A stretch of 64,000 nt of DNA, taken from a virus (Duplodnaviria > Caudoviricetes). The notes under the pieces were generated by a model. The model was given only the letters and a program-made list of their open reading frames with translations, ran no database searches and had not been told where the DNA came from. Position numbers and translations under genes: made by a program. The stretch covers positions 192,001 to 256,000 of the IMG/VR virus record IMGVR_UViG_3300029288_005873. One strand, written 5' to 3'. Position 1 is the first letter of the stretch; the number at the start of each line of letters is the position of its first letter. Below are positions 1 through 64,000 of the stretch, one piece after another.

Positions 1-136
1 TCCAATCTTTGGACGGCATCCAAGATAGAACGAATGTGCATCTTGGTATTATGATTCATTGTTACAAGATTATCATTGATCGTTATCAACATCCGTAGAG
101 ATATAATGGAGATAATGACTAGAATAATCAGACACG

Positions 137-451
137 CTAACATCTCAACATTCCATCAATTTCCGGCATCTCTACGGACACCTTGATGTTGTTTTCCGCA
201 AACCATAGTATGCTTTCAATGATACACGGAATCGCATACTCGGGAACCACCAAAAGGGCTGGTCCTCCATGCCTTTGGCGCCAATTGAGCGAAGTCTGCG
301 GAAATGTCAATACGACTTCCTTCACACTGGCAATATCTGGTAGAACTCCAATCAGTGTTCCTGTACCAGTGACCTCAAGCTGGTCGTTCTCGATGGTTAT
401 TCTGTATATCCCGTCGCCGATTTTCTTAACGGCATTGTCGTATCTGGACAT
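137..451 (-). CDS. hypothetical protein
   Basis: 104 aa ORF with GGAG RBS in the minus-strand gene run. Confidence 0.6.
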   Translation of the reverse strand: MSRYDNAVKKIGDGIYRITIENDQLEVTGTGTLIGVLPDIASVKEVVLTFPQTSLNWRQRHGGPALLVVPEYAIPCIIESILWFAENNIKVSVEMPEIDGMLRC

Positions 452-609
452 TTCTCTCCACCTTTCAGCAGGCTAACATGCGCACAAGAAGAATTGAAAA
501 TATAAACCATGCCAACCATACAATAAGCGAGCCAGCAAATGCTGGGAAAATGGCACGAAAAACTTTCCGTGCTCTCTTGAATCTCCTAGGTTTTCCGAGC
601 ATCAACTCC

Positions 610-1164
610 TCAGTTCTTTTCGCCTTTTGGCGGAATAGTGACGCGCATTGCCTCGCCGCGCAGCTCAGCTTCACGGCATGATACAACGCGCAACTTGCCT
701 TTGTTGATTTGCTCCATTGCTTCAAGAAATTCCTTGTCTTCCTTTTCCGCATGTTTTCGAACATCAGGCAACATCTCTGCCATTTTGGCAAGAACTGCTA
801 TACGCTGTTCTGGAGTTAGGACTACACAATGAAGCCAACCGTGAATTTTGTAGTACTCCTTACCTGATCCGAATTTCCGCAAAGGCGTCCGCCCCAACTC
901 TTCCATGAAGTACTCAAAATCCAAGGAAGGGAATCCTAATTTGAATTCGCCGATCTCAATGTCCTCCCACACCCTATTGGTAGACACGATACCAGGCAAA
1001 TCCGCTCTACCTTCTTTGGTCTCTTTCATCTCGACCGTTTCGCCGCCTCTGGCTTCGATGTCGGCAATCAAATCTCCCGCAAGCTCGCTTGGACAAAAAT
1101 GTGTTTTATAGCCAGCAAACAGGACGACTGCCCATGATCCAGGCTTTAGTTTGTCGATTTTCAT
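610..1164 (-). CDS. hypothetical protein
   Basis: 184 aa ORF, GGAGG RBS. Confidence 0.7.
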   Translation of the reverse strand: MKIDKLKPGSWAVVLFAGYKTHFCPSELAGDLIADIEARGGETVEMKETKEGRADLPGIVSTNRVWEDIEIGEFKLGFPSLDFEYFMEELGRTPLRKFGSGKEYYKIHGWLHCVVLTPEQRIAVLAKMAEMLPDVRKHAEKEDKEFLEAMEQINKGKLRVVSCREAELRGEAMRVTIPPKGEKN

Positions 1165-1194
1165 TGATTCGCCTCCACCATATGAAACTGGTTT

Positions 1195-1395
1195 CTAGCC
1201 AGTCTTTTTGTCGCGCACAGATTTGAACTTGTTGTGGGTCTTGTCGACTGTATCAGCTTCGTCCGCCAACTCCTTGGCGCCGTCCTTGTCTCCAGAATCT
1301 TCAGCAATACGGCGCGCCTCCTCCAAATGATCCTTGGCAGCCTTGGTTTCCTCGATGATGTGATCCAGATTTCTTTCCTTCGCGGTTTTTGCCAT
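1195..1395 (-). CDS. small charged helical protein
   Basis: 66 aa ORF, AAGGAG RBS. Confidence 0.65.
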   Translation of the reverse strand: MAKTAKERNLDHIIEETKAAKDHLEEARRIAEDSGDKDGAKELADEADTVDKTHNKFKSVRDKKTG

Positions 1396-1421
1396 TTCGT
1401 TCTCCTTGCGACATTTTGCCG

Positions 1422-1784
1422 CTATGACATGTTTGAAAGCCTTTTCTTTACTGCTAATACAACTGCTGTACTACGATCCGAAACCTTCACGGCGTCAGCC
1501 AGAGTCATCTCTCCCATTGCGCAAGCCGCTCGAACAACATCCGATGGATCGTTCGCAAACGACCAACAAAGCAGGACCATTGATCCATGCTCTCTTGTAG
1601 CAATTACAACGTCCATGAATGCTGCGTTGTTTAAGTCGCCGCCTCCATCCAATATTAATGCTGCTTTCTCAACAGCTGCTTTTGCGCATTCTACGACCGT
1701 TCGAATATATTCCACAAAAGGCTTGGCAGAACCACCATTCCTCACGTTCTCGAGCAGTCGGATGGCATTCTCTTTGTCTGTCAT
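1422..1784 (-). CDS. hypothetical protein
   Basis: 120 aa ORF; ATGA overlap with upstream gene. Confidence 0.6.
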   Translation of the reverse strand: MTDKENAIRLLENVRNGGSAKPFVEYIRTVVECAKAAVEKAALILDGGGDLNNAAFMDVVIATREHGSMVLLCWSFANDPSDVVRAACAMGEMTLADAVKVSDRSTAVVLAVKKRLSNMS

Positions 1785-2047
1785 CGGAAATCCTTTTGGC
1801 TGCTACATCCACAAAAGGGAACCTTTTCCGCTGGCACAAGAAGGTTTTCAACATTGTTACATGGCACATTAGCGATCGATGCGCTTCCGTCATAGATCAT
1901 TATGGCAAAGCACAACCCAGAACGCGGATGCTTAAAAAACACCATCTTCTCTGCCATATTTGGGACTTCCTTGCGTAGCCAATCATTGTCATTGTCGCAG
2001 GAGCAAAGCAATGCGACAACTAATAGAATCAAACAAATGATTCTCAT
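1781..2047 (-). CDS. putative lipoprotein
   Basis: Signal peptide with lipobox-like LCSC; ATGA overlaps on both sides. Confidence 0.55.
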   Translation of the reverse strand: MRIICLILLVVALLCSCDNDNDWLRKEVPNMAEKMVFFKHPRSGLCFAIMIYDGSASIANVPCNNVENLLVPAEKVPFCGCSSQKDFR

Positions 2048-2682
2048 CCATTTTCCTCCAATCCAGCAAGTTTTCTCTTATTTTCAGCAGTCATGCCCTT
2101 TATTTGATGTTCCCTGCGTAGAGCATCCCCCTTTGTCCCAACTAATTCTTTATATACAAGGCGCAAAGGACGATGAGCCCGTGCCCATTTTGATCCCCTC
2201 TTTGATGTGTTGTGCTCCACCACACGTCGTTCAGGATCTGTCGATATACCACAGTACAGATGACCATTAATTCCAAGTGCCAAATACACCCACCATGCGT
2301 TTGATTTCATCCTGAATTGCCGCCCATCTGAGTTGATTGGTCCATCAATATAATCCAGTATCCAGTTCCCTATTTCCACAAATTCTAGAACAGCAAATGC
2401 TAGAACTGGACCATGCGAGAACCCCAAGAAAATCCACAAAGCTATGAGAACAATAGACTTTATAATGGGAGCTATACTGACAATGCGGTCATCTACCATG
2501 CTGCCGATGTACGAAATCGACCCATCTGCCCGCGTCCCTTCAACTACATGAGGCCATGGGCGGAACTTGGTAACTTTCCCTCCTTGTACCCATACGGCTA
2601 CGCAATGCGATAATTCATGTAGCACAACCCCAAGACGCCAGTAAATAACAAAAAGGGCGAAGCACTCTACAAACAGCCACAT
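2044..2682 (-). CDS. M50-like membrane metallopeptidase fused to GIY-YIG nuclease
   Basis: HELSH, TM helices and SDG motif; C-terminal VYL..LYCGISTDPERRVVEHN..ALRREHQIK (YhbQ-type GIY-YIG); start re-assigned to MWLF. Confidence 0.7.
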   Translation of the reverse strand: MWLFVECFALFVIYWRLGVVLHELSHCVAVWVQGGKVTKFRPWPHVVEGTRADGSISYIGSMVDDRIVSIAPIIKSIVLIALWIFLGFSHGPVLAFAVLEFVEIGNWILDYIDGPINSDGRQFRMKSNAWWVYLALGINGHLYCGISTDPERRVVEHNTSKRGSKWARAHRPLRLVYKELVGTKGDALRREHQIKGMTAENKRKLAGLEENG

Positions 2683-2701
2683 TGTATCTCCAATTACAAA
2701 A

Positions 2702-3316
2702 CTATGGTTCACACTTTGGACAGTAGCGATACGTTGGACCCATTCCAGGATCTTTGATCTGGCAGCCACAGGCTGCGCATGTCGCTCTCCCGTCCGTGTT
2801 CAATGACTTCAAACTAGTCGTCCCAATTGAGTATCCCTTTTTATTCTCAAATAGGAACATCTGAGCACTATTCTCTGGAAGACGGTAGAAAGTTCCGTTT
2901 TTCCGAATACCAAATGTTTTGTTTACCGGCGCACCTAACTTCACTTCCGCCGAGGGCTCACCTGAATATACCTCTACATCATCCACATGAATAAGAGTTA
3001 TGTTCTTTGCCATATCGCGCAAAAGAACATTCACCCACCATGTATTAGGAAGGAAAGAGTCCATAGCCAATATGAAATCGGGATTAATCAATACATAATC
3101 ATCCTTTTTTGGAACCATGGTTGCTCCTGGCAAAAATACGGGAGGATCACTTTCGTCAAACCAGATAAGAGATCCCGTTTTGCTCCAAACATCAAACTCC
3201 TGATTAAGGGGTTTGCCAATCTTTAATCTAGACACGCTCATTATGCTAGGATGATTACAAATATCAATGACTTCTACCGTGTTACCAGACTTTACCAAGT
3301 CATATAATATTGACAT
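2702..3316 (-). CDS. C-terminal Zn-ribbon (CPKCEP) family protein, copy 1
   Basis: Ends LNTDGRATCAACGCQIKDPGMGPTYRYCPKCEP; start uncertain. Confidence 0.75.
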   Translation of the reverse strand: MSILYDLVKSGNTVEVIDICNHPSIMSVSRLKIGKPLNQEFDVWSKTGSLIWFDESDPPVFLPGATMVPKKDDYVLINPDFILAMDSFLPNTWWVNVLLRDMAKNITLIHVDDVEVYSGEPSAEVKLGAPVNKTFGIRKNGTFYRLPENSAQMFLFENKKGYSIGTTSLKSLNTDGRATCAACGCQIKDPGMGPTYRYCPKCEP

Positions 3317-3400
3317 CCAAGGCGAAGGAGTGGAAAAAAGAGTCAAATGGTTAATGAATACGGGATTTACGCGAACCTTCTACCCCTTTACAGGAAGCAT

Positions 3401-3682
3401 TTATAGGCTCCTGACTGTAGCGCCCTTGAACGGCCAACCCACACAAACAAGCAACGTCACACGTCTGCCTTGAGGGTTTTTTCCGCTCACGGTGAAACCC
3501 GCATCATCGCTTTTGCTACAGCCACGGTACTCTAGAAAAAACACAGCCTTGCCTTCGATCTTGACTTCCGTGAACCCAAGGTTTGTTACGGCGCGTACAG
3601 CATGATCTTCATCAACCATATACCCACATCTAGATACTGCGATAGCACAGCATACCAAGATTACCGCCAGAGCTTTTCTCAT
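3401..3682 (-). CDS. putative secreted or lipoprotein
   Basis: Hydrophobic N-terminus, GC..D and VC.G..KGATVR pattern. Confidence 0.6.
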   Translation of the reverse strand: MRKALAVILVCCAIAVSRCGYMVDEDHAVRAVTNLGFTEVKIEGKAVFFLEYRGCSKSDDAGFTVSGKNPQGRRVTLLVCVGWPFKGATVRSL

Positions 3683-4326
3683 TCGTTTCCCCTTTCTTCA
3701 TATTCCCTGATTTTTCCAAACACGCGATCGAAAACATACGGATCATTGATTGTTCCTACAGATTTCTGTCCAGGAATGTCTGTCCACACACGACCGTCGG
3801 GCGATACTCTTGGTTCGCCACATCCGAATTTATCCTCAACAACTTCCATGCCGCTTTGTTCACATTCCCAAAGAAGCTTTTCCCAATTCTTCTTGGCTCG
3901 ACCTCCCCTTACCAATATCCTTGTGGCTGTTTTTCTACCCCACCACAACCCAAACTTGTCAGCATCGCGCCAAACCCAAGGCTGGACCATACACATATCA
4001 TGCCAGATGTCACTAGATACGCGCACATTAATTCTATCTGCTGAGCGAGCATCCATCAGAACATGCCACAACCTCTCCTGGCATGTGCCATTCGTCACCA
4101 TGAATAGTGGTTCTCTGGATACGAACGACGCAATCCCAAGCATTACCAGAAGATCAGGATGTAGAGTGGGTTCTCCTCCGCCTATAGCAATCGGAGAATC
4201 GTACATCAAAGACGCATCAACTGCTTTGCGAAAAGTCTCAATTGACATATCCTTGCCTCTTTTAGAACACGAATAGAGGCAATGTGCGCATGTCATCTGG
4301 CATCTAGAGGTTACCTGAACATACAT
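3679..4326 (-). CDS. radical SAM protein
   Basis: CQMTCAHC, GGGEPTLHP, VTNG. Confidence 0.9.
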   Translation of the reverse strand: MYVQVTSRCQMTCAHCLYSCSKRGKDMSIETFRKAVDASLMYDSPIAIGGGEPTLHPDLLVMLGIASFVSREPLFMVTNGTCQERLWHVLMDARSADRINVRVSSDIWHDMCMVQPWVWRDADKFGLWWGRKTATRILVRGGRAKKNWEKLLWECEQSGMEVVEDKFGCGEPRVSPDGRVWTDIPGQKSVGTINDPYVFDRVFGKIREYEERGNE

Positions 4327-4340
4327 TTAACCACCAATAC

Positions 4341-4703
4341 CTACATTAGAGTGAATGCGATCCGATAGTTTGCGCGACAGCCTTGGAAAAACACTGTAAG
4401 ACTGCCTACGATTTTCTTATCAGAAACCCGAATCACTAGCACAGAAGGTCTGTTGATGAATGCTCCTTCAACACGGAAATGACCACAGGCTAGTTCTCTA
4501 TTGTCTACTGTCTCGATATTGCCAAGAATCGTTCTCGGCGGTTCGGTCGAGCAGTCATGTTTTCTGATCGACGCCAGCGATTTGTATGTGCCAGCCTTGG
4601 CGAAGCACCCAGCTTCGGGGTTTGGAACAACTGTATTAATATCTTTTGTCCCATTCCCAAGGCATGCTGACAAGAATAATACACAAAATACCAACGCCTT
4701 CAT
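4341..4703 (-). CDS. putative lipoprotein (paralog of 5416..5859)
   Basis: MKALVFCVLFLSAC lipobox after AAGGAG RBS; the longer ORF runs through an RNA gene. Confidence 0.6.
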   Translation of the reverse strand: MKALVFCVLFLSACLGNGTKDINTVVPNPEAGCFAKAGTYKSLASIRKHDCSTEPPRTILGNIETVDNRELACGHFRVEGAFINRPSVLVIRVSDKKIVGSLTVFFQGCRANYRIAFTLM

Positions 4704-4713
4704 ATTATCTCCT

Positions 4714-4786
4714 TGGACCAGCGACAGGATTCGAACCTGCGTCCCCAGTCGGTTGACCAGGATCCTAACCTCTAGACGACGCTGGA
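4714..4786 (-). tRNA. tRNA-like RNA / pseudo-tRNA (Glu/Gln-type body, 6-nt anticodon loop, no assignable anticodon)
   Basis: CCAGCG/CGCTGG acceptor, GTCTAGAGGTTAGGAT D arm, GCAGG-TTCGAAT-CCTGT T arm, CCA; loop CAACCG. Confidence 0.65.
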
Positions 4787-5018
4787 AGGTTTCCGTTTTT
4801 CCATAGAGTACAACTGCGTACGTCAGGTTCTTCCATGGCGGAAACAATTCTTGGTTGAGACGATTGACCGCGCACAGTCTCATATCATACAATAGCATCT
4901 TATTTGTGGTGGCAAATTGTCGCTAGCACGGTTTGCGACAACCTGCGAGCCAAAAACTAATGCTATATAATGTGCTAGCCCAAGCACTAGCTGCAGCGGT
5001 ACAAGGTCGCCCGCTTTT

Positions 5019-5369
5019 CTACGGTTCGCACTTTGGACAGTAGCGATACGTTATACCCATTCCAGGGTCTTTAAGTTGACAGCCGCAGACCGCACATGTA
5101 ACCCTCCCGTCCGTGTTCAGGAACTTTAGATTCTTGGCAATCTCTGGATCCTTTTTTTCATTCTCGGCAGAAGCTAATCGAAACCTACTGAAATGCCAGT
5201 GTCCTATCTCTCTATCTTCTTTTTGTTCCCATTTTATGTGTAGCCAAAGTTCATTAGTGTCGTGATACACTACGACACCAATAGTATTGGCGCCAACATG
5301 CATATTATATGCTTCTTTTTCATTCAAAGGGACGACTTTACATCCAATTGGGAAGTCAGAAATGTCCAT
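5019..5369 (-). CDS. C-terminal Zn-ribbon (CPKCEP) family protein, copy 2
   Basis: SH3/KOW-like N-terminus (FPIGCKVV), conserved C-terminus. Confidence 0.75.
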   Translation of the reverse strand: MDISDFPIGCKVVPLNEKEAYNMHVGANTIGVVVYHDTNELWLHIKWEQKEDREIGHWHFSRFRLASAENEKKDPEIAKNLKFLNTDGRVTCAVCGCQLKDPGMGITYRYCPKCEP

Positions 5370-5415
5370 TGTTATTACACCCTATGGGTTTGAATGTAAT
5401 CAAGAACCTACTATG

Positions 5416-5859
5416 TCAGCCTCCAGATTTCTTATGCTGGAGCTTCAGAAGAAGGATTTCGTAAATGGCGTAGCAATCCTGGAAATGGACGGTCATGATG
5501 CCCCTTCCACCATTAGTAGCAAACGCCATAACAATCCTGACGTTAGCTTTCAGTTGGGCGTTGATTTGATTTGTCTCGTTCATTCCACACTTGACCGATT
5601 TCTCGGCAACAAAGGTGGGTGCGGCAAAGTTGTCCAACGGTGCCTTGTCTTGGCATGTCGTTTTTCTCAACTCTCGAACCAGAAGGTACATACCAGGTTC
5701 CATGAAACATGTTGGTTGAGACGTTGGAGCTACAGCTGGTGTATCTGGAACGGTTGTAACAAGAGGTGTGGGAGTAGGAACTGGATTTTGGGTCTTGACG
5801 TGCGCCGCACAGGATACAAACACCAACATTGACAGCATGATTGCGATTTTCATTATCAT
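5416..5859 (-). CDS. putative lipoprotein
   Basis: FVSC lipobox, Pro/Thr linker, CF..PG.Y....R...C shared with 4341..4703. Confidence 0.6.
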   Translation of the reverse strand: MIMKIAIMLSMLVFVSCAAHVKTQNPVPTPTPLVTTVPDTPAVAPTSQPTCFMEPGMYLLVRELRKTTCQDKAPLDNFAAPTFVAEKSVKCGMNETNQINAQLKANVRIVMAFATNGGRGIMTVHFQDCYAIYEILLLKLQHKKSGG

Positions 5860-5868
5860 CTCCTTTGG

Positions 5869-6096
5869 TTAGTTAGCCGCTGGCTTCAACTTTCCCTCTG
5901 CGATCTCAAGCACGACCGTGACCTTTCCCCCCGACTCCAAGTGGCGCACGGCCGAAAATCTCCCATTTCCGATCATGTGTACGATCACCCCAGGTTGTGG
6001 AATAGCCTTCCCGCGCCTGTCGAGCGAAAATAGACGCACGACATCTGGAGCTAGGAAGCTGACCTTGATTTCCGACACTCGCTGCTCATTAACCAT
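5869..6096 (-). CDS. hypothetical protein
   Basis: ORF from MVNEQR with AAGGAG RBS, downstream of tRNA-Arg. Confidence 0.55.
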   Translation of the reverse strand: MVNEQRVSEIKVSFLAPDVVRLFSLDRRGKAIPQPGVIVHMIGNGRFSAVRHLESGGKVTVVLEIAEGKLKPAAN

Positions 6097-6117
6097 TGTA
6101 CCGCTCCTTGTTGTGGG

Positions 6118-6191
6118 TGACCACGGCAGGACTCGAACCTGCATGAAAGCCAATTTAGGAAATTGGTGGTCGTCCTTTGACCCACGTGGCC
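6118..6191 (-). tRNA. tRNA-Arg(CCU)
   Basis: GGCCACG/CGTGGTC acceptor, CCAAT-TTCCTAA-ATTGG anticodon arm, GCAGG-TTCGAGT-CCTGC T arm. Confidence 0.85.
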
Positions 6192-6192
6192 G

Positions 6193-6435
6193 TCAATACT
6201 TTCCTGATAGAAGTGCAAAAAGCGACACAAGTTTTGGATCAATGTGCCACTTATCATCGCCCTCCGACCACCATGGCGCAAGAACATCTGAAGCTACAGA
6301 TTTCAAAGATCTCCTAACGCGCCATGCTTTAATTCCAATCTTTTCGGCAATTTCCTTTGTTGTAAAAACCGTCTGTCCGTCTGAACATATATTGCCCAGA
6401 GCTTCAAAAATCTCAGCTATTAGACGCCGTCTCAT
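6193..6435 (-). CDS. possible winged-helix DNA-binding protein
   Basis: FTTKEIAEKIGIKAWRVRRSLK HTH-like segment. Confidence 0.45.
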   Translation of the reverse strand: MRRRLIAEIFEALGNICSDGQTVFTTKEIAEKIGIKAWRVRRSLKSVASDVLAPWWSEGDDKWHIDPKLVSLFALLSGKY

Positions 6436-6521
6436 TCTTCACAATTCCTAATCTTGGGCTTATGTTCAAGGGCTTTACATGCCATCAAATATACATCTCC
6501 GATAGCAAGATCGAATCTAGG

Positions 6522-6746
6522 TTAGGCAACTGGAGCCGCCAAGTTGACTTTCGTACTAGGAAGCCTGATCGACTTTACACCCCCGAATGATTCAATAGCT
6601 TCTACAAACGCAACCAATGCTTCAATCATTGTTGGTTCTCCGTGGTTCCAGAAATCCAGGTTTCCTTCGAGAGTCGATATATTCTCGATATGTGCGTTCC
6701 ATGAATGCTTCTGTACGCCTCCCTCGACGGTCGATCGTCGCTTCAA
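6522..6746 (-). CDS. hypothetical protein
   Basis: 74 aa ORF; frame ambiguous with overlapping 6622..6873. Confidence 0.35.
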   Translation of the reverse strand: MKRRSTVEGGVQKHSWNAHIENISTLEGNLDFWNHGEPTMIEALVAFVEAIESFGGVKSIRLPSTKVNLAAPVA

Positions 6747-6856
6747 ATTCGTCGTTCAGTAATATCTCCTCGGCTAATCTAAGGAATTCTTGATCATGTG
6801 CTTCATCCAATTCATCCGCAATCGCTAACCTACGGGCACGCAGAAACTGTCTCCAT

Positions 6857-7135
6857 CTACGCTTGATTGCCATTTTCGACCTCAGGAGGTTCTGGGGTCG
6901 GCTCTATGCGCTGTGCGTGCCAGACCTGACCTTTTACCTGCGATTTGTACAGGAAATCCCAGCCAAGCTTAAGCTCGACAACCATTGTACCAGAACACCA
7001 TACCTGTAGGCGTCGCACCTTTGTCTCATTATTCCAGAACAAATAGACCCAATAGTCGCCCGGACTACTCGGCCATCCATCGGTCCATTCAACTTTCATG
7101 TTGACTCTCCTCGTCATGTGGAATTTCAGGCTCAT
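6857..7135 (-). CDS. hypothetical protein (WP..PG.YW motif)
   Basis: Resembles adjacent 7089..7343. Confidence 0.55.
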   Translation of the reverse strand: MSLKFHMTRRVNMKVEWTDGWPSSPGDYWVYLFWNNETKVRRLQVWCSGTMVVELKLGWDFLYKSQVKGQVWHAQRIEPTPEPPEVENGNQA

Positions 7136-7343
7136 CTATCGACATGAACCAGAATGGTCGATCAATCTCCCTCTCCCAAATAAAAGCGCCGTTTCTGGCT
7201 ACAGCAATGCCATTGGCACATTGACGAACACGTACCATACCAATTGACCTAGCCATACCAAAACGTGTCTCGTATTCTGTTCTACCGTAGAACCACCACC
7301 ATCCTTCACGATCTGGCCACCTATTCTTAATCCACATCCACAC
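7089..7343 (-). CDS. hypothetical protein (WP..EGWWW motif)
   Basis: Trp-rich, paralog-like to 6857..7135. Confidence 0.55.
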   Translation of the reverse strand: MWMWIKNRWPDREGWWWFYGRTEYETRFGMARSIGMVRVRQCANGIAVARNGAFIWEREIDRPFWFMSIDEPEIPHDEESQHES

Positions 7344-7722
7344 ACTCTAGAAGCTTCGAGGTTGATGATCCTATGGCGCTTTCAGCCAACCGTTCCATCA
7401 TCACCTTGGCTATCTTTTTCTTCTGACGTGTTGACAACGAAAACGTATTCCACGTCTTGTTTGATTCTATACCGACCGCGATAGTATCATTGATCTCAAT
7501 CCACGCTTCGCTTCTACCCTTTACAAGCCTGACACCTCCGTCAAATTCAATCACAGGATAGTCAGCACCACCCCTATGCTGTAGATGTACCTGACGTATT
7601 GGTAACCAGGACACTTGGTCTATGAGCTGGTCTATCTGAGAACGCATGGGTTTTTTTGCAAATACTAAAGCTCCTGCCGTAAAACCAAGGCAGACACAGA
7701 TTGACGCCACCAGGAAAGACAT
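7327..7722 (-). CDS. N-terminally anchored membrane protein
   Basis: TM helix; paralog of 7734..8132 (Q..WLPI, E.DGG.RL). Confidence 0.65.
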   Translation of the reverse strand: MSFLVASICVCLGFTAGALVFAKKPMRSQIDQLIDQVSWLPIRQVHLQHRGGADYPVIEFDGGVRLVKGRSEAWIEINDTIAVGIESNKTWNTFSLSTRQKKKIAKVMMERLAESAIGSSTSKLLECVDVD

Positions 7723-7733
7723 TTTTCAACTCC

Positions 7734-8132
7734 TTAGGGATTAAGCAGCTTGGTTTCCGCACTAGAAAGTGCCAACTCCGCAACTCTGTTTCTGAATACA
7801 GATCCAAGCTTCACACGCTCATCTGGCGACAGCCCAATTCTCGTTCCCCTATATTCCAAGAAGGCCGAATTGATTGGTTTATCTTCAGCAATTAAGCGGA
7901 TTCCTCCATCCAATTCAAGAATTGGAACAACGGTTCCAACAATCGGTGATCGGGAAGGAAAACCTCTTTCATCACATCTTCTGTGAACTATTCCGGAAAT
8001 TGGGAGCCACTTTGTTTGCTCCAGAAGTTCGTCGAGCGGTTCTTTTTCGTCTCTATCCCGATTTTTGATGCTTACTCCAATTACCCCACCAAATACCAGG
8101 CAGAGTGACATAAGGGCGATCGTCGTCAGCAT
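7734..8132 (-). CDS. N-terminally anchored membrane protein
   Basis: TM helix; paralog of 7327..7722. Confidence 0.65.
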   Translation of the reverse strand: MLTTIALMSLCLVFGGVIGVSIKNRDRDEKEPLDELLEQTKWLPISGIVHRRCDERGFPSRSPIVGTVVPILELDGGIRLIAEDKPINSAFLEYRGTRIGLSPDERVKLGSVFRNRVAELALSSAETKLLNP

Positions 8133-8134
8133 AT

Positions 8135-8983
8135 CTACTCCTTGGCTTCACGCACCATCTCTTCACGCACACTCTCCCATGACATAGAGCACCTATGACA
8201 ACTTGGCACAAACATATCCCTAAACGCCCCATGAAACTGTTTGAATCTGGATCTAAACCCTCCGTTAAGGTAGTTTCCCACCTTATCATATGTCCAGATA
8301 CCAAATGGGCATTTTGAAATCAATCCACCTTCGTCAATTAGGAACTCATACATCCTATCAGGAGCATGACAGTAGCAGCTAAACATCCCAAAAACTGAAT
8401 CCATAGCAAGACTATGCCTGCCAACTGGAATGGGAGGTGACTCGGACCGCTCCTTTGTCGCTACGACATACGGCACCTCAGCTTTATCACATGCCTCTTT
8501 AGCTTTATCGACATGCTTATTTGTGTGCCATTTATCGTATGACAGTGCCAAATATATGGAATCATGACTCTTTAGGAAATCAATAACCCTTCTTCTCAGC
8601 TTTGATCCGCCAGCCCAATCGCCGTTGGACACAAGTCGCATAGCAACTGGTCCCACTGTACTAGCCAAGGTGTTAAGAACATCTTCCCAGTCAGGATTAC
8701 AGAAGAACTCCCCGCCCATAACATTCAGGCGACTAATTTCGTTTGCGACGACAAACTTTGCCACATCACCAGCCATAGCTGGCGTCATGTGATCATTTTT
8801 TCTAGGGTCGCATTCGAAACAGCAATGGGCGCATTTCTGCGTACACTTTGTCGTGATCCTGATTGTTGGTTTCAGACGTCTTGGGCACATGTCCTTTTTA
8901 TCACAGGAATCGCACTTACATGTGCCTGGTCCACCAGGTGCTAGGCATTTCCTCTCCAAGCAGATATCACATGGTGGATTCAT
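8135..8983 (-). CDS. radical SAM protein with Cys-rich N-terminus
   Basis: CTQKCAHC, MGGE, VSNG. Confidence 0.9.
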   Translation of the reverse strand: MNPPCDICLERKCLAPGGPGTCKCDSCDKKDMCPRRLKPTIRITTKCTQKCAHCCFECDPRKNDHMTPAMAGDVAKFVVANEISRLNVMGGEFFCNPDWEDVLNTLASTVGPVAMRLVSNGDWAGGSKLRRRVIDFLKSHDSIYLALSYDKWHTNKHVDKAKEACDKAEVPYVVATKERSESPPIPVGRHSLAMDSVFGMFSCYCHAPDRMYEFLIDEGGLISKCPFGIWTYDKVGNYLNGGFRSRFKQFHGAFRDMFVPSCHRCSMSWESVREEMVREAKE

Positions 8984-9103
8984 CGTTTGCCTCTTTTCCA
9001 GATGCGGAAAATGAAGATAGCCGCAGATGCAAACAAGATCCCACCAGGCAATATAGCTAGAAGAACAATGAGTGCTATGCGGATCATGATTTCTCCACGG
9101 TAG

Positions 9104-9544
9104 CTATTCCCTTTCGGTCACTGGGAGAGTTGCCTCATATTGCTCTAACATAGGCTTTAGCCTACGGTAATCCTCAGATCTGATTGCGGCTCCACATGGT
9201 ATAGATATAATTGGTTGTTGTGTCCTAAACTTGTTTACTTCGACCTTTGTGTTACCTTTCGAGAATAGCCTTTTTGTCTTGAAGATAAGCTGATCAGTCA
9301 TGGTGTCGGTTTTTTCCAACAATTTCTTTGACATAGTATCAATCAGCCAAACAAATCCATTATAAATGGCAAAGGGGCAGATGAATGCGGCAAGTATCGC
9401 ATAACAAGTCATAGTAATGGGCCAAAGAGTTCCCCAAAATGCAGGAAACTCAGCTTTAAGAACCCTTTTCTCGACATTATACATCACAATGGCAATGACC
9501 GAGTAGATCACTGAAAAGAGGAAACCAATTAGAAACGCATACAT
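9104..9544 (-). CDS. membrane protein
   Basis: Two N-terminal hydrophobic helices, AGGAG RBS. Confidence 0.6.
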   Translation of the reverse strand: MYAFLIGFLFSVIYSVIAIVMYNVEKRVLKAEFPAFWGTLWPITMTCYAILAAFICPFAIYNGFVWLIDTMSKKLLEKTDTMTDQLIFKTKRLFSKGNTKVEVNKFRTQQPIISIPCGAAIRSEDYRRLKPMLEQYEATLPVTERE

Positions 9545-9568
9545 TATTCTTCTCCTATTGAACCAACC

Positions 9569-9979
9569 TCAAGGTTCGCACTTGGGGCAGTATCGATACA
9601 TCAAACCCATTCCAGGGTCTTTAAGCTGGCAGCCGCAGGCTGCGCATGTTGCTCTCCCGTCCGTGTTCAAAAACTTTAAGTCTTTGGTTATACCAGATTT
9701 GCTGACCTGGAGGAAAAGCGACGGCGCATTGAACATATTATCCGCCATTTTCCAATATGCCCCAGAGACTTCTTTGATGGCTATGCCAGCAAGATATTGA
9801 AGCTTTGGTTCCAAAACAACCAAGATACTTCCCTTATCTTCCTCGTGCTCTTTTATATTCTTTACAGCAAAGGTTCCTTCGTGATTGAATAGATACCTTA
9901 GCTCGGGCGCATATTCTTCTTTCGCTTTTGCCTCAGGATTCACAACAACACTATCCCCGACTTTGGGAATGTAGTTCAT
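9569..9979 (-). CDS. C-terminal Zn-ribbon (CPKCEP) family protein, copy 3
   Basis: YIPKVGDSVVVNP N-terminus; conserved C-terminus. Confidence 0.75.
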   Translation of the reverse strand: MNYIPKVGDSVVVNPEAKAKEEYAPELRYLFNHEGTFAVKNIKEHEEDKGSILVVLEPKLQYLAGIAIKEVSGAYWKMADNMFNAPSLFLQVSKSGITKDLKFLNTDGRATCAACGCQLKDPGMGLMYRYCPKCEP

Positions 9980-10014
9980 GTTATTCTCCCCATAGGATCC
10001 CAGAACCCATCATT

Positions 10015-10410
10015 CTATGGTTCACATTTTGGACAGTAACGATACATCAAACCCATTCCGGGGTCCTTAAGCTGGCAGCCGCAGGCTGCGCATACCGTCC
10101 GCCCATCCGTGTTCAGGGATTTCAAGTTCTTGTTGGAACTTGATTTTTCGCCAGCAGAAAAAAGAAAGAGCGAGGGAGGATTAGACATATGTCTTGCGGC
10201 ATTCCAATAAGCACCGGTATTGCGACATATGGATATGCCTCTACCATTCTCCAAGACCACAACAATATGACCAGGATTATGTGTATGGTCATGTACCTCA
10301 ACAACAGTCTCATTTTTAATGACTCCTGGAGATGGTCTATACTCCCAATCTAAAGCTTCAGCTGCCGGATTTATGTCCACCACATCCCCAACCTTTGGAA
10401 TGTATGCCAT
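10015..10410 (-). CDS. C-terminal Zn-ribbon (CPKCEP) family protein, copy 4
   Basis: Start re-assigned to MAYIPKVGD; conserved C-terminus. Confidence 0.75.
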   Translation of the reverse strand: MAYIPKVGDVVDINPAAEALDWEYRPSPGVIKNETVVEVHDHTHNPGHIVVVLENGRGISICRNTGAYWNAARHMSNPPSLFLFSAGEKSSSNKNLKSLNTDGRTVCAACGCQLKDPGMGLMYRYCPKCEP

Positions 10411-10424
10411 GATTTTTTCTCCCA

Positions 10425-10982
10425 CTATGGCTCGCACTTTGGGCAATGCTGATATTTTGGACCGAGACCGATAGGGATCTTCAGCGGACCACCGCATTTG
10501 GCGCAGATCGTTGCGCCAAGTTTTGTGTTAGAATCCCTGAGCTCAACAGGACTCAGACCATCGGTCGAAAATACATCTACGCTTTCCAGAAAACGAGGAT
10601 CAAATAGATTGTCGCGCGCCTCTACCTCTCGCTCTGCCATAGCAATAGCACAAGGAAGTTCTTCTTTTGTATACAACCCAGCGTACTTTGCCCACAAAGA
10701 ATTGTGAAACAAAGTACCTTGTACCGTCCATATTGCTGAAATCTTGTGGCTTTTTGCCAATGGGGATAATGGAGCAGGAACTACTTGAACTCGTTCTCCT
10801 GGATTTAGAATCGGCCATAGCCAGATTTTTGGAATATGTAACGGATGATTGTTTGTCAGATCCCACAAGCCCTCGAGAAATACCGTATCATCCCATATCT
10901 CAGTTACCAGATATGGACGAACAGGAGGATGCCCTATCATTGATGCATTCACTAATACTTCCATACCTTTTTGCAGTATCAT
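10425..10982 (-). CDS. C-terminal Zn-ribbon (CPKCEP) family protein, copy 5
   Basis: Ends CAKCGGPLKIPIGLGPKYQHCPKCEP. Confidence 0.75.
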   Translation of the reverse strand: MILQKGMEVLVNASMIGHPPVRPYLVTEIWDDTVFLEGLWDLTNNHPLHIPKIWLWPILNPGERVQVVPAPLSPLAKSHKISAIWTVQGTLFHNSLWAKYAGLYTKEELPCAIAMAEREVEARDNLFDPRFLESVDVFSTDGLSPVELRDSNTKLGATICAKCGGPLKIPIGLGPKYQHCPKCEP

Positions 10983-11176
10983 CTCTTATCCTTAACTTCA
11001 GGATACTTTGCTCGCATTTCCAGTACGGCAGAAGCTCCGTATTTATTCACTAGCTCCCACATGGTCATTTCGATTTCGTTACCCTTGGGGTCCAACGTAA
11101 CGAAAGTAATGCTATTTACGACGCCAAGTCCGACGACCGTGGTGTGACGCACAAAGCGTGGAAACGTGTTCTCCAT
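10979..11176 (-). CDS. hypothetical protein
   Basis: ORF from MENTFP, GGAGG RBS, ATGA overlap. Confidence 0.55.
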   Translation of the reverse strand: MENTFPRFVRHTTVVGLGVVNSITFVTLDPKGNEIEMTMWELVNKYGASAVLEMRAKYPEVKDKR

Positions 11177-11192
11177 TGTCTTTTCCTCCCGT

Positions 11193-11762
11193 TTACTTCG
11201 AGAAGACATCTACTCCGTGCTTAACTAGCCTGTATGCTCCGACTGCTATAAGGACGGCGCCCACCGCATCGAACGCATACCCAGACTTTTCCCTGATCTC
11301 TTTCCAGTCACTGCGACCGAAAAAGCCCACGGCAAAATCCACGAACGGAGCCAACATTCCAAGGACATAAAGAACAGCACCAGACGATCTGTCCGTTTTC
11401 ACAACCCCTGTTGACATAAGGATATCTGATACAACGAAAGCTGTTGTTCCAAGCGCATATGGCGCAATGGAAATCGCCACATGCGTATTGTCACCAAGCC
11501 TTATGTTGTCAGGATAGTTGTAGTAATAGTAACCAAAATGAAACTTTCCTTCAATACTACAAGGATATGGGGCAAATTTCCCAACTTTAAGACCAGGAAC
11601 TACCGCAAAACTGGTAGTCATGTGTGCCAGTTCATGATGAAGTGTCTCGTGAAAAAACGCAACTGGCACCAAACCAAGAGCGATCCCTAGATTCTTTTTG
11701 TTCACATCTGCCATTGCGCTTGTTGAAAAGGTCAAAATGAGTACCAAAATGATCGCTTTCAT
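11193..11762 (-). CDS. putative membrane zinc metallopeptidase (M50-like)
   Basis: Signal peptide, HELAH, SIAPY, SDW and TM helices. Confidence 0.6.
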   Translation of the reverse strand: MKAIILVLILTFSTSAMADVNKKNLGIALGLVPVAFFHETLHHELAHMTTSFAVVPGLKVGKFAPYPCSIEGKFHFGYYYYNYPDNIRLGDNTHVAISIAPYALGTTAFVVSDILMSTGVVKTDRSSGAVLYVLGMLAPFVDFAVGFFGRSDWKEIREKSGYAFDAVGAVLIAVGAYRLVKHGVDVFSK

Positions 11763-11775
11763 TTATCTCCCCGCA

Positions 11776-12009
11776 TCAGCCGCGCATTAGCGCAGACCTA
11801 TTGCGAACAATGTACTCCTTCACGATTCCTGGTGTAACCACACCCATATCACATGATCTGAATAGAGCGTAATTGCTAACGCGTCTAACGACTTTTGAAG
11901 GCGAACGTATGAGGACATAGTGATCTTCCATCGCCAACATCCTTCCACCGACACGCCATTCCCAAATCGCAGTTCCTACGTGAACTTTTCTCCAAGCTTT
12001 CCAAGCCAT
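11776..12009 (-). CDS. hypothetical protein
   Basis: 77 aa ORF in gene run. Confidence 0.5.
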   Translation of the reverse strand: MAWKAWRKVHVGTAIWEWRVGGRMLAMEDHYVLIRSPSKVVRRVSNYALFRSCDMGVVTPGIVKEYIVRNRSALMRG

Positions 12010-12029
12010 CTTTCTCTCTTTTCTTTGGT

Positions 12030-12512
12030 TTACAGATCCTTGATCATCTTCCTCAGGATCAGTTCAACAACTACATCGCGATTTGCTCCTAATGGAATAT
12101 TCACATCACTTGTTCGAGCATATCCTAAAACACCCTCAAGTGTCGGATAATAACTATCAAGTGCTCTCTTGATAGTTTTACGACGCACATCTTCTACATT
12201 TGTGGTGGGCTTAGAAACAGGAAGTACAGGATTTGGCAATGAGCAGATAGCACTAGGAGTGATATTCTCAAGCTTAGGCTGATGCTTCATATCTTCCTTG
12301 CGCGCCCGCTCAATTGCTAGAGACAGCTCATACATGTGCCGTCGGTGATTAAACTCCAGCTGAAGTGTTTCCAGGCAGTGGTTTTCAAACCGACCAATCC
12401 AATTCATATGTTGGATACTAGGAAGTTCCTCCGCTTCTCTCTCAGCTGCCTCACGAGAAAGACCGTCCCCGCGCGCAAGTGTGTACTGTAACCAATTCAT
12501 CGAAGCCTCCAA
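12030..12512 (-). CDS. hypothetical protein
   Basis: 160 aa ORF in gene run. Confidence 0.6.
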   Translation of the reverse strand: MEASMNWLQYTLARGDGLSREAAEREAEELPSIQHMNWIGRFENHCLETLQLEFNHRRHMYELSLAIERARKEDMKHQPKLENITPSAICSLPNPVLPVSKPTTNVEDVRRKTIKRALDSYYPTLEGVLGYARTSDVNIPLGANRDVVVELILRKMIKDL

Positions 12513-12521
12513 GACGGTCTA

Positions 12522-12713
12522 TCACATCGCTTTGACTAGCTTGGCTAGCAGAAGAATGATCGAGACCGCCACCATGAGGCTCCCCGCAACCCCAGGAAGC
12601 CAAATAGCAAAGATCAGCGAACCAAAGTTCAGCTCTCCGTTACTCAGCTGCCGCCACATGAAGAAAGCTGACATCAAAATCAGCAGAACACCACACAGCA
12701 TGATTCCGATCAT
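12522..12713 (-). CDS. small membrane protein
   Basis: Two TM helices, GAGGAG RBS. Confidence 0.6.
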   Translation of the reverse strand: MIGIMLCGVLLILMSAFFMWRQLSNGELNFGSLIFAIWLPGVAGSLMVAVSIILLLAKLVKAM

Positions 12714-12776
12714 CTTTTCCTCCTCAGAAGCCTTCGGTACACAACTCCGCTAGGCATTGTTTTTACAGCACAACCC

Positions 12777-13094
12777 CTATTCGCAATTCGCAAACTTCTT
12801 ACGCAGCTTTTGGTAAAGAACCCATTCGGGATCTTTCTCCCTGTTCATCCGGATTGTTTCATTCTTTACCGCATCTGGGATTTCCTTCTTCCACCCCATT
12901 ATGAACCAGTTGAGTCTGTCGATCTCCTGAATTGCCCAAAGCCCATCACCACAGTGCCTACAATCATCGATACCGTCCATAACCGCCCTATCATACATGC
13001 TTAGTATGGCGGCACTCGTTTCAGTTGGTAAACATCCTGTGTCCTCCAGTGGATGCATTTTGTGCCAACATTCCAATGCTGCTTTGTTGTCCAT
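12777..13094 (-). CDS. hypothetical protein
   Basis: 105 aa ORF. Confidence 0.55.
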   Translation of the reverse strand: MDNKAALECWHKMHPLEDTGCLPTETSAAILSMYDRAVMDGIDDCRHCGDGLWAIQEIDRLNWFIMGWKKEIPDAVKNETIRMNREKDPEWVLYQKLRKKFANCE

Positions 13095-13097
13095 TTT

Positions 13098-13484
13098 TCA
13101 TCCTTTTCGGCGTCCCAATTTCCTACAATGTAGGACTTGTGTCCATTCACCGTATTGTACTCCATGCCACCTATGACCATCAGGTCCATCAAACCATACG
13201 TCGTACCTACGTCCTGCGATATTATGCCTGCCGATTTTAGGTTTCGAGCAGGCAAACCTTAGCGTACCTGGCCAATTGGATACAAACCAAGAACCTTTCT
13301 TCCGCTCCGTTAGATAAAGCGAGAGCTTATCTCCTGTTTCAGAAACAACCATCTTGTGCCGATCCAAGATGGCACAGCAATCATAGCATACTCGACTGCC
13401 GTTATGATACTCGGCATATCCAGTACCGCTAGATTTACTTTCTGGTTTTTCCTTGTCACAGATGGAACAATGAAACGTCGTCAC
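13098..13484 (-). CDS. phage hypothetical protein with Cys pairs
   Basis: CSIC/CYDC; SNWPG..RYDVWF.GPDG..WHG. Confidence 0.6.
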   Translation of the reverse strand: MTTFHCSICDKEKPESKSSGTGYAEYHNGSRVCYDCCAILDRHKMVVSETGDKLSLYLTERKKGSWFVSNWPGTLRFACSKPKIGRHNIAGRRYDVWFDGPDGHRWHGVQYGEWTQVLHCRKLGRRKG

Positions 13485-13491
13485 GGCTCAC

Positions 13492-13752
13492 CTATAGCGT
13501 GATTGTGAAGCGACCGACGGACTTGTTGACCTCAGAACGAGACACCTTAGCTCCGCACTTACGAGCAAGGCGCAGTGCCGCCTTGGCATCGTGGCTGATC
13601 CTGGCAACATCAGTGGTTGACGTGCCGTCTTCGCCCATGACCTTCACCATCTGCTTTTTGCTCCACCCGAGCATCTTGGCGAGACCTGATGCCGTGAACT
13701 CCTCGCCCTTGTGGTTGGAAACAAACGCTCTCATCTGCTGGATTCTACTCAT
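13492..13752 (-). CDS. possible HTH DNA-binding protein
   Basis: Start MSRIQQ after AAGGAG; FTASGLAKMLGWSK. Confidence 0.5.
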   Translation of the reverse strand: MSRIQQMRAFVSNHKGEEFTASGLAKMLGWSKKQMVKVMGEDGTSTTDVARISHDAKAALRLARKCGAKVSRSEVNKSVGRFTITL

Positions 13753-13948
13753 GTTTTTCTCCTTTATTTCTTGAGCATAAGCCCAAGAAGCAGTGTTGGA
13801 ATCGGTCCCATGACTACTGCCAGCGCCTTTTGCCACAATGGTGCGCCATTTGGATGACAGGCGTTAACCATCATAGCACTTAGAAAACCACATCCAATCC
13901 AAACTACAGAAACCACACAAGCTACAATTACTGTGATCATTGTTTCTC

Positions 13949-14526
13949 TCAGATCTTAGTCAACTTGTACTTGACTCCTTCGATCTCGACCACTTTCCCT
14001 TCGCAGGTGGACGGCCCTTGACCGTTTTCTTCGTACTTCCAGTCATCCACAATGGGATTGTTCCCTTCCCACCTAATCTCAGCTTCTTTTCCAAATTCCG
14101 AGATCACCACTTCGTAGAATAGGATTATCCCTTCAGCCCAAAGCTTATTGCTTTCGGCATAAAGTTTTTCACCCTCAGCGAAGAATCTGCGACCTTCAGC
14201 ACAAAGCTTGTCACACTCAGCACGAACTTTGTCGCCCTCAGCAAGAAAGCCGCTGCCTTCGGCACAAAGTTTATTGCCTTCAGCAAAAAGCTTACACCTT
14301 TCGACACGAAAGTCTCCACCTTGTTCACGAAGCTTGCGACCTTTAGCCCATAACTTATCGCCTTCGGTGTAGAGCCTTTCTTTTTCGATAGTTAGTTTAT
14401 TACCCTCATTACAGAGCCTAATGCCTTCGGCACGAAGTTTGTCACCTTCGACACGAATTTTTTTTCGCCTTCGGTGTAAAGTCTACACCGTTCATTATAG
14501 GCATTTTGGATCTTTTGGTTGTACAT
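13949..14526 (-). pseudogene. heptad (EGxKLxA) repeat protein, frameshifted at an A8 tract; paralog of 37768..38184
   Basis: Starts MYNQKIQNAYN; after one added base continues through 21-bp repeats to TCEGKVVEIEGVKYKLTKI*; not in the ORF track. Confidence 0.8.
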
Positions 14527-14527
14527 T

Positions 14528-14980
14528 TTATTCCTCAGGAACTTTGACTTTTACCAGCTCGGAACGAGCACATGCAATGGCATTCGCCACTTCTTTCTCG
14601 ATAAACGTCTCGTCGTACCGCGCAGAAAACTCTTTACGGTATGACTCCGTCCCGTCCTCAGCAGCTTTCCGATCCCGCATTGTTCCAACCACGCTTTTGA
14701 GAACCACCATACATTTGTCTAGGTACTCGACCGCATCCTCAAGCATGAAATACTCAGCAGTCAGCATCTCTTTCCGAGTTGGTTTGTCTGAGAATGGCCA
14801 ACAAGGCGCATACTCAGGATGTTTCTTTTCACATTCCCTGGCGCAGATGGGACAAGGGTGTTCCCAAAAACCGTTTTCATCCAGTTCCCCACTACCAAAT
14901 GTCAGACCATCATGGATCCCAGTGGACACACTACAATTCGGATTACCACAATGTGGCATTTTCCGTTCCTTGTTTTCCAT
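14528..14980 (-). CDS. hypothetical protein with Cys-rich N-terminal domain
   Basis: Start MENKERK after AGGAG; CSVSTGIHDGLTFGSG..CPIC. Confidence 0.6.
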   Translation of the reverse strand: MENKERKMPHCGNPNCSVSTGIHDGLTFGSGELDENGFWEHPCPICARECEKKHPEYAPCWPFSDKPTRKEMLTAEYFMLEDAVEYLDKCMVVLKSVVGTMRDRKAAEDGTESYRKEFSARYDETFIEKEVANAIACARSELVKVKVPEE

Positions 14981-15286
14981 GCCTATCTCCTGTGTTTGCC
15001 AGGATTGGGATTTCCCCAAGGACGGATCCCTTCTCCTGGACTTTTTTACTACACTAAGGTCCGCCGTCATTCGAACCCAACACGGCAATCAATACGGAGA
15101 CACCCTTGTCTAGACCGTGTTCCAGATAAGGGTCGCCCGTCGCTGCGGACGGATCACATTCCATCATGGCAAAGGTTGTGCTCGAGAGCCTTGACTCAAT
15201 GCCTAGTTTGTCTCTCCATCACTGACCGACCTTGGGTATCAGTCGCAGCCAGCCAACACACCCCTGTTGGCTAGGATTAGAATTAG

Positions 15287-15605
15287 TGAGCCCAGCAGGA
15301 TTCGAACCTGCGACCAACTGGTTAACCTGCCACACTTGCTTTCACAAGCCAACTTTTCGGAGTTGTTGTGGTCTGGACCATATCTTCACCCTCAACATTA
15401 CTTGGTCGGGTGTTCTGCTCATGGCCTCTGAGGACTCCCAAAATATTCTGGGTTGCCTGCGGATTATCCAATCTTTAACATTTTTACTCATAGTGAGTAG
15501 TTAAAGCTCTAAGGACGTTCCCGCATATCGCAGAATTCATTTCATATATTACTATATGAACGCTCCAATCGAAGCCAGTTGCTCTGCCAACTGAGCTATG
15601 GGCCC
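15287..15605 (-). tRNA. tRNA-Lys(UUU), intron-containing (exons 15572-15605 and 15287-15325)
   Basis: GGGCCCA..ACTGG-CTT^TTAA-CCAGT..GCAGG-TTCGAAT-CCTGC-TGGGCTC-A. Confidence 0.93.
15326..15571 (-). ncRNA. group I intron in tRNA-Lys anticodon (34/35)
   Basis: P1 GCUU^C/GGAGC with U.G at the splice site, R CUCAGAGGCCA, S AAGAUAUGGUCC, terminal G. Confidence 0.9.
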
Positions 15606-16019
15606 GAATGCGACAGCACAGACAAGCTGTAACTGTCGCCCGCAAGAGTCAGGAAGGCTCCGATCTTGCCGTCACACTTGCCATCAAGAACATCATGTGT
15701 TCTTGTGCCTCCTGGATCGTGTGACCTTTCCGGAACTTATTTATAGTCGGCTTTCGGAGAGAACACTGGCAAACTTCACGCCCCTAACCGACTGATCCAC
15801 ATTTCGGAAAACTGAACTTGCGACACAACATTGTGCGGGATTCTCTTAGCCTTTCTCTACGGACCTCGTCGCCATCCGCATCTCAGCTTTTCGAGAACGA
15901 TGTTCATTTCTTCATGGAGAACTCTCGCCTCGGAATAGCTTCGACACTTCTTCGCTTCTCTCAAGAGTTTATGTGCGTAATCCGCCCACTTACTCATTAG
16001 CCTTTGTCCTCCCCGTGTT

Positions 16020-16253
16020 TTAACCGTTACGGACTTCTTTCACTCGACGAATGAACTCTTCTACGTCGTCTTTGTGAATACGAATACTATGGTAGTCACC
16101 TTCAATACCCCATAGAAATCGAAGCCCCTTACCTAGAAAAGGATCGTTATCGGGGTAGAGGTAATGACTAGCATATTGACACTGCATACCTAGTTGCTGT
16201 CTGGCAACATCCCCGAAATTAACATATTCATCCTTCATGTTTGCGGTATCCAT
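16020..16253 (-). CDS. hypothetical protein
   Basis: 77 aa ORF, GGAG RBS. Confidence 0.6.
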   Translation of the reverse strand: MDTANMKDEYVNFGDVARQQLGMQCQYASHYLYPDNDPFLGKGLRFLWGIEGDYHSIRIHKDDVEEFIRRVKEVRNG

Positions 16254-16286
16254 GGTTCACTCCCTGTATCAAAATGGGGGGATCGT

Positions 16287-16601
16287 CTACTCCACCACTT
16301 CGATCACATTGAACCTTCCGATCCTGATGTAGACGTCAGGGGGTCTCTTCAACTTTTCCGCATTGTCAAACCAAACCCCTTTGCCTGTCTCGCTGAGCCC
16401 ATTTGACCAAACCGTTGGCCAAGAGAACAGCTCGGTTGCCCTTTTCAGTTTTTCGTAGAACCAAGAATATTCTGGAGCCAGCTCTCCGTGTGCGCTGATT
16501 GCCTTGATAACATCAGCCTTCGACGGCAAGTCGTTGAAGTAAAAAGAATCGTCAACATTGCTGCTGTCCAGTACCATGTGGATACGAAAAACATGTTTCA
16601 T
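16287..16601 (-). CDS. hypothetical protein
   Basis: 104 aa ORF. Confidence 0.6.
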   Translation of the reverse strand: MKHVFRIHMVLDSSNVDDSFYFNDLPSKADVIKAISAHGELAPEYSWFYEKLKRATELFSWPTVWSNGLSETGKGVWFDNAEKLKRPPDVYIRIGRFNVIEVVE

Positions 16602-16623
16602 TTCTCTATCTTCTTATGGGTTT

Positions 16624-16650
16624 TGGTGCTCCTAGCCGGATTCGAACCCA
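16624..16650 (-). pseudogene. 3' fragment of a tRNA gene
   Basis: GGTTCGAATCCGGCTAGGAGCACCA with no 5' half, next to an HNH gene. Confidence 0.6.
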
Positions 16651-16738
16651 CAGAATAGATTTATTATCCATTTCTATCAATAAATTCACATAAGATCGTA
16701 AGCATACTTTATCCAACAGGGGATCGAAAGGAGCAACA

Positions 16739-17524
16739 ATGAGAAATCTAGACAAGAAACCGAAGTGGTATCTACCACAGTTGCCCTTACTTGTAAAAGA
16801 AAGTTATAATCTATCACAAGTAATAGACAAATTGGGTTTCTCTAAGTCCGGAGATATGTATAAAACAATTCAACAATACATATCCCAACTAAATATTGAC
16901 ACTTCTCATTGGAGACGTTTTTACCATAGTCATCGCCATGTTCCAAATCCGTGTGATAAAGAAGTATTTATTCTTAACAGCGATTGGTCTAACCGTTTCA
17001 TAAGATTAAGAATTATTAAAAAAGGCATTATGCCATATTTATGTGCTCAATGCGGCATCTCAACTTGGAACGGTTCAAACCTTTCACTTCAGCTTGATCA
17101 CATTAATGGAAACAATCGCGACAACCGTCTAGAAAATCTTCGTCTACTCTGCCCAAATTGTCATTCGCAAACAGAAAATTGGGGCAAGAAACGAAAAACA
17201 AACAAAGAATCACCAATGTCTCTTTTGGTTCCGTTATCCGACGAACCAAAAAATCTGTTCTGCCTGGACTGCGGCTCAAAAGTATCTCCTGGTTCCTTTA
17301 GATGTTTGGATTGTTCGAACAAATACAACCAATTAACTAAGCCGTCACCTACAAAAATCGTCTGGCCGCCTTTGGACGAACTTGTTGTTATGGTGGAGAA
17401 ATCGTCCTATTTAGCTGTAGGAAAACAACTAGGAGTTAGCGACAACTGTGTTCGTAAACATATCAAAAAAAGACTAGGGACTTTGCCTGAAACAAAGTTC
17501 TCACACAGTAATGTCTCTAACTGA
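16739..17524 (+). CDS. HNH homing endonuclease
   Basis: CAQC..LQLDHINGNNRDNRLENLRLLCPNCHSQT, second Zn finger, C-terminal HTH; AT-rich, opposite strand. Confidence 0.92.
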   Translation: MRNLDKKPKWYLPQLPLLVKESYNLSQVIDKLGFSKSGDMYKTIQQYISQLNIDTSHWRRFYHSHRHVPNPCDKEVFILNSDWSNRFIRLRIIKKGIMPYLCAQCGISTWNGSNLSLQLDHINGNNRDNRLENLRLLCPNCHSQTENWGKKRKTNKESPMSLLVPLSDEPKNLFCLDCGSKVSPGSFRCLDCSNKYNQLTKPSPTKIVWPPLDELVVMVEKSSYLAVGKQLGVSDNCVRKHIKKRLGTLPETKFSHSNVSN

Positions 17525-17532
17525 CTAATTCT

Positions 17533-17799
17533 TTATATTACGTTGTACAGCATCGCATGAATCTCATCCCCCAACCTTCCCCCAAGGCAAGGTATAGTTC
17601 CACGATCAGCACCATCTGATTCTGTGGCGTCCAAAACATTCCATGCCACATGTTCAGGAACTTCAACCTTCATGGGGAAACTACCATCAGGGTCTTCAAT
17701 ACAATCCAGAAGCAGTTGCGCGGAGTCGTACCTCCCAGCAATCCACCTGAGAGAATCCAACTCCCCTTCATTCTCTACGGTGAATCGGTATCGGTACAT
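17533..17799 (-). CDS. hypothetical protein
   Basis: 88 aa ORF, GGAGG RBS. Confidence 0.6.
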   Translation of the reverse strand: MYRYRFTVENEGELDSLRWIAGRYDSAQLLLDCIEDPDGSFPMKVEVPEHVAWNVLDATESDGADRGTIPCLGGRLGDEIHAMLYNVI

Positions 17800-17993
17800 G
17801 TCCCCTCCATTGCCGTTGCAGCAGCAACCAGCTCATCTTCCATCTTACCGATCTCATTGAAGATTTCGACGTACGACGAAGCTTCGACCTCATGCTCCTC
17901 GATCGTATTTCCATCGACGCCGACAACCTGAAGGGTTCGACCATCGCACACGATCTCCACACCAAGAGACGGAACTGGGCGCTTGAGAACCAT
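17775..17993 (-). CDS. hypothetical protein
   Basis: Start MVLKRP after GGAGG, just downstream of the conserved promoter-like motif. Confidence 0.55.
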   Translation of the reverse strand: MVLKRPVPSLGVEIVCDGRTLQVVGVDGNTIEEHEVEASSYVEIFNEIGKMEDELVAAATAMEGTCTDTDSP

Positions 17994-18033
17994 GACATCC
18001 TCCGCCGACCAAAAGGTCGATTGTCCACAGGAA

Positions 18034-18064
18034 AAAACATCCGCGGAATTTTTTCGCTGCAAAA
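18034..18064 (-). promoter_or_regulatory. conserved 31-bp promoter-like motif, copy 1
   Basis: TTTTGCAGCGAAAAAATTCCGCGGATGTTTT; near-identical at 45296 and 49426. Confidence 0.65.
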
Positions 18065-18071
18065 GATCTTT

Positions 18072-18656
18072 TCAAGCTCCTGGTCGCTCCTCTGGTTCAA
18101 TTCTACGCGAAACCTGCTCCCATGAGCGTTCTAGAGCCGTATGCCGATGTCCGATGAATACGGGATCTCGACCGCATGCATCAGATAGACTGCGAATTAG
18201 GCACCAGAACTCCACATCAAACGATGGTGGGGTCCAAGGTGACGACAAGCATACAAAAACGTCGTGGAACGCCGCCCCCTTAAGCTCATCGTCAGAGCAG
18301 TCATACGACTTTACACGCGAGGGAAGGAATGTGCGCCACGAACCACAGCACAGTCCAAACCATGATTCGTTATCCGTGTGGGAATCTTTATGGATAATGC
18401 CCAACATCCTCTCTGGTTCGACAATCGAGAGAATGTCAGCATGGCATTCCGCAACCCAGAGACGCGCCTCCGATCCACTTGGTTTGAGCTTGAGTAGCAA
18501 CTCAAGTCGTCTGCTCCAATTTGGATTAAGATGTCTTTCCGATCCTCGGGACATTTTATTATGTGGATGTGAACACCATCCACAGCATCCATGTTGACCA
18601 ACAGAACAGTCCCCAGTGACCCAGTCCCAATCTATCGACAGAAGGACGGACGACAT
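18072..18656 (-). CDS. arginase-fold / UPF0489-like metal-dependent hydrolase
   Basis: LSIDWDW, ECH, DSHTD, CLSSPWTPP motifs. Confidence 0.55.
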   Translation of the reverse strand: MSSVLLSIDWDWVTGDCSVGQHGCCGWCSHPHNKMSRGSERHLNPNWSRRLELLLKLKPSGSEARLWVAECHADILSIVEPERMLGIIHKDSHTDNESWFGLCCGSWRTFLPSRVKSYDCSDDELKGAAFHDVFVCLSSPWTPPSFDVEFWCLIRSLSDACGRDPVFIGHRHTALERSWEQVSRRIEPEERPGA

Positions 18657-18665
18657 GTTGATCTC

Positions 18666-19285
18666 CTATTTCACGATTACCGCATACATGCGGTCCCACA
18701 CCTGCTCCAAGAGGGGGATTCTTTCCTCAGACCATGTGCTTGCCAGAATTACACGAGGGAGTTCGTAGGTCTCCTTCATAGCCATTGTTATTACTTCTCC
18801 GAGCGCATTTCCTCCGCTGACGATATCGTCGATTACTGCATATGGAGTGCTGACGAAGAAGCCTCCGCAATGCTTCCTTGGTTTATAGCCGTCTTTTGGC
18901 ACAAAAGCCTTCCGAACATAGGGATACCGCAAAAGCCATCTGCGCGCCACTGAGGACCTGTCCGCATACGGACTTTATACCAATGGTCTGCAGCCAATCG
19001 GCAACCGCCATATACGCAGAAATCCTTCCAGATCCAGCCATCCTAGGCACCCCGAGATTACGGTCCCAGCAGTAGCTCTTTCTGTAGCCGTCCTGTCCAT
19101 ATGCTGGGACAATGTTGACCTTGCCATCATCCCAGGACCAGGATGTGCCGTTCTCATCGTTTACTTTCCTGAGTTTTTTTGCCGCTGCGTCCAATGATTA
19201 AGTTGTCATCAATATCCGCAACGGATCTCGTGACTTCCGCAACTGCGAGGTCGGCAAACACACAACCATCTCTCACAATCATCAT
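18666..19285 (-). pseudogene. phosphoribosyltransferase-like gene split by two frameshifts
   Basis: GQVLSGAQMAFAVS and VIDDIVSGG in different frames; shifts at A7 tract (19174-19180) and near 18920. Confidence 0.5.
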
Positions 19286-19890
19286 TTATCCCTCATCACG
19301 TAGACTCCGGGCTGTATCTGATCCATGCCTTCGAGCTCTGGACCGAATTCAGGAAAACCCTCGGCAAGGTCCAACGCAAGCAGACGCCAAGGGCTGGAGT
19401 TCTCGATCTTCGCCCTTTCCATGTATTCAGCATACAGACTGCCACCTTCGTCATGAGTTCCAATCAGGTTGGAATACTTCTTCGCCACCACATTCACTAC
19501 CTTCGAGAACTCTGAATCTTCTTTGCGCCTGTCGTCAACATCCCACTTATGGAGCCTCGCAAGAAGGAGCATTGTTCCAATGAACGTCTCGATCTTGCTA
19601 TCGTCCCAGTATTTGTGCCTGACACTGACGACGCCAGCATCATCCTCCGATGAGATCCAGCACTCGAACTGTTCGGAAAAGCCCGAGACTCCACGATCCC
19701 GGTTGTCGTTCCAGAAATACCCATCGTCAAGCAGAGAGCAAATCCGTTGAACGATGCGCATAGCCACGTCTATGGAATGTCTTTCGTTCTGGATATCCTT
19801 TAGGATCAGGTCGCAGATCGGTCCACGCCTGTCCAGACGATTTGTTGAGAGCTGGTAGACAATCAGCCCCTTGATAAGGTCGATCCTCAT
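19282..19890 (-). CDS. hypothetical protein
   Basis: 202 aa ORF, ATGA overlaps. Confidence 0.65.
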   Translation of the reverse strand: MRIDLIKGLIVYQLSTNRLDRRGPICDLILKDIQNERHSIDVAMRIVQRICSLLDDGYFWNDNRDRGVSGFSEQFECWISSEDDAGVVSVRHKYWDDSKIETFIGTMLLLARLHKWDVDDRRKEDSEFSKVVNVVAKKYSNLIGTHDEGGSLYAEYMERAKIENSSPWRLLALDLAEGFPEFGPELEGMDQIQPGVYVMRDK

Positions 19891-20057
19891 TTTGCCTCCA
19901 TGCTCTTGAGCAAAGCCAACTGCTGATCGCTAAGTAGACACAGTAGTAGGCTGGTGGACAGTTTTCCGATCTCTTTGAATATCCTTTTGTACTCCGCCTC
20001 GTCGCCCCCGGATCGGCCTTTCGCCAGCATATCGATGATGGCTTCGCGCCTATTCAC
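19887..20057 (-). CDS. hypothetical protein
   Basis: GTG start after AAGGAG. Confidence 0.5.
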   Translation of the reverse strand: MNRREAIIDMLAKGRSGGDEAEYKRIFKEIGKLSTSLLLCLLSDQQLALLKSMEAK

Positions 20058-20067
20058 AGTGGCTCCT

Positions 20068-20445
20068 TTATTTAGTGGTTGAGAGAAGATCTTCAAGTTC
20101 CTTTGCCACACTTCTGTCGATGTCGAATTGCCACCTTTTTACGATCGTACCTTCTGGCGCATGTGTCATAAGATCCTGCGCCATCCATTTCGCCCTGTCG
20201 CCATTCATGCTGTGTACGTTTACTACCTTTGGGAACACGCTATTGGCAATCATCCACTTGACCACATCCATTCCCGTAATCTCACACGGGTATGGACTCT
20301 GGCGGAAATCTTTGAGGTCATGGTCGAGCGAAATCGCCTCCACCTCACCCGTGGACAAGAGCGCAATTGCCTCATCAGCCGTGCGAACAACCGTCCATCC
20401 AGACGTTGGATCACGGCAGTCCTGGTCATCAAGCCACACAAGCAT
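20068..20445 (-). CDS. cyclic-phosphate-processing receiver domain (cREC) protein
   Basis: LVWLDD..R.P..GW.VVRT.DEAI.LL..ISLDHDL..TG.D..W..VHSMN. Confidence 0.8.
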   Translation of the reverse strand: MLVWLDDQDCRDPTSGWTVVRTADEAIALLSTGEVEAISLDHDLKDFRQSPYPCEITGMDVVKWMIANSVFPKVVNVHSMNGDRAKWMAQDLMTHAPEGTIVKRWQFDIDRSVAKELEDLLSTTK

Positions 20446-20454
20446 GTTATCCTC

Positions 20455-20682
20455 CTACACAGGCTTTACAGCTAGCCTGAAATGTTTCCCGATGAACGCT
20501 GGCCATATGACAAGACGTTCCCTTGGAACCAGAATCAGACCTCCGTTCCGTCCTTCGATCTCATGATGCGCCCAGTCCCATCCTTGCGGTAAGCTACCTC
20601 CCCGCTTGACCACCATAAACCTGAATGCGCCCATGAACACGGCGGCATTCAAGAAGGCGAATACCTTAGCAATCCTCAGCAT
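20455..20682 (-). CDS. hypothetical protein
   Basis: 75 aa ORF, AAGGAGG RBS. Confidence 0.55.
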   Translation of the reverse strand: MLRIAKVFAFLNAAVFMGAFRFMVVKRGGSLPQGWDWAHHEIEGRNGGLILVPRERLVIWPAFIGKHFRLAVKPV

Positions 20683-20692
20683 GTAGCCTCCT

Positions 20693-22909
20693 TTAGGCTG
20701 GCTGCCGTTTCTTGATGGTCTTTACAGCTGAAATGACGAGATCGTCGCCACCCACACGAACGAATATCTTCCCGCCAGAGAATTCCTTTCCAGATAGGAC
20801 CATGGCAGCCACTGGTTGGGTTATTCGTTCCCTCACGAGGCGGTCCATTGGTCTTGCTCCGTATACTTCATCGTATCCGTGTTCTGCAAGCCACTCTCTT
20901 GCTTGATCAGACGCCTCGAGACTAAGCCCTCTATCAGCCAGTTGCGAATTCAGCTGGCTGATAAACTTGTCCGCAACCATCAGCATAATACTAGGAGACA
21001 GGCGATTGAACTTGACGATCCCGTCTAGCCTATTGCGGAACTCAGGAGAGAAGGCTCTCAGGTATGAATCACCTTTCGGCTCCTCCACTTTACCACCGAA
21101 TCCAGGCACTCGTCTTGACTTTTCTCCAGCGCCGACATTCGTCGTCATGAGGACGATCGCATGTCTGAAGTCAGCACGGAGACCCGACGCCCCAGTCATA
21201 GAACCATAGTCCATCACCTGAAGAAGCAGGTTGAACACGTCAGGGTGCGCCTTCTCGATCTCGTCGAATAGAACTACGGAATGTGGACTCTCACGCAGAG
21301 CGTTTACCAGAATGCCCTGCTGCTCGAACCCTACATATCCTGGAGGGGCTCCCACAAGTCGAGACACGGAATGCTGCTCCATGTACTCACTCATGTCGAT
21401 TCTTACAAGCCTCATCCCCAATGCGGAAGCGATCTGCTTCGCAAGCTCCGTTTTTCCCACTCCAGTGGGTCCATCAAGTAGGAATGAGCAGATTGGACGC
21501 TCTTTCGGAGAGAGCCCAACAGCAGATGCTAGAATGGCTGCGGACACCTTGTCTATGGCTTCATCCTGTCCGAAGATCTCCTTGCGCAATGTATCAGGAA
21601 GACTACGCACAGAATCGGACTTTGACAGCCTCCTGACCTGTACGTTCGCCATAGCGGATACCGTGTCCTCAATATCAGACTCACTCACGACATCCTTTTT
21701 TGCTAGCCTGACCTTTGCCCCAGCCTCGTCGATCACATCTACGGCACTTCCGGGCAGCTTTCTTTCGCGCATGTGCTGACCGGCAAGCTCGACCGCAACC
21801 TCTAGCGCTTTCTTATCGTACTTTATCCCATGATGCCATTCGTACTTTGTAGCCAAAGCCTCTAGTATTAGGACAGAAACCTCCGCCGAAGGCTCGACAA
21901 GGTTTACTGTCTGGAATCTACGCGCTAGAGCTGTATCTTTCTCTATGCGTTTACGGTACTCGTCATTCGTTGTGGTACCAATACAGCGTAATTCGCCTGA
22001 CGCAAGTGCAGGCTTCATGATGTTCGACATATCTAGCCCACCTTCAGATGTTCCTCCAGCACCCATGATAGTGTGGACCTCATCCATGAAAAGGATGATG
22101 TTTCTACCCTTAACCTCCTCCAGTATCTTCTTCATCCTTTCCTCGAACTCACCACGATATCTTGTGCCTGCGACAACAGACCCTATGTTCAGGCTGATGA
22201 CTTTTGTTCTCGATAGGAATTCTGGCACATTCCCAGACTCTATGCGGAGGGCAAGACCCTCAACTATCGCTGTCTTTCCCACGCCAGACTCCCCAATGAG
22301 AATGGGGTTATTTTTCCTGCGTCGAGCAAGGATATGTATGACTCTGTCCACCTCGGTGTCCCTGCCTACGAATGGATCGATCTTTCCGCGCCGCGCCAGT
22401 ACGTTGAGGTCTGTCGAAAATTCGGACAAGGCAGTGACCACTGGCGCAAAAATTGGATCAACCGCTGGTGGCGGCGATGGAGGCTCGGGCAGAGGAACCT
22501 CTTTCTTTTCCACAGCGGTTTGCGGACTGGTCTCCATCCCGAATTTGCTTGGGGAAATCCCAGACTTCTTCAAGATGAAGCCGAACTCGTAATCCATGGC
22601 AAGGGCAGTCATAAACTCCTTTATTCCAGCATCCCCACTGATGTCGACGGAGAGTGACATGCTCTTGATTTTGACGCTAAGAGTTGCGCGGACAGGACCT
22701 TTCGTCAGCACAGGTGATCTTTTGGAAATCCGCTCCTCGGTTACCTTTAGGATGGCATCGGTATCGCATCCATATCCAGCAAGGAATGCTTTGCCATCTT
22801 TGTTGCGCACCATTGCGCACAGGAGATTGTCGATGTTGGCTATTCTAAACCTTCTTTTGGCTGCATCCTTAATTGCGGCATCCAGGATGGTTTTCAGTTC
22901 GGACTTCAT
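20693..22909 (-). CDS. clpA: Clp protease ATP-binding subunit (ClpA-like)
   Basis: Two AAA+ modules (GESGVGKT, GPTGVGKT), no ClpB middle domain, PGF loop (ClpP-binding IGF-like). Confidence 0.9.
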   Translation of the reverse strand: MKSELKTILDAAIKDAAKRRFRIANIDNLLCAMVRNKDGKAFLAGYGCDTDAILKVTEERISKRSPVLTKGPVRATLSVKIKSMSLSVDISGDAGIKEFMTALAMDYEFGFILKKSGISPSKFGMETSPQTAVEKKEVPLPEPPSPPPAVDPIFAPVVTALSEFSTDLNVLARRGKIDPFVGRDTEVDRVIHILARRRKNNPILIGESGVGKTAIVEGLALRIESGNVPEFLSRTKVISLNIGSVVAGTRYRGEFEERMKKILEEVKGRNIILFMDEVHTIMGAGGTSEGGLDMSNIMKPALASGELRCIGTTTNDEYRKRIEKDTALARRFQTVNLVEPSAEVSVLILEALATKYEWHHGIKYDKKALEVAVELAGQHMRERKLPGSAVDVIDEAGAKVRLAKKDVVSESDIEDTVSAMANVQVRRLSKSDSVRSLPDTLRKEIFGQDEAIDKVSAAILASAVGLSPKERPICSFLLDGPTGVGKTELAKQIASALGMRLVRIDMSEYMEQHSVSRLVGAPPGYVGFEQQGILVNALRESPHSVVLFDEIEKAHPDVFNLLLQVMDYGSMTGASGLRADFRHAIVLMTTNVGAGEKSRRVPGFGGKVEEPKGDSYLRAFSPEFRNRLDGIVKFNRLSPSIMLMVADKFISQLNSQLADRGLSLEASDQAREWLAEHGYDEVYGARPMDRLVRERITQPVAAMVLSGKEFSGGKIFVRVGGDDLVISAVKTIKKRQPA

Positions 22910-22949
22910 CCATCACCTCACTGGTTTTTTGACATTTAGCGACAAACTT

Positions 22950-23567
22950 TCAGGGCTCACATTTTGGGCAGTACTTGAACATCGGACCCATATGCGGATC
23001 GCGAAGCCTGCCACCGCATCTGGCGCACACAGTCGCCTCTGGCATTGTATTTGCTGCCTTAAGGGAAATCTCATCGATGGCAGCTTCGTTCATGCGGAAC
23101 AGTGTTCCGTCAAACAGCCACCCTGCTTCCTGACGATAGCATAGGTTCCCATGGTTCTCCAAATGCGCACCGCAATCCATGTCTCCGTTAGGCCAGTTGT
23201 TTTCAAAATCTCCGCCGCAGGAACATGGTAGGACTTTTCCTTTGTATCCATTATATTCGAAAATGTTTCCAGGAACTGGAACAGGATCAAGGGAACAACT
23301 CTCGACCTGTCGTTTGTCGTCCCCAGAGATAAACTCGAACATAGGAGCTACATTATTGTAATCTGCGTAGAACTGACCACCTGGGAAAGCTAGATCAAAT
23401 GACATAAGATTAGCCAGTTTTACATTGACGAAGGTTTTATTGCTTGTGACTACGTGAACCTCATCAACCCTGACAACATCTTTTATATTCCGTCTCGCTT
23501 CCCCAAGGTAGGAATGTTTTGAACCCTCAGGATTCAGCCTCACCATATCCCCAGACCACGGGATCAT
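22950..23567 (-). CDS. C-terminal Zn-ribbon (CPKCEP) family protein, copy 6
   Basis: Ends CARCGGRLRDPHMGPMFKYCPKCEP. Confidence 0.75.
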   Translation of the reverse strand: MIPWSGDMVRLNPEGSKHSYLGEARRNIKDVVRVDEVHVVTSNKTFVNVKLANLMSFDLAFPGGQFYADYNNVAPMFEFISGDDKRQVESCSLDPVPVPGNIFEYNGYKGKVLPCSCGGDFENNWPNGDMDCGAHLENHGNLCYRQEAGWLFDGTLFRMNEAAIDEISLKAANTMPEATVCARCGGRLRDPHMGPMFKYCPKCEP

Positions 23568-23821
23568 TTCACCACCTCTAGCGTATAGCTGGCGCGCACC
23601 GAGACTCGATTAATTTGACCACGGAAAACCATGTGCTCACCCATCTTACCCTTAGTCTCCATGTACTCTGATACAGTCATCTCGACCAGCCTGATTGTTC
23701 CATCATTCCTGACAGAAACGACAGATACCTTCACGAAGCTGTCATCAGCTACAGACTTCCCGTCTTCGCAGACGTCATCATATATCCCAGGAGAGGTTGA
23801 CTTCGGCCATTGGTCGTTCAT
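23564..23821 (-). CDS. hypothetical protein
   Basis: 85 aa ORF, GAGGAG RBS. Confidence 0.55.
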   Translation of the reverse strand: MNDQWPKSTSPGIYDDVCEDGKSVADDSFVKVSVVSVRNDGTIRLVEMTVSEYMETKGKMGEHMVFRGQINRVSVRASYTLEVVK

Positions 23822-23831
23822 GATTCACTCC

Positions 23832-24149
23832 TCAATTCTTTCCGAACAGGCTGCGATTGTCTATACCGTTTGCTAACTCAAACTCGGTACAGAGGTTGGA
23901 AAGCTCTTTGTATTTCTCCCACCCAACAACCTTTGCTCCCTTGGATATCCGTATCGGATCTTCGCTTCTTGCCGCCAATTTCTTGGCCGCTAGCCAGCCG
24001 TACGCTCCCGGGAGCAGAAAAATCCAAAGAAACACAAAACACAACCAAGATTCGCCCGATTCGCTCCAGGCAGCTTTCGATCGCAACATCCCAGCAGTGT
24101 ATCCAGCCCCCAAGGACCACACCAAAATTCCGACCAATATCCACGTCAT
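23832..24149 (-). CDS. membrane protein
   Basis: Two TM helices. Confidence 0.6.
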   Translation of the reverse strand: MTWILVGILVWSLGAGYTAGMLRSKAAWSESGESWLCFVFLWIFLLPGAYGWLAAKKLAARSEDPIRISKGAKVVGWEKYKELSNLCTEFELANGIDNRSLFGKN

Positions 24150-24757
24150 CGGTCTTCTCCCTTGCTGTTTTTGCCGACCAGGTCCTTGATCGTGCTTTCC
24201 TTCAAGAATGCTACGGGATTTAACATCATTGTTGCGATCTCTTTGGAATTAGCTGATTCTACGATATCATAGATGTCGCTAATGGAAAAACCGAGGGTAA
24301 ATATGTCTTCAACTGTTTCTACCAAACACTCTGACACCGATCGCACGGTCTTGATGGGAATGTTCACCATCTCAATAGAAGCAAGCTTCTTTGACAGCAC
24401 AATTTCTGTTTGGCGAACTGCTGTTTCCCACCGAATGATGGAATCTACCTCTTCGACTCCAACGTGGTAATTATCACTGGCAACAAGCATATCAATGCCA
24501 ACCTTGATGGTTTTTCCACGCCAACATTCGGCTACTGGTTCCACATCGTACGAGTTACCTTCTTTGTGGACAACTAGCACTGGGACAGTTGTACCATCGA
24601 GGAACAACCCACCGTTTCGCCGAAATTTTCCGCACGCTTGGTCGGTTGGATCGTGCTCCAGTTGGTTCTTTATATCTCGCCCACAACGCCATCCCGGACG
24701 CCGTGAAAATAGACTTGATCCGAAGTAGACACATTCCGAACACATAGCATCAATCAT
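24146..24757 (-). CDS. hypothetical protein with N-terminal Cys cluster
   Basis: Start re-assigned to MIDAMC (GAGGAG RBS) downstream of tRNA-Pro. Confidence 0.6.
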   Translation of the reverse strand: MIDAMCSECVYFGSSLFSRRPGWRCGRDIKNQLEHDPTDQACGKFRRNGGLFLDGTTVPVLVVHKEGNSYDVEPVAECWRGKTIKVGIDMLVASDNYHVGVEEVDSIIRWETAVRQTEIVLSKKLASIEMVNIPIKTVRSVSECLVETVEDIFTLGFSISDIYDIVESANSKEIATMMLNPVAFLKESTIKDLVGKNSKGEDR

Positions 24758-24771
24758 CTTGATCTCCTCAC

Positions 24772-24849
24772 TGGTCGGGGTAACTGGATTTGAACCAGCG
24801 ACCTCTCGGTCCCAGGCCGAGCGCTCTAACCAGGCTGAGCTACACCCCG
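24772..24849 (-). tRNA. tRNA-Pro(UGG)
   Basis: CGGGGTG acceptor, CTCGG-CCTGGGA-CCGAG, encoded CCA; C at position 33. Confidence 0.9.
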
Positions 24850-24976
24850 ATGCCAACTTCTAGAACTCTTTGGCTTGGATAAAGCTGGCAAAGACCCAAA
24901 CCAAACGGAACCGATATGGTTCCAGGGGCGCCCTTCGGCGCCTCCACCAGTCCGTTTTAGGAACGGACAAACCAAT

Positions 24977-25714
24977 TCACTTTTTCATCGTTGCCAGTTG
25001 ACCAAGTAGTGTTTGGTCGGGATCGATACTTACTTCAACTCCTCCGACAACTGCTTTGTCTCCCTTGCGACTGAAAATCGTTCCTGGTTCAATCTCTCCA
25101 ACTGCTTCTCTTGCTTTCCGATTCTCTTCTTCGTCACCACGGAAAATCTCATGTTCAAAAGCAGAATGAAGCAAGCGGGCTTCTTCCTTTAGCCCAGCTT
25201 CATTAAGAAGCTCCAAAGCCTTTCTCTGATTCTCACTTGGGATCATAGCAATTGTCACTCTATCTTTTGACAAAGAAGCCAAAGACATCGAGGGCGGACC
25301 ACGAAACTTCGCCTCGACTCCAAACTCCTCTTCATGATTGGCGCGGACAGCATCAAGAATGTTGACCGTCATCTTCATCAGCCTAACCATTTGTGGAACT
25401 GTGAAGATGATTTCAGCCTGCCCGCCACAACCACGTGCGAAGAAATGGATTCGTTGATCGTAAAGACCAAAGTGATTGACGTGACACGTGGCTCCAACAC
25501 TGTCTGAAGACTGAAAATACGGAGCACCAAAGGCGAATTTCCCGCCTTTGTAATAATGCCCAATAATTCCAGCCTTATGGCATTTGTCGCAGCCAGAGCC
25601 AAAGCAATCCTGACATTCGCTCATGTTTCCTTGGCGCCATCCGTCTTCGAGAAGTTCTTTCACTTCAGCAGAAGTGAGTATGCGATCATAAGGATTTTCA
25701 GGAATGTTTACCAT
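24977..25714 (-). CDS. hypothetical protein with CxxCxGxGCxxC motif
   Basis: Start re-assigned to MVNIPENP after AGGAG. Confidence 0.6.
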   Translation of the reverse strand: MVNIPENPYDRILTSAEVKELLEDGWRQGNMSECQDCFGSGCDKCHKAGIIGHYYKGGKFAFGAPYFQSSDSVGATCHVNHFGLYDQRIHFFARGCGGQAEIIFTVPQMVRLMKMTVNILDAVRANHEEEFGVEAKFRGPPSMSLASLSKDRVTIAMIPSENQRKALELLNEAGLKEEARLLHSAFEHEIFRGDEEENRKAREAVGEIEPGTIFSRKGDKAVVGGVEVSIDPDQTLLGQLATMKK

Positions 25715-25737
25715 TGCTTTGTCTCCTGTTTTGTTTT

Positions 25738-26080
25738 TGGTGGGCCTGTCCGGACTCGAACCGGAAACCCGCGGTTTATGCAAACTATCTACGTGTTTCC
25801 ACGCCGCTTTTCAGCGTTTGTAGTCTGGACTATCCCTTCCCTTTCGGGTCTGCCGTCTAGTCTCTACACCTTCAGGATTTCTCCCGCTTGGCTCGGGATT
25901 GGCATGAGAGTTTCCTCTTTTAGCTTTCCCCGACTTTGACAGAATTCACTAACACACTTGCCTCGGTTGCCCGCACATAATATGTTAGAGTCCCAAGTAG
26001 TGAATCATGCGCCAAAAAAGCGTTTAGATTTCAACTACTTAATCAAGACCGCCGCTCTAACCTAATTGAGCTACAGGCCC
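25738..26080 (-). tRNA. tRNA-Ile2(CAU), intron-containing (exons 26046-26080 and 25738-25780)
   Basis: GGGCCTG/CAGGCCC acceptor with C4-G69 and C5-G68, loop CT^CATAA, CCA; tilS adjacent. Confidence 0.88.
25781..26045 (-). ncRNA. group I intron in tRNA-Ile2 anticodon loop (33/34)
   Basis: R GUAGAGACUA, S GGGAUAGUCC (P7 GACUA/UAGUC), extended P1 ending GGGAC, terminal G. Confidence 0.9.
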
Positions 26081-26198
26081 AATGTCGCCTTACATTCGCC
26101 TACTAAGCCAAAAACTGTTGGCTTGCATTCGACTACTAAGACGACCTATTCCTTTACAAAGGTCAAATCTCGAATTGTCTCGCCGAAAGCGTCTGGGC

Positions 26199-26882
26199 TC
26201 ATTCTTGTTCTCCCTGATACATTTTGCTGATGACCTTTGGAAATCCTGGATTGATTTTCAACACTTCTGGCATAATCACTTGTCTAATCCTAACTCTTGG
26301 ATAAGAGACATCATGATTGCCGGGGTCCATCACATATGGAACCTGTTTTCGCTTACACCAATCGACCATGTCTGCTTTGCGACTGAGAAGAAACGGTCGA
26401 ATAATATGAACCGAATACTTTGCCTCGTATTCTGATGTTGTCATACCTAGATCTTTTAGTGCTGGTTTTGACAGATCTTTTGTCCACAGATATCTGTCGC
26501 GTGGAATCAACTGTCCTTCACCATGAAGACTTGTAAAAATCCAAGTCTCCATAGCATCGTCTAGAGTGTGAGCCATTACAAGCGTTTTGCTCGGCGCCAC
26601 CTTTTTGAAAAACTCATACCTTGCTTGTCGCCAAAAGTTTTCTTTGCTCTCACCTTCTGGCATTTCGGTTTGAATCATACCAGTGATTAGAGGAACTCCC
26701 ATTCGTCGCATCATATCAACGACAAATTCCTCCGCATCTGCTCCGTGTTTTGTACCATGATTAAAGTGTAGAGCAGTCACATTATGAGCGCGACGGAGGA
26801 AGTCAAGAGCAGCCATTGAATCAGGACCACCACTTACAGCTACATAAACATCTTTCGGCACTTCCATTAGAAGACGAAACAT
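26199..26882 (-). CDS. tilS: tRNA(Ile)-lysidine synthase (short form)
   Basis: AVSGGPDSMA PP-loop, HFNHG, RQARY, AHTLDD, IIRPFL, DPGN..R..IR. Confidence 0.9.
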   Translation of the reverse strand: MFRLLMEVPKDVYVAVSGGPDSMAALDFLRRAHNVTALHFNHGTKHGADAEEFVVDMMRRMGVPLITGMIQTEMPEGESKENFWRQARYEFFKKVAPSKTLVMAHTLDDAMETWIFTSLHGEGQLIPRDRYLWTKDLSKPALKDLGMTTSEYEAKYSVHIIRPFLLSRKADMVDWCKRKQVPYVMDPGNHDVSYPRVRIRQVIMPEVLKINPGFPKVISKMYQGEQE

Positions 26883-27092
26883 CTTTATCTCGTTTTGATG
26901 ATGTTATACCACTGTTACTATTCCCACTGACCAGTTGGTCTGGTATCATAATGATCGGCAAGTCTATGTAAACGAGTCGAGAGCCGATTGTCTTTATAGC
27001 CAAAAGACTTCTCGATTAGCCATAGACAAAATTCCTGCCAATGATCATAAATCCAACTCTTCATATTGTACCAGAACATTCTCTTCTCCCTT

Positions 27093-27162
27093 TGGTCTTC
27101 TGGATTGGGTACGAACCAACATTTCCGTTCGCGACACGGCGTCCTCGTTAGACGACCAGAAG
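27093..27162 (-). tRNA. atypical 70-nt tRNA-like RNA (nominal anticodon CGC)
   Basis: CTTCTGG/CCAGAAG acceptor + ACCA, reduced D loop, CCGT-GTCGCGA-ACGG, GTTGG-TTCGTAC-CCAAT. Confidence 0.6.
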
Positions 27163-27186
27163 GTATCAGTGTAAGTTTATTAGACG

Positions 27187-27257
27187 GTCAGACCACGGGT
27201 GATACTTTTCACATAGTCTATCTGCCATGTTACTTTCAGTATCACCCGTGGTCTGAC
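27187..27257. repeat. perfect 20-bp inverted repeat directly 3' of tmRNA
   Basis: GTCAGACCACGGGTGATACT (27187-27206) and AGTATCACCCGTGGTCTGAC (27238-27257). Confidence 0.9.
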
Positions 27258-27261
27258 TAGT

Positions 27262-27637
27262 TGGACGTGCCGGAAGTCGAATCCGGGTCCGCAACATCTT
27301 GATCGTGAAGTCATCCACATGCTTGGTTTCCATTTACTATTCCAGCAGGCGGGAAACGCGCCCATACTGAAAAGACCCATTGAGGCATTTTCGGTGGAAG
27401 TCTCAGGGTTTGAGTAGCTTCCTTAGTAGCCTCTCCCTACAATCCCTGTCCGATGACGCCGATCCCCAGAGTCACAGGGCCGGAGCCCGAGGTCAGCGGA
27501 TGCTAGGCAGCTGCCAGCATCTGGTTCGCGTTGTTGTTCGCGTTTGTTGTCTGTCCCAGTTTTTTCATGGCAGCCTGGAACACCTGCCAGCATGCACTCC
27601 AGTCTCTCAATACCACGTCGATACCAAATTCACGCCC
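27262..27637 (-). ncRNA. ssrA: tmRNA, tag ANNNANQMLAAA* (27503-27541)
   Basis: 5' GGGCGTGAA..TCGAC, 3' GGACCCGGATTCGACTTCCGGCACGTCCA, G3.U70 pair, GCATG/CATGT helix, tag ending LAAA. Confidence 0.95.
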
Positions 27638-27642
27638 GTTAG

Positions 27643-28059
27643 TTAAAAATGTCCTAATCGTATTTTTCTACAAGCGCTCTGAGTTGAATTAACATTATAT
27701 CCAGTTATTTTGGATATTCTTTTGTACCCATATCCCTCCTCAATCAACTCTCTTATCCATTCGTAATCTATAATACTAGAAAAAGTTCCATCTTCCCAGT
27801 GATGTTTTGTATGTCCTCCTCTGCTTTTTAGTTCCAAATTATCGGGGTCATCATTCAGCTTATTCTTATCTTTGTGATGAACACATTCATTTGGTCCTAA
27901 TATTCGACCTAACTTTTGTTCCATTACATATCTAGAACGTAGTATATAGCCTCTACAATTTGCTCCGACATGGTCTGGAACATAGACAGCTATTCTTCCA
28001 CCACCAACCTTACTCTGCTTTAGTTTGTTTACTTCTATAATTATCTCTTCTCGTTCCAC
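27643..28059 (-). CDS. HNH endonuclease with C-terminal HTH
   Basis: RYVMEQKLGR.L...ECVHHKDKNKLNDDPDNLEL..GGHTKHH; AT-rich. Confidence 0.88.
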   Translation of the reverse strand: MEREEIIIEVNKLKQSKVGGGRIAVYVPDHVGANCRGYILRSRYVMEQKLGRILGPNECVHHKDKNKLNDDPDNLELKSRGGHTKHHWEDGTFSSIIDYEWIRELIEEGYGYKRISKITGYNVNSTQSACRKIRLGHF

Positions 28060-28078
28060 TTACTTCTCTCCCATAAAA

Positions 28079-28204
28079 GCGAGCACCAACCGAGGATTCT
28101 CGAGAATATAATCTCCACGGTTTCCCCCAGCAAGGGGCGAGCGATTTGTACCATGGACATTGCTGTGCCCAAGATTTTTGTCGCTCCAGATATTTGGTGC
28201 CCGC
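28079..28204 (-). ncRNA. candidate structured RNA with kissing loops
   Basis: 10-bp closing stem GCGGGCACCA/UGGUGCUCGC; hairpin loops CAGCAA and UUGCUG are complementary. Confidence 0.55.
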
Positions 28205-28238
28205 AAAACGCCTTCAGGGTCTCTCCCGTCGGGCATCG

Positions 28239-28320
28239 AGCCGCTAGAGGGATTCGAACCCCCGATCTCTTTTGGAGGACGGATTACAAGTCCGTTGCCA
28301 TACCTCTTGGCGATAGCGGC
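28239..28320 (-). tRNA. tRNA-Thr(UGU) with long variable arm
   Basis: GCCGCTA/TAGCGGC, ACGGA-CTTGTAA-TCCGT, 15-nt variable region, GGGGG-TTCGAAT-CCCTC. Confidence 0.85.
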
Positions 28321-28352
28321 ACAAACCTGCGGCACGTTTGCCGCAGGTTTGT
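28321..28352. terminator. perfect 14-bp hairpin abutting the tRNA-Thr 5' end (terminator or processing stem)
   Basis: ACAAACCTGCGGCA-CGTT-TGCCGCAGGTTTGT. Confidence 0.6.
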
Positions 28353-28366
28353 TTATGACATCATGT

Positions 28367-28615
28367 CTACAACAGATCGAAAGACTCCCAATCCGGCTCG
28401 TCGAGGAGCCATTCGTCATCGAGGATTAGGTCCATCAAGTTCTCACGCATTTGCCTGCGCCATGATTCCTTATATTCGCGTTCGACTTTTTCTTGTTCCT
28501 TTAGCTCCTCGAGCATCTTGCGGTCGATCTTGGCTTGTTCCTTAAGCCCATCGAACTCCTCTTCCTCCCACTCGCGTTTCCAATTGGAGTCGTGTACCAC
28601 GGAACGAACCATCAT
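28367..28615 (-). CDS. acidic coiled-coil protein
   Basis: 82 aa ORF, AGGAGG RBS. Confidence 0.55.
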   Translation of the reverse strand: MMVRSVVHDSNWKREWEEEEFDGLKEQAKIDRKMLEELKEQEKVEREYKESWRRQMRENLMDLILDDEWLLDEPDWESFDLL

Positions 28616-28621
28616 GACCTC

Positions 28622-28897
28622 CTATCTTGCTTCGACAGAATATCTTCCGCTCCTGTTGACAAGCCAGAAGCGTGTGCCGATGTCACCGAGACCAAGCAGA
28701 AGCATCTCCCTGCCGAGAGTCGGCATTCTTATTACTGGGGCTCCCAATCCTGCCACGGACTGACGAAACCTTCTAACCAGAAATGACGCCCTCTGCGGAG
28801 TCACTTCTGCGAACCATGTGCCGAACCCAGCAGCATGTGAAGCCCTGTGCCACTTCAATGGCGCAAGAACCAACGGAATCCTGAAATATGGCGCCAT
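28622..28897 (-). CDS. hypothetical protein
   Basis: 91 aa ORF in gene run. Confidence 0.5.
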   Translation of the reverse strand: MAPYFRIPLVLAPLKWHRASHAAGFGTWFAEVTPQRASFLVRRFRQSVAGLGAPVIRMPTLGREMLLLGLGDIGTRFWLVNRSGRYSVEAR

Positions 28898-29284
28898 TTA
28901 TGGCACCTTTTTATTCATACAAAATACAACATCCTCTCCTAACTTAATGGCAGGCTTATCTTTATAACTGACGCAATCGTTTAACAACGTGTTCAGAGCC
29001 ATGATTAGTCCACCTGCTGTTACACAAGTTGACATTGTTGCTAGATCGCATGATAGACCAACTTTCTGGGCGTTGATCCAACCATATGCGTCCTTGAGCC
29101 CCATGCCGGTTACTTCACGAAATGCCTTAACTGCCAGAATTCTGAAATCATCCAGAACTCGCCTGCTGACCATTAGTGTCCAACTGGTCCCAAGAGTTAT
29201 GCCAAGTTCATGACGCAACTGGTTGAGCTCGTCTTCACGTCTATTGTTGTCGGCAACCTCCTTCAGGAGACCATCGCGTTCCAT
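28898..29284 (-). CDS. ribosomal protein L7/L12 C-terminal-domain-like protein
   Basis: RILAVKAFREVTGMGLKDAYGWI resembles KI.VIK.VRE.TGLGLKEAK..V. Confidence 0.6.
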   Translation of the reverse strand: MERDGLLKEVADNNRREDELNQLRHELGITLGTSWTLMVSRRVLDDFRILAVKAFREVTGMGLKDAYGWINAQKVGLSCDLATMSTCVTAGGLIMALNTLLNDCVSYKDKPAIKLGEDVVFCMNKKVP

Positions 29285-29476
29285 CTGTAGCTTGTTAATC
29301 TCGAACCCTATTACCGAGGATCTCGATTTCCTTCTCCATATCGCCGATTATAGCATCGAGAGCCTTTCGGCGCTTCCCACCCAGACCAACCACGAGACCT
29401 GACAGGACCATCACCAGTTTTCTTAGCATCTTATCCATCGTCATCTCCTTTTATTTGCGGATTGGACTATGCCGAC

Positions 29477-29947
29477 TCATTCGGCGTTTGGGCGGATCTC
29501 CGTTTCCTTCTCGCGACACTCCTTCCATTCCTTGCTTCCGTGGGCCGTCAGCAAGACGTTGAGCTGGAAGGTCAGGACCTTCCCATCGACCTCGATCTGA
29601 ACCTTGTCGCCGTGATGAAACCCGACCGATCCAGTTTTGAACTGTTTACCCCTGACCACACACCTCCTGAGAACATCGGACGCCATCAGCGGACTTGCGG
29701 ACATGATGGCCGATTTGATGCCGGAGTCGACATACTGCCTGTCGTTCTCGATCGCTATCAGGTTTATCCCCAGCTGGAAATCATAGCTGGTATTACCACA
29801 CCTGATCGGGACAGATCCTTGGGCAAAGAAGCCGACCTTGCCGGTGCCGAACGTTTTCGGCTCCAGAACGGTATTCCCCAACACCTTATTTAGGTTGATG
29901 GGTTGGGTCTCCAGGACATCGCTTTTGTATCCTTCCCTCTTCGCCAT
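29477..29947 (-). CDS. tandem FxTGSxG-domain protein (paralog of 44418..44882)
   Basis: Two copies of F.TG.VGF...G.V......FQL..N. Confidence 0.7.
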   Translation of the reverse strand: MAKREGYKSDVLETQPINLNKVLGNTVLEPKTFGTGKVGFFAQGSVPIRCGNTSYDFQLGINLIAIENDRQYVDSGIKSAIMSASPLMASDVLRRCVVRGKQFKTGSVGFHHGDKVQIEVDGKVLTFQLNVLLTAHGSKEWKECREKETEIRPNAE

Positions 29948-30056
29948 TTCCCTCTCCTTTGTCCGACATCAGGATTCCCCCAAGCAACCCGCCTCCAGGT
30001 TACTTGGGCGAGCCCCGAAGGCCCGCAGGTTTCTGTTATACTTTTAGTTAGATGCT

Positions 30057-30260
30057 CTACGCTTTCGTAATACTACCGCTGGGGCAGAGGATCTTCTCAA
30101 TTTTTTCCACCCCCGTGGCGGCATCTTCGAGAGCTCCCTTTGCCAGAGTCTCGTTGTACGGCTGAAAATCCAAGGCATTGTTGACGGAGAGCTTGATATG
30201 TATAAGCTCAATCTTGATCTTCTCGAATTCCTCTGCCGTCAAAATCACCAATCTCTGCAT
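30057..30260 (-). CDS. hypothetical protein
   Basis: 67 aa ORF. Confidence 0.5.
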   Translation of the reverse strand: MQRLVILTAEEFEKIKIELIHIKLSVNNALDFQPYNETLAKGALEDAATGVEKIEKILCPSGSITKA

Positions 30261-30493
30261 CTTACCCCTATTTCCAAGCCTTCTCTGCTGCTTGGACAGC
30301 CTTCGCTGCCTTCTCAGCCGTTCGCTTGGCTGCCGAAACCCCGTCCTCCGCAGGCTTCGAATGCCAGAGAGTGTATCCGCCGACGACCGCCAGTGCCAGA
30401 ACTGCCAGGATCAATAGCTTCCCGAATGTTCCGCGCTTCTTTGCCATATTTTCTCCCTTTCGGCTGGTTGTTTTCCCCTATAATTATGATAAG

Positions 30494-30875
30494 TTACAGG
30501 AGATATTCCATTTCCTTTGCTACGGATTCCGCCAGGCTGGCATCCCATGGTTCGATAGGATCAGATATCCGACCGTCTCGCCGAAGGCGCCACCACCGCC
30601 CAATTTTCATTGCCTCATCTAAGGACAGAATAGAGACGGCATTTGCTACACCGAACTGGGTGGAGGTAATATCCACAACCATGTCATCGAGTAGTATGAA
30701 CCAATGACCTGGAACATGTCCAATGTCCACCTTGATTCCAGCTGCCCGAGCATGTTTGAAGATGAACGATGTCGCGTCTTTACACCACCCTCTAAGGTTG
30801 CTGGGATGGCTGCGTTTATTAGCTACACGTTCAGATTTTACATACCATGGACGTGAGCTTTTCGAGATCGGTCAT
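30494..30875 (-). pseudogene. transglutaminase-like paralog with N-terminal frameshift
   Basis: MTDLEKL.. start is out of frame with ERVA..GWC..GHWF..VDITSTQFG. Confidence 0.65.
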
Positions 30876-30915
30876 AACTATCCCCTTGGAGAAATTGTTT
30901 CCGACCACATCGCAT

Positions 30916-31043
30916 TGGTTGGGTCGCCAGGACTCGAACCTGGATCTTTCAGGCTTATGTGCCTGCCCGAGTTCACGGGATTCCAGCTCTAGCTGGTTAT
31001 GTTGCCATAGGCAACCTACAAGTCGCCATTACACCACGACCCA
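30916..31043 (-). ncRNA. 128-nt multi-armed tRNA-like RNA
   Basis: TGGGTCG/CGACCCA acceptor + ACCA, CCAGG-TTCGAGT-CCTGG T arm, four hairpins between D-like and T arms. Confidence 0.75.
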
Positions 31044-31044
31044 C

Positions 31045-31117
31045 TAGGGGCGGAGGGAATCGAACCCACGACCGACGGATTAGAAGTCCGTCGCTCTATC
31101 CGCTGAGCTACGCCCCT
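31045..31117 (-). tRNA. tRNA-Arg(UCU)
   Basis: AGGGGCG/CGCCCCT, ACGGA-CTTCTAA-TCCGT, A20. Confidence 0.93.
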
Positions 31118-31268
31118 ACAACTTCTTCCTCTCTGCTACCAGCAAATCGGTCGCATTGACTAACTTCATTGCTGCTAGCCGTTCGCTTTCCGTAAGGTTC
31201 TCTCTACGCACTAGCTTCTCAAGAAGATCGGCTAGCGCTTTCAGTTCGACATCAGACATTTGCTGCTC

Positions 31269-31823
31269 CTACGGGTTCCCTAGGATCATGTCGGCACCGC
31301 GAAGAATGCCTAGGTCAAATGGACTGCCATCCCCACCAGATCTCAGCTTCTCTGCCATCTGCGAATATGAAAGACGCATCAGGCGTCCACCTGACACAAC
31401 GCTGATCCTACATTTGTTCACCTTACATACTTCACACAAAGATGCCAATTCTTTGCGGTTTGTGACCCTATCTACTTTTCCATGTGCGGTATTGGAGGAT
31501 GAGCATGGGTACATATCGCTAGGATCCACAGATATGGTTCCTTCTCCTGCGATTGCTAGTCCACTCTCAACAACCTCAAGAGTTCTCCCAATCAAAGCGG
31601 CGGTTACCATCTTTGCTTCGGTGGAAACACAGTCGATCTTTCCGATTCCAGCCTCCGCCAAGGCGCCAAGAATTGCTTTCGCAAACTTCTCGGCATCTTC
31701 AGCCGTAAGGCTGAGCATTGCACGCCCAGGCACCTCCATGCTTAGCGTAGGTCTGTCCGCCCTCCCACTTAGCTTGACGTCGTGGAAGGGACCATATCGT
31801 CCCAAGTTGATGTCGATTCTCAT
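31269..31823 (-). CDS. hypothetical protein
   Basis: 184 aa ORF, GGAGG RBS, ATGA overlap. Confidence 0.6.
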   Translation of the reverse strand: MRIDINLGRYGPFHDVKLSGRADRPTLSMEVPGRAMLSLTAEDAEKFAKAILGALAEAGIGKIDCVSTEAKMVTAALIGRTLEVVESGLAIAGEGTISVDPSDMYPCSSSNTAHGKVDRVTNRKELASLCEVCKVNKCRISVVSGGRLMRLSYSQMAEKLRSGGDGSPFDLGILRGADMILGNP

Positions 31824-32203
31824 TCCGCCTCCAGAAAACGCTCCGCCATCTGGACCAGATATCTATCCCCCTCAATAGACGGTTTCTTGTGCCTTTTGAT
31901 CAGTTTCCACCAGTCGCCGATATTACCAGCTTCTGCGTAGTGGATTATGGCAACCTTTTCAGGCTGCCCGAATTGGGTTGACGTGATGTCGATGATCATG
32001 TCACCGAAAAGAACGAACCAGTGCCCAAGACCTTCGCCAATCTCTGTGGTGATTCCGTTTTCCTTCGCCAGCTTCCACAGAAATTCCGAAGCATCGAGGC
32101 ATAGTCCGCCGAGATCTGACGGCCATCTGTCCTCTTCCGCCACACGTTCGAAGGCCCTTCGAGCCCTCCACGCCAACTTCTCCAGCCTCTTGAGGTCGTT
32201 CAT
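31820..32203 (-). CDS. transglutaminase-like (papain-fold) protein
   Basis: Putative Cys-His-Asp triad: GLC, GHWF, IDITSTQF. Confidence 0.6.
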   Translation of the reverse strand: MNDLKRLEKLAWRARRAFERVAEEDRWPSDLGGLCLDASEFLWKLAKENGITTEIGEGLGHWFVLFGDMIIDITSTQFGQPEKVAIIHYAEAGNIGDWWKLIKRHKKPSIEGDRYLVQMAERFLEAE

Positions 32204-32985
32204 GGACGAGCCTCCTCCGTCTGCTGTTGCTCCGCCAGGATCTTCTCGAACTCCTCCTTGGCGATATTTGTTGTTTTGTCGTGGAGATTTGACGGAGAAT
32301 CACTGATGTACATCTTTTCCCACCACGGTCCGATTTTTCCAGCTTCCACCAGCGGCTTGACAGCCACCCTATCGGGTTGACCAAATTGGGTGGATGTTAC
32401 GTCGATCACGAAGTCACCATACATTACGAAATAATGTCCCACACCTCCGCAGACTTGTGTATCGATCCCGCGCTCGACCGCAACAGCATGGAGGAACTTG
32501 GAGGCATGGTAGCATAGACCGGTAAGATCTTTGTTCCATGAGTCCCTCTCAGCTGTACGTTCGAAAGCTGTGCGAACCTGATACGCCAAGGCGATCAGAT
32601 TCTCCATGTCGAAGGAGATCTTGTCAAACTCATCTTCCGCCCATTTCATCGCCATGCTGTTCTGAGGAATGAAGAGAGTTTTCGACAGCAGTTTCCACCA
32701 GTCACCGATCTTTTCGGCTTTCTCCAGCGGCATTACGGCAACCCTGTCAGGCTGACCAAACTGGGTCGACGTGATGTCAACCACGATGTTTCCATCGTAT
32801 AGAATAAAGTAGTGACCGCTGCCTCTGCCGATTTCCGTGGTGATTCTATTGTCGGCTGCGATTTTGTGGAGAAGGCATGATGCGCAGTAGCACATGCCAT
32901 AGAGATCATCTGACCAGCCCTTTGCCTTTGACACCCTCTCGAATGCCATGCGAAGCTTCCAGGCGATTTCGATCAGCTTATCCAT
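32200..32985 (-). CDS. tandem transglutaminase-like domain protein
   Basis: Two copies of G.C..AS, GHYF, D.TSTQFGQPDRVAV. Confidence 0.6.
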   Translation of the reverse strand: MDKLIEIAWKLRMAFERVSKAKGWSDDLYGMCYCASCLLHKIAADNRITTEIGRGSGHYFILYDGNIVVDITSTQFGQPDRVAVMPLEKAEKIGDWWKLLSKTLFIPQNSMAMKWAEDEFDKISFDMENLIALAYQVRTAFERTAERDSWNKDLTGLCYHASKFLHAVAVERGIDTQVCGGVGHYFVMYGDFVIDVTSTQFGQPDRVAVKPLVEAGKIGPWWEKMYISDSPSNLHDKTTNIAKEEFEKILAEQQQTEEARP

Positions 32986-33000
32986 GTCTCTCTCCTAGTT

Positions 33001-33210
33001 TTATCTTACTTTGATCACGGCGACCTTGGTCAACCGGGCGTATCTGATGTTGACTTCCTTGATCCCAGCCTTCACCAGCTGCTCCTTGTTGACGTATCTG
33101 CCCATGTCGGGACCGATACTCTGGATCACGAAATCTTTATTCGCATCGAAATCCGTAATTACATCTTTCTTTGAGTTATATGATCGTCCATAAGCAGCTG
33201 AAAGAACCAA
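33001..33210 (-). CDS. small phage protein
   Basis: AYGRSYNSKK....DF.ANKDF; AAGGAG RBS. Confidence 0.6.
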   Translation of the reverse strand: MVLSAAYGRSYNSKKDVITDFDANKDFVIQSIGPDMGRYVNKEQLVKAGIKEVNIRYARLTKVAVIKVR

Positions 33211-33265
33211 GATATTTTCTCCTTGTTTGAATGGTTGTTATCTATTAATATTCTAGAATTAAAAT

Positions 33266-34093
33266 ATGATGACCAATGATGAGAGAAAAGCCAAAAACAG
33301 AGAAGCTTCTCGCCGTTACAGGAACAAATACCCTGAGCGAGTTAGGGATAATATCCGACGCTATAAAGAACGACATCCTGATCGACAAAAAGAATCCGTT
33401 CGTCGATACAGGATTAAATATCCAAATAGCGTCAGGAATAGCGATTTAAAGTCGACATATGGAATAACCCACGACGAATACTTACGTTTACTGGATAATC
33501 AAGGTGGGCATTGTGCCATATGTGATCGAAGCTCCAACGGTAAAGCTGCTTTGGCAATTGACCACGATCATAAGACTGGTAGAATTCGTGGTCTTTTATG
33601 TTGGCAACACAACTCATTATTAGGTCACATCAATGATGATATTAGTCAATTATACAAACTAATATGGTATTTAAACCAACCCACCATTGATATAGATTCT
33701 ATTATGGGTGAACGTCTTCCTTCTCCAGGTAAACATGGACGACGATATCCCCGCGAGTCAGCTAAAAACCGTTCAGAAGTCAGCAAGCGCTACCGTCTAA
33801 GACACGCCGATATTATAAAAGAACAAATGCTAATTAGAAAATACGGCATAACTCAGTCCTGCTATAACACAATTCTCATAAATCAAGGAGGACATTGTGC
33901 CGTATGTGATAGAACCATTAGCGAAAATGGAAAACCACTATGTGTCGATCATAATCATGTAACCAACAAAATTCGCGGATTACTATGTTGGCGACATAAT
34001 CTTATCCTCGGTTTTGTTGAAGATGATATTACACAATTAACACAGCTTATTACATATCTGGAGAAACAATCAACTCAACCAACCATCGTTTAA
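33266..34093 (+). CDS. endonuclease VII-like homing endonuclease, tandem domains
   Basis: Two copies of YGIT..QGGHCA.C..DH.H.T..IRGLLC..HN..LG; AT-rich, opposite strand. Confidence 0.9.
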   Translation: MMTNDERKAKNREASRRYRNKYPERVRDNIRRYKERHPDRQKESVRRYRIKYPNSVRNSDLKSTYGITHDEYLRLLDNQGGHCAICDRSSNGKAALAIDHDHKTGRIRGLLCWQHNSLLGHINDDISQLYKLIWYLNQPTIDIDSIMGERLPSPGKHGRRYPRESAKNRSEVSKRYRLRHADIIKEQMLIRKYGITQSCYNTILINQGGHCAVCDRTISENGKPLCVDHNHVTNKIRGLLCWRHNLILGFVEDDITQLTQLITYLEKQSTQPTIV

Positions 34094-34108
34094 TCCGAAG
34101 AAACTATA

Positions 34109-34645
34109 TTATACAAGTTCGGACCATGAAACATCTATGGGGTCGGCGCCATGCTCAGAATTGCGTATAGCGTCAACAATGTCTGTTCCTTCTACTATCT
34201 CTATTGTGCCATCTTTCCAGCACACCTTGTATTTGGACAGCCTACCCTCTCCTGATATGAGGTCGATCAGGCGATCCAACTTTCTTGTGTGCGGGATGCC
34301 TCCCTCCGCCATTCCAAGGCGCGTTATTGCCCCTTTCGCCTGATTTAGTGCCTTCAGGGCATCGCGTCTTAACCTCTCCTTGGTTCCATTACCGAGAAGA
34401 AGTTTAACCTTCACCGAACGGTTAATCCACAAGTCTTCAAGTCTGGCAGGAATCTCGAAAAGGCTGGCATCACGCCACCCAGACGCATGTAACGTCACCA
34501 TGTGGACGACTCCGTTCTCATCCACCATTAGGAAAAGATGACCATCAACATTGTGTATGGGATCACTACCACTTGAGTTGACAACATATGGAAATCCCGC
34601 TGCGGAAAGATCAAAGCTTGTCTTGTCGGCTTTTGATAGCGTCAT
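34109..34645 (-). CDS. hypothetical protein
   Basis: 178 aa ORF. Confidence 0.6.
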   Translation of the reverse strand: MTLSKADKTSFDLSAAGFPYVVNSSGSDPIHNVDGHLFLMVDENGVVHMVTLHASGWRDASLFEIPARLEDLWINRSVKVKLLLGNGTKERLRRDALKALNQAKGAITRLGMAEGGIPHTRKLDRLIDLISGEGRLSKYKVCWKDGTIEIVEGTDIVDAIRNSEHGADPIDVSWSELV

Positions 34646-34662
34646 GATAATTAACCTTTCAT

Positions 34663-34746
34663 TGGTGCAGGGAGCGGGAGTCGAACCCGCACGCCATTAG
34701 GCTGGGGATTTTAAGTCCCTTGCGTCTACCATTTCGCCACCCCCGC
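34663..34746 (-). tRNA. tRNA-Leu(UAA)
   Basis: AGGGA-CTTAAAA-TCCCC, long variable arm, A73, CCA. Confidence 0.95.
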
Positions 34747-34842
34747 ATCGCTACAATAACTAGGTCTTACTGGTTTACCAGATTCAACCTAGATCTCTGG
34801 CGTTCCCGCCAATCCGCTTGTAGCACACGGCTAAACTTTTTG

Positions 34843-34924
34843 TGCGAGGCAAGGGAATTGAACCCTTACGTCTTTCGACACGGGATCCTAAGTCCCGCGC
34901 GTCTACCTGTTCCGCCAGCCTCGC
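34843..34924 (-). tRNA. tRNA-Leu(UAG)
   Basis: CGGGA-CTTAGGA-TCCCG, long variable arm, A73. Confidence 0.95.
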
Positions 34925-34930
34925 TTATCT

Positions 34931-35302
34931 TCAAGAGTGTCCTTGGAGATATAAACTTCTCGTTCTTTCTATCTCCGGAGAAGGTTTTCCAAACAACTGT
35001 TCTGTTAACCTGAGATATGCTTTCCACGGCAGCCGAAGATCTTGGGATACTCTGGCTGCGAGATCCATCAATCCTCGCGAAAATGCTGGCAATCTGCTTC
35101 CTGAACGCACCAGAGAAACATCGTCCATGCTGTCGTTGTTGTGGAAATAAGCCTGCTCTGGAGATTTATCTCCTTCGTTTTTGTACCTTTGTAGCTCATC
35201 GGCAAGCTTGTTGAAGAATACGACATCATACGGTATTGCTCCAGAAAACCAGAGTTTCCTCCAACGACGTGACCATATCACCGGCATTTTTTGGAATCTC
35301 AT
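34931..35302 (-). CDS. hypothetical protein
   Basis: 123 aa ORF. Confidence 0.55.
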   Translation of the reverse strand: MRFQKMPVIWSRRWRKLWFSGAIPYDVVFFNKLADELQRYKNEGDKSPEQAYFHNNDSMDDVSLVRSGSRLPAFSRGLMDLAARVSQDLRLPWKAYLRLTEQLFGKPSPEIERTRSLYLQGHS

Positions 35303-35329
35303 TTTGTTAACTCCATCAAACGGATTAGT

Positions 35330-35626
35330 TTACCAGCTTTTCTCCCATTCCCTTTCTTCTTCACGTGTAAAAGCTGCCGCATCATCTTCGTCACGTTGAC
35401 GCGCAGCTTCATCCTCGGCTGTACGTTTTTCCACCTTGTCTTCCGCCGAGGAGATCGTCTCTGACCAACTGCCGTAATCCACTTTGAGATCGTCCAGTGC
35501 TTGCTTCACGACTTGAGCCATCGCTACCTCGATAGCCTCTCTGGTAGTGGGATAAAATGGCAGGTCCAAATCCTTCTCCAAATTCTTGATGATTTTCTGG
35601 ACATTTTCCCTTCTCATCATGATCAT
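35330..35626 (-). CDS. acidic hypothetical protein
   Basis: 98 aa ORF, AAGGAG RBS. Confidence 0.6.
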   Translation of the reverse strand: MIMMRRENVQKIIKNLEKDLDLPFYPTTREAIEVAMAQVVKQALDDLKVDYGSWSETISSAEDKVEKRTAEDEAARQRDEDDAAAFTREEEREWEKSW

Positions 35627-35669
35627 TTAGATTCTCCTTATGACAAAGTCCTTTATGGACTGAAAATGG

Positions 35670-35864
35670 TTAGTAGGTTGTTACCCAAATCGGGAATGAT
35701 GTCCCCATTTTTTCCTCGCAGGCTTCTCCCCACTTCCTGTGAGCATCATTGTTCAATGTGTAATTTAGGAGAACCCCATCTTTGTGATTCTCGACAACAA
35801 ACCCCTTGGGACGTTTTCCAAGGAGCTTTTGTGCTGCTTTCAGGAAGCGTTTACGCATACTCAT
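35670..35864 (-). CDS. hypothetical protein
   Basis: 64 aa ORF, AAGGAG RBS. Confidence 0.55.
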   Translation of the reverse strand: MSMRKRFLKAAQKLLGKRPKGFVVENHKDGVLLNYTLNNDAHRKWGEACEEKMGTSFPIWVTTY

Positions 35865-35874
35865 GACACTCTCC

Positions 35875-36636
35875 TTATCCGAGGGTACATCTCCTCAGAA
35901 CGGGGTTGAAAAGTTCTATTTCACCAACACCTTTACACTTGGTACAGGTGTGAAAGATTCTCCGCACTCGAGGAACCATTCCCTTTAGGTCATCGGAACG
36001 ATAACCAAAGAGACCGGCGAACAAATCCCAAGTATCGTAGTATCTTTGGCTTTTCTGGCGCATCAGTATGAGCTGAACTTCCAACGGAAGTTTTGACAAC
36101 TCCCGCTGAAAAGTGCCGTTTTTGTTTTTGGGATTACATTCGCTACAATAGCGAACGATCATCCCTTTCCCGTTACAGTTGTTACATTTCCCAACAACCT
36201 TACCTCCCCTCTTGAACTCCCCACTGCCACCACATTTTCTACAAACCATCTCCTGTTTCCAGTGCCCATGACACTCGGGACACACGACCCAACCCGCTGT
36301 TGAGTTGGCTTCGTTATATCCCTTACCGAAACAATTGTCGCACGGAACTCCTGCTTTCGTGTGCGGAAGACCATTCCCCAAATCTTTTAGGGATTTGCCG
36401 TCCGTTGTGTATAGCATAGCGTTTGAAGAATCGTCCGACACGTCCAGAATAACATCTCCCTGAGTCAGGAGGTAGTCGTATGCTTCCTTTACCTTGATGA
36501 ACTCAGCAGAAGCATTTTCGCTTTTGTTGAGATCAGGGTGGGTTTCATGACTCCTTCTCCTGAACGCTGATTTGAGAATGACAGTCGTTACCGGAAGGAT
36601 GATACCAAGAACCTTGGAAGCTTCATGGACGGTCAT
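35875..36636 (-). CDS. DnaJ-domain protein with CxxCxGxG zinc fingers
   Basis: HPDLN J-domain and several CxxCxGxG repeats. Confidence 0.88.
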   Translation of the reverse strand: MTVHEASKVLGIILPVTTVILKSAFRRRSHETHPDLNKSENASAEFIKVKEAYDYLLTQGDVILDVSDDSSNAMLYTTDGKSLKDLGNGLPHTKAGVPCDNCFGKGYNEANSTAGWVVCPECHGHWKQEMVCRKCGGSGEFKRGGKVVGKCNNCNGKGMIVRYCSECNPKNKNGTFQRELSKLPLEVQLILMRQKSQRYYDTWDLFAGLFGYRSDDLKGMVPRVRRIFHTCTKCKGVGEIELFNPVLRRCTLG

Positions 36637-36651
36637 TGTCGTCTCCAGTCG

Positions 36652-37209
36652 CTATTCGGTTTTTGCTTGTTCCTCAGCCAGTGGTAGAACTTGCTTTGTG
36701 ATCTTGATATCACAACATCGATTGTAGCCAGGACATTCGGTCAGATGATACGACGCTATCAGCATCTGTGATGCTGTTAGCGGAAAATCAAACAATTGTT
36801 TGCTATGAGTAACTCTCTCCTCTACTACATCCATAGATTCTCTCTGTCCCAATCCGGTTACTTCACGCAGTGCATGAACAGCACTAATCCTGTTTTGAGC
36901 CATCCATTCGATCGGAACTTCAACATACCAACACACCAGCAGACTTCTCAGAGGGACCATATCACTACATTTCTCAGACAACTCCAACTCGCCGATGCGT
37001 TGTTTGAGTTCCTTGACGTTCTTAACCCGTTCGCAGAGAGCTTTATCAAGAGCTTCAGCACGATCTTTACAGTACTCCAGATCCTTTGTGAGAGTCTGGA
37101 TTGTGCTCCACATCCTATCCCTCACCACTTCGAAAGCGTTGGCGAGATTGTTATCCACCTTGCGAAGCAAGGCAATCAACGCAATAAAGATCGTAAACAG
37201 GGCTTCCAT
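36652..37209 (-). CDS. coiled-coil protein with L7/L12-CTD-like domain
   Basis: RISAVHALREVTGLGQRESMDVVE; start re-assigned to MEALF. Confidence 0.55.
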   Translation of the reverse strand: MEALFTIFIALIALLRKVDNNLANAFEVVRDRMWSTIQTLTKDLEYCKDRAEALDKALCERVKNVKELKQRIGELELSEKCSDMVPLRSLLVCWYVEVPIEWMAQNRISAVHALREVTGLGQRESMDVVEERVTHSKQLFDFPLTASQMLIASYHLTECPGYNRCCDIKITKQVLPLAEEQAKTE

Positions 37210-37454
37210 GATATCTCCTGTATCGAATGTGTTGGACAGCTTATGGCTAAACCTCAGCCATCTTTCTGTATTTCTCTGAGAGAAGATCGGCAGCGACCTG
37301 AAGGTCCCAGTATTTGACTTTTCTGAGAGCCGAATACAAAGATATGGGAACTGTTGAGAATATGATATCGCCAAGCTCTGACAGCATGTCGATATTACAA
37401 TCCCAACTCTCCCATCTGATCGCTCTGTGTAGCGCCTCTTCTTTTGTCATGTCT

Positions 37455-37757
37455 TTATCCCACACAACCAGACTCCTGAATTTCATGTTCGCTTTGGATG
37501 AACAATCCAGGTCCAGTGTACAGCAGCGCATCAGGTAGTTTCTTTCCACCAGGACCCTCAGGTGTGATCACAATACATGAACGGTCGAAACTACGAAGCC
37601 AGCCGATCACGTAACTGGAGCCCCATGTGTCACACCTGACACGGATACGCGTATTGACAAGACCAATGAGGAATTTGTATATTAAGTCCTCATTGGTCTT
37701 TGGTTTTTGATTTCTGGTAGCGTTTTTTTGACTATTGCTACATCTCGCCTTCCCCAT
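37455..37757 (-). CDS. possible Hfq/Sm-fold RNA-binding protein
   Basis: FL..L....V......G.L.SFD..I.I....LLY pattern parallels the Hfq Sm1/Sm2 motifs. Confidence 0.45.
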   Translation of the reverse strand: MGKARCSNSQKNATRNQKPKTNEDLIYKFLIGLVNTRIRVRCDTWGSSYVIGWLRSFDRSCIVITPEGPGGKKLPDALLYTGPGLFIQSEHEIQESGCVG

Positions 37758-37767
37758 GGTCGTTCCT

Positions 37768-38184
37768 TTAGACCTTGGTCAGCTTGTACTTGATGCCGTC
37801 GATCTCGACCGTCTTCCCTTCACAGGTGGGCGGTTCCTGGAAGTTTTCCTCGTATTTCCAACCGTCCACTATGGGATCGTCTCCGTCCCAACCAACTTCC
37901 TTTTCCGATCCAAATACGGAGATGACCGCTTCGTATAACAGAATCAAGCCCTCATTCCTCAAGTTGTTGTTTTCGGCATAAATCTTATTGGCTTGGGCAA
38001 AGAGCCTATTGGCATGAGCATGTAGTTTGAGTGTCGAAGCTTTGACGGCTTTGTTTTTGGTGGCCTCGACATACATATGGTTTGCCGTAGCATAGAGCTT
38101 GTTGGCATCGTCGGCAGATTTCTTACATTCGGCGCGAATCTGACACAGCTTGTTGTAAGCCTCCTGAATCCTTTTGTTGTACAT
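37768..38184 (-). CDS. heptad-repeat protein (paralog of 13949..14526)
   Basis: ANxLYA repeats; C-terminus TCEGKTVEIDGIKYKLTKV. Confidence 0.7.
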   Translation of the reverse strand: MYNKRIQEAYNKLCQIRAECKKSADDANKLYATANHMYVEATKNKAVKASTLKLHAHANRLFAQANKIYAENNNLRNEGLILLYEAVISVFGSEKEVGWDGDDPIVDGWKYEENFQEPPTCEGKTVEIDGIKYKLTKV

Positions 38185-38195
38185 TCTCTACTCCT

Positions 38196-38687
38196 TTATG
38201 GTACTCGATTTGGATCATAACAACAGATAGTACCCCGTTGAATGGAAAAACCTTCACATGAGTCCTTCTGATAACAGCTTTCACAAGGAGATAGTGATAG
38301 GTTTCTCTTATCCTCTACCTCCCACCCGTTCAGTGCCGCCACAGCCTTCAGGATGTTGAGGAAACCAGTGATCCTATCTTTGTCCCAGTTCTTGTGGCTG
38401 AACCGAACGACCGTCCCGGTCGCGATCTCGTTTCCCATGCCATCGAAGAACGGAACGACGACACAGAACTCATTCCGCTCGATATACTCACGAGCTTCGT
38501 GATCCCATTTCTCGCTGTATACGTATTCCCCACACAGGAGAGACACGATGTGCCGAAAGATAGTGTGAGCTACGTCCATAAAACTCTGTCTTTCGCTCCC
38601 CGGACGCATGGATAACTCACAGATGGTCCCCGGCACATCATTATGAATGTGATACACACACACCTTGGAGATTTCGTTGATCTTCAT
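38196..38687 (-). CDS. hypothetical protein
   Basis: 163 aa ORF, AGGAGGGGAG RBS. Confidence 0.65.
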   Translation of the reverse strand: MKINEISKVCVYHIHNDVPGTICELSMRPGSERQSFMDVAHTIFRHIVSLLCGEYVYSEKWDHEAREYIERNEFCVVVPFFDGMGNEIATGTVVRFSHKNWDKDRITGFLNILKAVAALNGWEVEDKRNLSLSPCESCYQKDSCEGFSIQRGTICCYDPNRVP

Positions 38688-38699
38688 GTTCTCCCCTCC

Positions 38700-40205
38700 T
38701 TATGCTCTCGGCTGCTCCGTTGTGACCATGTAGCCGTCCTTGTCCACGATGCGTCTTCCAGACGCCGCCCCGATGGCGGAAGCCTCATCCTCCCACAGGC
38801 TCTCCACCCTTAGGTTGTCCGACACCACGGCGAAGAGACCCAGATGTAGGCGTCGGGAGTATGTCCTTCCGACCAGACCTCGGAAGTCCCCTCTCGCCGG
38901 AAGTCCTCCGATGGGACCGCAGGTCCCTTTCTCCAGAGCCGAAGGCTCCTTGATCTCTTCGGCAGGAGCCGAAGGCTCCTTGACCACGACCTCGTCCTTC
39001 ATGAAATTATCCCACGCTTTCGCCAGCTTCGCGGGCTCCCCTTCGGATACACCGAAGTTCAGCTTCAACTGCCGGAGAACCAACAGTTTCACGCAGCTTA
39101 GCTCCATGCCGGGGATGCTCAGGTTCCTGTACCCGGCACCCTTCTCCGGTTCCCCCTTGACTTTCTTTCCATCCACAAGAAGCGTGGGCTTGGGCTGTAG
39201 CTGAATCCTCACCTTCCTGCCGCCCTTCGGACGAGCAGACCCTCTCTCGACAGCCGACCGATGCTTCGTTCCAGCAACATCCCTGATCACGGATAGAACG
39301 GCGAATACATCATCGGGCGAGGCTCCGTCCACCTCGCAGTTACCGGCGTACACATAGTCGCCGTTGAAGTACTCGGTCAGCTGTACCCTCGTGTTCATTC
39401 CGCCTTCCTTGATAGGTGCGGAGCCGGCGCCTTGGCTGACCGCGGCGGCACTCCCATCTAGCTCGAGCTCACCAGACAGGGGGGATGCGCCGGGTTCCTT
39501 CGGCGCCGGCTCCGCATTCGGCTGCGAGGGCTCGGAGCCGGCGGCGGGCTTGGGCGGAGGAGGGTTGTTGATCGGAAAACCCCAGTCATCGTAGTTTGGT
39601 CGGAACGGAGGCTCGCCCGGTTTTCTCACCAGCGGAGGCGGAGCCTTCTCGTCCTCTTCATCCTCTGGGTCGAACTTGCGACCCGACCTCCACCCTGCTG
39701 CCATCTCCAGCCGGTCCAGCACCCCATCGGATGCCTCCAGAACCGACCTGGCTGCCCCCAGGTTTGCATCCGATACCGCCAGAAGCTCCCCAACATTCGC
39801 AACCGACAGGACCGCCTCCACGGACCTCACAGTAGCCTCGGGCGCCATGCGCCCGCCCCTCAGGTTCCACGGATCGGGCGTGTTGCGAACATCGATCGGG
39901 GCGGAGGCCTTGGGCATCCTGAACTCCCCAGAGTTCCCAGATGCCACACACACCTTCCCGTTCCCGCAGGACATCTCCACGTAGTCCTTGTATCCCCAGC
40001 AGGGAGCCGTAGCCGGCTCCCGGACTTTCCCCTGCGGAACCGTGAGGCTGCGGTCGGTCAACCACGCCTGCTCGTCAACCTCATCAGATAGGGCAGGACC
40101 GTAGGCATCCATGTCCCACCTCTCCGGTGCCTCGACATGGGCTCGGTCATGAAGCTCGTCGCGAACATCGTAGCCGGACACTACTTGGCGCATCTTTTTC
40201 TCCAT
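38700..40205 (-). CDS. large protein with Pro-rich linker
   Basis: 501 aa ORF with GC3-biased codons. Confidence 0.7.
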   Translation of the reverse strand: MEKKMRQVVSGYDVRDELHDRAHVEAPERWDMDAYGPALSDEVDEQAWLTDRSLTVPQGKVREPATAPCWGYKDYVEMSCGNGKVCVASGNSGEFRMPKASAPIDVRNTPDPWNLRGGRMAPEATVRSVEAVLSVANVGELLAVSDANLGAARSVLEASDGVLDRLEMAAGWRSGRKFDPEDEEDEKAPPPLVRKPGEPPFRPNYDDWGFPINNPPPPKPAAGSEPSQPNAEPAPKEPGASPLSGELELDGSAAAVSQGAGSAPIKEGGMNTRVQLTEYFNGDYVYAGNCEVDGASPDDVFAVLSVIRDVAGTKHRSAVERGSARPKGGRKVRIQLQPKPTLLVDGKKVKGEPEKGAGYRNLSIPGMELSCVKLLVLRQLKLNFGVSEGEPAKLAKAWDNFMKDEVVVKEPSAPAEEIKEPSALEKGTCGPIGGLPARGDFRGLVGRTYSRRLHLGLFAVVSDNLRVESLWEDEASAIGAASGRRIVDKDGYMVTTEQPRA

Positions 40206-40240
40206 GGGGTCCGAAGGACCCGAAAAGGTTGATCCCCCAG

Positions 40241-40888
40241 CTACCCCTGACGCTTCACTGTCGTCCTGCCCGGCTCCCTATCCAGAACCACAAGACCTCG
40301 CCTCATCGGCTCAGGCCTGGACTTGTCACCAGCTGAGAACTTCCATGCCTTGCCGTCTCGCGAACACGTCGGGTTACGACACTCGAAGCCATCCGCAGAC
40401 CTGCTGACCGACCACCTCTGACGGCAGTTCGGACACTTCGGCATCGTCTCAGACGGAGGTCCCGATACCATCACCATCTCTATCCCCCTATCCTCCTTGC
40501 CGCCCATGAAGTCCAGCACTCGATCAACATGCTTACACTCGTCTTCGGAACAAGGCGGTCCGCCCGGCTTCCTGCCATCACAGCACATCGAGGATACTAC
40601 CACACCATCCTTGTATGACAAGGACACGTAATGCATGATGGGAAACCACTTCACCCATCCGCACTCCCTCTTGTCCTCGCTACACCTTCCGTTTTTCAGG
40701 CATCCGTGGCACGTCGGATGCCAGTCAGAGACGCGGTATGCCCTGCTCCCCGTCCCAAGCCCGGCGGGAGCTTCGGGCTTAGGAGCCTTCGGCTCCTTGC
40801 CCATGATTCGGTCGATCGCCGCCCCTGTTTCCGCCAGCTTCGCCATCGTGGCAGCAAGTCTGGACCTCAGAACGTCAGATCGCCCCAT
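40241..40888 (-). CDS. multi-zinc-finger (SWIM-like plus ribbon) protein
   Basis: CHGC, CC..CKH, CPNC..C...C; start MGRSD after AAGGAGG. Confidence 0.6.
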   Translation of the reverse strand: MGRSDVLRSRLAATMAKLAETGAAIDRIMGKEPKAPKPEAPAGLGTGSRAYRVSDWHPTCHGCLKNGRCSEDKRECGWVKWFPIMHYVSLSYKDGVVVSSMCCDGRKPGGPPCSEDECKHVDRVLDFMGGKEDRGIEMVMVSGPPSETMPKCPNCRQRWSVSRSADGFECRNPTCSRDGKAWKFSAGDKSRPEPMRRGLVVLDREPGRTTVKRQG

Positions 40889-41096
40889 CGTTTCCTCCTT
40901 GGAATCTTCGGGCGTTGCCCTTGAAAACCTCAATACTCTGTGGGTCTCAAGGGCAGCCCCCGAAGGGCTGCTTAAATTCACTATCGTATTTTGGAGTCAC
41001 CGCTTAGTGCCAGGTCATACCATTCCTCTTCAGGTTAGGTTTTTCCTATTCGCACATGCGCTTCTCGCAGTTCTAGACGTGAATTTTTGAAGCTAC

Positions 41097-41364
41097 AACC
41101 TAGGGCCAGGTCATACTCTTTCCCTCGTTAGCAGGCTTTACAACTCATACCATATACACCTATATGGTACACACATACGCTTATATAAGTTTTAAACATG
41201 AATTTGGAGTTATAACCTAGGGCCAGGTCATACCTTTTCCCTCGTTAGCAGGCTTTACAACTCATACCATATACACCTATATGGTACACACATACGCTTA
41301 TATGTTTTAAACATGAATTTGGAGTTATAACCTAGGGCCAGGTCATACCTTTTCCCTCGTTAGC
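41097..41364. repeat. AT-rich tandem repeat, 115-117 bp unit x about 2.3
   Basis: AACCTAGGGCCAGGTCATAC at 41097, 41214 and 41329; internal TACCATATA/TATATGGTA palindrome. Confidence 0.92.
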
Positions 41365-41559
41365 GTGGATTTTGGGGTCTCTCCATTCGCCCATGCGCTT
41401 CTCGCAATCTTTGATGCTAAACAAAGACAAGAAACCACAGGTTACTTCGGGTGCTCTCGCCACGGCATTTGGTTTTTCCTTACGGGCATTAGTGCCCAAC
41501 TGCCTATGACTTCGATATACAAACTTCCCCTCGGGTCCTGCCTGCTGCCTCCCCCTCAG

Positions 41560-41655
41560 TGGCACCAAGTGGGTTTGAACCACCAGCCCTCTCTGTCCGA
41601 GAGTCGGATACTCGGGACCGGAGCCCCGGTTGCCCGCCCCTGTGGCGGTGGTGCC
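41560..41655 (-). ncRNA. 96-nt tRNA-like RNA downstream of rpsL
   Basis: GGCACCA/TGGTGCC acceptor + A, GGTGG-TTCAAAC-CCACT T arm, three or more internal hairpins, no 7-nt anticodon loop. Confidence 0.65.
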
Positions 41656-41715
41656 GAAACGGTGGGACCATAACCCTCGTTAAGCTATGGTCCCACCGTG
41701 CTGCTCAACACTTCC

Positions 41716-42120
41716 CTACTTCTTCGCCCGCTTCACCCCGTACTTGCTCCTGCTCTGGTTCCGGGGGTTCTTCTCACCACCGTTGCGGACCGTGTCTCCC
41801 GCAGCATCCGTCCCCTTGGCACCACGCACGATGTGATACTTCACACCGGGCAGGTCCTTCACCCTGCCGCCCCTGATCAGCACCGTCGAGTGCTCCTGCA
41901 GGTTGTGCCCGATTCCCGGGATGTACGCGATCACCGTGATCCCGTTCGACAGCCTCACCACCGCCACCTTGCGGTTCGCGGAGTTCGGCTTCTTCGGACC
42001 GACGGTGTACACCCTCAGGCACACACCCTTGCGCTGCGGACATCCCTGAAGCGCTGGCGCCTTGGATTTGTTCGCCAAACGCTTCCTACCTTGCCTCACC
42101 AGCTGGTTGATCGTCGGCAT
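41716..42120 (-). CDS. rpsL: 30S ribosomal protein S12 (uS12), phage-encoded
   Basis: [53 protein letters not shown]; GGAGG RBS. Confidence 0.97.
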
Positions 42121-42442
42121 CTCCGTCCTCCTCTTCCTGAAGCATTGCGTCGATTTCCTCGATTTCATCCTCCGAGACACCATTGTCCAGGAGGATTTTC
42201 CTCATTTCCTCGATACTACACTCCTCGAGCACGATCTCCCTGCGATCACCCTTCTTCGCAAGGATGTGGTCCAGCTCCTTCTCATGCTTCGCCGCCTCGT
42301 GCCGCAGACGGTTGACGCACGAAAGAAGCTTCTCGTTCTTCACGTGAGCCTTCTTCAGAAGATCCATCATCTCCTCGGCCATCGATGATACCGTTGATAC
42401 CGCATCCAGACGCTCCGTGACCGAACTCGAATTCGAACCCAT
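42086..42442 (-). CDS. coiled-coil acidic protein overlapping the rpsL start
   Basis: 118 aa ORF, AAGGAG RBS, directly after twister 1. Confidence 0.65.
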
Positions 42443-42481
42443 CGCTCATCTCCTTATCGGGCTGTAATCCTCACGTCCCTT

Positions 42482-42545
42482 TCCATCCCTCTGCGTTTTC
42501 ACGGGCTTGGGACCGTCGTCCCTTTGGGACGGCCGCATTGATGGA
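42482..42545 (-). ncRNA. twister ribozyme (type P1), copy 1
   Basis: UCCAU-CAA-UGCG-GC-CGUCCC/GGGACG-ACGG-UCCCAAGC-CCGU-GAAAA-CGCA-GAGGG-AUGGA. Confidence 0.9.
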
Positions 42546-42790
42546 GCCCGCCTAGCGCCTGGATGCGCATCGGCGGGCGGCACGGATATGTGCCTTGTGC
42601 GCTCCCCAATTGTATGATCCGCATGTCGGGGAATGTCTTCCTCTCGCTTAGCGGGGAAGCTCTGTCCCATGCGGACCGCCCCATGTAGACTGTCCGCTAG
42701 CTGGGGCGCAAATGCCAGCGGACCAAGTATGCTCAAATAGTGACGGGAATCTCATTCCCTCATCCCTTCTGATGCTGTAGCTATCAGCAC
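42546..42790 (-). ncRNA. candidate large pseudoknotted RNA ending at twister 1
   Basis: Intergenic; at least six stems and two loop-to-downstream complementarities (CGCCCCA/UGGGGCG, UCCCC/GGGGA). Confidence 0.5.
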
Positions 42791-42801
42791 CTATTTTTTC
42801 G

Positions 42802-43224
42802 TTAGTTCATCTTGGCGTCCATGGCGGCAACAACATCTGCCGCCATCTCCTCTACCGCCTTGTCGATCCCCATCTCATCGATCATCTCTTGGGCGCTGTC
42901 AGACAGACACATGACATTGACACCCTCCGGCACTAGGTCCAGGTCCTCCTCAGTGAAGAACCCAGCCTCGACCTTGGCGCGGTTCGGAGAGGCTAGGACC
43001 AAGTCCCTGTTGGGCATCTCCACCAGAATGCCGTCGTCCATCAGCTCCACAACCGCATACAGCATCTGTGACCGTCCGAGATCGTCCGAGCACATGTCGC
43101 AGAGCACCTCGAACGAGAAAGGCGCTTTCCTGCCCTCCACCAATCCGAACAGGAAAGCCTCCAGAACCTGGCTCCTCATTGTCTGATACCCGAATATCGC
43201 CTCTTCCGTCCTGTAAATCTTCAT
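42802..43224 (-). CDS. hypothetical protein (possible winged helix)
   Basis: 140 aa ORF, ATGA overlap. Confidence 0.6.
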   Translation of the reverse strand: MKIYRTEEAIFGYQTMRSQVLEAFLFGLVEGRKAPFSFEVLCDMCSDDLGRSQMLYAVVELMDDGILVEMPNRDLVLASPNRAKVEAGFFTEEDLDLVPEGVNVMCLSDSAQEMIDEMGIDKAVEEMAADVVAAMDAKMN

Positions 43225-43267
43225 GGTCGTCTCCCCTTGTATGATGAGGTGGACTCTCCCACGATCT

Positions 43268-43633
43268 CTAGCGCACTTTGAATCCAGCCTCCATGCATTT
43301 CCAGCGCGGAACTTCGGCTCCTACGGAGCCCATGAACCGTTCCGAGAGAAGCCGCGCTGAGAATTCGTCCCTCGTCATCGCGAACGCCAGAACCGCACAC
43401 CACCCCTCCTGCTTGGCCAGGTCCATCGTCAGCAGCTCCATGGGAATGCTCCTGGCGCTGGACAGGGAATTGTTGTCCGTGTCGCTGAGCTTCAGCAGCA
43501 TCTCCAGACCGCTGAGGACCTGTTCCATGTGCGATTCCATGGCATCATCGGTCACGTTATTGCTGACCCAAAGCCGGAGAGACACTACCAGTCCAGCTAT
43601 GAGATCCCTGTTTACCGGAACCATGACTTTCAT
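43268..43633 (-). CDS. hypothetical protein
   Basis: Start MKVMVP after AGGAGG. Confidence 0.6.
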   Translation of the reverse strand: MKVMVPVNRDLIAGLVVSLRLWVSNNVTDDAMESHMEQVLSGLEMLLKLSDTDNNSLSSARSIPMELLTMDLAKQEGWCAVLAFAMTRDEFSARLLSERFMGSVGAEVPRWKCMEAGFKVR

Positions 43634-43720
43634 GTCGTTCCTCCTAGGGTTGTACACCTTTCCAGGAAAATTTCTCCTGGACCGAAATGCCGATCTGAGT
43701 TTTGGGAAAAACGCTAAGGC

Positions 43721-43948
43721 TCAGAAGTCAGAGTGCTCCTTTGTGCGGTAGTTAACCACATCCTCCACAAACTCCTGAATGGAACCTACCCACACTTGGA
43801 TATACTCCGGCAGCCCGAAGGGACGAATTATGTTCTCTGGCTTTGTCCCCTCTGGCACCACACCCAACAGCTCGGGTGAACTGTATGAGCCGCCTATCCA
43901 GCAAACCACGAGCGGTTTCGGTTTGACACGTCTTACCTTGTCAGCCAT
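43721..43948 (-). CDS. hypothetical protein
   Basis: 75 aa ORF. Confidence 0.55.
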   Translation of the reverse strand: MADKVRRVKPKPLVVCWIGGSYSSPELLGVVPEGTKPENIIRPFGLPEYIQVWVGSIQEFVEDVVNYRTKEHSDF

Positions 43949-43986
43949 GGCTTTAACACCTTTTGGCTATTTTTCAGCCACGCATT

Positions 43987-44016
43987 AAAAGCCCCCCAGG
44001 AGGTATTCTGGGGGCT
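43987..44016 (-). terminator. intrinsic terminator
   Basis: GC-rich stem AGCCCCCAG../..CTGGGGGGCT followed by a T run on the minus strand. Confidence 0.75.
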
Positions 44017-44053
44017 CTATGGCTCCGGGTCCTGCGGACCCATCCATGCTTTT

Positions 44054-44260
44054 CTACGTCCCCGCCGTTTCCGCAGCCTCATTGAGGGCTCGGGAGATCC
44101 TTTTGCTGAGCTGGGTCGGGGTCATATTCTCCAAGGCTGCCTCCAGGAGGTTGCCTGCTGCTTCGAGGAGGGTTCGTGTTACGCGATCAAGTTCCAGCTC
44201 GGCGATTGTCCACGTCTCCGCCATCATGGTAGCGACGCTTTCCCTCTGCTCTTTGGTCAT
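44054..44260 (-). CDS. small helical protein
   Basis: 68 aa ORF, AAGGA RBS, directly after twister 2. Confidence 0.65.
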   Translation of the reverse strand: MTKEQRESVATMMAETWTIAELELDRVTRTLLEAAGNLLEAALENMTPTQLSKRISRALNEAAETAGT

Positions 44261-44284
44261 GGCGTTGTCCTTTCACCTACATTT

Positions 44285-44349
44285 CCCCACCCCTCCGCAT
44301 TTGCACGGGCTTGGGACCGTCGTCCCGAAGGGACGGCTGCGTTATGGGA
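44285..44349 (-). ncRNA. twister ribozyme (type P1), copy 2
   Basis: UCCCA-UAA-CGCA-GC-CGUCCC/GGGACG-ACGG-UCCCAAGC-CCGU-GCAAA-UGCG-GAGGGG-UGGGG. Confidence 0.92.
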
Positions 44350-44417
44350 GGGGCGCGAGGCGCCCCTTTATGTAGGACCTCCGGTCCTTGGTAGGGGAGT
44401 TGTAGAGCTTCTAGCTC

Positions 44418-44882
44418 TTAGTCGGTGGTGGGGCGCTCGGCGGGGCGGTCGTCGTCCCAGGTATCGGAGCCGATGGCGACGACGGAGCAGCTGAGCTGGA
44501 GGGCGAGACCGGCGACAGTGGCTTTGCCGTTGGCGTAGAAGCCGCACTTGCCGGAGGCGAAGATACGGGCGGTGGCGACGGTCTGGTCGATTTTGAGGGA
44601 CTTGAGGGTCTGGGGCTCGAGGGCGAGGAACTTCTGGATATCCTCGTCCTTGAGGCGTTTGGGGTCATCGGGCTTGGAGTGGGCGAGGGTGACGTTGAGG
44701 GAGACCTGGAAGGTCTTGGGCTCTCCGGCGACGTCGAGGGTGACCTTGCCGTTGTGGTTGAACCCCACCGAGCCGGTGGAGTTGGTGCGGGGCTCCATGG
44801 CACCGACGCCCAGCTGCTTGAGGCTGATGCTGCCCATGGTCAGGACGTCGCTCTTGAACCCCTCGGTCTGCTTCTTCGACAT
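44418..44882 (-). CDS. tandem FxTGSxG-domain protein between two twister ribozymes
   Basis: Paralog of 29477..29947; strongly C/G-ending codons; AAGGAG RBS. Confidence 0.75.
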   Translation of the reverse strand: MSKKQTEGFKSDVLTMGSISLKQLGVGAMEPRTNSTGSVGFNHNGKVTLDVAGEPKTFQVSLNVTLAHSKPDDPKRLKDEDIQKFLALEPQTLKSLKIDQTVATARIFASGKCGFYANGKATVAGLALQLSCSVVAIGSDTWDDDRPAERPTTD

Positions 44883-44923
44883 GGTACATTCTCCTTCGGG
44901 ACCTTTGGTCCCATGTTAGGGTT

Positions 44924-44988
44924 GCGCCCCTCTGCGTTCGTCCGGGCTTGGGACCGGCGCCTCACCATTGAGGCGGCCGCATTGGCGC
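44924..44988 (-). ncRNA. twister ribozyme (type P1), copy 3
   Basis: GCGC-CAA-UGCG-GC-CGCCUCA/UGAGGCG-CCGG-UCCCAAGC-CCGG-ACGAA-CGCA-GAGGG-GCGC. Confidence 0.9.
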
Positions 44989-45086
44989 TGGAGGGGTTGA
45001 GTATCAGAGCCCCCTCCGGGCTCCGGGGTTGGGCCAGGCTATGCGCCCCCTTCCAACCACTGGCGGCGTCCCGCCAGATGAGATGT

Positions 45087-45266
45087 CTATCGCGTGATTC
45101 CCATCAACTGCTCGGCCTTCCTCGTGTTCCTGGTCCTGTAGTGGAGGGGGCGGCATTTATTGATGTCCCCAGCAGCCCTCCTACGGCTTGGCGGACAGAT
45201 CTCCACCTCCACCGTTTGCCCATCAATCACCTCGATGCGGACATTCTTGGCTTTCATCGCCTTCAT
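45087..45266 (-). CDS. small basic protein (59 aa, below ORF-track cutoff)
   Basis: MKAMKAKNVRIEVIDGQTVEVEICPP..; first ORF after promoter-like motif copy 2. Confidence 0.5.
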   Translation of the reverse strand: MKAMKAKNVRIEVIDGQTVEVEICPPSRRRAAGDINKCRPLHYRTRNTRKAEQLMGITR

Positions 45267-45295
45267 CCTTGGCAGCGATTTTCCCTCGCGGGTTC

Positions 45296-45326
45296 AAAAC
45301 ATCCGCGGAAATTTTTCGCTGCAAAA
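45296..45326 (-). promoter_or_regulatory. conserved 31-bp promoter-like motif, copy 2
   Basis: TTTTGCAGCGAAAAATTTCCGCGGATGTTTT. Confidence 0.65.
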
Positions 45327-45396
45327 ATTTTTCATCCATCGCGCAGGATCTTACTGTTCCGGGAAACTCCTGTGGCAATTACCTCATTTGAGCCTC

Positions 45397-45915
45397 CTAG
45401 GGAAGGATGAGGACTTCACGAAACATAGACCATGTTCCTGGGGCATAGAACCTAATACAATGGTCTATGACGGGATCAATGCTGAATGGGTCCATAAGGA
45501 CCGGTTTTCCGTCATTGTTCAGCATGACCTGAAGGTCTTGTGGCTCCATGTCGTGGTCCAGGAGAGTTTTGGCTATGACCTTCATGTCACTCAGAATCGG
45601 CTCCCAACCTCCTATTGCGTTTAGCAGGGGCATGACGGCGGCAGCCGCATTCCATCCATAGAAGGCGTCCAGGATTTCGACGGTCGGCACGAAGGGGCGC
45701 ATCCTATCCAGGCAGTTGTGTTCCTTCTTCAGTTGGACTGCGTGCTCGGTCAGCGCGACCGCCCGGTCGCCACTGGCGTAGACCAGCTTGTACCCACCTT
45801 CGCCCAGCCAGCGGGAGAACGGGTGCGCTTCCACGATTCGGCGGACACCCGTATCCGTGATGAGCTGTGCTACCCATTCTGGGGCATCTGGGAGTAGGAC
45901 CTCTTGACGCACCAT
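45397..45915 (-). CDS. protein-kinase-like fold protein
   Basis: LGEGGYKLVY glycine loop, DLQVML, LMDP. Confidence 0.55.
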   Translation of the reverse strand: MVRQEVLLPDAPEWVAQLITDTGVRRIVEAHPFSRWLGEGGYKLVYASGDRAVALTEHAVQLKKEHNCLDRMRPFVPTVEILDAFYGWNAAAAVMPLLNAIGGWEPILSDMKVIAKTLLDHDMEPQDLQVMLNNDGKPVLMDPFSIDPVIDHCIRFYAPGTWSMFREVLILP

Positions 45916-45916
45916 G

Positions 45917-46180
45917 TTATTCCACCTGTTCTAGCTCTCCGATGGAGACGGAAAGTGTGTGGAAGTTAAAGTTGGACCTCAGGAAACCGGAAGCGTCCAT
46001 GACTCGTTCTCCGCGCTCCCAGGCAGCGATGGTGTTCCAGTTCCCGCAGACTGACTCGAACTTGACCTGAACCGGAACGAACGTGTTACCCGTATGGGCG
46101 ACGACCCGTCCCACCTTTGTACGTTTCCCATCGGTCGAACGCCAGATGACCATGGAGCCGATGGCAGGAAGGCTTGTCAT
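45917..46180 (-). CDS. hypothetical protein
   Basis: 87 aa ORF, ATGA overlap. Confidence 0.55.
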   Translation of the reverse strand: MTSLPAIGSMVIWRSTDGKRTKVGRVVAHTGNTFVPVQVKFESVCGNWNTIAAWERGERVMDASGFLRSNFNFHTLSVSIGELEQVE

Positions 46181-46473
46181 TCCTGCACGATGTGGGGTCC
46201 CTCGTGGTCCTTTGCCGTGCGCCAGCAGTAGGTGCGCCCTTCGAGGGTAATATACATTCCAAGCTCATCCTTGCCGGTGAAGGTGCCGTACTGGACGACT
46301 CGGTTCCAGACTGCCATGGATACTTTCTCCATGACCGGGAGGATGTGCTCGGCATTAATCTGCTTCACCTGAGGACGGACGCTTTCGGCAAAGAGAGCGT
46401 ACGCCAGGCTTTCGGCGTCTCCTTTGGTGGGCGCGTTCATTTCCATCTTGATGGTGACCAGGAAGCGTTTCAT
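46177..46473 (-). CDS. hypothetical protein
   Basis: Start re-assigned near MKRFL after AAAGGA. Confidence 0.55.
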   Translation of the reverse strand: MKRFLVTIKMEMNAPTKGDAESLAYALFAESVRPQVKQINAEHILPVMEKVSMAVWNRVVQYGTFTGKDELGMYITLEGRTYCWRTAKDHEGPHIVQE

Positions 46474-46661
46474 GATGGTCATTCCTTTCTGGTGTCCGTA
46501 GAACAGGAAAAACATACAGGAGCTGCCATAGTGCTCCAGCCGCAGCTTCCTGGAGATGTCGCATTTCCCCTCGATGCGAACTCCCATGCACGAGGTTTCC
46601 ATACCCATGTACTACCAGTGAGCACAGAAGTTACAGGTGTGTCTGTTGTCCATGGCTTCTC

Positions 46662-47000
46662 CTACGGCTGGACGGGTCCCTCGGCGAAATCCTGGCGCGC
46701 CTCCAGGTCGATCTGGCGGTACCGCGCCATCTTCTCCTCGTAGTTGGGCTGGCGAGGGAGGTACTGACCGGCGTCGCCGAAGTCCTCCAAAGGGCAGCAG
46801 GACTCCATGCAGCTGACATGGTCGAGAACGTTCAGGAAATACCAGGCAGCCTGGTCAGCGTCGTTCAGCATGGGGCGGAACCCGAGGTACGACGGAGCCG
46901 TCTCGGGGAGCTCGAACCGGCGAAAGAAGTAGCCGTCGAAGTTGCTCTTGTTCAGGACAGCCACGTATCTCCTGCTGGGGGACACCATGTTCTTGGTCAT
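46662..47000 (-). CDS. hypothetical protein
   Basis: 112 aa ORF, AAGGAG RBS. Confidence 0.6.
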   Translation of the reverse strand: MTKNMVSPSRRYVAVLNKSNFDGYFFRRFELPETAPSYLGFRPMLNDADQAAWYFLNVLDHVSCMESCCPLEDFGDAGQYLPRQPNYEEKMARYRQIDLEARQDFAEGPVQP

Positions 47001-47030
47001 TGGTTCTCTCCTTGAGGGACCTGCGGTCCC

Positions 47031-47702
47031 CTACTTGCGGTTGAACTCCTCGTAGTTCTTGAGCTGGGGGTCGTTGTCCTCGCCCCACCGCTGGTTCAGA
47101 CCCCGCTCCAGGAACAACTCCTCCTGGAGATGCGCCCATTCGATCGCCTTGGTGGCATTAGAGATGCTCGCTCTTACCAAGGCGGTACCGATTTCGTCAC
47201 TATCCCAGCACTCGTCGATGCTGGAACAGGAGCCGCGCCCCACCTTCGGGTCCAACCTGATGGCTTCCACCAGAGCGGGCATGTTGACCGCAGCTTTCCA
47301 GGCGGTCAGCGCCGCGCAGTCAACCGTCCGCTGCCACAGGCACTCATCGCACTTGGCGCACTTCGCGCAGGGGTGTACTACTTGCTTCACCTCGCGGGTC
47401 GCGAACCAACCCGCATCCGGGTTGTGGGTCTCCTTCCGGAACTCGGAGAGGTCGGCAGTGTAGCCACCAGAGCAGCGCAGGCACTGACTCCACCACGCGC
47501 CATTCTGCTGAACCTTCCAGCCACGGATGACGACCTGGTTCTTCAGGGTCGGATGAACCTCAGGAGCGCCACACGTCGGACACTCCATCGGCGTACCCTG
47601 AACGTGGAACCGCTCGGTCTGGCTTACACTGCCGCACATGCAGGGAAGCGCCCAGGAGGGACGCGCTACGCCCAGCAGACGACCGCACTTTGCGCACCGC
47701 AT
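47031..47702 (-). CDS. Cys-rich multi-zinc-finger protein
   Basis: Several CxxC pairs, AAGGAGG RBS. Confidence 0.65.
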   Translation of the reverse strand: MRCAKCGRLLGVARPSWALPCMCGSVSQTERFHVQGTPMECPTCGAPEVHPTLKNQVVIRGWKVQQNGAWWSQCLRCSGGYTADLSEFRKETHNPDAGWFATREVKQVVHPCAKCAKCDECLWQRTVDCAALTAWKAAVNMPALVEAIRLDPKVGRGSCSSIDECWDSDEIGTALVRASISNATKAIEWAHLQEELFLERGLNQRWGEDNDPQLKNYEEFNRK

Positions 47703-47968
47703 CAGAGGCCTCCTTGCTAGAAAGACACCGGCTTCCTGTCGAGTACGACCATCTCGTGAATCCTGGCCGAGTCGATACCCGACTCCTTCGCAGCCAGGAC
47801 CAACGTCCTGCTGTACATCTCGCTGTCGCCGTCACGCAGATAACGGCGAAGCAGGTTGATGTACAACACCGTGGCGTACGCTTTTCCGGGCTCCATGAGA
47901 ACCCTCCCGAGTTGTTGCGACCCCCCCTATGAAACCTGGGTCTTTGTTGGGATTTTCGATCGGTTTTG

Positions 47969-48229
47969 CTAGCGCACCCTCGTCTTGGCGGCGAGGATGG
48001 CCGCGATCGCAGCGCGGCGCAAAGGTCGCGAGCGACCCGCAGCCTGAAGCGCCTCCATGAGCGGCGCCGCCTTGGGAAGCGCCAGGTGAAGACGCGACCG
48101 AGCGGTCAGCAGATCACGGTCAAACTCACCCGCAATCATGCGGTACACCATGGTGTCCTTGAGACCCGCACGCTCGAGGCGGTTGATGAACCTGTACGCC
48201 TGCGTCCTGAAAGGGCACGTCACTCTCAT
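47969..48229 (-). CDS. small basic protein
   Basis: 86 aa ORF, AAGGAGG RBS. Confidence 0.6.
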   Translation of the reverse strand: MRVTCPFRTQAYRFINRLERAGLKDTMVYRMIAGEFDRDLLTARSRLHLALPKAAPLMEALQAAGRSRPLRRAAIAAILAAKTRVR

Positions 48230-48308
48230 GTCTCGACCTCCTTGGGTTGGGTAAGCACCTGAACGATTTCAGGCACTTACCGAGCCTAAAGCTCGGTCGA
48301 TTAGGACG

Positions 48309-48695
48309 CTAAGCGTCCTTGTCCGCATCCAGCAGGTCGCGCTGAATGCTGTCCACCTCAGCTAGCACTTCCGCCAGCCGCTGCTCCAACTTGACCAACT
48401 GGAGACCACGCTTCAGGGGCGTCATGTCCTCGTCCGCCTTCACACGTTCCAGTCTCGCATGAAGCACGCGGGCTGTCGCCATCAGCGAAGTCACTCGCCT
48501 CTCAGGCGTTAAATTCCCCGCCTTGAGGTCATCCGTGTTCTCCACGCCACGCCCTACCGCCCTACCACCCACTAGCTCCTCCAGCCGCTCGGCGCTCTGG
48601 TTCTTGATGTTGCTCGCCCTCGTCGCAGAGCGCCCGCCCCTCGGGCGGATTTGCTGCTGCTCCACGTACCCGAACACCACCTTGACGTCAGCCAT
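48309..48695 (-). CDS. coiled-coil protein
   Basis: 128 aa ORF, AAGGAGGAG RBS. Confidence 0.65.
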   Translation of the reverse strand: MADVKVVFGYVEQQQIRPRGGRSATRASNIKNQSAERLEELVGGRAVGRGVENTDDLKAGNLTPERRVTSLMATARVLHARLERVKADEDMTPLKRGLQLVKLEQRLAEVLAEVDSIQRDLLDADKDA

Positions 48696-49374
48696 CGATC
48701 TCCTCCTTGGCGAAAGCCGCTCGGCACGCCTCCCGCCTCGCCATCATGACGCGCCGCGCCTCCTTGGCAGCCCGGCGCTCCGCCCTGGCGTTGCGATCGG
48801 CGTACCCATTCGGATCGGTACGCCGCCACTTCTCCCCCATCTCCGCCGCTCGAGCCGCCTTGCGCTCCTTGCGGTTCTGCTGAGCCTTGTGGCTCATACC
48901 CGCTTGGTCCAAGATCTCGCCGCAGCAGAACCCGTAGCCGTACCACTGCTCGCTGCTCGTCGCCCTTAGCGCCAGTGCGACTGGGGTGATGATGGCGCGG
49001 GACGGTATGGAAGGCGGGTACACTATGTCAGCCGGAGTCTTGATATATCGTTCCGGCACTACGGGCTGTATCATCTCCAACCAATCAGAGCGGAACACCA
49101 TCTGGTCCGCTATGGCTGTGATGGCATAGCCTTCGCGCGAACCATTACCTACGCGCGTGGGCGCTCCCATCTCGCGTGCCTGTTTGGCCAGACGCCCATC
49201 CACGCTGCCCTCCCACTTCGCGACAAACTTGCGTCCCAGGCCCGCTACCCAGCGCGCCACCCTTCCTAGCGCCTGGGTCTCGTTCTCCGCCTCCACCATC
49301 CCTACCACCTTGGTGGGGAACCGAAGGGCATGGCAAAGCAGGATTGCCTGGTTCAGGATGACATACCGTAGCAT
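48688..49374 (-). CDS. hypothetical protein with basic C-terminal helix
   Basis: Start MLRYVIL; first gene after promoter-like motif copy 3. Confidence 0.6.
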   Translation of the reverse strand: MLRYVILNQAILLCHALRFPTKVVGMVEAENETQALGRVARWVAGLGRKFVAKWEGSVDGRLAKQAREMGAPTRVGNGSREGYAITAIADQMVFRSDWLEMIQPVVPERYIKTPADIVYPPSIPSRAIITPVALALRATSSEQWYGYGFCCGEILDQAGMSHKAQQNRKERKAARAAEMGEKWRRTDPNGYADRNARAERRAAKEARRVMMARREACRAAFAKEEIDG

Positions 49375-49425
49375 CTCGCTCCCCTTTCCGCTGCCTTGCC
49401 TCAAGGCGCAAGGCTGGCAAGGTTC

Positions 49426-49456
49426 AAAACATCCGCGGAATTTTTCCGCTGCAAAA
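49426..49456 (-). promoter_or_regulatory. conserved 31-bp promoter-like motif, copy 3
   Basis: TTTTGCAGCGGAAAAATTCCGCGGATGTTTT. Confidence 0.65.
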
Positions 49457-49463
49457 AAATTTT

Positions 49464-49479
49464 TGGCAAGATTTTTGCT
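49464..49479 (+). promoter_or_regulatory. sigma54-type -24/-12 site
   Basis: TGGCAAG-ATTT-TTGCT (GG-N10-GC). Confidence 0.4.
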
Positions 49480-49599
49480 AAGCCGAAAGCGCTACGTGCC
49501 GGGACCTGCGGTCCCTAGTACCACGGATTGTAGCAAGTCGGACTCCGGGGATAACAATACACCGACTTGTACCAAATGCTAACAACGTAGCTATGGCTA

Positions 49600-49668
49600 T
49601 GACATTTTTGTCATTGCCCTATGACATGCACGCCACTGCGCGCGAGCTCGGCTATGACTGCGGCGTCA
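49600..49668. promoter_or_regulatory. three phased TGAC-N6-GTCA operator-like palindromes
   Basis: Start at 49600, 49622 (one mismatch) and 49655, each preceded by CTA. Confidence 0.55.
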
Positions 49669-49690
49669 CAGCTCCCCCGTCTCCTATAAA

Positions 49691-49740
49691 AAGGTGGGGG
49701 ATAGTGGAAAAGAGTGGAGAAAAGTGGAACACAGTGGGAA
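49691..49740 (+). promoter_or_regulatory. five GTGG boxes at 10-bp period (MraZ-box-like array)
   Basis: GTGG at 49694, 49704, 49714, 49724 and 49734. Confidence 0.6.
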
Positions 49741-49953
49741 GAACATAGTAAAACGTACTAAAAGACAGGGTTAGTGTACAAAATATAAGTACATAAAAAC
49801 ACCAATGTTTTAGCATAGTTACGCTATTAAAAATAGCTCTAAAAAAAACTCAATGATTCCCAGGTCTTCCTTGAACGTTTAGGGATAGTTGGAAAAGGAT
49901 TCTTGTACGGAGTAATGGGGTATTTTATGGGTAGGTTTTACAAAAATGAAAAA

Positions 49954-50538
49954 CTAAGGTTTTCCAATTGTATCAAAGATTGCTTTAAGCAGAAGGGTAT
50001 TACTGGCTATATGGACTATGCCATCGGAGAGTTCATAGCGGAGCATTCCTTGAGGATCAGCATAAACGGAGATATCCACGAAGGGGAGATTTCTTTGAGC
50101 ACATCCTTGGGAAAGAATGTGATTAGCGAGGATTGTATAGGCGGCACGTTCTTGGTCAGAACCTGCTACGGGGAATTCATCACGGTCAATGCGCAATTTT
50201 GGGGCAGGTGGAACTATGCCAAGGATTGCTGGTTTAGGGGTAAGTTGAGATGCCTTATCCAAATACAGGTCAATCCACTCTTGAAGGAGGGGTTGAGGTT
50301 GTCTTCCTCTATTTTTCACATGGACATCGACCCAACAACGCATGTCTATTTCGCCAAAGCAAAGAAGGAGGGAATCCTCCGGGGCGAATTGTATAGAGGC
50401 GACGGAATCAAGGAGTAGTGTTTCATTAGGGTGTCCTATACGTTTAAGGGTAACTGGACCGAGCCAATGAGTGGTAAAACCTGGAGTTTTTTCAAAGGGG
50501 ATGAAGCAGTGGGAGTCGCCCATTGTATGAATTGTCAT
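49954..50538 (-). CDS. SGNH-hydrolase-like protein
   Basis: GDSH, FGEID.R, SDG.VH. Confidence 0.75.
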   Translation of the reverse strand: MTIHTMGDSHCFIPFEKTPGFTTHWLGPVTLKRIGHPNETLLLDSVASIQFAPEDSLLLCFGEIDMRCWVDVHVKNRGRQPQPLLQEWIDLYLDKASQLTPKPAILGIVPPAPKLRIDRDEFPVAGSDQERAAYTILANHILSQGCAQRNLPFVDISVYADPQGMLRYELSDGIVHIASNTLLLKAIFDTIGKP

Positions 50539-51179
50539 ATTGCCGCCTCCATGGCAATTTTGAGGTTTTGGGGATCAAGGAGGTTGTATAATCCAGCAAG
50601 AGTTGGGATATTATGTATAGAGCAGTAATCATTCCAGCCGGCGAAGTCAGACCAGGCATATACAAAGACAAAGCCGATATTAGCGGATTGGGCAGCCTGA
50701 TGATCTAAGCGGGAATCACCTATATAGAGTGCTGGGTGTTGGACATTGAGTTTACGTAGGATATTGTGTTTAGGTTCAGGGGCACCAAGGATATCATCAA
50801 ACAAGTTAAGAAGACCTTTATGGTCTAGAGCTTCAGATATTTCATTAGGATCCCCTCCCGAGACAACGATCCATGTTGTATTGGGAAGGAGATTTTTAAG
50901 TTGGCGTAATGGGGCGCAGGGAGCGGACAGGAGGGATGCGCGCACATAAGAAGCATAGGAAGCAACGAGGGGTTCTATTGGTTCTTGACTTTTTATGATA
51001 TTACGCAGGAAGTGCTCAAATTTAGCATAGCGCGTCATTCCGCCATTTTGGAGATGGTAGTTAACTAGAGCCTGTGAGGGAACTTTTCCAAAGGGGGCTG
51101 TTGTTTGCCTAAAGGCTTCAGTTTTTAGGGGGTTAGAGTTAAATATAGTTCCATCGCAGTCAAGGATTAAAGTTTTCAC
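50535..51179 (-). CDS. HAD-family phosphatase
   Basis: DCDGT, VSG, K and IGDSRLD motifs. Confidence 0.9.
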   Translation of the reverse strand: MKTLILDCDGTIFNSNPLKTEAFRQTTAPFGKVPSQALVNYHLQNGGMTRYAKFEHFLRNIIKSQEPIEPLVASYASYVRASLLSAPCAPLRQLKNLLPNTTWIVVSGGDPNEISEALDHKGLLNLFDDILGAPEPKHNILRKLNVQHPALYIGDSRLDHQAAQSANIGFVFVYAWSDFAGWNDYCSIHNIPTLAGLYNLLDPQNLKIAMEAAI

Positions 51180-51892
51180 AGGCCTCTCCTACGCAGGGCG
51201 GTTTCGGCGATTAGGATATCGTCAAAGGTATCGACTGGGATAGAATCGGAAGACATAGGGATCATATGGACATCCATACCCAATTCAAGGAAGCGGAGTA
51301 TTTCGATATCCTCTATAGATTCCAAAGGTGTTTTGCCCGATTTTGCGAAGATTTCGAGGGAAGTTTTAGGGAAGGCATAGAGGCAGACCTGTCTATGAGC
51401 GCCGGAGAATGAGAGAGTTTTTGTAGTTGGGATAGGGGCACGAGAAGCATAGAGGAGGCGCCCATCTGGGCGCACGACAACCTTTGGCATAGAGGGGCTA
51501 GTGAAAGTTTGTTCAGAAAGGGGACAGAAGCCATTGAGCACTCTATCTGGGTAGAGATCAGATTGTGCGATAAGGGTTAAGAGGTCATTGGGATTAAGCA
51601 AGGGTTCATCGCCTTGGACATTGATACAGCGATCAGCATTAAGAGAATTGAGTGCGAAAGCGACTCTATCTGTTCCTGTAGGGCATTGTGGGGTCATGAT
51701 ATATTGGATACCATAGAGGGCACAGATGCCGGCGATTTTGACGTCATTAGTAGCGACCCAGAGATTTTGTTTAGGCACCACTTTAAGGCATTGGAGACAA
51801 GTTCTAATGATCATAGGGATACCGTTAAGGAGAATTAAGGGTTTCCCCGGCAAACGTGATGAATCGAAGCGGGCTGGGACGATGACGATCAT
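51176..51892 (-). CDS. kdsB: CMP-KDO synthetase-like cytidylyltransferase
   Basis: VPARFDSSRLPGKPL, GTDRV, NVQGDEP, SRAPIP, E.LRFLE. Confidence 0.9.
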   Translation of the reverse strand: MIVIVPARFDSSRLPGKPLILLNGIPMIIRTCLQCLKVVPKQNLWVATNDVKIAGICALYGIQYIMTPQCPTGTDRVAFALNSLNADRCINVQGDEPLLNPNDLLTLIAQSDLYPDRVLNGFCPLSEQTFTSPSMPKVVVRPDGRLLYASRAPIPTTKTLSFSGAHRQVCLYAFPKTSLEIFAKSGKTPLESIEDIEILRFLELGMDVHMIPMSSDSIPVDTFDDILIAETALRRRGL

Positions 51893-52812
51893 AGGCGATT
51901 CCTATCGAACTGATTAAGCCCATTGAGTTTTGGGAGAATGCGGGCGATATCGGACAATGAGAGTCCTGAACCAATCATTTCATAGACATATGTAGGATGT
52001 ATATTATGAAGGGCAGCCAGGTGATAGATTGGATTCGGTCCCCAGCCCAGTTTTTCTTGGAGGATTGCGAAGCGTTTCATAATAGTAAGAAGGGGTTGGG
52101 TATTCAAGTTAGGGAACAAATCTGGGAGCAATTGTTCTGTTCTTGTATTACCTGGACCGCGTCCCATACCCAAGATTGTACAATCGACAATTGTGTTTTC
52201 GGAAAGAGCTTGAATTGAGTTAGCCAGAGCCAGACCTCTACTATTATGGGCATGGACGCCTATTTTACCTTGCCATTGTGAACGAAGGGCGGACAGGGCA
52301 TTTGAGACATCTTTAGGGGACATACCGCCCAAGCTATCGGCAATATAGATTACAGAGATAGGTAGGGTAGAAAAGAACATAGCAGCATCCGCGAGTTCGG
52401 AATAGGAACGCAGGGAAGCCTGCATAATATTGACCATGATTTCGAGGCCTTTATTATGTAGTTGTTTTATAAGGGGTGCGGCGGTTAGGATTTCATGGTA
52501 ATGGAATGCTATACGCACCACTGAGATGAGGGAATTTTGGGGGAACATAATTTCCAAGCTAGAGGGATTAAGTTCCGAGGCATTCACCATAACGCAGAGT
52601 TTCTTCTGGTTTTTTGGGAGTGTACGGACAAAGTCATCAGTAGCATTAGCACAGCTCGGAAGGACGTTCCTTGGGGTCCGGAAGCCTATTTCCAGGTAAT
52701 CAACTGGGAGGCTATTCATAGCGATGATATAGTCATCGATAAGATCTTTTGGAAAATTCCAGGCATTCTGATAGCCGCCATCTCTAAGGGTACAATCAAG
52801 AATTTCGACCAT
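51889..52812 (-). CDS. DRE-TIM pyruvate aldolase (4-hydroxy-2-oxovalerate aldolase-like)
   Basis: LDCTLRDGGY, ADSLG, GVHAHN, GMGRGPGN..TE. Confidence 0.85.
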   Translation of the reverse strand: MVEILDCTLRDGGYQNAWNFPKDLIDDYIIAMNSLPVDYLEIGFRTPRNVLPSCANATDDFVRTLPKNQKKLCVMVNASELNPSSLEIMFPQNSLISVVRIAFHYHEILTAAPLIKQLHNKGLEIMVNIMQASLRSYSELADAAMFFSTLPISVIYIADSLGGMSPKDVSNALSALRSQWQGKIGVHAHNSRGLALANSIQALSENTIVDCTILGMGRGPGNTRTEQLLPDLFPNLNTQPLLTIMKRFAILQEKLGWGPNPIYHLAALHNIHPTYVYEMIGSGLSLSDIARILPKLNGLNQFDRNRL

Positions 52813-53397
52813 TTAGGCTCCGTGTAGGATGATTTTTCCCTCTTGGGCGAGGCGTAGAAGGGTTGAAGCCTCGTCCTGGAAACTATGACAGGTTGAAGGT
52901 GGAATAATGTAATGATTCCAATAATGTCTGCGAATTCTTTGGACATTTGTTTCAAACCCAAAGATATGAGGAATGAGACCAGCAGATACACAGACATGGA
53001 TAATTGCCATTCCACTAGTTGGCATTGGGGATGGAGGTAAAGAAAGCGAAGATAAATTCAACAGATAAATCTGATTACTAGGATGTAAGGGATTTTCTTT
53101 AGGATCCCAGGGATAAACGCAAATGCGGCTAGACATCAATCTAGAGGCGAACATATCGTCATCTGGAGGATCAGAAGGTTTACATTTGAAAGTATTAACA
53201 TTCATGACCCTTAGGGTTGTGCGTGATCCGACGGAGGTTTCAAAACCCACAGTTGGTGCTCTATTAAATCTGATTACATCGGTATAGGTATCGATATGAG
53301 GTCCGAACTGTTGATTAAGCAAGATATCGCTAGATCCCACTATAGCTAGATTAGTAGAGAGGACATCTATTTTGAAAGGAAGAATTGATCCGCACAT
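52813..53397 (-). CDS. GT29 sialyltransferase-like glycosyltransferase
   Basis: Sialylmotif L (AIVGSS..L..G..ID....VIRFN.AP..GF...VGSRTT), S (PTSG), HY and H...E. Confidence 0.85.
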   Translation of the reverse strand: MCGSILPFKIDVLSTNLAIVGSSDILLNQQFGPHIDTYTDVIRFNRAPTVGFETSVGSRTTLRVMNVNTFKCKPSDPPDDDMFASRLMSSRICVYPWDPKENPLHPSNQIYLLNLSSLSLPPSPMPTSGMAIIHVCVSAGLIPHIFGFETNVQRIRRHYWNHYIIPPSTCHSFQDEASTLLRLAQEGKIILHGA

Positions 53398-53423
53398 GCC
53401 TTAATATCAACAAATTGATAGTT

Positions 53424-54257
53424 TTAGCTAAACAGCAGGCAACCTTCGAGGCAGAGTTTAGGAGGTTGTTTATTCGCAAAATCTTGGAGAAGTTTAGCAC
53501 GAATAGGACCTTGCCAAATATCTTCAAGGCTTTGTGAGAACAAGTTACCTAGGGGGATAGAGGCGTCATAGTCGTAACAACATAGGACTATGGAGCCGTC
53601 CGCCAGGATTGTACAGACGTCATAGGGGTCACGACAAGAAAGAACCTGATTCAAATCGAATGGAGGGCGTTGGACATGGGGTTGAATAACTGGATTCAAT
53701 TTGAAATGTGGGACTTTAGTTGTACCTGGCACGCCGATAGATTTACAAAAGGCTAGGAATTTGGGAACTTCATGGACGTTATGGGCGAAAACAAGAAACT
53801 GTGCGCCCAATGAAGTAGTCATTTTAGCGGCGGCGTGGTGTTTTTTGAGGATTTTCAAGACATTAATAGCTTTATCGAGTGAGCCACCGATTCTATAAGC
53901 GCCGTAAGTTTCTTGGGTCATTCCATCTAGAGAAACAGAGACGCTAGCACCAGAGACAGCGAGCTTAGCGGCGTCTTCATCAGAAAGACAATTAGCGTTG
54001 GTATGTATGCCTGCGGAAGCAAACTGTAAAGTTCTTGATATTATTGAAAAAATATCTCGATTAAGCATAGGTTCGCCCCAGATATGGAGGGCGACATGTG
54101 AGGCATAGGGAGAGATTTTATTGGCGATAGTATCATATTCGCCGATGGTCATATGTTTTTTAGGAAGTATTGTTTTGCCGCAACCGACGGCACAGAGTGG
54201 GCAGCGCAGGTTGCAGCCGCGCACGGTTTCGACCGAGAAGATTTTAGGAAAGTTCAT
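53424..54257 (-). CDS. radical SAM/SPASM domain protein
   Basis: CNLRCPLC, GEPML; C..P..I..DG.I..CC.D..LGN..SLEDIW. Confidence 0.9.
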   Translation of the reverse strand: MNFPKIFSVETVRGCNLRCPLCAVGCGKTILPKKHMTIGEYDTIANKISPYASHVALHIWGEPMLNRDIFSIISRTLQFASAGIHTNANCLSDEDAAKLAVSGASVSVSLDGMTQETYGAYRIGGSLDKAINVLKILKKHHAAAKMTTSLGAQFLVFAHNVHEVPKFLAFCKSIGVPGTTKVPHFKLNPVIQPHVQRPPFDLNQVLSCRDPYDVCTILADGSIVLCCYDYDASIPLGNLFSQSLEDIWQGPIRAKLLQDFANKQPPKLCLEGCLLFS

Positions 54258-54799
54258 CTAACCCTCTTCCAGGCGAGTATATTATCGGGGTGACCTGGTC
54301 GTGGATCTATACGCACTTTATATCCGAGGGAAGTTAGGTCTTCTGGGTATACATTCCAGAGGTGACGTTCGAACACGTTATCGTAGCACAAATCCTGTGG
54401 AGCTTCGCCGTTGGGACAACCTAGGACCACGAGTGAACAAGCATTTTCTAGATTAGCGAGAGCTTTTGTAAAATATTCCTTATGGACGTGTTCAGGACCA
54501 TGCCACCAGAGTCCAAGGTCATAGGGAGCCGGCAAAAATGAAGAAACCACATCGCCACAGATTACGGGGACGCCATAGGTATGTTGAATAAATTTGGCGT
54601 TTTCCGGCCAGATTTCGATAACGGCGGTATTCCATCCAAGTTGAATCAAGTCATGGAGCATATATGCTCGTTGGACGGAGGCACCGACATACAGTAGTCT
54701 TTTATCTTGTCCGTTAAGGATTTCTGGAAGCTCAGCAAGGAGCGCCCCTTTTTCTGGAAGGTCCTGTGGTCCCATTGGAACATCATATTGATTTGACAA
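54254..54799 (-). CDS. SAM-dependent methyltransferase-like protein
   Basis: LLYVGA, IEIW, GDV, WWHGPEH. Confidence 0.6.
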   Translation of the reverse strand: MSNQYDVPMGPQDLPEKGALLAELPEILNGQDKRLLYVGASVQRAYMLHDLIQLGWNTAVIEIWPENAKFIQHTYGVPVICGDVVSSFLPAPYDLGLWWHGPEHVHKEYFTKALANLENACSLVVLGCPNGEAPQDLCYDNVFERHLWNVYPEDLTSLGYKVRIDPRPGHPDNILAWKRVR

Positions 54800-54870
54800 G
54801 ATTAACCCTCCTGTCGTCTAGATGTCCTATAATTGATAGTTTTTACTTGGGTGTGTATACACCAAAATTG

Positions 54871-55627
54871 TTATCTACATATATACCAATTACCAGGAGG
54901 AATTTCGATAGGCTCTATTTTGGAATTATTCCCCATTACTGATTGCCAATATAATGGTCCGCCTCCTGATGTAACAAAAACATGGGAATAAATAGGAAGT
55001 AGAGATACAAAAGCAGCAAGTTTAGTTGGACCAGCTTCATCAGCGGCATGCATAGAGATAGCTAGAGAAAGATCATTTGGTGGTGGTTTTAGGATAGGAC
55101 TAGACGAATGCGATATAGGAACGCCGCGCTGACCGAGATACATTCGTTGTAGGGCAGAAAGTTCAGGAAGGTCATGGATTATCCATTGTCCGCGAAAACC
55201 TAAAGAATGAGCAATCCTAGCAAAACTACCATAACCTCCGCCGAATTCGAAAACGAAATTAAAATCAGAAATACGATGACCGGTCATACGTTCTAGAACG
55301 AGCATTTGGTGAGCGTGTCCAATGGCAGTACTAGAAGCGCCTTCTAAATCTATAGATGAAGTAAGACCATCTGCCAGGACAGGAAGCCAGCGAGAGAGCC
55401 AATCTGGATCAGCTTGTAATGGGGGTAAGCGTACCGAATTAGCCTCTTGGTCCAGACCATAGACCGCCGCGACTTATTTCCGGCCATTCCCACCAATTAG
55501 AAATATTGCCAGAAGCTCCTCGGGTACGGATACCTATACAAATATCATTCCAATGATCAAGGGAAGTTTCATGTGGTATTGGTTGTCGCATCTCATCGAC
55601 AAAATTTTGTTCGAATTTATCCATCAA
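54871..55627 (-). pseudogene. putative sugar O-methyltransferase split by a 1-nt frameshift near 55465
   Basis: The 54871..55305 frame (VFEFGGGYG, HDLPELSALQ) stays open up to about 55470, where it meets the 55439..55627 frame. Confidence 0.65.
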
Positions 55628-55669
55628 CTACCCCAAATACAACCTATGACCTTGGATCTGGTAATCTTC

Positions 55670-56389
55670 CTACCCCAGCCCCCAGCGTTTAGAAAGAACA
55701 TCAGCGATCTCTTGAGCAAATTTTGCCCCGGCTTCTAAATCCTTGGATTCGTTGGTTTTAGTACAACGGCATTCTTTGCCACAATCTCCGCCGCCACAAC
55801 AATTCGGCATCGTTGCCTGATCTAATTCCTTTTCTTCACAACAAGAATGGCAGCATTTCTTCTCAAGCGCTTTCCTAAAGGCTTTCTTAAAAACGTTTAT
55901 CATTTCTTTATCGTGAGTAAACTCCTCATCTAGCCATTCATTAGTCTGACAGCTGAATTTTGGACCACAACACTCATTACAATTTTTTCCACAACGATTT
56001 TTACTACAACATGTAAGAGGGAAGAGGGGATCAACTGGATCAAGAAGATCTTGTTCTTCCAACTCTTTAAGGGTTTTTAGGATGGGTTCCTCTGAACTCT
56101 TCTTGGTCAAATCTTTGCGCTTAATAATTCCTTTTTCACCTGAAGCATCAAGGATATGGTTCCAATTAGGATAAGGTAGGTTTGGAATTGAGTTAGGCCA
56201 AACCATAGGATTGAGCTTATCAGCTTGCTGATGAAGCATTGTCGCAAACTCACGCAAATCATCAGCCACCTCTTGAATTGGAACCCGAATAGGCTTAGGG
56301 GGTCGTGGGGGTTCTTTGGTTACGGGAAGCGGACCAACCACGCGGTCGAGAATAGCGTTAACGATTTTTTTCAATAATTCCGTGATCAT
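55670..56389 (-). CDS. Cys-rich hypothetical protein
   Basis: Repeated CC clusters; N-terminus related to 56393..56746. Confidence 0.6.
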   Translation of the reverse strand: MITELLKKIVNAILDRVVGPLPVTKEPPRPPKPIRVPIQEVADDLREFATMLHQQADKLNPMVWPNSIPNLPYPNWNHILDASGEKGIIKRKDLTKKSSEEPILKTLKELEEQDLLDPVDPLFPLTCCSKNRCGKNCNECCGPKFSCQTNEWLDEEFTHDKEMINVFKKAFRKALEKKCCHSCCEEKELDQATMPNCCGGGDCGKECRCTKTNESKDLEAGAKFAQEIADVLSKRWGLG

Positions 56390-56392
56390 TGA

Positions 56393-56746
56393 TTACTCCT
56401 TGTTTTTTGCGGCCATACATTCTTTGATAAAATACCTCATTTCATCTGGAGACATTTTATCGGCAGAAGTTTTACGCATTTCGAGGATGGTTTTTTTGAT
56501 GTTCTCCATTTGCTCATAAGTTGGAGCGTATTGTTTATAGATTGAGGGCATAACTGCGGCTGGCGGGGGATCGACTTTGTCTGCCAATTCTCTCAACTGA
56601 GTCGCATATCCCTTGGGCCAATAATCTTGAGACATTTCTATTTCTTCTTCGAGGCAGCTTTGTTTGATTTCAGATTTTTCGGGTTGAGGCTCAGCAATAA
56701 AAGCGAGCAATCTCTCTAGGATTTTCTCCAACAATTTCCTGATCAT
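56393..56746 (-). CDS. hypothetical protein
   Basis: AT.L...ADK..P shared with 55670..56389. Confidence 0.6.
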   Translation of the reverse strand: MIRKLLEKILERLLAFIAEPQPEKSEIKQSCLEEEIEMSQDYWPKGYATQLRELADKVDPPPAAVMPSIYKQYAPTYEQMENIKKTILEMRKTSADKMSPDEMRYFIKECMAAKNKE

Positions 56747-56810
56747 ATCTTTCTCCTATTCAAAAATTCCCCCATTTTTAAGGGGGTAAAAAATCAATGA
56801 TTATGGGATA

Positions 56811-57014
56811 TTATCCAAAAACAAGTTCCAATAGACGTTCTGCCTTTTCATTGCGGAACGCTGGATCTTTGAGGCGGTCGTCGTCGAGGTTGTCATACAT
56901 GAACATGGCAAGATTGGCTATCCATGCCTCCATATAGCCGGGGTCGGTAGCGATAGCCTTACGTATGCGGTCGCGTGCTGCGGCTATGGGGTTAGTAGTG
57001 TTTATGACCTTCAT
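56811..57014 (-). CDS. hypothetical protein
   Basis: 67 aa ORF, AAGGA RBS. Confidence 0.55.
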   Translation of the reverse strand: MKVINTTNPIAAARDRIRKAIATDPGYMEAWIANLAMFMYDNLDDDRLKDPAFRNEKAERLLELVFG

Positions 57015-57242
57015 ACTTTTCCTTTCTTATTAGAAGGTCTGAAAGGGCCATCTTTTGATTTCCGGGTTTAGTCCAGATCTTTTTAAGTGTTTCCAAGATT
57101 TTAGATCCAATGGTCATCTTTTCTACCTCCTGTCTATTATATATCTGATTATTGATAGTTGCTAGGGAAATTTTCACAGATTACGGGATTTTTCAAGAGG
57201 GAGATATTTAGATGAAGGAAATGTTTTTGAAGGGGAGTTTTG

Positions 57243-57482
57243 CTAAGAGGAAGTCCGGCAAGCAAGCACTTCATGTTTTTTGATACCATAGTCAAGCACT
57301 ATCCAACATTTTACACCATGGACAGATCCAGCAATGCGGAGTTCGCCACCAACCAACCGAACAATAACCGTGGAGATGCCGCCATCAGGCCATTTAATCT
57401 CTAGTTTATCGTTATCAACTATCTTCTTTTCATCCAGGATAAAACATCCTTGTGGATTGCGTTCGATAGGAGAATACGGCAT
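57243..57482 (-). CDS. hypothetical protein
   Basis: 79 aa ORF, AAGGAGG RBS. Confidence 0.55.
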   Translation of the reverse strand: MPYSPIERNPQGCFILDEKKIVDNDKLEIKWPDGGISTVIVRLVGGELRIAGSVHGVKCWIVLDYGIKKHEVLACRTSS

Positions 57483-57503
57483 TCATGCGGACCTCCTTAT
57501 GAT

Positions 57504-57755
57504 TTATGCTCTTGTAGAAAGCGGAAGAGCCGCCTCCAAAGGAGCCAAAGTACTATGCCTAGTTTCGACAAGCATATCTTCTGGAACGGCATAAACCATA
57601 GATATTGGTTTTACCTTGTAATATACTTGCTCATCCACAGTGTCTCTTCCTACAATCTCAAATTTGACTTTTCCAAAACCCCTTATCTCGACATGTTTTC
57701 CCACCTCATGAAACTCCGCTGCCCTTTTCGAGATTGGAATATCGAAAGTTTTCAT
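57504..57755 (-). CDS. hypothetical protein
   Basis: 83 aa ORF, AGGAG RBS. Confidence 0.55.
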   Translation of the reverse strand: MKTFDIPISKRAAEFHEVGKHVEIRGFGKVKFEIVGRDTVDEQVYYKVKPISMVYAVPEDMLVETRHSTLAPLEAALPLSTRA

Positions 57756-57772
57756 GGTCTTTTTCTCCTGTT

Positions 57773-60679
57773 TTAGCTAACTCTCCAAATTTCTATGCGG
57801 GCTCTAGTAATGCTAACGGTGCCGCCCGTAGGTGATGCAAATTGAATTAGGAAAGTTTTTGGGGTTCCAGTAAATACGACATACTGAAATCCATCAAGTT
57901 GTTGTCTATCAGTGGTCAGTGTCGTCAATCTACCTTGTATGAAACAAAGTTCTACCGCATCAGTAGAATTATAAAGTCTGGCAGAGACATCTCTTGATCC
58001 AGTACCACCCACTATAACTGCGAGTTCGGCATGACAACCAACTCTATAAGTTCCAGCAAGTGCTGCCGTTGTGAGGGTTAATTTTGTCTGGAAAGCAGCA
58101 TTTGTAGTTGTAGAAGCGCCTTCTGAAGCAGCATTTGTAAAATCCCTACCAAACATTGAAAGTATATTTCCCAAAGTAGCATAAACTTTTACTTGACCAG
58201 CGGCACTGTCTTCCATCAAAAGAACATCTGCAGATACTGGAATTGTTTTCTGAGTAAAAGTAGTAAAATCACCTGCCCCTCTTGTCAATCCAGAATGGAC
58301 ATGATCGGACCTAGAGAAGGTTGAAGCTGATCCTGTAGCATTATCTGTAGAGACAGCAACGGGACTGCCTGCCAATAAGGCATGCTGATGATCTGATCGA
58401 GCCAAGCTAGTAGCAACTCCCTCATCAGTCGTGTTACCGATAGCCAAGGGTGAAGGGGCAGCTGTTGAAATGTCGTGCTTATGATCAGATTTTGCTATCT
58501 CATTAGTTGTTCCAACCGATGCCAACGAACGTTCAACAGGTAGGGGTGGAGTCGATGTAAATGGAAGTTGCGCAGTGGCAACTTGCGTCATAGCATTAAG
58601 CCCACAAAATCCATTAGCAAGATTCTTTTCTGCCCTTAATTGATATTGTTGGTGGTCATTATCAGCGAGTCCAGAAAGAGAACCATGGTCAGTAATGATT
58701 GTTCCTGCTGCCGCTAGTTGTCCGAGTTTGGGGCGCTGATCATCAATTGTTGTAATATCTATAGCTCCTCTCTGTACTATAATTCCCGCAAGACGAAGCG
58801 CCACATTATTAAATACATTTGGTGGGTTAGGATTGTTTAATGCTAAAATGGCAGAATCGTATACTTGCTGCCCATATACTACATGATATTCTGTACCACC
58901 GTCATTTGAGGTCAAATAAACAAGATCACGTTTGAATTTACCACTAGGGACTAGTTGAATAGTACCAGAACCTATAAAATTATATGCATCATAACCATCA
59001 GGATTTATAGCAGTTTGTCCTGGTGTTGCCATCCAGCCCCCAGAAGCTGTACGATTCCAATAAGTGAACGTTATTGGAGAATGGGCATCCGCTGTTTTAG
59101 GTACGTTGTATATATAATAACTACCAGCATCAACGCTTATTTGTAAAGAAGGCGAACCATATTTAGTGACTGCTGTTCCTGATACAGAAATCGGACCCAC
59201 AACATCACGAGCATAGATAAAACTAGCTGGAGTTGGCTGAGCTAAAATAGCATGTCTTGAACCTAGGATAGTTACATTTCCGCCGTCTGTAGAGGCGACT
59301 GCAAAAGATATGCTATTGTATGGAGACGTCACAAAAGGGCTGGCAGAAAATACACCATTGACATCACAAATTACGAAGGCGATGGGCATATTTGGATCCA
59401 ATGTCAGGTTGGTTGAAGGCCAGACAAGTCTACTTAGAAGACGCCCATCATTAATAAAACCATAGCCTTCCGAAATATTTACGGTAAGACCAGAAACCCT
59501 TGTAACTTCACCACCTTGGACAACACCAGTGTTGCCATTCGCTTTTGTATAACTGACAAGAGGAATGGTTGCAGAAATAGGACCACACCAAATTTCACCA
59601 CGAACCACATTTCCATAATCTAATGTGTGATTATCATCCACAAATGAAGCAACAAAACGTGTACCTTCTGGAACTGAAATAAGATCACGACGTAAAAATC
59701 CACCAGATACAGAAATAATACACGTATCCGTATCAGAAAGTATATCCCAAGTAAAAACATCTTCAAAAATAAAGCAAGAAGCTAGATATGCTTCTGTATC
59801 AATACTTGTTGGACCAATATGGATAGCATTTGTCCCTAAAGTAAAAGCACAAGAAATCAAAACAACAAAGGCGCCATTATCAACAAAAATACCATTGGTA
59901 CCGCCTGCTCCATATAGACTATCTGTCAAATATAGAACGGAATCGTCTCCTTGTACTTCAAAGCCGTTCCTACAAACCACTCCATAAGGTATAATACAAT
60001 TTGTAGCTAAAACAGTTCCACTATTAATTTGTAGAAAAGTCTGCATAGGATTACTGTTGTTTGTAGATACTTCAGTAACCTGTAGATTTCCTGAAACAGT
60101 ATTACATGTTATGCCATAATATCCATCTAATATAATAGAATTATCAACACGAAAAGGTGTGGGATTGATATCATTATATACTATTGCCGCACATCCGTTG
60201 CCAGTAGGACCCACAATATCAATATCGGTTATTCCTGAAGAATGTGATCCAGTTATAAAATTGTCATAATTATCAAGAGTTGCTACTACAACAGAATGCC
60301 CATGCCCGCCCTTACCTATAAGGGAGACGTAAGGTTTTAATGTGAAGGGCTGTTCGAAATATACCCCAGGAGCAACATAAATCGCATATTGATCGAGAGC
60401 TGAGGCTGTTACAGAATCTATAGCCGATTTGATCGATGTATATTCTCCCGTAGGAGCTACGGTTATAGTATGATACCGTTCACTAAGGATTGGATCATTT
60501 TCCGTTAAATAGCGATTTGTAGCTGAGGGTGTTCCGGACGAACCAGCTAATGCTGCTTTTTGTCCATCAGTTGGTACATTTCCAGATAAAAGTTCAATAC
60601 TTGAAACTCTTCCATCCAAACCCACTATTTGGTCTCGTAAACCATAAGAGCCTGGCCAAACTTTTGGTCCAATTGCCAT
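57773..60679 (-). CDS. tail fibre/spike-like structural protein with pectin-lyase-type beta-helix
   Basis: TVAPTGEYTSIKSAID..IYVAPGVY.E cap motif, beta-helix repeats, three (A/S)(R/K)SDHxH repeats. Confidence 0.7.
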   Translation of the reverse strand: MAIGPKVWPGSYGLRDQIVGLDGRVSSIELLSGNVPTDGQKAALAGSSGTPSATNRYLTENDPILSERYHTITVAPTGEYTSIKSAIDSVTASALDQYAIYVAPGVYFEQPFTLKPYVSLIGKGGHGHSVVVATLDNYDNFITGSHSSGITDIDIVGPTGNGCAAIVYNDINPTPFRVDNSIILDGYYGITCNTVSGNLQVTEVSTNNSNPMQTFLQINSGTVLATNCIIPYGVVCRNGFEVQGDDSVLYLTDSLYGAGGTNGIFVDNGAFVVLISCAFTLGTNAIHIGPTSIDTEAYLASCFIFEDVFTWDILSDTDTCIISVSGGFLRRDLISVPEGTRFVASFVDDNHTLDYGNVVRGEIWCGPISATIPLVSYTKANGNTGVVQGGEVTRVSGLTVNISEGYGFINDGRLLSRLVWPSTNLTLDPNMPIAFVICDVNGVFSASPFVTSPYNSISFAVASTDGGNVTILGSRHAILAQPTPASFIYARDVVGPISVSGTAVTKYGSPSLQISVDAGSYYIYNVPKTADAHSPITFTYWNRTASGGWMATPGQTAINPDGYDAYNFIGSGTIQLVPSGKFKRDLVYLTSNDGGTEYHVVYGQQVYDSAILALNNPNPPNVFNNVALRLAGIIVQRGAIDITTIDDQRPKLGQLAAAGTIITDHGSLSGLADNDHQQYQLRAEKNLANGFCGLNAMTQVATAQLPFTSTPPLPVERSLASVGTTNEIAKSDHKHDISTAAPSPLAIGNTTDEGVATSLARSDHQHALLAGSPVAVSTDNATGSASTFSRSDHVHSGLTRGAGDFTTFTQKTIPVSADVLLMEDSAAGQVKVYATLGNILSMFGRDFTNAASEGASTTTNAAFQTKLTLTTAALAGTYRVGCHAELAVIVGGTGSRDVSARLYNSTDAVELCFIQGRLTTLTTDRQQLDGFQYVVFTGTPKTFLIQFASPTGGTVSITRARIEIWRVS

Positions 60680-60694
60680 AGAAGAAACCCTCCG

Positions 60695-61354
60695 TCAGCC
60701 TTCCACACCATATTCCATGACTATATGGTCAAACGCATAGCTTGAGGCGTCTACTAATGACCTTGGAGTTGTGACAAGTGTATTACTTGTAAGACGAAAC
60801 TCCAGAAATCTAGCAACTACATCAGCTCCCACAGCACCACCTGGAGCTCTGCTAGGTGTAGGTGTAAGTTTGCCATTTGACATGGGGAAAATTGGGTCCC
60901 CTGGAAACAGAGAAGTGTTGGTTGGTACTAATCCCAACGTAGCATCGGTATCTACCGCATCAAGTGTTACTCCATAAGTTCCAGGTTTGTTCCAAACCGT
61001 TACCTTACCACTTCCGCTGTTGGTTTGCGGACCTAGATTAGAATTGGTACGACCAAGAACTGAACCGACAATTTGCCCAAAAAGAATACCATATCCAGAA
61101 CTTCCATCATCCAATAACCAAAGAGGTCTGAGTCCATTCTGACCAAGATATGGAGCAACCATCAATCTGCGTTGATCGCTAGTGTTATCCATACTCTGTC
61201 TAGCATCAAAAGCAGCCACTTCTGAAGATGTATTAGATCTAGGACCTCTCCATACAGTACCTATCTCACCACCCATAATTGTACTAGCATAGGAATCCAT
61301 TAAATCAAACTGTCCAACGGGTTGGATTCCTGGCTGAAGAATACGAAGCGCCAT
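60695..61354 (-). CDS. putative virion structural (head decoration-like) protein
   Basis: Gly-rich beta protein next to the fibre gene; GSGKVTVW..PG.Y. Confidence 0.45.
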   Translation of the reverse strand: MALRILQPGIQPVGQFDLMDSYASTIMGGEIGTVWRGPRSNTSSEVAAFDARQSMDNTSDQRRLMVAPYLGQNGLRPLWLLDDGSSGYGILFGQIVGSVLGRTNSNLGPQTNSGSGKVTVWNKPGTYGVTLDAVDTDATLGLVPTNTSLFPGDPIFPMSNGKLTPTPSRAPGGAVGADVVARFLEFRLTSNTLVTTPRSLVDASSYAFDHIVMEYGVEG

Positions 61355-61426
61355 CTATTATTTCCTCCCAAGCCCTCCCAGTTTTTACAAAATATGGGCA
61401 TATGGATATAAACATATTAATAGTTT

Positions 61427-62515
61427 TTAGGGATTACGTGATCTACAATGACGCGAACCGCAGCAACATCGGGTCGGCACTGAGGCGCCTGTAATAGAAT
61501 AATCGTGGCATATTTCCTCACCAGCGCCAATGTCACGGACGGCAATTGGCACAGAAAGACCACCTGCCCGCATTAAAGTTACATTGGGCTCACAGGAATG
61601 ATTCATGGAATCACAAGAAAATGCCGCAATAGCTTCTCCTGTTTTGATAACGCGAGGCGCCATCGTTCCTAATCCATGTATTTTGGAGTTCTCAATTTTT
61701 GCTTTTGCCGCCTTTTGAAGCCTTACATGAAGCAACAAAGCACGAATGATTCTATCATTCACCTCTGCTCTGACATTGATGTTGGCTCCTCTTGGGGTCT
61801 CTGTAACAAGGCATATTGGAACCCCCTCATGATGAAGTCGGTCCTCAAATGAACCATCATGATGATTCAATGATAAACCCCCATGGAGCTGGGCACTATT
61901 TTCAGATATAGTACGGTCTTGTGTTATCCCAAAGGTGACCATTTCCGCCAAGGCAGCATTGGCTGCCGAAACGGGACGGGCACCATAGGCATAAGCATGA
62001 GCTGTAGGAAAGCCATCCTCATGAAGTGACAGGAATAGATCTCCTGACATCTGTTTGAGGAGTGAGAGATTTTCTAGAAGTATTCGTCCTTCTTTGGAAG
62101 GCGGTGTGGGATCAATATCAGGATGGCAGAAGCCATCATTGGGATTTTCACCCCATTGGTTACGTCTTTGAGCAACGCGCAAGCCTGTTGGGTTTAGAAC
62201 AGGTATTATGGAGAGCGAAATGCCGTCCAGCCAAGGATCGGCAGCTGTTTCAAGCATATGTAGGATGCCGAGCGGACCGCCGGGTTCTTCGCCATGAAAA
62301 CCTGCGGCGACCAGCACGGCTGGGGCACCCGGTGGCGCGGGACGCTGGAAAGCAAGGATTTCATCGCCAGAAGGTAGCGTTCCTAAGACTCGCTGGGAGA
62401 AACGTCTACGTCCAAAAGCAATCATTAGGCGGGGGAATATCTGTTTAGGATCGGTTGGAGCATGCCATGGTTTATTGGTCTGTGGAGAAGAATTTTTGAA
62501 TTCGGTCATTGACAT
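61427..62515 (-). CDS. M14 zinc carboxypeptidase/deacylase fused to SET and post-SET domain
   Basis: AGFHGEE, LNPTG, LSLHED, ETP; then SKIHGLG, NHSCEPN, RDI.AGEEI..DY, C.CGS..CR. Confidence 0.8.
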   Translation of the reverse strand: MSMTEFKNSSPQTNKPWHAPTDPKQIFPRLMIAFGRRRFSQRVLGTLPSGDEILAFQRPAPPGAPAVLVAAGFHGEEPGGPLGILHMLETAADPWLDGISLSIIPVLNPTGLRVAQRRNQWGENPNDGFCHPDIDPTPPSKEGRILLENLSLLKQMSGDLFLSLHEDGFPTAHAYAYGARPVSAANAALAEMVTFGITQDRTISENSAQLHGGLSLNHHDGSFEDRLHHEGVPICLVTETPRGANINVRAEVNDRIIRALLLHVRLQKAAKAKIENSKIHGLGTMAPRVIKTGEAIAAFSCDSMNHSCEPNVTLMRAGGLSVPIAVRDIGAGEEICHDYSITGASVPTRCCCGSRHCRSRNP

Positions 62516-62534
62516 GCCTCCAAAAGAAAAATTT

Positions 62535-64000
62535 CTAACCGGGCGGAGCACCTAGATTTTTTGTTTTTACATCTAAAGATGATGGAAAATGTGGAGGACG
62601 ATCATCCCATGATATATTAGAATTTGATTTATCAAGCATATCTTTTACAGAATTTACCATTAAACGAACAGCTGCGATCCAACGATTCTTTTTATTAATC
62701 TTCTTTGAACCAATTTTGTAGAGAATTTTGAATATTCTAGAATATTCAAAAGAAACTGTTGAAAGATTAAGATTAGGATTTTTATTTTTGGCATCAATAT
62801 AACCAAAAAAATCTCCCTTAATCCAATATTTTAGGAAAATAAGACGTTCTTCTATAGTCATAGGTGCGGCTATTTCCCGCCATTTTTCTATCGAGTTGCG
62901 CAAATTAGATTGAAATTCAACATCTCGGAGTACATGGTTTATTCTATCACCTTTTGTGCTTGTATATGAACCGGGTTCTTGTTTATTCAAACGTCTTCGT
63001 TGATTTCTAGAAAGTGCCCATGCCTCTCCGCTAGGAGATATTTTGCGATTCCGAACAGACATTGGAGGCAATCCTGCTTGCATTTTCAATTTCAAAGCTG
63101 CTTTTAAGAGGTCTTGTGACAAATGTACCATTTCGTGTCGCAAAGCTGTTTCCAAAGTTGTAAGTCTAAAGTGTAAATTTTCAATTGTTGGAGGTAATCC
63201 TGTTAGAACTTCAATTGCTGGCCAAAAGCCTCCACTATTTTCAGTTGGAGCAAAGCCGGCAAAATATGCTGCACCTACATCTTTTGGGATTTTCGGTACC
63301 GCTCGAAGATAGTAATGCGACCATGGCAATTTTGTTATTAGATTTTCATATTTCCAACCAGAAATATCAATTGGAAGCTTTCTTTCCTGAGTTGTTAGAA
63401 CACCATTGCTAAAATATGAATAATCTTTAGATAATTCTACAAGTTTCTTTTCTAATTTTTCATATTTTGGATCATTTTCCGGAAGAATAGAAAGCCAAGT
63501 ACTAGCATACATTTTCTTAAGCCAGTCCCAAGCTTCATGTATCATTTTTGGTGGAATATCCATTAAAGCAGCAGCTTGCCGTTCCAATTTTGGTAATCCG
63601 AGCATCTCCTTATGGGATCCTCGCGGCATCGGAAGAGTAATTTGACGATAGGCACCGGGCATCAGGTCAAATCTACGCTCAACAGCATTATAGGCTTCAG
63701 GTTCGGTGTCCAAAAGCTTAGCAAAGGGGGTGCCATAAGTTGTGACCTCCGTCTTGCCATCTTCGTAGAACGTCACAAAACCCCTAGGCGCCTTCTTGGC
63801 AGCCTCTGAGGGTATTCCCAACTCATCAATAAGGGATCGATGATCAACACCTGGAATCTCAATTCCATCATGGACATTTCGTCTATAGACTAGCTTTAGC
63901 GCATTGGCATCCCAAATCCAGATAAATTCATCTAGGACACCTAGGCGACGCCCAGCATGCCTGGATATGGGAATATCATTTTCAAATTGCTCGAGGAATT
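62535..64000 (-). CDS. large hypothetical protein with HExxH motif (5'-partial)
   Basis: Frame stays open to the window end; LRHEMVH. Confidence 0.6.
   Translation of the reverse strand, partial: FLEQFENDIPISRHAGRRLGVLDEFIWIWDANALKLVYRRNVHDGIEIPGVDHRSLIDELGIPSEAAKKAPRGFVTFYEDGKTEVTTYGTPFAKLLDTEPEAYNAVERRFDLMPGAYRQITLPMPRGSHKEMLGLPKLERQAAALMDIPPKMIHEAWDWLKKMYASTWLSILPENDPKYEKLEKKLVELSKDYSYFSNGVLTTQERKLPIDISGWKYENLITKLPWSHYYLRAVPKIPKDVGAAYFAGFAPTENSGGFWPAIEVLTGLPPTIENLHFRLTTLETALRHEMVHLSQDLLKAALKLKMQAGLPPMSVRNRKISPSGEAWALSRNQRRRLNKQEPGSYTSTKGDRINHVLRDVEFQSNLRNSIEKWREIAAPMTIEERLIFLKYWIKGDFFGYIDAKNKNPNLNLSTVSFEYSRIFKILYKIGSKKINKKNRWIAAVRLMVNSVKDMLDKSNSNISWDDRPPHFPSSLDVKTKNLGAPPG

What the first reader, a model, noticed from the sequence alone, without database searches (positions are those of the whole stretch)
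30916..31043. tRNA-like RNA with four arms where the anticodon arm should be
Seen: perfect 7-bp acceptor (U1-A72), ACCA end, perfect T arm and a GUGUAAUGG D-like segment. Between them lie four hairpins: GUUGCC-UAU-GGCAAC, CCAGC-UAGA-GCUGG, CCCG-UGAACU-CGGG and CAGGC-ACAUAA-GCCUG (6-nt loop containing CAU). It starts 1 nt after tRNA-Arg(UCU), so it is probably co-processed. Intact pairing argues against decay. Inference: a decoy for anticodon nucleases, a Y-RNA-like scaffold, or a tRNA with an unknown small intron.
Basis: partly seen in the sequence, partly recalled or inferred. Interest (0 to 1): 0.82.

Follow-up and report, generated by a model that had tools for sequence, protein, structure and literature searches.

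The report
Phage tRNA mimic with extra hairpins
A 442-kb uncultured phage encodes, right behind a normal arginine tRNA, a 128-base RNA that keeps the top half of a tRNA, carries three inserted hairpins and has no usable anticodon loop, so it is probably a tRNA look-alike rather than a decoder; its job is unknown.

Summary
On the minus strand (31043 to 30916) lie a perfect 7-bp acceptor stem, A73-CCA, a canonical T arm, a GUGUAAUGG D-type segment and four perfect hairpins. The element starts 1 nt after tRNA-Arg(UCU) and folds better than all 200 shuffles.

No Rfam family matches. ARAGORN calls it only when introns are allowed, and that call is forced. I found two relatives, both in metagenomic phage-like contigs: L227:1518-1638, in an island of 23 tRNAs, and the more distant L274:691-818. 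L227 shares an identical 17-mer (GUGUAAUGGCGACUUGU), further short blocks and A73-CCA. Its acceptor and T stems are kept through compensatory changes.

By homology, hairpins 1-3 are an insertion in the D loop of a CAU-type tRNA, not a replacement for the anticodon arm. Hairpin 4 overlaps the distal D-stem strand (GCAC) and what remains of the anticodon stem. None of the three has a canonical 7-nt, U33 anticodon loop (6, 4 and 8 nt).

Most likely it is a non-decoding tRNA mimic matured by the tRNA-processing enzymes. Its function is unproven. An intron-bearing pre-tRNA, a Y-RNA-like role and decay remain as weaker rivals. Five related phage records lack it.

This scan has noted similar expanded tRNA-like RNAs in other phage genomes.

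The parts
30916..31043 (-). Whole 128-nt tRNA-like RNA gene (RNA position n = window 31044 - n)
   Evidence: Sequence; fold z = -3.87; ARAGORN calls it only with introns allowed; the single-sequence CM re-finds it at 171.7 bits.
31037..31043 (-). Acceptor stem 5' strand, UGGGUCG (RNA 1-7)
   Evidence: Pairs 7/7 with 30920-30926. In L227 the stem is CGUUUUG/CAAGACG, with both sides changed at 4 of 7 pairs and none broken.
31018..31034 (-). Conserved 17-mer GUGUAAUGGCGACUUGU (RNA 10-26): D-stem 5' strand, D-loop GG, then a conserved stretch with no partner found
   Evidence: Identical in L227:1527-1543. Only 13 of the 17 nt were imposed by the search pattern.
31001..31015 (-). Hairpin 1, GUUGCC-UAU-GGCAAC (RNA 29-43). 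Present only in the window element
   Evidence: L227 has a clean 16-nt gap here. It competes with the MFE alternative GGCGACU/GGUUGCC plus UAUG-GCAA-CAUA.
30983..30996 (-). Hairpin 2, CCAGC-UAGA-GCUGG (RNA 48-61), preceded by the conserved CAUAA
   Evidence: L227 has a hairpin at the same place, GAUCGG-UUAGU-UCGGUC, after CAUGA and before GAAUCCC. The stem sequence differs but the pairing is kept.
30966..30979 (-). Hairpin 3, CCCG-UGAACU-CGGG (RNA 65-78), preceded by AAU
   Evidence: L227 has GAAUCCC-UCCGAUC-GGGAUUU at the same place. The block (G)AAUCCC...CGGG is shared.
30959..30962 (-). GCAC (RNA 82-85): candidate distal 3' strand of the D stem, pairing with GUGU 10-13
   Evidence: In L227 the MFE pairs GUGU with GCAC and so closes the insert. 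GCAC-G-CC is shared by L227 and L274. In the window this pairing is possible but costs about 8 kcal/mol relative to hairpin 4.
30950..30965 (-). Hairpin 4, CAGGC-ACAUAA-GCCUG (RNA 79-94): 6-nt loop with A where U33 should be. A degenerate anticodon arm, or an alternative to the D stem
   Evidence: Sequence and MFE. An ordinary phage tRNA(CAU) has CUGCU-CUCAUAA-GGCAG. L227 has CCUGCC-CACC-GGCAGG here.
30927..30943 (-). T arm, CCAGG-UUCGAGU-CCUGG (RNA 101-117)
   Evidence: L227 has GCAGG-UUCGAUU-CCUGC, with one compensatory pair.
30916..30926 (-). Acceptor 3' strand CGACCCA, discriminator A73 and encoded CCA (RNA 118-128)
   Evidence: Only a minority of this phage's tRNA genes encode CCA. A73-CCA is also present in L227.
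31045..31117 (-). tRNA-Arg(UCU), immediately upstream on the same strand
   Evidence: Rfam RF00005, 71.3 bits. ARAGORN places it at 31044-31118.

Best explanation
It is a real gene for a tRNA-derived RNA that no longer decodes.

Origin (inferred): it most likely descends from a CAU-type (Met-like) phage tRNA.

Maturation (inferred): it is transcribed together with tRNA-Arg(UCU). RNase P cuts at U1, 1 nt after the Arg tRNA, and the encoded ACCA gives a tRNA-type 3' end.

Anatomy (shown by sequence and homology): the product keeps the acceptor/T-arm half of a tRNA and the D-loop GG that forms the elbow. Its D loop carries a conserved single-stranded stretch (CGACUUGU...CAURA) and two or three inserted hairpins. 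Its anticodon arm is crippled.

Function (inferred): tRNA-handling proteins should still recognise it, but the ribosome cannot use it as an adaptor. It would therefore act as a tRNA mimic. One option is a scaffold that displays the extra hairpins and the conserved stretch to a binding partner. The other is a decoy for factors that recognise the acceptor end or elbow of tRNAs.
For: Intact tRNA top half:
- A 7/7 acceptor stem, a canonical T arm, GG in the D loop and A73-CCA.
- It abuts tRNA-Arg(UCU) on the same strand, inside a tRNA/tmRNA cluster.

Homolog L227:1518-1638, in an island of 23 tRNAs:
- It shares the identical 17-mer and the blocks CAU-R-A, GAAUCCC, CGGG..GCAC..GCCUG and A73-CCA.
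- 5 of its 12 acceptor and T pairs changed on both sides, and none is broken.
- Hairpins 2 and 3 are kept at the same places with different stem sequences.
- Its MFE is a cloverleaf in which GUGU/GCAC closes a 55-nt D-loop insert, followed by G26 and a 6-bp stem with a 4-nt loop.

Third member, L274:691-818: it has the same GUGU..insert..GCAC-G-CC layout and an 8-nt loop with A33.

Likely ancestry: an ordinary tRNA(CAU), L273:16329-16402, shares 15 of the first 18 nt and shows the ancestral order ACAC-G-CUGCU-CUCAUAA-GGCAG.

No member has a 7-nt loop with U33.

The hairpins are not dispersed repeats.
Against: - Only three members are known, and the conserved blocks are invariant, so nothing covaries inside the insert apart from hairpins 2 and 3.
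- There are no expression data.
- The CM built from the element scores L227 (38.7 bits) only slightly above unrelated long tRNA-like genes (up to 36.6 bits). The homology therefore rests on the shared blocks.
- In the window element, energy favours hairpin 4 (-49.4) over the homology-based D stem (-41.5 kcal/mol).
- Five related phage records (terminase 62-83% identical) lack the element, so it is dispensable or recently acquired.
- No binding partner or target was identified.
Confidence: 0.55

Rival explanations
1. It is a pre-tRNA(CAU) with a ~52-nt intervening sequence. The insert is removed, and a Met- or Ile2-type tRNA is ligated and used in translation.
For: - I ran ARAGORN on all 1330 single-deletion derivatives. 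Deleting RNA 31-82 up to 34-85 gives a 76-nt 'tRNA-Met(cat)' scoring 111.3. That lies within the range of this genome's real tRNAs, 100-127.
- UAGGU (26-30) and CAGGC (79-83) can both pair with GCCUG.
- The phage has an Rnl2-type RNA ligase.
- Lak megaphage tRNA genes are reported to have unexplained introns (PMC6784885).
- Two other tRNAs in this window carry group I introns.
Against: - Many different deletions score equally, giving Thr, Pro, Arg, Met or Ile calls, so no unique splice product exists.
- The best products have A, G or no nucleotide at position 33 and only a weak D arm.
- There is no group I signature in the element, and no RtcB or splicing endonuclease in the phage.
- The homolog L227 cannot yield a canonical anticodon loop by any excision, because its stem closes a 4-nt loop.
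- The phage already has tRNA-Met(CAU) and an intron-bearing tRNA-Ile2(CAU).
Confidence: 0.12
2. It is a Y-RNA-like partner of a phage Ro60-type protein. The tRNA-like module and the hairpins would tether an RNA-surveillance particle.
For: - Earlier notes of this scan place a Ro60-like locus with tRNA-mimic RNAs about 140 kb away in the same genome. Two 138-nt tRNA-like genes do lie there.
- A contig of the L227 lineage encodes a TROVE/vWA_Ro60 protein.
- Some jumbo phages are known to carry Ro/TROVE proteins with tRNA-like partners (PMC7824862).
Against: - No YrlA (RF02553) match, even at E <= 10.
- The Pfam TROVE and vWA_Ro60 models find nothing in this genome.
- The element is not next to any such gene.
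- In YrlA the RNA ends form the Ro-binding stem. Here they form a normal acceptor stem with CCA.
- The 138-nt RNAs of the other locus have a different insert, in the variable region.
Confidence: 0.13
3. It is a decaying or non-functional tRNA gene remnant. Its hairpins would be the by-product of a recent insertion or recombination in a fast-turning tRNA island.
For: - Absent from the five related records.
- The neighbouring ORF is an orphan.
- All stems are pure Watson-Crick with no G-U pair, as a young sequence would be.
- A homing-type endonuclease gene lies nearby.
Against: - 32 of 32 stem pairs are intact, and the fold z-score is -3.87.
- A diverged homolog keeps the same architecture through compensatory changes, plus an identical 17-mer.
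- The hairpins are not repeats.
Confidence: 0.1

Closest known systems
Ordinary phage/bacterial tRNA(CAU), e.g. L273:16329-16402 (Rfam RF00005)
   Same: It shares the acceptor stem, U8, the GUGU-AAUGG D region, the T arm, A73-CCA and a position in a tRNA array. 15 of the first 18 nt are identical, and CAUAA-G is still visible in hairpin 4.
   Different: The element has a 60-70 nt insert after the D-loop GG, no local D stem, and a 6-nt loop lacking U33. RF00005 does not report it even at E <= 10.
tRNA-like domain of tmRNA (RF00023); this phage's own copy lies at window 27259-27637
   Same: Both have an acceptor, a T arm and CCA but no anticodon. Both have a D-loop analogue without a local stem. 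Both have the motif GG-(0-3 nt)-CGAC after the loop; the phage tmRNA reads GGUAUCGAC.
   Different: The element has no G3-U70, no tag reading frame, no pseudoknots and no helix-2 partner for CGAC. There is no tmRNA match, only 11.5 bits to the permuted model, which spans the junction with tRNA-Arg.
'Enigmatic' introns of Lak megaphage tRNA genes (Devoto et al. 2019, PMC6784885)
   Same: Both are oversized tRNA genes in huge phages that are found only when intron-tolerant settings are used, with inserts that match no known intron class.
   Different: The Lak cases were read as introns in otherwise typable tRNAs. Here the insert is in the D loop, the anticodon loop is defective, and no intron-free allele is available for comparison.
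Bacterial Y RNA YrlA (RF02553)
   Same: Both are non-coding RNAs with a tRNA-mimicking module that tRNA enzymes can recognise (my knowledge; PMC7824862).
   Different: The topology is opposite: in YrlA the RNA ends form the Ro-binding stem. There is no RF02553 match, and no TROVE gene was detected by Pfam.
Engineered tRNA scaffolds for recombinant RNA expression (Ponchon and Dardel; recalled from my own knowledge, not checked here)
   Same: A tRNA frame gives correct processing and stability to foreign hairpins carried inside it.
   Different: Those are man-made and place the cargo in the anticodon arm. Here the cargo is natural and sits in the D loop.

Membership tests
Canonical tRNA (Rfam RF00005) | Scores at or above the family's gathering threshold (29 bits) as a cloverleaf | tested here: not met
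   cmscan at E <= 10 over 30700-31300 reports only tRNA-Arg and nothing on 30916-31043. Default ARAGORN does not call it.
Canonical tRNA (Rfam RF00005) | Acceptor stem, T arm with a UUCRANY-type loop, and a discriminator plus CCA-type end | tested here: met
   A 7/7 acceptor stem, CCAGG-UUCGAGU-CCUGG and ACCA.
Canonical tRNA (Rfam RF00005) | 7-nt anticodon loop with U33 on a 5-bp stem | tested here: not met
   Hairpin 4 has the 6-nt loop ACAUAA, with A before CAU. The homologs have 4-nt and 8-nt loops.
Canonical tRNA (Rfam RF00005) | Local D stem of 3-4 bp | tested here: not met
   GUGU...CGAC gives only 2 pairs. Only the distal GCAC (82-85) can pair, across a 68-nt insert.
tmRNA (RF00023 / RF04321) | G3-U70 alanine identity pair, tag reading frame, pseudoknots and a family-level score | tested here: not met
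   The third pair is G3-C70. No match reaches threshold; the best is 11.5 bits against a threshold of 47.
YrlA / Y RNA with Ro60 | RF02553 match and a Ro60/TROVE gene in the neighbourhood | tested here: not met
   No RF02553 match. PF05731 and PF25045 find nothing in the 442-kb record.
tRNA with a group I intron | RF00028-type catalytic core inside the gene | tested here: not met
   Rfam finds group I only at 15356-15581 and nothing in the element. The insert is about 52-68 nt, too short.
tRNA with a protein-spliced (bulge-helix-bulge) intron | Splicing endonuclease and RtcB-type ligase available, and a unique excision that restores a cloverleaf | tested here: not met
   No PF01974 or PF01139 in the phage. 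Host enzymes were not testable. The deletion scan gives many equally scored products. The bulge-helix-bulge motif itself was not formally searched.
Expanded tRNA-like RNAs with a D-loop insert (informal group: window, L227:1518-1638, L274:691-818) | GUGU...insert...GCAC-(G)-stem layout, a non-canonical anticodon loop, and an intact acceptor and T arm | tested here: inconclusive
   The layout is present in all three. However, the D-stem pair is invariant, so there is no covariation, and in the window it competes with hairpin 4.

The most novel reading that the evidence does not exclude
The element is one member of an undescribed class of natural 'tRNA-scaffold' RNAs. In this reading, phages use a tRNA frame so that the host's tRNA enzymes cut out and stabilise the RNA. 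The RNA carries protein-binding hairpins and a conserved single-stranded motif, and its anticodon loop is deliberately disabled. It would act as a decoy or sponge in phage-host conflict, for example against host factors that recognise the tRNA elbow or CCA end, or proteins that bind the displayed hairpins.
Probability: 0.3. Interest if true: 0.8.

Novelty: new variant of a known kind. Interest (0 to 1): 0.55.

Why it matters
Standard tools (tRNAscan-type models, default ARAGORN, Rfam) miss or mislabel such genes. tRNA islands of large phages therefore hold more RNA genes than annotations show.

If these RNAs are processed but cannot decode, they would be a phage tool that exploits the host's tRNA machinery for something other than translation. 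They would also be natural counterparts of the tRNA scaffolds used in RNA engineering.

The case also bears on the 'enigmatic introns' reported for megaphage tRNAs. At least some oversized tRNA genes may be permanent expansions rather than introns.

Tried and rejected
Pattern scans:
- The same acceptor plus T loop in IMG/VR found 0 hits.
- The loops of hairpins 3 and 4 plus the T loop found 9 hits, all random.
- TAATGGCGACTTG plus the T loop found 0 hits.
- The D-region pattern in GTDB genomes found 19 hits, none tRNA-like by CM.
- The same pattern in metagenomes found 27 hits. Only L227 is tRNA-like. L224 and L245 look similar at first but have no acceptor stem.

Other searches:
- blastn against INPHARED phages matched only the tRNA-Arg part. 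L227's element also has no match there.
- Synteny failed. The neighbouring ORFs have no relatives in IMG/VR, in the 5.8-billion-protein set or in related records.
- I fetched the related records G001-G005 whole. They hold no ortholog by blastn, ARAGORN or CM.
- Contigs of the L227 lineage, reached through its release-factor-like protein, yielded L274 only. L250-L252 and L273 hold no member.

Ideas rejected:
- Dispersed palindrome or MITE.
- Antisense target of the 17-mer within the window.
- tmRNA-like helix 2: a 5-bp pairing of CUUGU with AUAAG exists in the window element but not in L227.
- Membership in the large ~120-nt family found: its insert has a different layout.

Tool failures:
- The script machine was lost. 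A planned numerical comparison with all genome tRNAs was therefore not done.

Full report
**Observation**

The window is bases 192001-256000 of a 441,904-bp IMG/VR virus record.
- Acceptor UGGGUCG/CGACCCA, 7 of 7 pairs, U1-A72.
- UG, then GUGUAAUGG.
- Four perfect hairpins: GUUGCC-UAU-GGCAAC, CCAGC-UAGA-GCUGG, CCCG-UGAACU-CGGG and CAGGC-ACAUAA-GCCUG.
- T arm CCAGG-UUCGAGU-CCUGG.
- 3' end ACCA.

tRNA-Arg(UCU) scores 71.3 bits with Rfam and ends at 31045. One spacer G follows, and then the element begins. The minimum-energy fold is -53.8 kcal/mol against -38.7 +/- 3.9 for dinucleotide shuffles (z = -3.87), and none of 200 shuffles folds as well. The four hairpin sequences occur nowhere else in the genome, so they are not a dispersed palindromic repeat.

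**Context**

All RNA genes here lie on the minus strand. They include a tmRNA, several tRNAs, and two tRNAs interrupted by group I-sized introns. With introns allowed, ARAGORN reports the element as 'tRNA-Gly(ccc)' with a 31-nt intron and a long extra arm, which is a forced fit. It also finds two unrelated 138-nt tRNA-like genes at genome positions 80437-80574 and 81263-81400.

Only a minority of this phage's tRNA genes encode CCA, and the element is one of them. No sigma-70-like promoter or strong terminator brackets the element itself. Co-transcription with tRNA-Arg is therefore inferred from the 1-nt spacing alone.

**Known families**

Rfam 15 gives no match on the element, even at E <= 10. 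That covers tRNA, tmRNA, YrlA and group I introns.

**Relatives**

A first pattern scan (D-loop motif, 70-100 nt, T loop) returned 81 viral loci. Forty-seven of them hold 113-141-nt tRNA-like genes with a 6-7-bp acceptor stem. Oversized tRNA-like genes are thus common in phage tRNA islands. Their inserts, however, are laid out differently from this one.

Phages related by terminase (62-83% identity) were fetched whole. They have other expanded tRNA-like genes but no ortholog of this one, by blastn, ARAGORN or a covariance model. The neighbouring ORFs are orphans.

A metagenome scan for GTGTAATGGCGAC plus a T loop gave 27 hits, of which one is tRNA-like: L227:1518-1638. It lies in a 14-kb contig with 23 tRNA genes.

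It shares with the window element:
- The identical 17-mer GUGUAAUGGCGACUUGU. Four of its bases lie beyond the pattern, and G7 and U8 are also the same.
- The blocks CAU-R-A, GAAUCCC, and CGGG...GCAC...GCCUG.
- A73-CCA.

Its acceptor stem (CGUUUUG/CAAGACG) and T stem differ from the window's at 5 of 12 pairs, always on both sides and never breaking a pair. It has hairpins at the positions of hairpins 2 and 3 with different stem sequences, and a clean 16-nt gap where hairpin 1 sits.

I then followed the L227 lineage through its short release-factor-like protein. This gave a third, more distant member, L274:691-818 (128 nt). It shares GGGAU(U)AGCACGCC with L227.

The single-sequence model scores L227 at 38.7 bits, but unrelated long tRNA-like genes reach 36.6 bits. 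The case for homology therefore rests on the shared blocks, not on the model score.

**Anatomy by homology**

An ordinary tRNA(CAU) in an L227-related contig (L273:16329-16402) reads UGGGGAU-UG-GUGU-AAUGGUA-ACAC-G-CUGCU-CUCAUAA-GGCAG. Fifteen of its first 18 nt match the window element.

L227 keeps the same order of parts but has 55 nt between the D-loop GG and GCAC. It continues GCAC-G-CCUGCC-CACC-GGCAGG. Its minimum-energy fold is a cloverleaf in which GUGU pairs with GCAC (-45.0 kcal/mol, z = -2.9).

The family is thus a CAU-type tRNA with a large insert in the D loop and a shrunken anticodon loop. The window element lines up block for block: CGGG-CAG-GCAC-AUAA-GCCUG against CGGG-AUUUA-GCAC-GCCUGCC. 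On this reading:
- Hairpins 1-3 are the D-loop insert.
- GCAC (RNA 82-85) is the distal D-stem strand.
- GCCUG is G26 plus the start of the old anticodon stem.

Hairpin 4 (79-83/90-94) uses part of GCAC, so it excludes the D stem. Energy favours hairpin 4: -49.4 against -41.5 kcal/mol for the fixed structures, and -47.0 for the best fold with the D stem enforced. Homology favours the D stem. With three sequences and an invariant GUGU/GCAC, I cannot decide between them, and a switch between the two folds is possible.

**Decoding and the intron test**

No member has a 7-nt loop with U33. The loops are ACAUAA (6 nt, A before CAU) in the window, CACC in L227, and AAAUUGAG in L274.

I deleted every stretch of 19 nt or more whose removal left a product of 68-95 nt and ran ARAGORN on the 1330 products. 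The best were 76-95-nt 'tRNAs' of five different identities, scoring about 110-112. Among them was a tRNA-Met(cat) from deleting RNA 31-82 up to 34-85. Real tRNAs of this genome score 100-127. An intron is therefore not excluded by score. But there is no unique product, the loop still lacks U33, and the D arm stays weak. L227 cannot be rescued by any excision.

The phage has no RtcB and no splicing endonuclease, though it does have an Rnl2-type RNA ligase.

**Most likely mechanism**

Shown:
- An intact acceptor/T-arm half with an encoded CCA.
- A conserved 17-mer.
- Insert hairpins kept at the same places in a diverged relative.
- Defective anticodon loops in all members.

Inferred:
- RNase P and 3' processing release a 128-nt RNA.
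- Factors that read the tRNA top half bind it, but the ribosome cannot use it to decode.
- The conserved single-stranded stretch and the hairpins are a binding surface.

I therefore read it as a non-decoding tRNA mimic, acting as a scaffold or a decoy (confidence 0.55 for this general statement). A decoy for anticodon nucleases specifically is unlikely, because the loop is not conserved.

The Y-RNA reading lacks support. There is no YrlA match, and the Pfam TROVE and vWA_Ro60 models find nothing in this genome. However, earlier notes of this scan describe a remote Ro60-like locus elsewhere in the genome, and a contig of the L227 lineage does encode TROVE/vWA_Ro60.

**Comparison and novelty**

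The nearest described things are:
- Ordinary tRNA(CAU).
- The tRNA-like domain of tmRNA. It shares the stem-less D loop and a GG-CGAC motif, but none of the defining features.
- YrlA.
- The 'enigmatic introns' of Lak megaphage tRNA genes (PMC6784885).

I found no paper describing this layout. Earlier reports of this scan describe comparable expanded tRNA-like RNAs in other phage genomes, so this is a new variant within a recurring but barely described theme.

**Limits**
- No expression data.
- Only three members.
- The script machine was lost.

Noticed in passing
L008:564-682, L012:8428-8548, L015:627-749, L028:1288-1409, L048:6086-6203 and about 20 more (loci): A widespread family of ~120-nt tRNA-like genes in phage tRNA islands. 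Each has a normal D arm (GUGU-AAUGGUA-GCAC) and a conserved insert (GGUUAUCCUG-N-CAAGGAUAC...CAGCA) enclosed by a covarying helix. The hairpin next to the T arm carries anticodon-like loops that vary and often fit the discriminator, for example GCC with U73 and GUU with G73. RNAalifold on 24 sequences supports the acceptor, D arm, T arm and first hairpin.
   Followed up: partly
L024:8-132, L070, L046:715-838, L007, L025 (loci): A second insert type at the same place, between positions 28 and 29 of the anticodon stem: a 7-9-bp helix enclosing a GNRA-type hairpin. It occurs in tRNA-like genes whose loops read UCG and GUU.
   Followed up: no
window 4715-4786 (-): A 72-nt tRNA gene (Rfam 31.3 bits; ARAGORN 'tRNA-???') whose anticodon arm is a 6-bp stem closed by a 4-nt loop, AACC. 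This resembles the CACC stub of L227 and would be a second anticodon-less tRNA in the same phage.
   Followed up: partly
genome G000:C1 80437-80574 and 81263-81400 (-), outside the window: Two paralogous 138-nt tRNA-like genes with a ~66-nt insert after the anticodon arm. They share the motifs CAAAAAGCA and GCGAA. Homologs exist in the related record G001 (57982-58117, 58988-59126).
   Followed up: partly
G001:C1:70885-71007 and 56024-56139 (related phage record): A tRNA-Asn-like gene (U1-A72, G73) has a 48-nt hairpin-closed insert inside the anticodon, between positions 35 and 36, and sits directly after tRNA-Arg(ACG). Another gene has an acceptor/T-arm minihelix nested in its anticodon loop.
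   Followed up: no
window 15286-15605 (-) and 25738-26080 (-): tRNA-Asn(GUU) and tRNA(CAU) genes are each interrupted by an intron of about 250 nt. Rfam confirms the first as a group I intron (56.7 bits). The CAU tRNA encodes CCA.
   Followed up: partly
L227:2026-2147 (+): A 122-nt tRNA-like gene with a Gln-type acceptor (U1-A72, G2-C71, G3-C70), ACCA, and a 6-nt loop UUUGAU, one base short of a Gln anticodon loop.
   Followed up: no
L078:1246-1373 (-): A 128-nt tRNA-like gene with a hairpin insert in the D loop but a normal 7-nt loop (AUUAGGA, anticodon UAG). D-loop inserts therefore also occur in genes that may still decode.
   Followed up: no
L227:4041-4685 and relatives P0003-P0121: A large family of short (~200 aa) release-factor-like proteins (PCRF plus RF-1 domains) is encoded beside tRNA islands. 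The contigs look like phage and also carry rIIB, RNA ligase, a CCA-adding enzyme and, in one case, TROVE/vWA_Ro60 and Thg1.
   Followed up: no

Follow-up and report, generated by a model that had tools for sequence, protein, structure and literature searches.

A GC-rich expression island of a giant landfill phage probably consists of two separable things that overlap: a gene block, conserved in a family of large phages, that would be punctuated by constitutive self-cleavage of twister ribozymes, and a mobile two-gene cargo made up of a small gene (X) and a phage-type gene for ribosomal protein uS12 (rpsL). A single transcript is most likely cut by its three self-cleaving RNAs to give one single-gene message along with several non-coding RNAs of an unusual kind. 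The island lies within the window, as we call the whole 64,000-nucleotide stretch of DNA that was analysed, which derives from a circular genome of 441,904 nt (about 442 kb) with overlapping ends. Order and coordinates of the block, all of it on the minus strand, agreed with the initial annotation; the assembly was backed by one contig of the probable source run, covering positions 41335-45004 with zero differences. The GC content of the island (0.58 versus 0.44) suggests that it is strongly expressed and self-contained.

The Rfam twister-P1 model (RF03160) gave three full-model matches on the minus strand, at the anticipated places and nowhere else in the 441,904-nt genome, with scores of 59.5-65.1 bits (E 1.7e-13 to 6.7e-12): twister 3 (44924..44988, E 6.7e-12), twister 2 (about 44286..44348, E 3.1e-12) and twister 1 (42483..42544, E 1.7e-13). 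Since these scores fall 2-8 bits below the Rfam gathering score of 67.2 bits, which is a curation threshold and not a structural feature, a scan at that threshold misses all three; a close homologue in a related phage (L116:6459-6520) clears it with 67.6 bits. The P1-P2-P4 helices with an open P1 (P3 being optional), the GA downstream of P2 and the conserved N^AA at the cut were present in the three copies, pseudoknots T1 and T2 were intact in 3/3, with two-sided changes in relatives, and in twister 2 the P1 register was off by one nucleotide. The predicted cuts, 44984|44983, 44344|44343 and 42540|42539, are N^AA positions, and the ribozymes end 41, 25 and 40 nt before a start codon, inside the 25-45 nt originally estimated. 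Helices P2, P3 and P4 covary between the three window copies, as had been proposed. In an alignment of 13 twisters from related phages, 94.3% of the cells were paired, all helices and both pseudoknots were kept, and 13 of the 19 pairs, those of both pseudoknots included, showed two-sided changes, a covariation matched by 0 of 500 shuffles. Furthermore, a strain contig that covers twister 3 differed at only 2 of 256 nt, which jointly make up a C-G to U-A swap in P1. Selection on the twister fold, claimed at the outset, is thus backed both by the 13 copies and at the strain level, and self-cleavage of the transcript into units is the best reading of these sequences. There is a precedent in phages, where the cutting of such transcripts by tandem hammerheads was demonstrated (PMC3088659). 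The predicted accessibility of the start regions showed no gain upon cleavage.

A structured element ends within a few nucleotides of each predicted cut. Upstream of twister 3, a pseudoknot RNA (44990..45058), which the initial annotation does not mention, ends 6 nt before the cut; it had no Rfam match and is conserved in phages L115 and L116 with two compensatory changes. The large structured RNA expected before twister 1 proved to be an RNA of about 220 nt (42541..42760) that folds at z -3.6 with two predicted pseudoknots, and whose 3' end would be set by the twister 1 cut. Its one homologue, in L116, is divergent, is also followed by a twister and keeps the helices through compensatory changes; pattern scans gave 90 matches, none backed by a profile or a partner helix. 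The tRNA-like RNA after rpsL (41560..41655) has a 7-bp acceptor stem and a T-arm, lacks an encoded CCA and is called by ARAGORN, but z was only -1.9 and the Rfam tRNA model (RF00005) gave no match. We rejected a canonical tRNA gene at 41560-41655, given the missing RF00005 match and the three internal hairpins in place of a D-arm and a 7-nt anticodon loop. Its acceptor stem stacks on the T-arm in the predicted fold, the arrangement of an RNase P substrate, and processing by this enzyme may occur. A CCA-adding-type enzyme is among the proteins that the phage encodes. The window's RNA had no sequence homologue, the equivalent position in L113, L115 and L116 holds a different tRNA-like family, and a pattern scan for the relatives' RNA found none. 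Judged by sequence and fold, the island would yield three or four new, previously undescribed structured RNAs with covariation support.

The gene between twisters 3 and 2, here called Y (44418..44882, 154 aa), belongs to a conserved phage family of unknown function with 24 matches counting itself, the remainder being 50-87% identical. In the window, L115 and L116, Y has an intact twister to either side, and the excised pieces would be 640, 634 and 635 nt, a conserved length; at least one twister adjoins it in L113/L117 and in L114. Its codon bias was the strongest among the ten genes compared (GC3 0.92, 32 codons used), which suggests high output. A structure model of Y (pLDDT 91) found no clear match in fold searches (Foldseek best E 0.08; VIA best Z 3.5), which does not in itself imply a new fold; neither X nor Y fell into a Pfam or PHROG family or had a convincing match in the Atlas search, and relatives of Y were not found in viral_contigs or genome_contigs. 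Some twisters adjoining Y are degenerate or halved (L113, L114), and a Y paralogue at 29474-29947 has no twister; therefore, cleavage is not essential for the Y family.

The signals around these genes suggest how the island might be transcribed. Promoter-like motif 1 (45293..45323) recurs across the genome, where each of its 8 copies lies on the coding strand a short way ahead of a start codon, and is also found in L112, L113 and L116; it is not of the sigma-70 type, a search for which found none in the block, and it may act as a promoter. It precedes an accessory 59-aa ORF (45087..45266), with a 90% identical homologue in L116, that the strains of runs X2 and X4 leave out. Between a 68-aa ORF without a family match (44054..44260) and the next three genes, the expected terminator was found as an intrinsic-terminator-like hairpin with a U run (43985..44014, with the terminator call at 43993-44014), and a similar hairpin occupies the same position in L116 and L114; the block is probably two transcription units split by this terminator. 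Motif 2, also absent from the initial annotation, follows the terminator in two copies (43654..43974, starts 43974 and 43674) and occurs nowhere else in the genome; in L116 two copies and in L114 one copy likewise come after the terminator. Both window copies are possible re-initiation signals. The three accessory genes (42802..43948; 75, 121 and 140 aa) are missing at this position in L116, and the 121- and 140-aa genes are present in L011.

Downstream of twister 1 lie gene X (42086..42442, 118 aa) and rpsL (41716..42120, 134 aa), whose ATG at 42120 overlaps X by 35 nt. The identity of rpsL held: PF00164 matched it over its full length (E 1e-34), with the decoding-loop and D88 motifs present. 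It keeps PKKPNSA and KDLPG, and carries L48N and a C-terminal loop 10 residues longer. Against 80 bacterial S12 sequences, chosen by similarity to one 125-aa query, the 32 phage-type copies have a C-terminal segment of 20-29 instead of 13 aa, an insertion of 7-16 residues, and N at position 48 in 20 of 32, where the bacterial ones have L or M in 80 of 80. The gene is intact and under purifying selection (pN/pS 0.17/0.63 against L012). In a quick tree with long branches, 33 of the 35 phage-type rows came together (SH-aLRT 81), and the window S12 grouped with these other phage-type copies and with no bacterial lineage sampled, a result that falls short of demonstrating a single origin; host identification from S12 gave no result. 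Phage-type rpsL was found in many unrelated phage fragments. S12 matches in cultured-phage records (50-72% identical) look like host contigs. We rejected a host str operon fragment for the window rpsL, which is not followed by rpsG, fusA and tuf; the contrast loci L007-L010 and L106 are host operons. A hairpin of about 17 bp lies directly 3' of rpsL (41660..41698, z -5.8), an addition to the initial annotation, and may be a weak terminator or processing site; in a strain contig the 41645-41700 stretch, mainly this hairpin, stands upstream of X (joint 42247 to 41645).

That the 118-aa gene is the constant partner of rpsL had also gone unremarked. X lies directly before or overlaps rpsL in 12 of 17 phage-like loci, and in P0130 X was found by profile search alone and rpsL was then found downstream. 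The end of X carries an out-of-frame imprint of the S12 start in at least 15 of 34 sequences (null mean 0.09). The X protein has an acidic tail joined to a helical-hairpin core of roughly 70 aa. Because the junction varies across loci from the 35-nt overlap to gaps of a few nucleotides, an X-rpsL fusion or frameshift was rejected. From these sequences, the X-uS12 module appears to be new. We favour the idea that X and S12 are translationally coupled, that S12 most likely joins host 30S subunits, during new assembly or repair, and that X may be its helper or regulator. uS12 is a core protein of the decoding centre. Viruses usually carry exchangeable ribosomal proteins, uS12 being core instead (PMC6375957), which makes its route into ribosomes less obvious. 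A bolder and rather tentative proposal is that many large phages share an old two-gene system in which helical X installs or escorts phage uS12 into host ribosomes so that the decoding centre is retuned or repaired, here expressed from a self-processing island that releases new pseudoknotted and tRNA-shaped RNA classes. The phage uS12 would then differ in the neighbourhood of its decoding loop and bring an extra loop.

The initial annotation had read the arrangement as serving to bound the S12 message, with a ribozyme marking its 5' end and an RNase P substrate its 3' end. The geometry does hold in the window genome, and a twister also precedes X in L012, a distinct phage with an S12 83% identical. 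However, the array of L116 goes without X-rpsL, its twister 1 lying directly in front of a tRNA-like RNA, and this purpose was not borne out. Besides the window, L012 and the near-identical L011 were the only loci with a twister ahead of X-rpsL (in L011, as in L116, a counterpart of twister 1), so that it precedes this pair in only two lineages; the other X-rpsL loci scanned had none before X, with the control also silent in the L004-L006 records. In L012 and L013 another gene comes immediately after rpsL, and no tRNA-like RNA was found there. Moreover, the predicted twister-1 cut lies 97 nt upstream of X, and therefore any such message would comprise X plus rpsL. The synteny expected in related phages was recovered for the twister array, which recurs bracketing Y, but not for the bounding of S12. 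In RNase E hosts, RNA with a 5'-OH end withstands decay that depends on a 5'-monophosphate; any stabilisation would hinge on the decay machinery of the host, which counts against this reading. We consider it unlikely that the array evolved for a stabilised S12 message. Judged from gene order, S12 is instead cargo, a separate module inserted in the island.

The opposite effect, in which cleavage destabilises or times the messages, as with glmS in RNase J hosts, and early island genes are shut off fast, appears less likely still. glmS cleavage does trigger decay (PMC6765202), and an island that looks strongly expressed and self-contained would suit such a scheme, but a hairpin or pseudoknot stands at each cut, the twister body caps each 5' end and the codon bias of Y suggests high output. 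Twister cleavage also leaves ends of the RtcB type, and a host RtcB could conceivably close the Y piece into an mRNA circle. The length of the piece is conserved, and in the window a 9-bp pairing joins both ends (predicted p about 0.99) and would hide the catalytic strand. Nevertheless, L115 has this pairing in a shifted position and the minimum-energy fold of L116, computed by a program that ignores twister pseudoknots, lacks it, the phage has no RtcB and only an ATP-dependent RNA ligase, ligation would restore a cleavable site, and tandem hammerheads gave no detected circles (PMC3088659), which makes a circle very improbable. Least probable of all is a reading of the twisters as what is left of a recombination scaffold or mobile cassette, with S12 as a decaying, functionless host capture: the cargo between elements is variable and half-twisters exist, but covariation extends down to strain level and the intact, selected S12 groups apart from the sampled bacterial lineages.

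We therefore prefer the punctuated island carrying a separate cargo. Each cut would leave an upstream RNA with a hairpin or pseudoknot end and a 2',3'-cyclic phosphate, and a downstream RNA that has a 5'-OH and begins as the folded twister body. Two kinds of product would be conserved: a single-gene mRNA of about 635 nt for the codon-biased Y, and structured non-coding RNAs in free form, namely the pseudoknot RNA, the 220-nt RNA and the tRNA-like RNA of L116. Their lifetimes would be uncoupled with no need for host nucleases. X and the phage-type uS12 would be the mobile cargo, here placed between twister 1 and the tRNA-like RNA.

Several parts of this picture have known counterparts. The ribozymes match RF03160 twisters in P1-P4, in the N^AA site, in the two pseudoknots and in the GA downstream of P2, and show no structural difference, only the scores below the cut-off and the register shift in twister 2. 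Ribozyme-punctuated phage blocks have been known since 2011 (Perreault et al., PMC3088659) and were reviewed with twisters (PMC6765202). There, as here, several co-oriented intergenic ribozymes flank single genes or short blocks, and gene-sized mRNAs from polycistronic RNA were proposed; the flanked genes were 'not constant', whereas here one family, Y, is flanked across several phage lineages, which seems to be new, and the cuts would also define ends of structured non-coding RNAs (PMC3088659). If so, the twister-Y-twister unit offers a defined case in which to ask what self-cleaving ribozymes do for bacteria and phages, a long-open question. At the 3' ends of phage tRNAs, theta ribozymes likewise set a neighbouring RNA end in place of a nuclease, but are HDV-like and act on canonical tRNAs (PMC10879173), while the twisters here precede tRNA-like RNAs and would define where pseudoknotted RNAs end on the 3' side. 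In Tornado-like circular RNA, by comparison, a ligation stem and RtcB are at work; the window's stem is not conserved and the phage lacks RtcB. Yrl Y RNAs and mascRNA-type RNase P substrates similarly combine an acceptor stem and T-arm with no canonical anticodon arm; the window RNA has no Rfam match and its ends are native, not permuted, and a Pfam search of the genome for TROVE (PF05731), the Ro60 partner of Y RNAs, gave no match, although long profiles can miss weak ones. Compared with bacterial rpsL of the str operon (PF00164), the phage copy is 65-75% identical and retains the K42/K43 loop, PNSA, K87, D88 and P90, but its locus lacks rpsG, fusA and tuf. The viral ribosomal protein genes on record likewise stand alone, are under purifying selection and belong to phages with many genes for tRNA, tmRNA and translation (PMC6375957, PMC7162821). 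uS12 is absent from both of these surveys: Mizuno et al. 2019 included the S12 profile PF00164 among those searched, S12 appearing only in the profile list (PMC6375957), and Al-Shayeb et al. 2020 name S1, S4, S21 and L7/L12 (PMC7162821). Whereas the proteins described so far are mostly loosely bound and exchangeable, a widespread phage uS12 with a fixed, dedicated partner gene would, if true, extend the reach of phages to the decoding centre itself.

All the elements that the initial annotation had listed in the block were found, in the order stated, and its identification of three twisters held when the Rfam twister-P1 model was run: RF03160 was matched over its full length on the minus strand at 44924-44988, 44287-44348 and 42483-42544 (twisters 3, 2 and 1; E 1.7e-13 to 6.7e-12), all three matches falling a little below the Rfam gathering score. 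No further twister was detected in the 441,904-nt phage genome holding the window. When the window copies and ten from relatives were analysed for covariation, 94.3% of cells were paired and two-sided changes were present in 13 of 19 pairs, both pseudoknots among them; slid versions collapsed and no shuffle attained the observed level. Comparison of twister 3 with a strain contig (a single contig, depth ~5) revealed 2 differences in 256 nt, which together replace a C-G pair of P1 by U-A. Family membership suggests that these RNAs are active in cleavage. A hairpin or pseudoknot precedes each of the three predicted cuts, an arrangement that would fit protected 3' ends.

The phage genome, whose ends overlap, has a GC content of 44%, carries 24 tRNA or tmRNA calls and probably derives from a landfill metagenome. 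GC reaches its genome maximum (0.58) in the 10-kb region of the block, and one contig from the probable source run covered 41335-45004 with zero differences. All eight GGWCC-N3-GGWCC palindromes of the genome lie in or near the island (window 38913, 40207, 44027, 44375, 44898, 47016, 49501 and 54760); they were found again in the related phage loci L113-L116 and are possibly protein-binding hairpins. A 117-bp AT-rich tandem repeat with a hairpin inside occupies 41086-41364 (2.4 copies, degenerate copies down to ~40990), and a 9-nt piece of this repeat also makes up the loop region in the hairpin 3' of rpsL (41660-41698). Also encoded on the minus strand are a group I intron (window 15356-15581), a phage tmRNA (window 27259-27637) and a gene of the CCA-adding or poly(A) polymerase family (PF01743, genome 172595-172969). 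The genome further carries an ATP-dependent RNA ligase gene (PF09414, genome 148459-148947).

The block is best compared with locus L116, where the order is motif 1 (promoter-like), a 59-aa gene (90% identical to that of the window), pseudoknot RNA, twister, gene Y, twister, terminator, two copies of motif 2, large RNA and twister, followed directly by a tRNA-like RNA and a homologue of the window's 40888 gene. Neither X nor rpsL is present at this array; twister 1 is thus independent of the S12 module. Motif 1 has eight copies on the minus strand (genome 76211, 103504, 128559, 169648, 182236, 210060, 237322 and 241452), every one a short way 5' of a start codon. Y, the 154-aa gene at 44418-44882, belongs to a family for which about two dozen members were found, and had the strongest codon bias among ten genes compared; its structure prediction was confident and a structural search gave no clear match. 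Intact twisters flank Y in the window, L115 and L116, and would excise pieces of 634-640 nt; L113/L117 has one twister plus a half copy, and L114 has a downstream twister and a degenerate upstream copy. A Y paralogue without a twister (window 29474-29947, minus strand) is nearer to the Y-like genes preceding X-rpsL in L012 and L112.

Several structured RNAs, for which no Rfam matches were obtained, accompany the twisters. The ~70-nt RNA immediately 5' of twister 3 (44990-45058) has an H-type pseudoknot; it is shared by L115 and L116 and shows two compensatory changes. The 220-nt RNA (42541-42760) has a divergent L116 homologue (mean column identity 76%) that retains the helices and both predicted pseudoknots and likewise ends at a predicted twister cut. 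A covarying tRNA-like family whose D-arm region carries an inserted hairpin, also undetected by ARAGORN, is common to L113-L116 (L116:7658-7771, L113:4594-4707, L114:963-1076, L115:3001-3115); the window's tRNA-like RNA (41560-41655) occupies the equivalent position, with no detectable homology to that family. Another hairpin RNA, lying 5' of X (L012:5836-5950, L112:9289-9410), is long, with two inner stem-loops whose loops appear complementary. Away from this block, a second multi-hairpin tRNA-like RNA of the window (30916-31043, minus strand; z -3.2) has an encoded CCA and lies directly 3' of tRNA-Arg.

X (118 aa, 42086-42442) and rpsL (41716-42120) form a module of their own. An X homologue lies immediately 5' of rpsL in 12 of 17 phage-like loci, the X profile search gave ~33 clusters, and an X sequence fetched as a test had rpsL next downstream. 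At least 15 of 34 X sequences have a C-terminus that corresponds to the beginning of S12 read in another frame (null mean 0.09). Purifying selection acts on S12; its best matches are ~30 metagenomic proteins with a variable C-terminal loop 7-16 residues longer, and position 48 is N in 20 of 32 phage-type sequences and L or M in 80 bacterial ones. All contexts fetched for this phage-type group were phage-like, often with tmRNA, tRNAs, L12-like or Pth2 genes close by, and rpsG was missing from every one. Downstream, L12-like genes were seen in L013 and in L021, as was Pth2 in L017. The proposal that a twister and a tRNA-like RNA bound the S12 message was not borne out as a general arrangement: the array exists without S12 in L116, a twister precedes X-rpsL only in the window, the near-identical L011 and L012, and no tRNA-like RNA was found after rpsL in L012 or L013, where another gene lies directly 3'. 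This 107-aa gene (L013:606-929, L012:6707-7030) has a homologue elsewhere in the genome (window ~164-442).

Most likely, motif 1 would drive a first transcription unit that twisters 3 and 2 would split into a leader with the pseudoknot RNA at its end, an mRNA for Y and an mRNA for the 68-aa gene that stops at the terminator. Motif 2 may re-initiate transcription, and twister 1 would separate an upstream RNA, with the 220-nt structure at its end, from the X-rpsL message, whose 3' end would be set either by the hairpin or by an RNase P cut 5' of the tRNA-like RNA. The effect of 5'-OH ends, stabilising or destabilising, is set by the host decay pathway, and glmS cleavage is a counter-example to stabilisation (PMC6765202). 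Circularization of the Y piece is a weakly supported alternative.

Ribozymes that flank phage genes were described in 2011, together with the processing hypothesis (PMC3088659), and their processing role has been reviewed as unresolved (PMC6765202); theta ribozymes, also known, end phage tRNAs (PMC10879173). We found no report of a phage-encoded uS12 in the open-access literature: Mizuno et al. searched with a uS12 profile, yet S12 is not among their listed proteins (PMC6375957), and the proteins named by Al-Shayeb et al. do not include it (PMC7162821). The ribozyme-punctuated arrangement is real and of a kind already known, and the X-uS12 module is the most surprising part of the block.

What the first reader, a model, noticed from the sequence alone, without database searches (positions are those of the whole stretch)
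41560..41655. Second multi-arm tRNA mimic, 60 nt downstream of rpsL
Seen: GGCACCA/UGGUGCC acceptor and a T arm (UUCAAAC loop) enclose CCGCC/GGCGG, ACCGG-GGCU-CCGGU and a segment with alternative pairings (CCGAG/CUCGG or CUCUC/GAGAG). There is no U8, canonical anticodon loop or encoded CCA. Inference: it keeps only what RNase P and RNase Z read, so it may be a mascRNA-like mRNA end-processing signal.
Basis: partly seen in the sequence, partly recalled or inferred. Interest (0 to 1): 0.7.

Follow-up and report, generated by a model that had tools for sequence, protein, structure and literature searches.

The report
Conserved non-decoding tRNA-shaped RNA in phage
A 96-base RNA gene in a 442-kb phage keeps a tRNA's outer shape but has a closed hairpin where the anticodon loop should be. 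A distant relative keeps it, so it looks like a selected tRNA look-alike that probably serves as a cutting signal in a long transcript; its position next to the ribosomal protein S12 gene is a recent accident.

Summary
On the minus strand (41655 to 41560) a perfect 7-bp acceptor stem and a canonical T arm enclose three hairpins. There is no U8 and no encoded CCA, and the element starts 60 nt after the rpsL stop codon.

ARAGORN calls it tRNA-Arg(CCG). That cloverleaf is 16 kcal/mol worse than the best fold. The Rfam tRNA model gives 12 bits against a threshold of 29.

A true orthologue exists in a distant relative (L023) at 82% identity, with the match ending exactly at the element's two ends. 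All 29 pairs of the five-helix fold are kept. Two pairs changed on both sides and one changed from G-U to G-C. The middle arm stays closed under a variable 4-nt cap, so the RNA does not decode.

Four other relatives carry a different 108-111-nt tRNA look-alike at the same spot. None of these five relatives has rpsL next to its look-alike. In this phage an S12 cassette was inserted between a twister ribozyme and an element that was already there.

Best reading: the RNA is cut out by RNase P and RNase Z as punctuation in a ribozyme-punctuated transcript, and here that also trims the S12 message. The released RNA may have a job of its own. Processing is inferred, not shown. This scan has noted sealed-anticodon tRNA mimics in other phages, on unrelated sequences.

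The parts
41560..41655 (-). The 96-nt tRNA-shaped RNA, from 5' G at 41655 to discriminator A at 41560.
   Evidence: Fold. ARAGORN. 82.5% identical to L023:5835-5931, with the match ending at both acceptor ends. All 29 pairs are kept.
41649..41655 (-). Acceptor stem, 5' strand (GGCACCA). Pairs with 41561-41567.
   Evidence: 7 of 7 Watson-Crick pairs. Pair 7-66 is A-U here and G-C in L023.
41634..41648 (-). Arm H1 in the D-arm position, starting directly after the acceptor stem. CCGC/GCGG is kept in both phages, and the loop holds a conserved GGG.
   Evidence: The sequence is identical in L023 apart from one inserted A.
41610..41630 (-). Arm H2 in the anticodon-arm position: 8 bp with one bulged A, closed by a 4-nt cap (UCCG here, CUCG in L023).
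   Evidence: Pair probabilities are 0.67-1.0. G-U becomes G-C in L023 and the cap varies. The ARAGORN 7-nt loop version has two non-pairs in both phages.
41589..41603 (-). Arm H3 in the variable-arm position: CUCUC-GGACA-GAGAG.
   Evidence: U-A becomes C-G in L023 and the GGACA loop is conserved.
41568..41584 (-). T arm GGUGG-UUCAAAC-CCACU.
   Evidence: The stem is identical in L023. The loop there is CUCAACU, so U55, C56, A57 and A58 are kept.
41561..41567 (-). Acceptor stem, 3' strand (UGGUGCC). Followed by A73 and no CCA.
41660..41698 (-). Strong hairpin (15-18 bp), then UUUC, then the RNA. Proposed protective 3' end of the S12 message after an RNase P cut.
   Evidence: -32.1 kcal/mol, the strongest 70-nt upstream fold among 31 tRNA, tRNA-like and tmRNA genes of the genome. 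Not scored as an intrinsic terminator. L023 also has a GC hairpin 4 nt upstream of its copy.
41716..42120 (-). rpsL (uS12), 134 aa.
   Evidence: PF00164.
42086..42442 (-). 118-aa gene that travels with rpsL. Together they form the inserted cassette.
   Evidence: 69% DNA identity to L008:2683-3398 across this gene and rpsL, ending at the rpsL stop. Protein match.
42483..42544 (-). Twister-P1 ribozyme ('twister 1'), the upstream boundary of the S12 message.
   Evidence: 65.1 bits, E = 1.5e-13, against a gathering score of 67.2. Matches the twisters at L012:4467-4554, L013:4765-4836 and L023:5524-5586.

Best explanation
This is a discrete, selected, non-decoding tRNA-shaped RNA gene. Its acceptor stem, T arm and an elbow-capable loop are intact.

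It lies inside a long minus-strand transcript that is already cut into pieces by twister ribozymes. The proposed mechanism is as follows. Host RNase P cuts at 41655|41656. RNase Z or 3' exonucleases trim after A73 at 41560. A CCA-adding enzyme, of a type the phage itself encodes, completes the 3' end.

This would release a roughly 96-99-nt stable RNA and would define the ends of the flanking messages at the same time. In this phage the upstream product would be a two-gene message (118-aa gene plus rpsL). It would start at the twister and end in a strong hairpin plus UUUC.

The link to rpsL is secondary, because the S12 cassette was inserted between the twister and an element that was already there.

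Shown: the structure, its conservation, its lack of a decoding loop, and the synteny. Inferred: the cleavages, the CCA addition, and any role of the released RNA.
For: 1. tRNA-like outer shell.
- 7-bp acceptor, 5-bp T stem and a 7-nt loop that fits GGTTCRANYCC.
- A 7-bp acceptor stem is a major RNase P determinant, and tRNA-like domains are cut by M1 RNA (PMC4201824).

2. Not a decoder.
- Rfam tRNA model: 12.4 bits on the element alone, 26 bits only by borrowing a 5' end from the upstream hairpin, against a threshold of 29.
- The ARAGORN cloverleaf scores -31.2 kcal/mol against -47.6 for the best fold.
- U8, A14 and A21 are absent.
- ARAGORN finds nothing in the orthologue even at a relaxed threshold. 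Its would-be loop has C33.

3. Selection.
- L023:5835-5932 is 82% identical, against 67-71% for the flanking genes, and the match stops exactly at both ends.
- Of 16 substitutions only 5 fall in the 58 paired columns, and all 5 keep pairing: two pairs changed on both sides and one G-U to G-C.
- The chance that 16 random substitutions keep all 29 pairs is about 1.5e-5.
- Two 1-nt indels rule out a coding constraint.

4. Punctuation context.
- Three twister-P1 ribozymes lie upstream.
- Twisters are kept in L008, L012, L013 and L021-L024.
- In L012 and L013 a different tRNA look-alike starts 4-6 nt after the matching twister.
- Many ordinary tRNAs of this phage sit 10-25 nt before a ribosome-binding site and start codon.
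- Both type-1 copies have a GC hairpin 4 nt upstream.

5. The phage encodes a CCA-adding-type nucleotidyltransferase.

6. rpsL is secondary.
Against: - No transcript-end or expression data.
- Only two distinct sequences of this type exist. L020 is 100% identical to the window. The structure tested was derived from one of the two.
- Positions 8-33 are identical apart from one inserted base, and the H3 loop is conserved. That is more than RNase P or RNase Z would need, so a sequence-specific partner is likely and processing may be only the route by which the RNA is made.
- The base just before the proposed cut is C, not the U that bacterial RNase P prefers.
- L024 has the twister directly before the downstream gene and no look-alike, so the element is dispensable for that gene.
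- In this phage about 580 nt of repeats follow the RNA, so it does not shape a nearby downstream 5' end here.
Confidence: 0.55

Rival explanations
1. The main function is in trans. The released, CCA-tailed RNA would be a tRNA look-alike that binds a protein which normally handles tRNA. Candidates are a host defence nuclease, a modification enzyme, an elongation factor or the ribosome, or a phage protein such as the Cys-rich 246-aa product downstream. The cuts would only be how the RNA is made.
For: - Positions 8-33 are identical to L023 apart from one inserted base. The GGACA loop, the GCA junction and the bulged A are conserved, while the flanks do not align at all.
- A look-alike precedes the 246-aa homologue in all six loci that have one.
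- Five of six look-alikes encode CC after the discriminator.
- The genome holds at least five other expanded tRNA-like RNAs.
Against: - No partner has been identified.
- The 246-aa protein has no family hit and only a low-confidence model.
- L024 and L019 carry the gene without a look-alike.
- In L023 another gene, and here about 580 nt of repeats, separate the RNA from that gene.
- The two look-alike types are not alignable with each other. That fits a requirement for shape only.
Confidence: 0.3
2. It is a working tRNA-Arg(CCG) that completes the phage's set of arginine tRNAs.
For: - ARAGORN calls Arg(CCG) with a CU-CCG-GU loop.
- The genome has ACG, CCU and UCU arginine tRNAs but no other CCG.
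- The discriminator is a purine in both copies.
- The same register in L023 reads UCG, which is also an arginine anticodon.
Against: - Rfam gives 12.4 bits against a threshold of 29.
- The anticodon stem has two non-pairs in both copies and costs 16 kcal/mol against the closed form.
- U8, A14, A21 and A20 are absent.
- L023 has C33, and ARAGORN does not call it.
- The sequence holds five CCG triplets, so finding one in a loop means little.
- CGG is the rarest arginine codon in the genome, at 6%.
Confidence: 0.05
3. It is a dedicated 3'-end signal that evolved for the S12 message.
For: A hairpin, then 4 nt, then the tRNA shape follow directly after rpsL.
Against: - The same RNA in L023 has no rpsL upstream in the 5.8 kb of that locus that were read, and the L012, L013, L021 and L022 look-alikes have none either.
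- The closest S12 genes (L008, L009, L010, L002) are followed directly by other genes or a terminator-like hairpin, with no look-alike.
Confidence: 0.05
4. It is a decaying tRNA pseudogene, a recombination scar or an integration-site remnant with no function.
For: - It sits at a rearrangement junction, and both flanks differ between relatives.
- The type-2 look-alikes share their last 25 nt with a bacterial tRNA-Leu(UAA), whose 3' halves occur as attachment-site-like duplicates.
Against: - Every helix is perfect, and all 29 pairs are kept at 82% identity with compensating changes.
- The 5' acceptor strand is present and co-varies.
- There is no repeat of its 3' half anywhere in the genome.
- No bacterial tRNA has this 3' end.
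Confidence: 0.03

Closest known systems
Plant mitochondrial t-elements (PMC1920247)
   Same: They are non-canonical tRNA-like structures that keep the GGTTCRANYCC T-arm motif. They sit beside protein genes, and their ends coincide with message 5' or 3' ends made by RNase P and RNase Z. This is the closest functional analogue of the proposed punctuation role. The T arm here fits that motif.
   Different: They belong to organelles, not to a phage. Their processing has been mapped by experiment, and here it has not. The inner arms of this RNA are conserved with compensating changes, which has not been reported as a requirement for t-elements.
mascRNA at the 3' end of MALAT1 (Rfam RF01684). The mechanism is cited from my own knowledge of Wilusz et al. 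2008.
   Same: A tRNA-like RNA downstream of a protective 3' structure. RNase P cleavage makes the mature upstream 3' end, and RNase Z plus CCA addition finish the small RNA.
   Different: mascRNA is a 61-nt vertebrate nuclear RNA with a cloverleaf. No Rfam match was found here, even at E = 10. This RNA has five helices and a closed middle arm. The upstream protector here is a plain hairpin, not a triple helix.
Class II tRNAs, including this phage's own 83-nt tRNA-Thr(UGU) with a variable-arm stem
   Same: The layout is acceptor, D-like arm, middle arm, variable-arm hairpin and T arm. The best alignment among the phage's tRNAs is to tRNA-Thr (z = 4.8), with a shared CGCCA...GG...GGCAAC D-arm region.
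   Different: There is no 7-nt anticodon loop, no U8, A14 or A21, and no linker between the acceptor stem and H1. It fails the Rfam tRNA model.
YrlA-type bacterial and phage Y RNAs (PMC4201824)
   Same: They are non-decoding RNAs with a tRNA-like domain. One with a 7-bp acceptor stem is cut by RNase P and receives a CCA tail. They occur in phages.
   Different: In YrlA the RNA's own ends form the Ro60-binding stem and the tRNA-like part is internal. Here the ends form the acceptor stem. No Rfam match was found. I did not check whether a Ro60 gene lies nearby.
The type-2 look-alike at the same position in L012, L013, L021 and L022 (alignment A4, model R2)
   Same: It occupies the same position, after the twister block and before the 246-aa homologue. 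It also has three inner arms, the first starting with CC directly after the acceptor stem and the middle one closed by a stable tetraloop. A 4-nt linker precedes the T arm.
   Different: It is 108-111 nt long with a long first arm and GNRA caps. The sequences do not align with this RNA. Model R2 gives this RNA 13 bits, less than it gives some ordinary tRNAs. Model R3 misses the type-2 RNAs.

Membership tests
Canonical tRNA (Rfam RF00005) | Covariance-model score at or above the 29-bit gathering threshold. | tested here: not met
   12.4 bits on the element alone. 26 bits only with a 65-nt insert and a 5' end borrowed from the upstream hairpin.
Canonical tRNA (Rfam RF00005) | A 7-nt anticodon loop with U33, closed by a 5-bp stem. 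| tested here: not met
   The stem has two non-pairs in both copies. The closed 4-nt-cap form is 16 kcal/mol better. L023 has C33 and is not called by ARAGORN.
Canonical tRNA (Rfam RF00005) | The conserved core bases U8, A14 and A21. | tested here: not met
   C8 and C9 are followed directly by H1. There is no A14 or A21 in either register.
Canonical tRNA (Rfam RF00005) | A 7-bp acceptor stem stacked on a 5-bp T stem with a 7-nt T loop. | tested here: met
   Kept in L023, with pair 7-66 changed on both sides.
RNase P / RNase Z processing signals (t-elements, mascRNA) | The ends of the tRNA-like structure coincide with mapped RNA ends. | not testable with these tools
RNase P / RNase Z processing signals (t-elements, mascRNA) | The T-arm motif GGTTCRANYCC within a non-canonical cloverleaf beside a protein gene. 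| tested here: met
   GGTTCAAACCC lies at 41572-41582 on the minus strand, and the RNA starts 60 nt after rpsL. The L023 copy departs from the motif at one base.
mascRNA-menRNA (RF01684), YrlA, viral tRNA-like structures, tmRNA and tRNA-Sec in Rfam | A match to the family's covariance model. | tested here: not met
   None is listed even at E = 10 on the element and its flanks.
Type-2 look-alike family of the relatives (model R2) | A significant match to the family model beyond general tRNA likeness. | tested here: inconclusive
   13.1 bits, the best hit within 1.8 kb, aligned on the acceptor stem, the base of the first arm and the T arm only. Ordinary tRNAs of the genome score 15-25 bits.

The most novel reading that the evidence does not exclude
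Huge phages of this lineage would use a two-part RNA-processing grammar: self-cleaving twisters plus host-cleaved, non-decoding tRNA look-alikes. The grammar would cut long transcripts into messages with protected ends. The released, CCA-tailed look-alike would also be a selected trans-acting RNA that occupies a tRNA-handling protein of the host or phage. Its conserved 5' half and GGACA loop would be the binding surface.
Probability: 0.3. Interest if true: 0.8.

Novelty: new variant of a known kind. Interest (0 to 1): 0.55.

Why it matters
tRNA-shaped RNAs that do not decode are known from mammals (mascRNA), plant mitochondria (t-elements), RNA viruses and bacterial Y RNAs. I found no paper describing a phage RNA with a closed anticodon arm.

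Here such an RNA is kept under selection in phages whose neighbouring proteins are only 50-55% identical. It sits in a transcript punctuated by twister ribozymes.

If the cuts occur, this would be a bacterial-virus counterpart of tRNA punctuation. It would show how a huge phage could make a defined S12 message protected at both ends. If the released RNA acts in trans, it would be a new kind of phage tRNA mimic.

It also warns annotators: the 'tRNA-Arg(CCG)' that ARAGORN reports here is almost certainly not a decoder.

Tried and rejected
Searches that found nothing:
- Exact or degenerate DNA patterns from the element in IMG/VR, JGI metagenomes and GTDB genomes found no further copy.
- The looser pattern gave 1 viral and 53 bacterial hits. 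None carries the element by model R3; the best is 29 bits and partial.
- GenBank phages gave no match for this RNA or for the type-2 RNA.
- Models R1, R2 and R3 found no second copy in this genome or in the relatives' records G001, G002 and G004.
- The neighbouring 246-aa, 118-aa and 154-aa proteins have no relatives in IMG/VR.
- Sequencing runs could not be searched, so there is no expression or end data.
- Relatives cannot be drawn for a virus record.

Readings rejected:
- A tRNA with an extra hairpin and a second anticodon arm (CCGAG/CUCGG closing AU-CCG-AC). That stem gets an A-C mismatch and the loop is not kept in L023.
- The Rfam alignment that uses GGGACCAUAGCUUAA from the upstream hairpin as the 5' end. 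It implies a 3-nt anticodon loop and a 65-nt D-loop insert.
- An island boundary or attachment site. There is no repeat of the 3' half in the genome, and the element lies inside the GC-rich stretch, not at its edge.
- Codon demand for CGG. It is the rarest arginine codon.

Other negatives:
- The phage has no RNase P RNA of its own.
- The 246-aa protein gave no Pfam hit and only weak zinc-ribbon/SWIM-like leads.

Full report
**Where it is.** The window is bases 192001-256000 of a 441,904-bp virus record, a huge phage. Nearly all genes run on the minus strand: 306 of 334 long ORFs. The finding lies on the minus strand from 41655 (5') to 41560 (3'), and 60 nt separate it from the stop codon of rpsL (41716-42120).

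**The observation.**
- A perfect 7-bp acceptor stem, GGCACCA/UGGUGCC, with discriminator A and trailer CUG, so no CCA.
- A T arm, GGUGG-UUCAAAC-CCACU.
- C8 in place of U8.

The outer shell is not chance. A scan of the genome for a T arm followed by a 7-bp acceptor stem finds 19 sites, against 0-1 in five shuffled genomes. All 19 are tRNAs or tRNA-like elements on the minus strand.

The inner arms taken alone are not significant. The 64 internal bases fold with z = -1.37, and 19 of 200 shuffles fold as well. Their reality rests on the comparison below.

**Is it a tRNA?** ARAGORN calls a 97-nt tRNA-Arg(CCG). Several tests speak against a decoder.
- The Rfam tRNA model gives 12.4 bits on the element alone. 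It reaches 26 bits only through an odd alignment that takes its 5' end from the upstream hairpin. The threshold is 29.
- The ARAGORN cloverleaf has two mismatches in the anticodon stem. It scores -31.2 kcal/mol, against -47.6 for the best fold.
- In the best fold that region is an 8-bp helix with one bulged A and a 4-nt cap (C-UCCG-G).
- U8, A14 and A21 are absent. So is A20, which I recall as an arginine identity base in E. coli.
- The sequence contains five CCG triplets, so a CCG in a loop carries little weight.
- The other tRNAs of the phage that were drawn are ordinary, with U8.

**Relatives at the rpsL gene.** The closest S12 proteins in a 5.8-billion-protein collection are 83% and 82% identical. 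In their contigs (L008, L009, L010), and in the IMG/VR relative L002, rpsL is followed directly by another gene or by a terminator-like hairpin. None has a tRNA-like element there. On that evidence alone the element would look lineage-specific.

**Relatives at the other side.** Searching through the downstream 246-aa gene and the upstream 154-aa gene gave six informative contigs.
- L020 is 100% identical to the window over 3,670 bp, the element included. The same phage therefore occurs in a second sample.
- L012, L013, L021 and L022 share the backbone. The 154-aa gene region is 68-78% identical in DNA, the twisters align, and the 246-aa homologue follows. In the stretch between the 154-aa gene and that homologue each carries a 108-111-nt tRNA-shaped RNA of a different sequence, here called type 2. 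It has acceptor GCCAGGG/CCCUGGC and three inner arms. The first arm holds a UUCG-capped tip, and the middle arm has a GNRA cap.
- Across the four type-2 sequences, 97.7% of cells pair and three pairs change on both sides.
- In L012 and L013 the type-2 RNA begins 4-6 nt after the twister that matches twister 1 of this window.
- Its last 25 nt are identical to a bacterial tRNA-Leu(UAA).

**The orthologue.** L023 is a 129-kb contig whose 154-aa and 246-aa homologues are 55% and 50% identical in protein. It carries a true orthologue of the element at 5835-5932. It lies about 250 nt after the matching twister, and a ribosome-binding site and start codon follow within about 15 nt.

blastn aligns window 41655-41561 to L023:5835-5931 at 82.5% identity (E = 8e-20). 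The match starts and stops at the two ends of the acceptor stem. The flanking sequence does not align, and the neighbouring genes are 67-71% identical.

Of 16 substitutions only 5 fall in the 58 paired columns, and all 5 keep pairing:

| Helix | This phage | L023 |
|---|---|---|
| Acceptor pair 7-66 | A-U | G-C |
| H3 stem | CUCUC/GAGAG | CUCCC/GGGAG |
| One H2 pair | G-U | G-C |

All 29 pairs of the five-helix fold are standard pairs in both sequences. In simulation, 16 random substitutions keep all 29 pairs with probability about 1.5e-5. Five substitutions confined to paired columns do so with probability about 8e-4. Two single-base indels exclude a protein-coding constraint.

The competing pairings fare worse. 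ACCGG/CCGGU and CCGAG/CUCGG each lose a pair in L023. The ARAGORN anticodon stem has two non-pairs in both sequences. The H2 cap varies (UCCG, CUCG), and as a 7-nt loop the L023 version would have C33. ARAGORN finds nothing in L023 even at a relaxed threshold.

The following are conserved: positions 8-33 apart from one inserted A, the GGG in the H1 loop, the GCA junction, the bulged A, the GGACA loop of H3, and U55, C56, A57 and A58 of the T loop.

**How rpsL came to be next to it.** In L012 and L013 the order is twister 1, then the look-alike, then the 246-aa homologue. In L023 it is twister, 250 nt, look-alike, one extra gene, then the homologue. In L008 the order is twister, a 109-aa gene, rpsL, then further genes. 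That stretch is 69% identical in DNA to window 42417-41723 and the match ends at the rpsL stop.

This phage therefore has an L012/L023-type backbone into which a cassette was inserted between twister 1 and the look-alike. The cassette is the 118-aa gene, rpsL and a hairpin, and it probably entered by recombination at the twister. The gene that follows rpsL in L008 lies 41 kb away in this phage, at window 164-451. Both immediate flanks of the RNA differ between relatives while the RNA itself is kept.

**Mechanism.**

*Shown:* a discrete, conserved, tRNA-shaped RNA without a decoding loop, embedded in a transcript that carries three twister-P1 ribozymes. These score 59.5-65 bits and E values from 6e-12 down to 1.5e-13, just under the gathering score.

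*Inferred:*
- The intact 12-bp acceptor/T stack and the elbow bases make it a substrate for RNase P at its 5' end. A 7-bp acceptor stem is a major determinant, and a tRNA-like domain of a Y RNA is cut by M1 RNA (PMC4201824).
- CCA-less precursors are trimmed by RNase Z or exonucleases at the 3' end. This step rests on general knowledge.
- The phage encodes a CCA-adding-type nucleotidyltransferase and no RNase P RNA.
- No sigma-70-like promoter or intrinsic terminator separates rpsL from the RNA.
- The 39-nt hairpin at 41660-41698 gives the strongest upstream fold among 31 tRNA, tRNA-like and tmRNA genes of the genome. L023 also has a GC hairpin 4 nt before its copy.
- Cutting at 41655|41656 would thus leave a two-gene S12 message that begins at the twister and ends in a hairpin plus UUUC.
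- Many ordinary tRNAs of this phage sit 10-25 nt before a ribosome-binding site and start codon. tRNA punctuation therefore looks like a general habit of this genome.

The closest documented analogues are plant mitochondrial t-elements (PMC1920247) and mascRNA (from my own knowledge).

**What this does not explain.** RNase P and RNase Z do not need H2, H3 or a fixed 5' half, yet these are maintained. That points to a further, sequence-specific role for the released RNA, for which I have no direct evidence. The 246-aa protein that follows the look-alike in all six loci has no family and only weak zinc-ribbon leads. It also occurs without a look-alike in L024 and L019. Types 1 and 2 share position and architecture but cannot be aligned. 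This could mean replacement or rapid divergence under a shape-only constraint.

**Verdict.**

| Claim | Probability |
|---|---|
| Real and selected RNA | about 0.9 |
| Non-decoding | about 0.85 |
| Excised by the tRNA-processing enzymes and so acting as punctuation | about 0.55-0.7 |
| Purpose-built for rpsL | about 0.05 |

Earlier notes of this scan describe sealed-anticodon tRNA mimics in other phages, on unrelated sequences. I did not test those. I found no description of such phage RNAs in the searched literature.

Noticed in passing
window 41000-41410 (minus strand): The roughly 580-nt gap between the RNA and the 246-aa gene holds a 117-nt tandem repeat (2.4 copies, 95% match). It also holds four copies of the 17-nt motif TATGACCTGGCMCTARG and two copies of a 21-nt motif, GCGAGAAGCGCATG[G/T]GCGAAT. 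On the gene strand both motifs occur only here in the genome; one two-mismatch match to the first lies on the opposite strand at G000:95832. Relatives lack the repeat region. No Rfam match, and the fold is not significant (z = -1.7). Function unknown.
   Followed up: partly
window 42483-42544, 44287-44348, 44924-44988 (minus); L008:2465-2527; L012, L013, L021-L024: Twister-P1 ribozymes, mostly just under the Rfam gathering score, sit before small genes throughout this block. Their positions are conserved across all relatives examined, so this is a ribozyme-punctuated operon shared by a group of uncultured huge phages.
   Followed up: partly
L012:4559-4669, L013:4842-4952, L021:5380-5488, L022:6594-6704: A second family of 108-111-nt tRNA-shaped RNAs. 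The middle arm is GNRA-capped and the long first arm carries a UUCG-capped tip. Three pairs change on both sides. ARAGORN finds none of them, and Rfam listed no tRNA at them in the scans run (E up to 0.01 or 0.001). The last 25 nt equal a bacterial tRNA-Leu(UAA).
   Followed up: partly
L014, L016, L017 versus L015, L018 (JGI metagenome contigs): Partial 3' halves of that bacterial tRNA-Leu(UAA) occur as duplicates. L016 and L018 lie on one 296-kb contig. This looks like attachment-site repeats of an element integrated in the tRNA gene.
   Followed up: no
G000:55582-55668 (minus), outside the window: An 87-nt tRNA-like RNA directly after tRNA-Gly(GCC). It has C8 C9 like the element studied here, a variable arm and a CCUGAAA loop. 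Neither ARAGORN nor the Rfam tRNA search at E = 1 calls it.
   Followed up: no
G000:80177-80299, 80439-80574, 81265-81400; window 30916-31043: Four further expanded tRNA-like RNAs of 123-136 nt, each with an intact acceptor stem and T arm. None resembles the element in sequence (z at most 1.5 in pairwise alignment).
   Followed up: partly
window 28238-28320 (minus): tRNA-Thr(UGU) of 83 nt with a short stem in the variable region, which is unusual for threonine. It is the phage tRNA most similar to the element, mainly in the D-arm region. A perfect 14-bp hairpin abuts its 5' end.
   Followed up: no
window 164-451 (minus) versus L008:3411-3734: The gene that directly follows rpsL in the closest relatives has its homologue (64% identity) 41 kb downstream in this phage. 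The whole tRNA and tmRNA island (window 4.7-41.6 kb) lies between them.
   Followed up: partly
G000:172595-172969 (minus): A phage-encoded CCA-adding/poly(A)-polymerase-family nucleotidyltransferase (PF01743, 105 bits, 462-aa ORF). No bacterial class A RNase P RNA (RF00010) was found in the genome.
   Followed up: partly
window 38000-50000: A stretch with 56-60% GC in a genome that is 42-52% GC elsewhere in the window. It holds the twister block, rpsL and the element. CGG makes up 18% of arginine codons there against 6% elsewhere.
   Followed up: no

Follow-up and report, generated by a model that had tools for sequence, protein, structure and literature searches.

What would a large phage gain from a uS12 of its own, a protein buried in the ribosomal decoding centre, and does this copy work inside the host ribosome? 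The gene lies in the 64,000-nt stretch that we analysed (the window), part of one 441,904-bp IMG/VR virus record of myovirus type, which IMG/VR classes as linear and whose final ~105 bases repeat a stretch close to its start. An initial annotation, made from the sequence of the window, had described a full-length S12 outside its usual operon, with an enlarged loop and substitutions beside the decoding loop, and had suggested either a core-protein swap or an RNA-chaperone role outside the ribosome. The gene and its parts are:

41716–42120, minus strand: uS12 (rpsL) gene, 134 aa, intact, single copy (PF00164, TIGR00981, OB-fold model)
41968–42006, minus strand: codons 39–51, with the decoding loop K43–S47 intact and the flanks changed, T41G and L49N (sequence, alignment)
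41764–41817, minus strand: extended C-terminal loop, codons 102–119, +10 aa, differing in both length and sequence among members of the phage branch (alignment)
42127–42131, minus strand: Shine-Dalgarno-like GGAGG, presumably serving uS12, within the 3' end of orfU and 7–11 nt 5' of the ATG
42086–42442, minus strand: orfU, 118 aa, a conserved two-helix hairpin of 65 aa plus an acidic tail, overlapping the start of uS12 by 35 nt

Residue numbers here count the methionine and are thus one higher than the usual E. coli numbers. The 134-aa frame is open throughout and scores 118.7 bits against PF00164 (cut-off 22.3, E 1e-34) and 192.6 bits against the TIGR00981 rpsL_bact equivalog (cut-off 113), confirming an intact uS12 gene at 41716–42120 on the minus strand, as the initial annotation had stated. 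The motifs PKKPNSA and RVKDLPG were found exactly as quoted there, and the predicted OB-fold core (pLDDT 80–89, with residues 118–134 of low confidence) resembles solved S12 chains. A second in-frame ATG lies 63 nt 5' of the start, and the relatives all begin at the methionine originally chosen. This is the only S12 copy in the whole record. Isolation from the usual neighbours was also borne out: S7 and EF-Tu/EF-G are missing from all 441,904 bp, none of the neighbouring ORFs tested matches rpoC, and uS12 does not stand with rpsG at the head of a str operon.

That the surrounding DNA belongs to a phage is evident from its gene content, since the same record encodes terminase (TerL), portal, major head protein (phrog_2522), tail sheath, baseplate wedge and DNA polymerase III; a Gp23 profile search of the genome gave no match. 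The record probably derives from a landfill metagenome of 2019, of which a 3,670-bp contig corresponds to window positions 41335–45004 with 0 differences at a depth of 28.9 (adjoining contigs, 24.1 and 21.6), and because this single contig spans uS12 without a difference, the chimeric join that the initial annotation had warned of is unlikely, as judged from contigs and not raw reads. The orfU–uS12 junction is also matched, with 23 differences, by a 743-bp contig from another study. Among translation genes, the record carries bS21, tmRNA, ~26 tRNAs, an N-truncated RF1-like protein, trigger factor and a CCA enzyme. RimO, RimP and RtcB were likewise not found in the whole genome, so host factors would have to serve in place of RimP and RimO. 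The bS21 gene (genome 107385–107873, minus strand; L222:11388–11873) has a long basic N-terminal extension and 37 close relatives with a core identity of 59–82%. The RF1-like protein (genome 25687–26367, minus strand; L218:6490–7167) lacks domain 1, and RF-1-domain genes also occur near uS12 in loci L008, L201 and L359. A repair module of the PrfH–RtcB type was considered and is unsupported, the release factor being RF1-like and N-truncated, not PrfH, and RtcB not having been found. The tmRNA gene lies at 27262–27637 of the window (minus strand), with counterparts in related loci at L008:4105–4510 and L201:2714–3117.

The phage uS12 is not an isolated oddity. Its best database matches are 67–83% identical and are not ordinary bacterial S12, some 30 of them having long variable loops, and the nearest bacterial S12 reaches at most 74% identity among the GTDB matches listed. 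About 39 related long-loop sequences form one branch separate from bacteria; once the loop columns are removed, its support is 100/98 (111 columns) and, for residues 1–100, which exclude the C-terminal motif, 94/88; the bootstrap of both trees had not fully settled, and mitochondrial sequences were left out of them. A larger quick-mode tree of 120 rows kept 39 of 40 phage-type sequences together (support 84), the exception being the long-loop sequence L330, which was excluded from later sets. Pairwise dN/dS values of 0.11–0.24 for eight pairs of phage uS12 indicate purifying selection. No S7 follows uS12 in any of the 16 loci with more than 1 kb of downstream sequence; six loci have other genes in common with the 442-kb genome, and four adjoin 9–43 tRNA genes. 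Four more IMG/VR records with uS12 (96–193 kb) all lack S7, and three of these have a terminase or capsid match (TerL in G147 and G149, capsid in G148); G146 has neither with these queries and may be a fragment despite an estimate of 100%. At the level of sequence, an ancestor of these large phages appears to have taken a working uS12 from a bacterium once, the gene having since been kept under purifying selection.

Several observations were made beside this family. Loci L260, L262, L306 and L351 hold divergent S12 genes with Polyangia-like loops and N49, in which S7 was not seen and which may belong either to phages or to a chromosome that carries a second copy. In L359 (1664–3409), a TROVE/Ro60 gene and two SSB genes lie less than 5 kb from a phage-type uS12. 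The capsid homolog of G148 (C1:16514–17512) contains one in-frame TAG, possibly reflecting recoding, an intron or an error.

The small gene orfU was missed by the initial annotation. With an orfU profile, the gene was detected directly 5' of uS12 at 11 of 21 loci, and no other match occurred among the 38,564 six-frame segments of the loci analysed; a search of 1.84 billion representatives returned 24 plausible homologs together with two weak matches in long proteins. In 21 of the 25 orfU homologs (query included), the C-terminus is a shifted-frame reading of the uS12 start, compared to 11/324 in the control, under an overlap criterion tightened to a 3% chance rate (a looser form had 22–54%). 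Three of the remaining four homologs were looked up, and uS12 lies directly behind all three, bringing the pairing to 24/25. From the loci and the homolog survey together, orfU is practically never encountered apart from uS12, whereas uS12 also occurs on its own (10/21 loci). The predicted fold of orfU is a two-helix hairpin (pLDDT 88), for which we obtained no Pfam, PHROG, Atlas or Foldseek assignment, the hairpin matches being generic; a suspected likeness to bS20 found no support. Most likely, orfU is a dedicated helper of phage uS12, putatively an escort, loader or regulator.

We then compared the residues known to matter in the ribosome. Residues K43, K44, P45, N46, S47, E76, H77, R86, D89, G92 and Y95 are invariant in 39 phage-type sequences, K88 and P91 are kept in 38 of them, and the phage uS12 itself has Q75-E76-H77, K88-D89, P91-G92 and K43–S47 complete. 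S47 is a decoding-centre residue (PMC9304027), and mutations in the decoding loop and at P90/G91 lead to streptomycin dependence (PMC3884664). In the alignment, ribosome-facing residues are kept across the phage branch, the EF-Tu-facing ones included. Beside them, T41 is replaced (by K, G, N or other residues) in 36/39 phage-type sequences, whereas T is kept in 71/72 bacterial rows; L49 is changed in 28/39 (to N in 24), compared to L in 69/72; and R94 has become K in 20/39, compared to R in 70/72. A scan demanding a residue other than T at position 41 supplied 7 of the 39 sequences, which makes the T41 and L49 counts partly circular, and motif counts generally are inflated because the family was chosen for its likeness to the query and, in part, by motif.

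The flank changes singled out by the initial annotation, T41G and L49N, are thus real, but L49N is less special than it appeared. The N49 motif occurs in at least ~30 GTDB stretches, mostly beside S7; K41 together with N49 is native to mammalian mitoribosomes, as seen in their structures; and many low-GC, mitochondrion-like contigs combine K41 with Q or N49. Changes at T41 and L49 are therefore compatible with a working ribosome. For neither did we find a tested phenotype in the accessible literature.

Taken together, these data suggest that the phage uS12 is probably built into host 30S subunits, and the reading that we favour, with a probability of roughly 0.45, is a phage-tuned uS12 that replaces the host copy in the ribosome. 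Selection for function in the ribosome best explains why acidic and factor-facing residues are retained, and a ribosomal role is in line with the bS21, tmRNA, ~26 tRNAs, RF1-like protein and trigger factor of the same genome. The bS21 and bL12 of phages enter host ribosomes (PMC6375957). uS12 does not belong to the set of loosely bound, exchangeable proteins (PMC6375957), so that swapping it would require 30S subunits to be assembled or repaired during infection. Starting from the observed layout, we infer that uS12 is made during infection from a short unit with orfU, and that it would compete with host uS12 for 30S subunits under assembly or rebuilding, with orfU escorting, loading or regulating it. 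With rRNA- and factor-facing residues kept, the ribosome should still work, and the changed flanks (T41, L49, often R94 and G71) and the long variable loop may shape a decoding centre to the needs of the phage. The outcome could be altered stringency, or a host A-site factor that no longer recognises the decoding centre; the data fit either. Tuning is favoured by the recurrent change of T41 and L49 in phages and by the occurrence of K and N there in working mitoribosomes; against it, like substitutions in mitochondria and reduced-genome bacteria may reflect relaxed constraint. The absence of orfU from 10 of the 21 loci also counts against the favoured reading. A further step, which we regard as doubtful, is that uS12 and orfU form a two-gene module replacing the decoding-centre protein, with orfU as loader or exchange factor, producing phage-specialised ribosomes with changed accuracy or with immunity to A-site-targeting defences.

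The core-protein swap of the initial annotation thus fits best, on account of the residues important inside the ribosome that are kept across the branch, though the insertion, like L49N, turned out less special than implied. A net gain of ten residues (18 where E. coli has 8) is supported by the alignment and by solved bacterial S12 chains, in which positions 1–123 align to phage 1–133, the net insertion consisting of two residues plus eight. The stretch from IVRG to RSKYG measures 23 aa here, compared to 13 in 117 of 120 scorable GTDB S12 sequences among the matches listed, and 20–29 aa across the phage branch (loops +7 to +16). Cells can nevertheless have an insertion of 8 residues in this loop, as is normal in 15/80 genomes of the phylum of a Polyangiaceae MAG (Myxococcota) and in ~5/61 Verrucomicrobiota, both among the matches listed. 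The annotation's caveat that its oddities might be normal in the host clade therefore applies in part to the insertion site and not to the substitutions: the insert-bearing bacteria keep T41 (14/15) and L49 (15/15), and the cases read sit in the str operon. Of the two oddities, the loop is therefore the weaker one, as cells tolerate insertions there and its sequence is not conserved among phages. A valine follows RSKYG in nearly all S12 with an extended loop, from cells and phages alike, in the place where unextended S12 mostly has A or T, which may reflect shared origin or structural coupling.

These findings bear on the alternative that survives best, in which the phage uS12 is simply the functional equal of host uS12 and sustains 30S assembly after host shut-off, its loop inherited from an insert-bearing host and then drifting, like the flanks. 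The cellular insertion with the same valine, the unconserved phage loop and the tolerance of L49N in cells all agree with it. So do the best GTDB matches of the phage GroEL (Myxococcota/Desulfobacterota, 55–57% identity, among the matches listed) and one tree in which insert-bearing Myxococcota adjoin the phage branch (85/85). In the S12 phylogeny that the initial annotation had proposed (trees on 100–111 columns), that adjacency is lost once the C-terminal motif is dropped, and a myxobacterial donor bearing the insertion is no more than a lead. Moreover, one protein without the other 20 cannot keep assembly going, and plain replenishment leaves the recurrent T41/L49 shift and the dedicated partner gene unexplained; we consider it unlikely.

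Next is an extra-ribosomal RNA chaperone that folds phage tRNA precursors, tmRNA, group I introns or ribozymes, for which the surroundings of the gene matter:

38000–49500, minus strand: GC-rich 11-kb block holding the orfU–uS12 pair (GC 0.55–0.60)
42483–42544, minus strand: twister-P1 ribozyme-like RNA, 41 nt 5' of orfU (E 1e-13, just under the gathering score)
44287–44348 and 44924–44988, minus strand: further twister-P1-like RNAs, each shortly before a gene
41659–41699, no strand assigned: perfect 14-bp inverted repeat directly 3' of the uS12 stop (sequence)
41559–41655, minus strand: tRNA-Arg(CCG)-like element 3' of uS12, 97 nt (predicted by ARAGORN alone, without an Rfam tRNA match)
15356–15581, minus strand: group I intron, above the Rfam cut-off
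25802–26012, minus strand: group I intron, below the Rfam cut-off (E 6e-7)

Near orfU–uS12, neither a sigma-70-type promoter nor a minus-strand terminator was found. Further 3' of uS12 and the tRNA-like element, a ~115-nt repeat is present in three to four copies (window 40990–41364), at which the assembly contigs break. In vitro, the uS12 of E. coli promotes T4 group I splicing, and it also helps rRNA to fold (PMC10931766); both group I introns reported by the initial annotation exist, placed by ARAGORN within tRNA-Asn and tRNA-Met genes. With them, the window holds three twisters, and several relatives keep uS12 in or beside arrays of 9–43 tRNA genes. The annotation's splicing idea is weakened by the other carriers: group I introns occur in one of five uS12-bearing records, the four without them being possible fragments. 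The three twister-like motifs are the only ones in the genome and none was seen in the 21 related loci, so they are not part of the uS12 family unit. A general RNA chaperone would hardly need the acidic E76 and D89, nor should non-specific chaperoning require the invariance of ribosome-specific residues, and we regard this role as unlikely.

A third alternative makes uS12 a decoy or poison that soaks up a uS12-recognising host factor (a defence effector or an assembly factor) or stalls 30S biogenesis, under the control of orfU. The conserved surface would have to be retained by a decoy as well, the close linkage of uS12 to a small overlapping gene is reminiscent of regulated pairs, and the codon composition of the GC-rich block would fit early expression and a GC-rich host. 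The remaining translation genes support translation, however, and no residue known as essential is lost, making this reading improbable. Finally, an assembly artefact or a recent non-functional host fragment might be suspected from the GC3 of uS12 (0.85, against a genome mean of 0.40) and from S12 matches in deposited phage records that look like host contamination, but it is highly implausible, as the GC shift is common to the whole 11-kb block, both contigs described above cover the gene or its junction with orfU, no bacterial S12 comes closer than 74% among the matches listed, and the recurrence of the orfU–uS12 pair in many independent samples already contradicts it.

Phage-encoded ribosomal proteins are already known: bS21, bL12, bL9, bL31, bL33 and also uS9, uS15 and uL11 (PMC6375957), and, in huge phages, S1, S4, S21 and L7/L12, a list without S12 (PMC7162821). 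The 2019 survey searched PF00164, and S12 is absent from its main text and listed in its supplement solely among the search profiles (PMC6375957). There is no PHROG family for uS12, the landfill virus paper does not mention ribosomal genes, and we found no report of a phage uS12 in the literature searched, subscription papers lying mostly outside it. New here are the phage uS12 family and the linked upstream orfU, both missed by the initial annotation; the orfU pairing could be the part that is new in kind, and the protein that it encodes is a candidate for a new factor of ribosome assembly or exchange. Most phage ribosomal proteins reported so far are peripheral and exchangeable; a branch keeping uS12 implies that phages can reach the decoding centre and suggests that they alter the core of the host ribosome, not its periphery alone. 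The family also offers ~40 natural variants of a loop that ranks among the most conserved in translation, and makes testable, in laboratory E. coli, both the swap of a buried core protein in an infected cell and the existence of specialised bacterial ribosomes.

Compared to the other phage ribosomal proteins, uS12 is likewise a host-derived stand-alone gene that evolves under purifying selection alongside tRNAs, tmRNA and translation factors, in a 442-kb genome that also carries an N-terminally extended bS21; unlike them, it is a late-binding but buried decoding-centre protein that is not loosely bound, and it has its own branch and a dedicated partner gene. With the bacterial str-operon uS12 (TIGR00981) it shares a score above the equivalog cut-off, the fold and the key residues, and it differs in lacking rpsG, fusA and tuf, in the changes at T41 and L49, in a loop longer by 10 residues and in an identity of at most 74% among the GTDB matches listed. 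The insert-bearing uS12 of Polyangia-type Myxococcota and some Verrucomicrobiota has an insertion in the same loop and the valine after RSKYG; theirs, however, is fixed at +8 with a conserved sequence, lies in the str operon and almost always keeps T41 and L49. Mammalian mitochondrial uS12m, in turn, shares K41 and N49 with phage-type sequences, a likeness that is most likely convergence.
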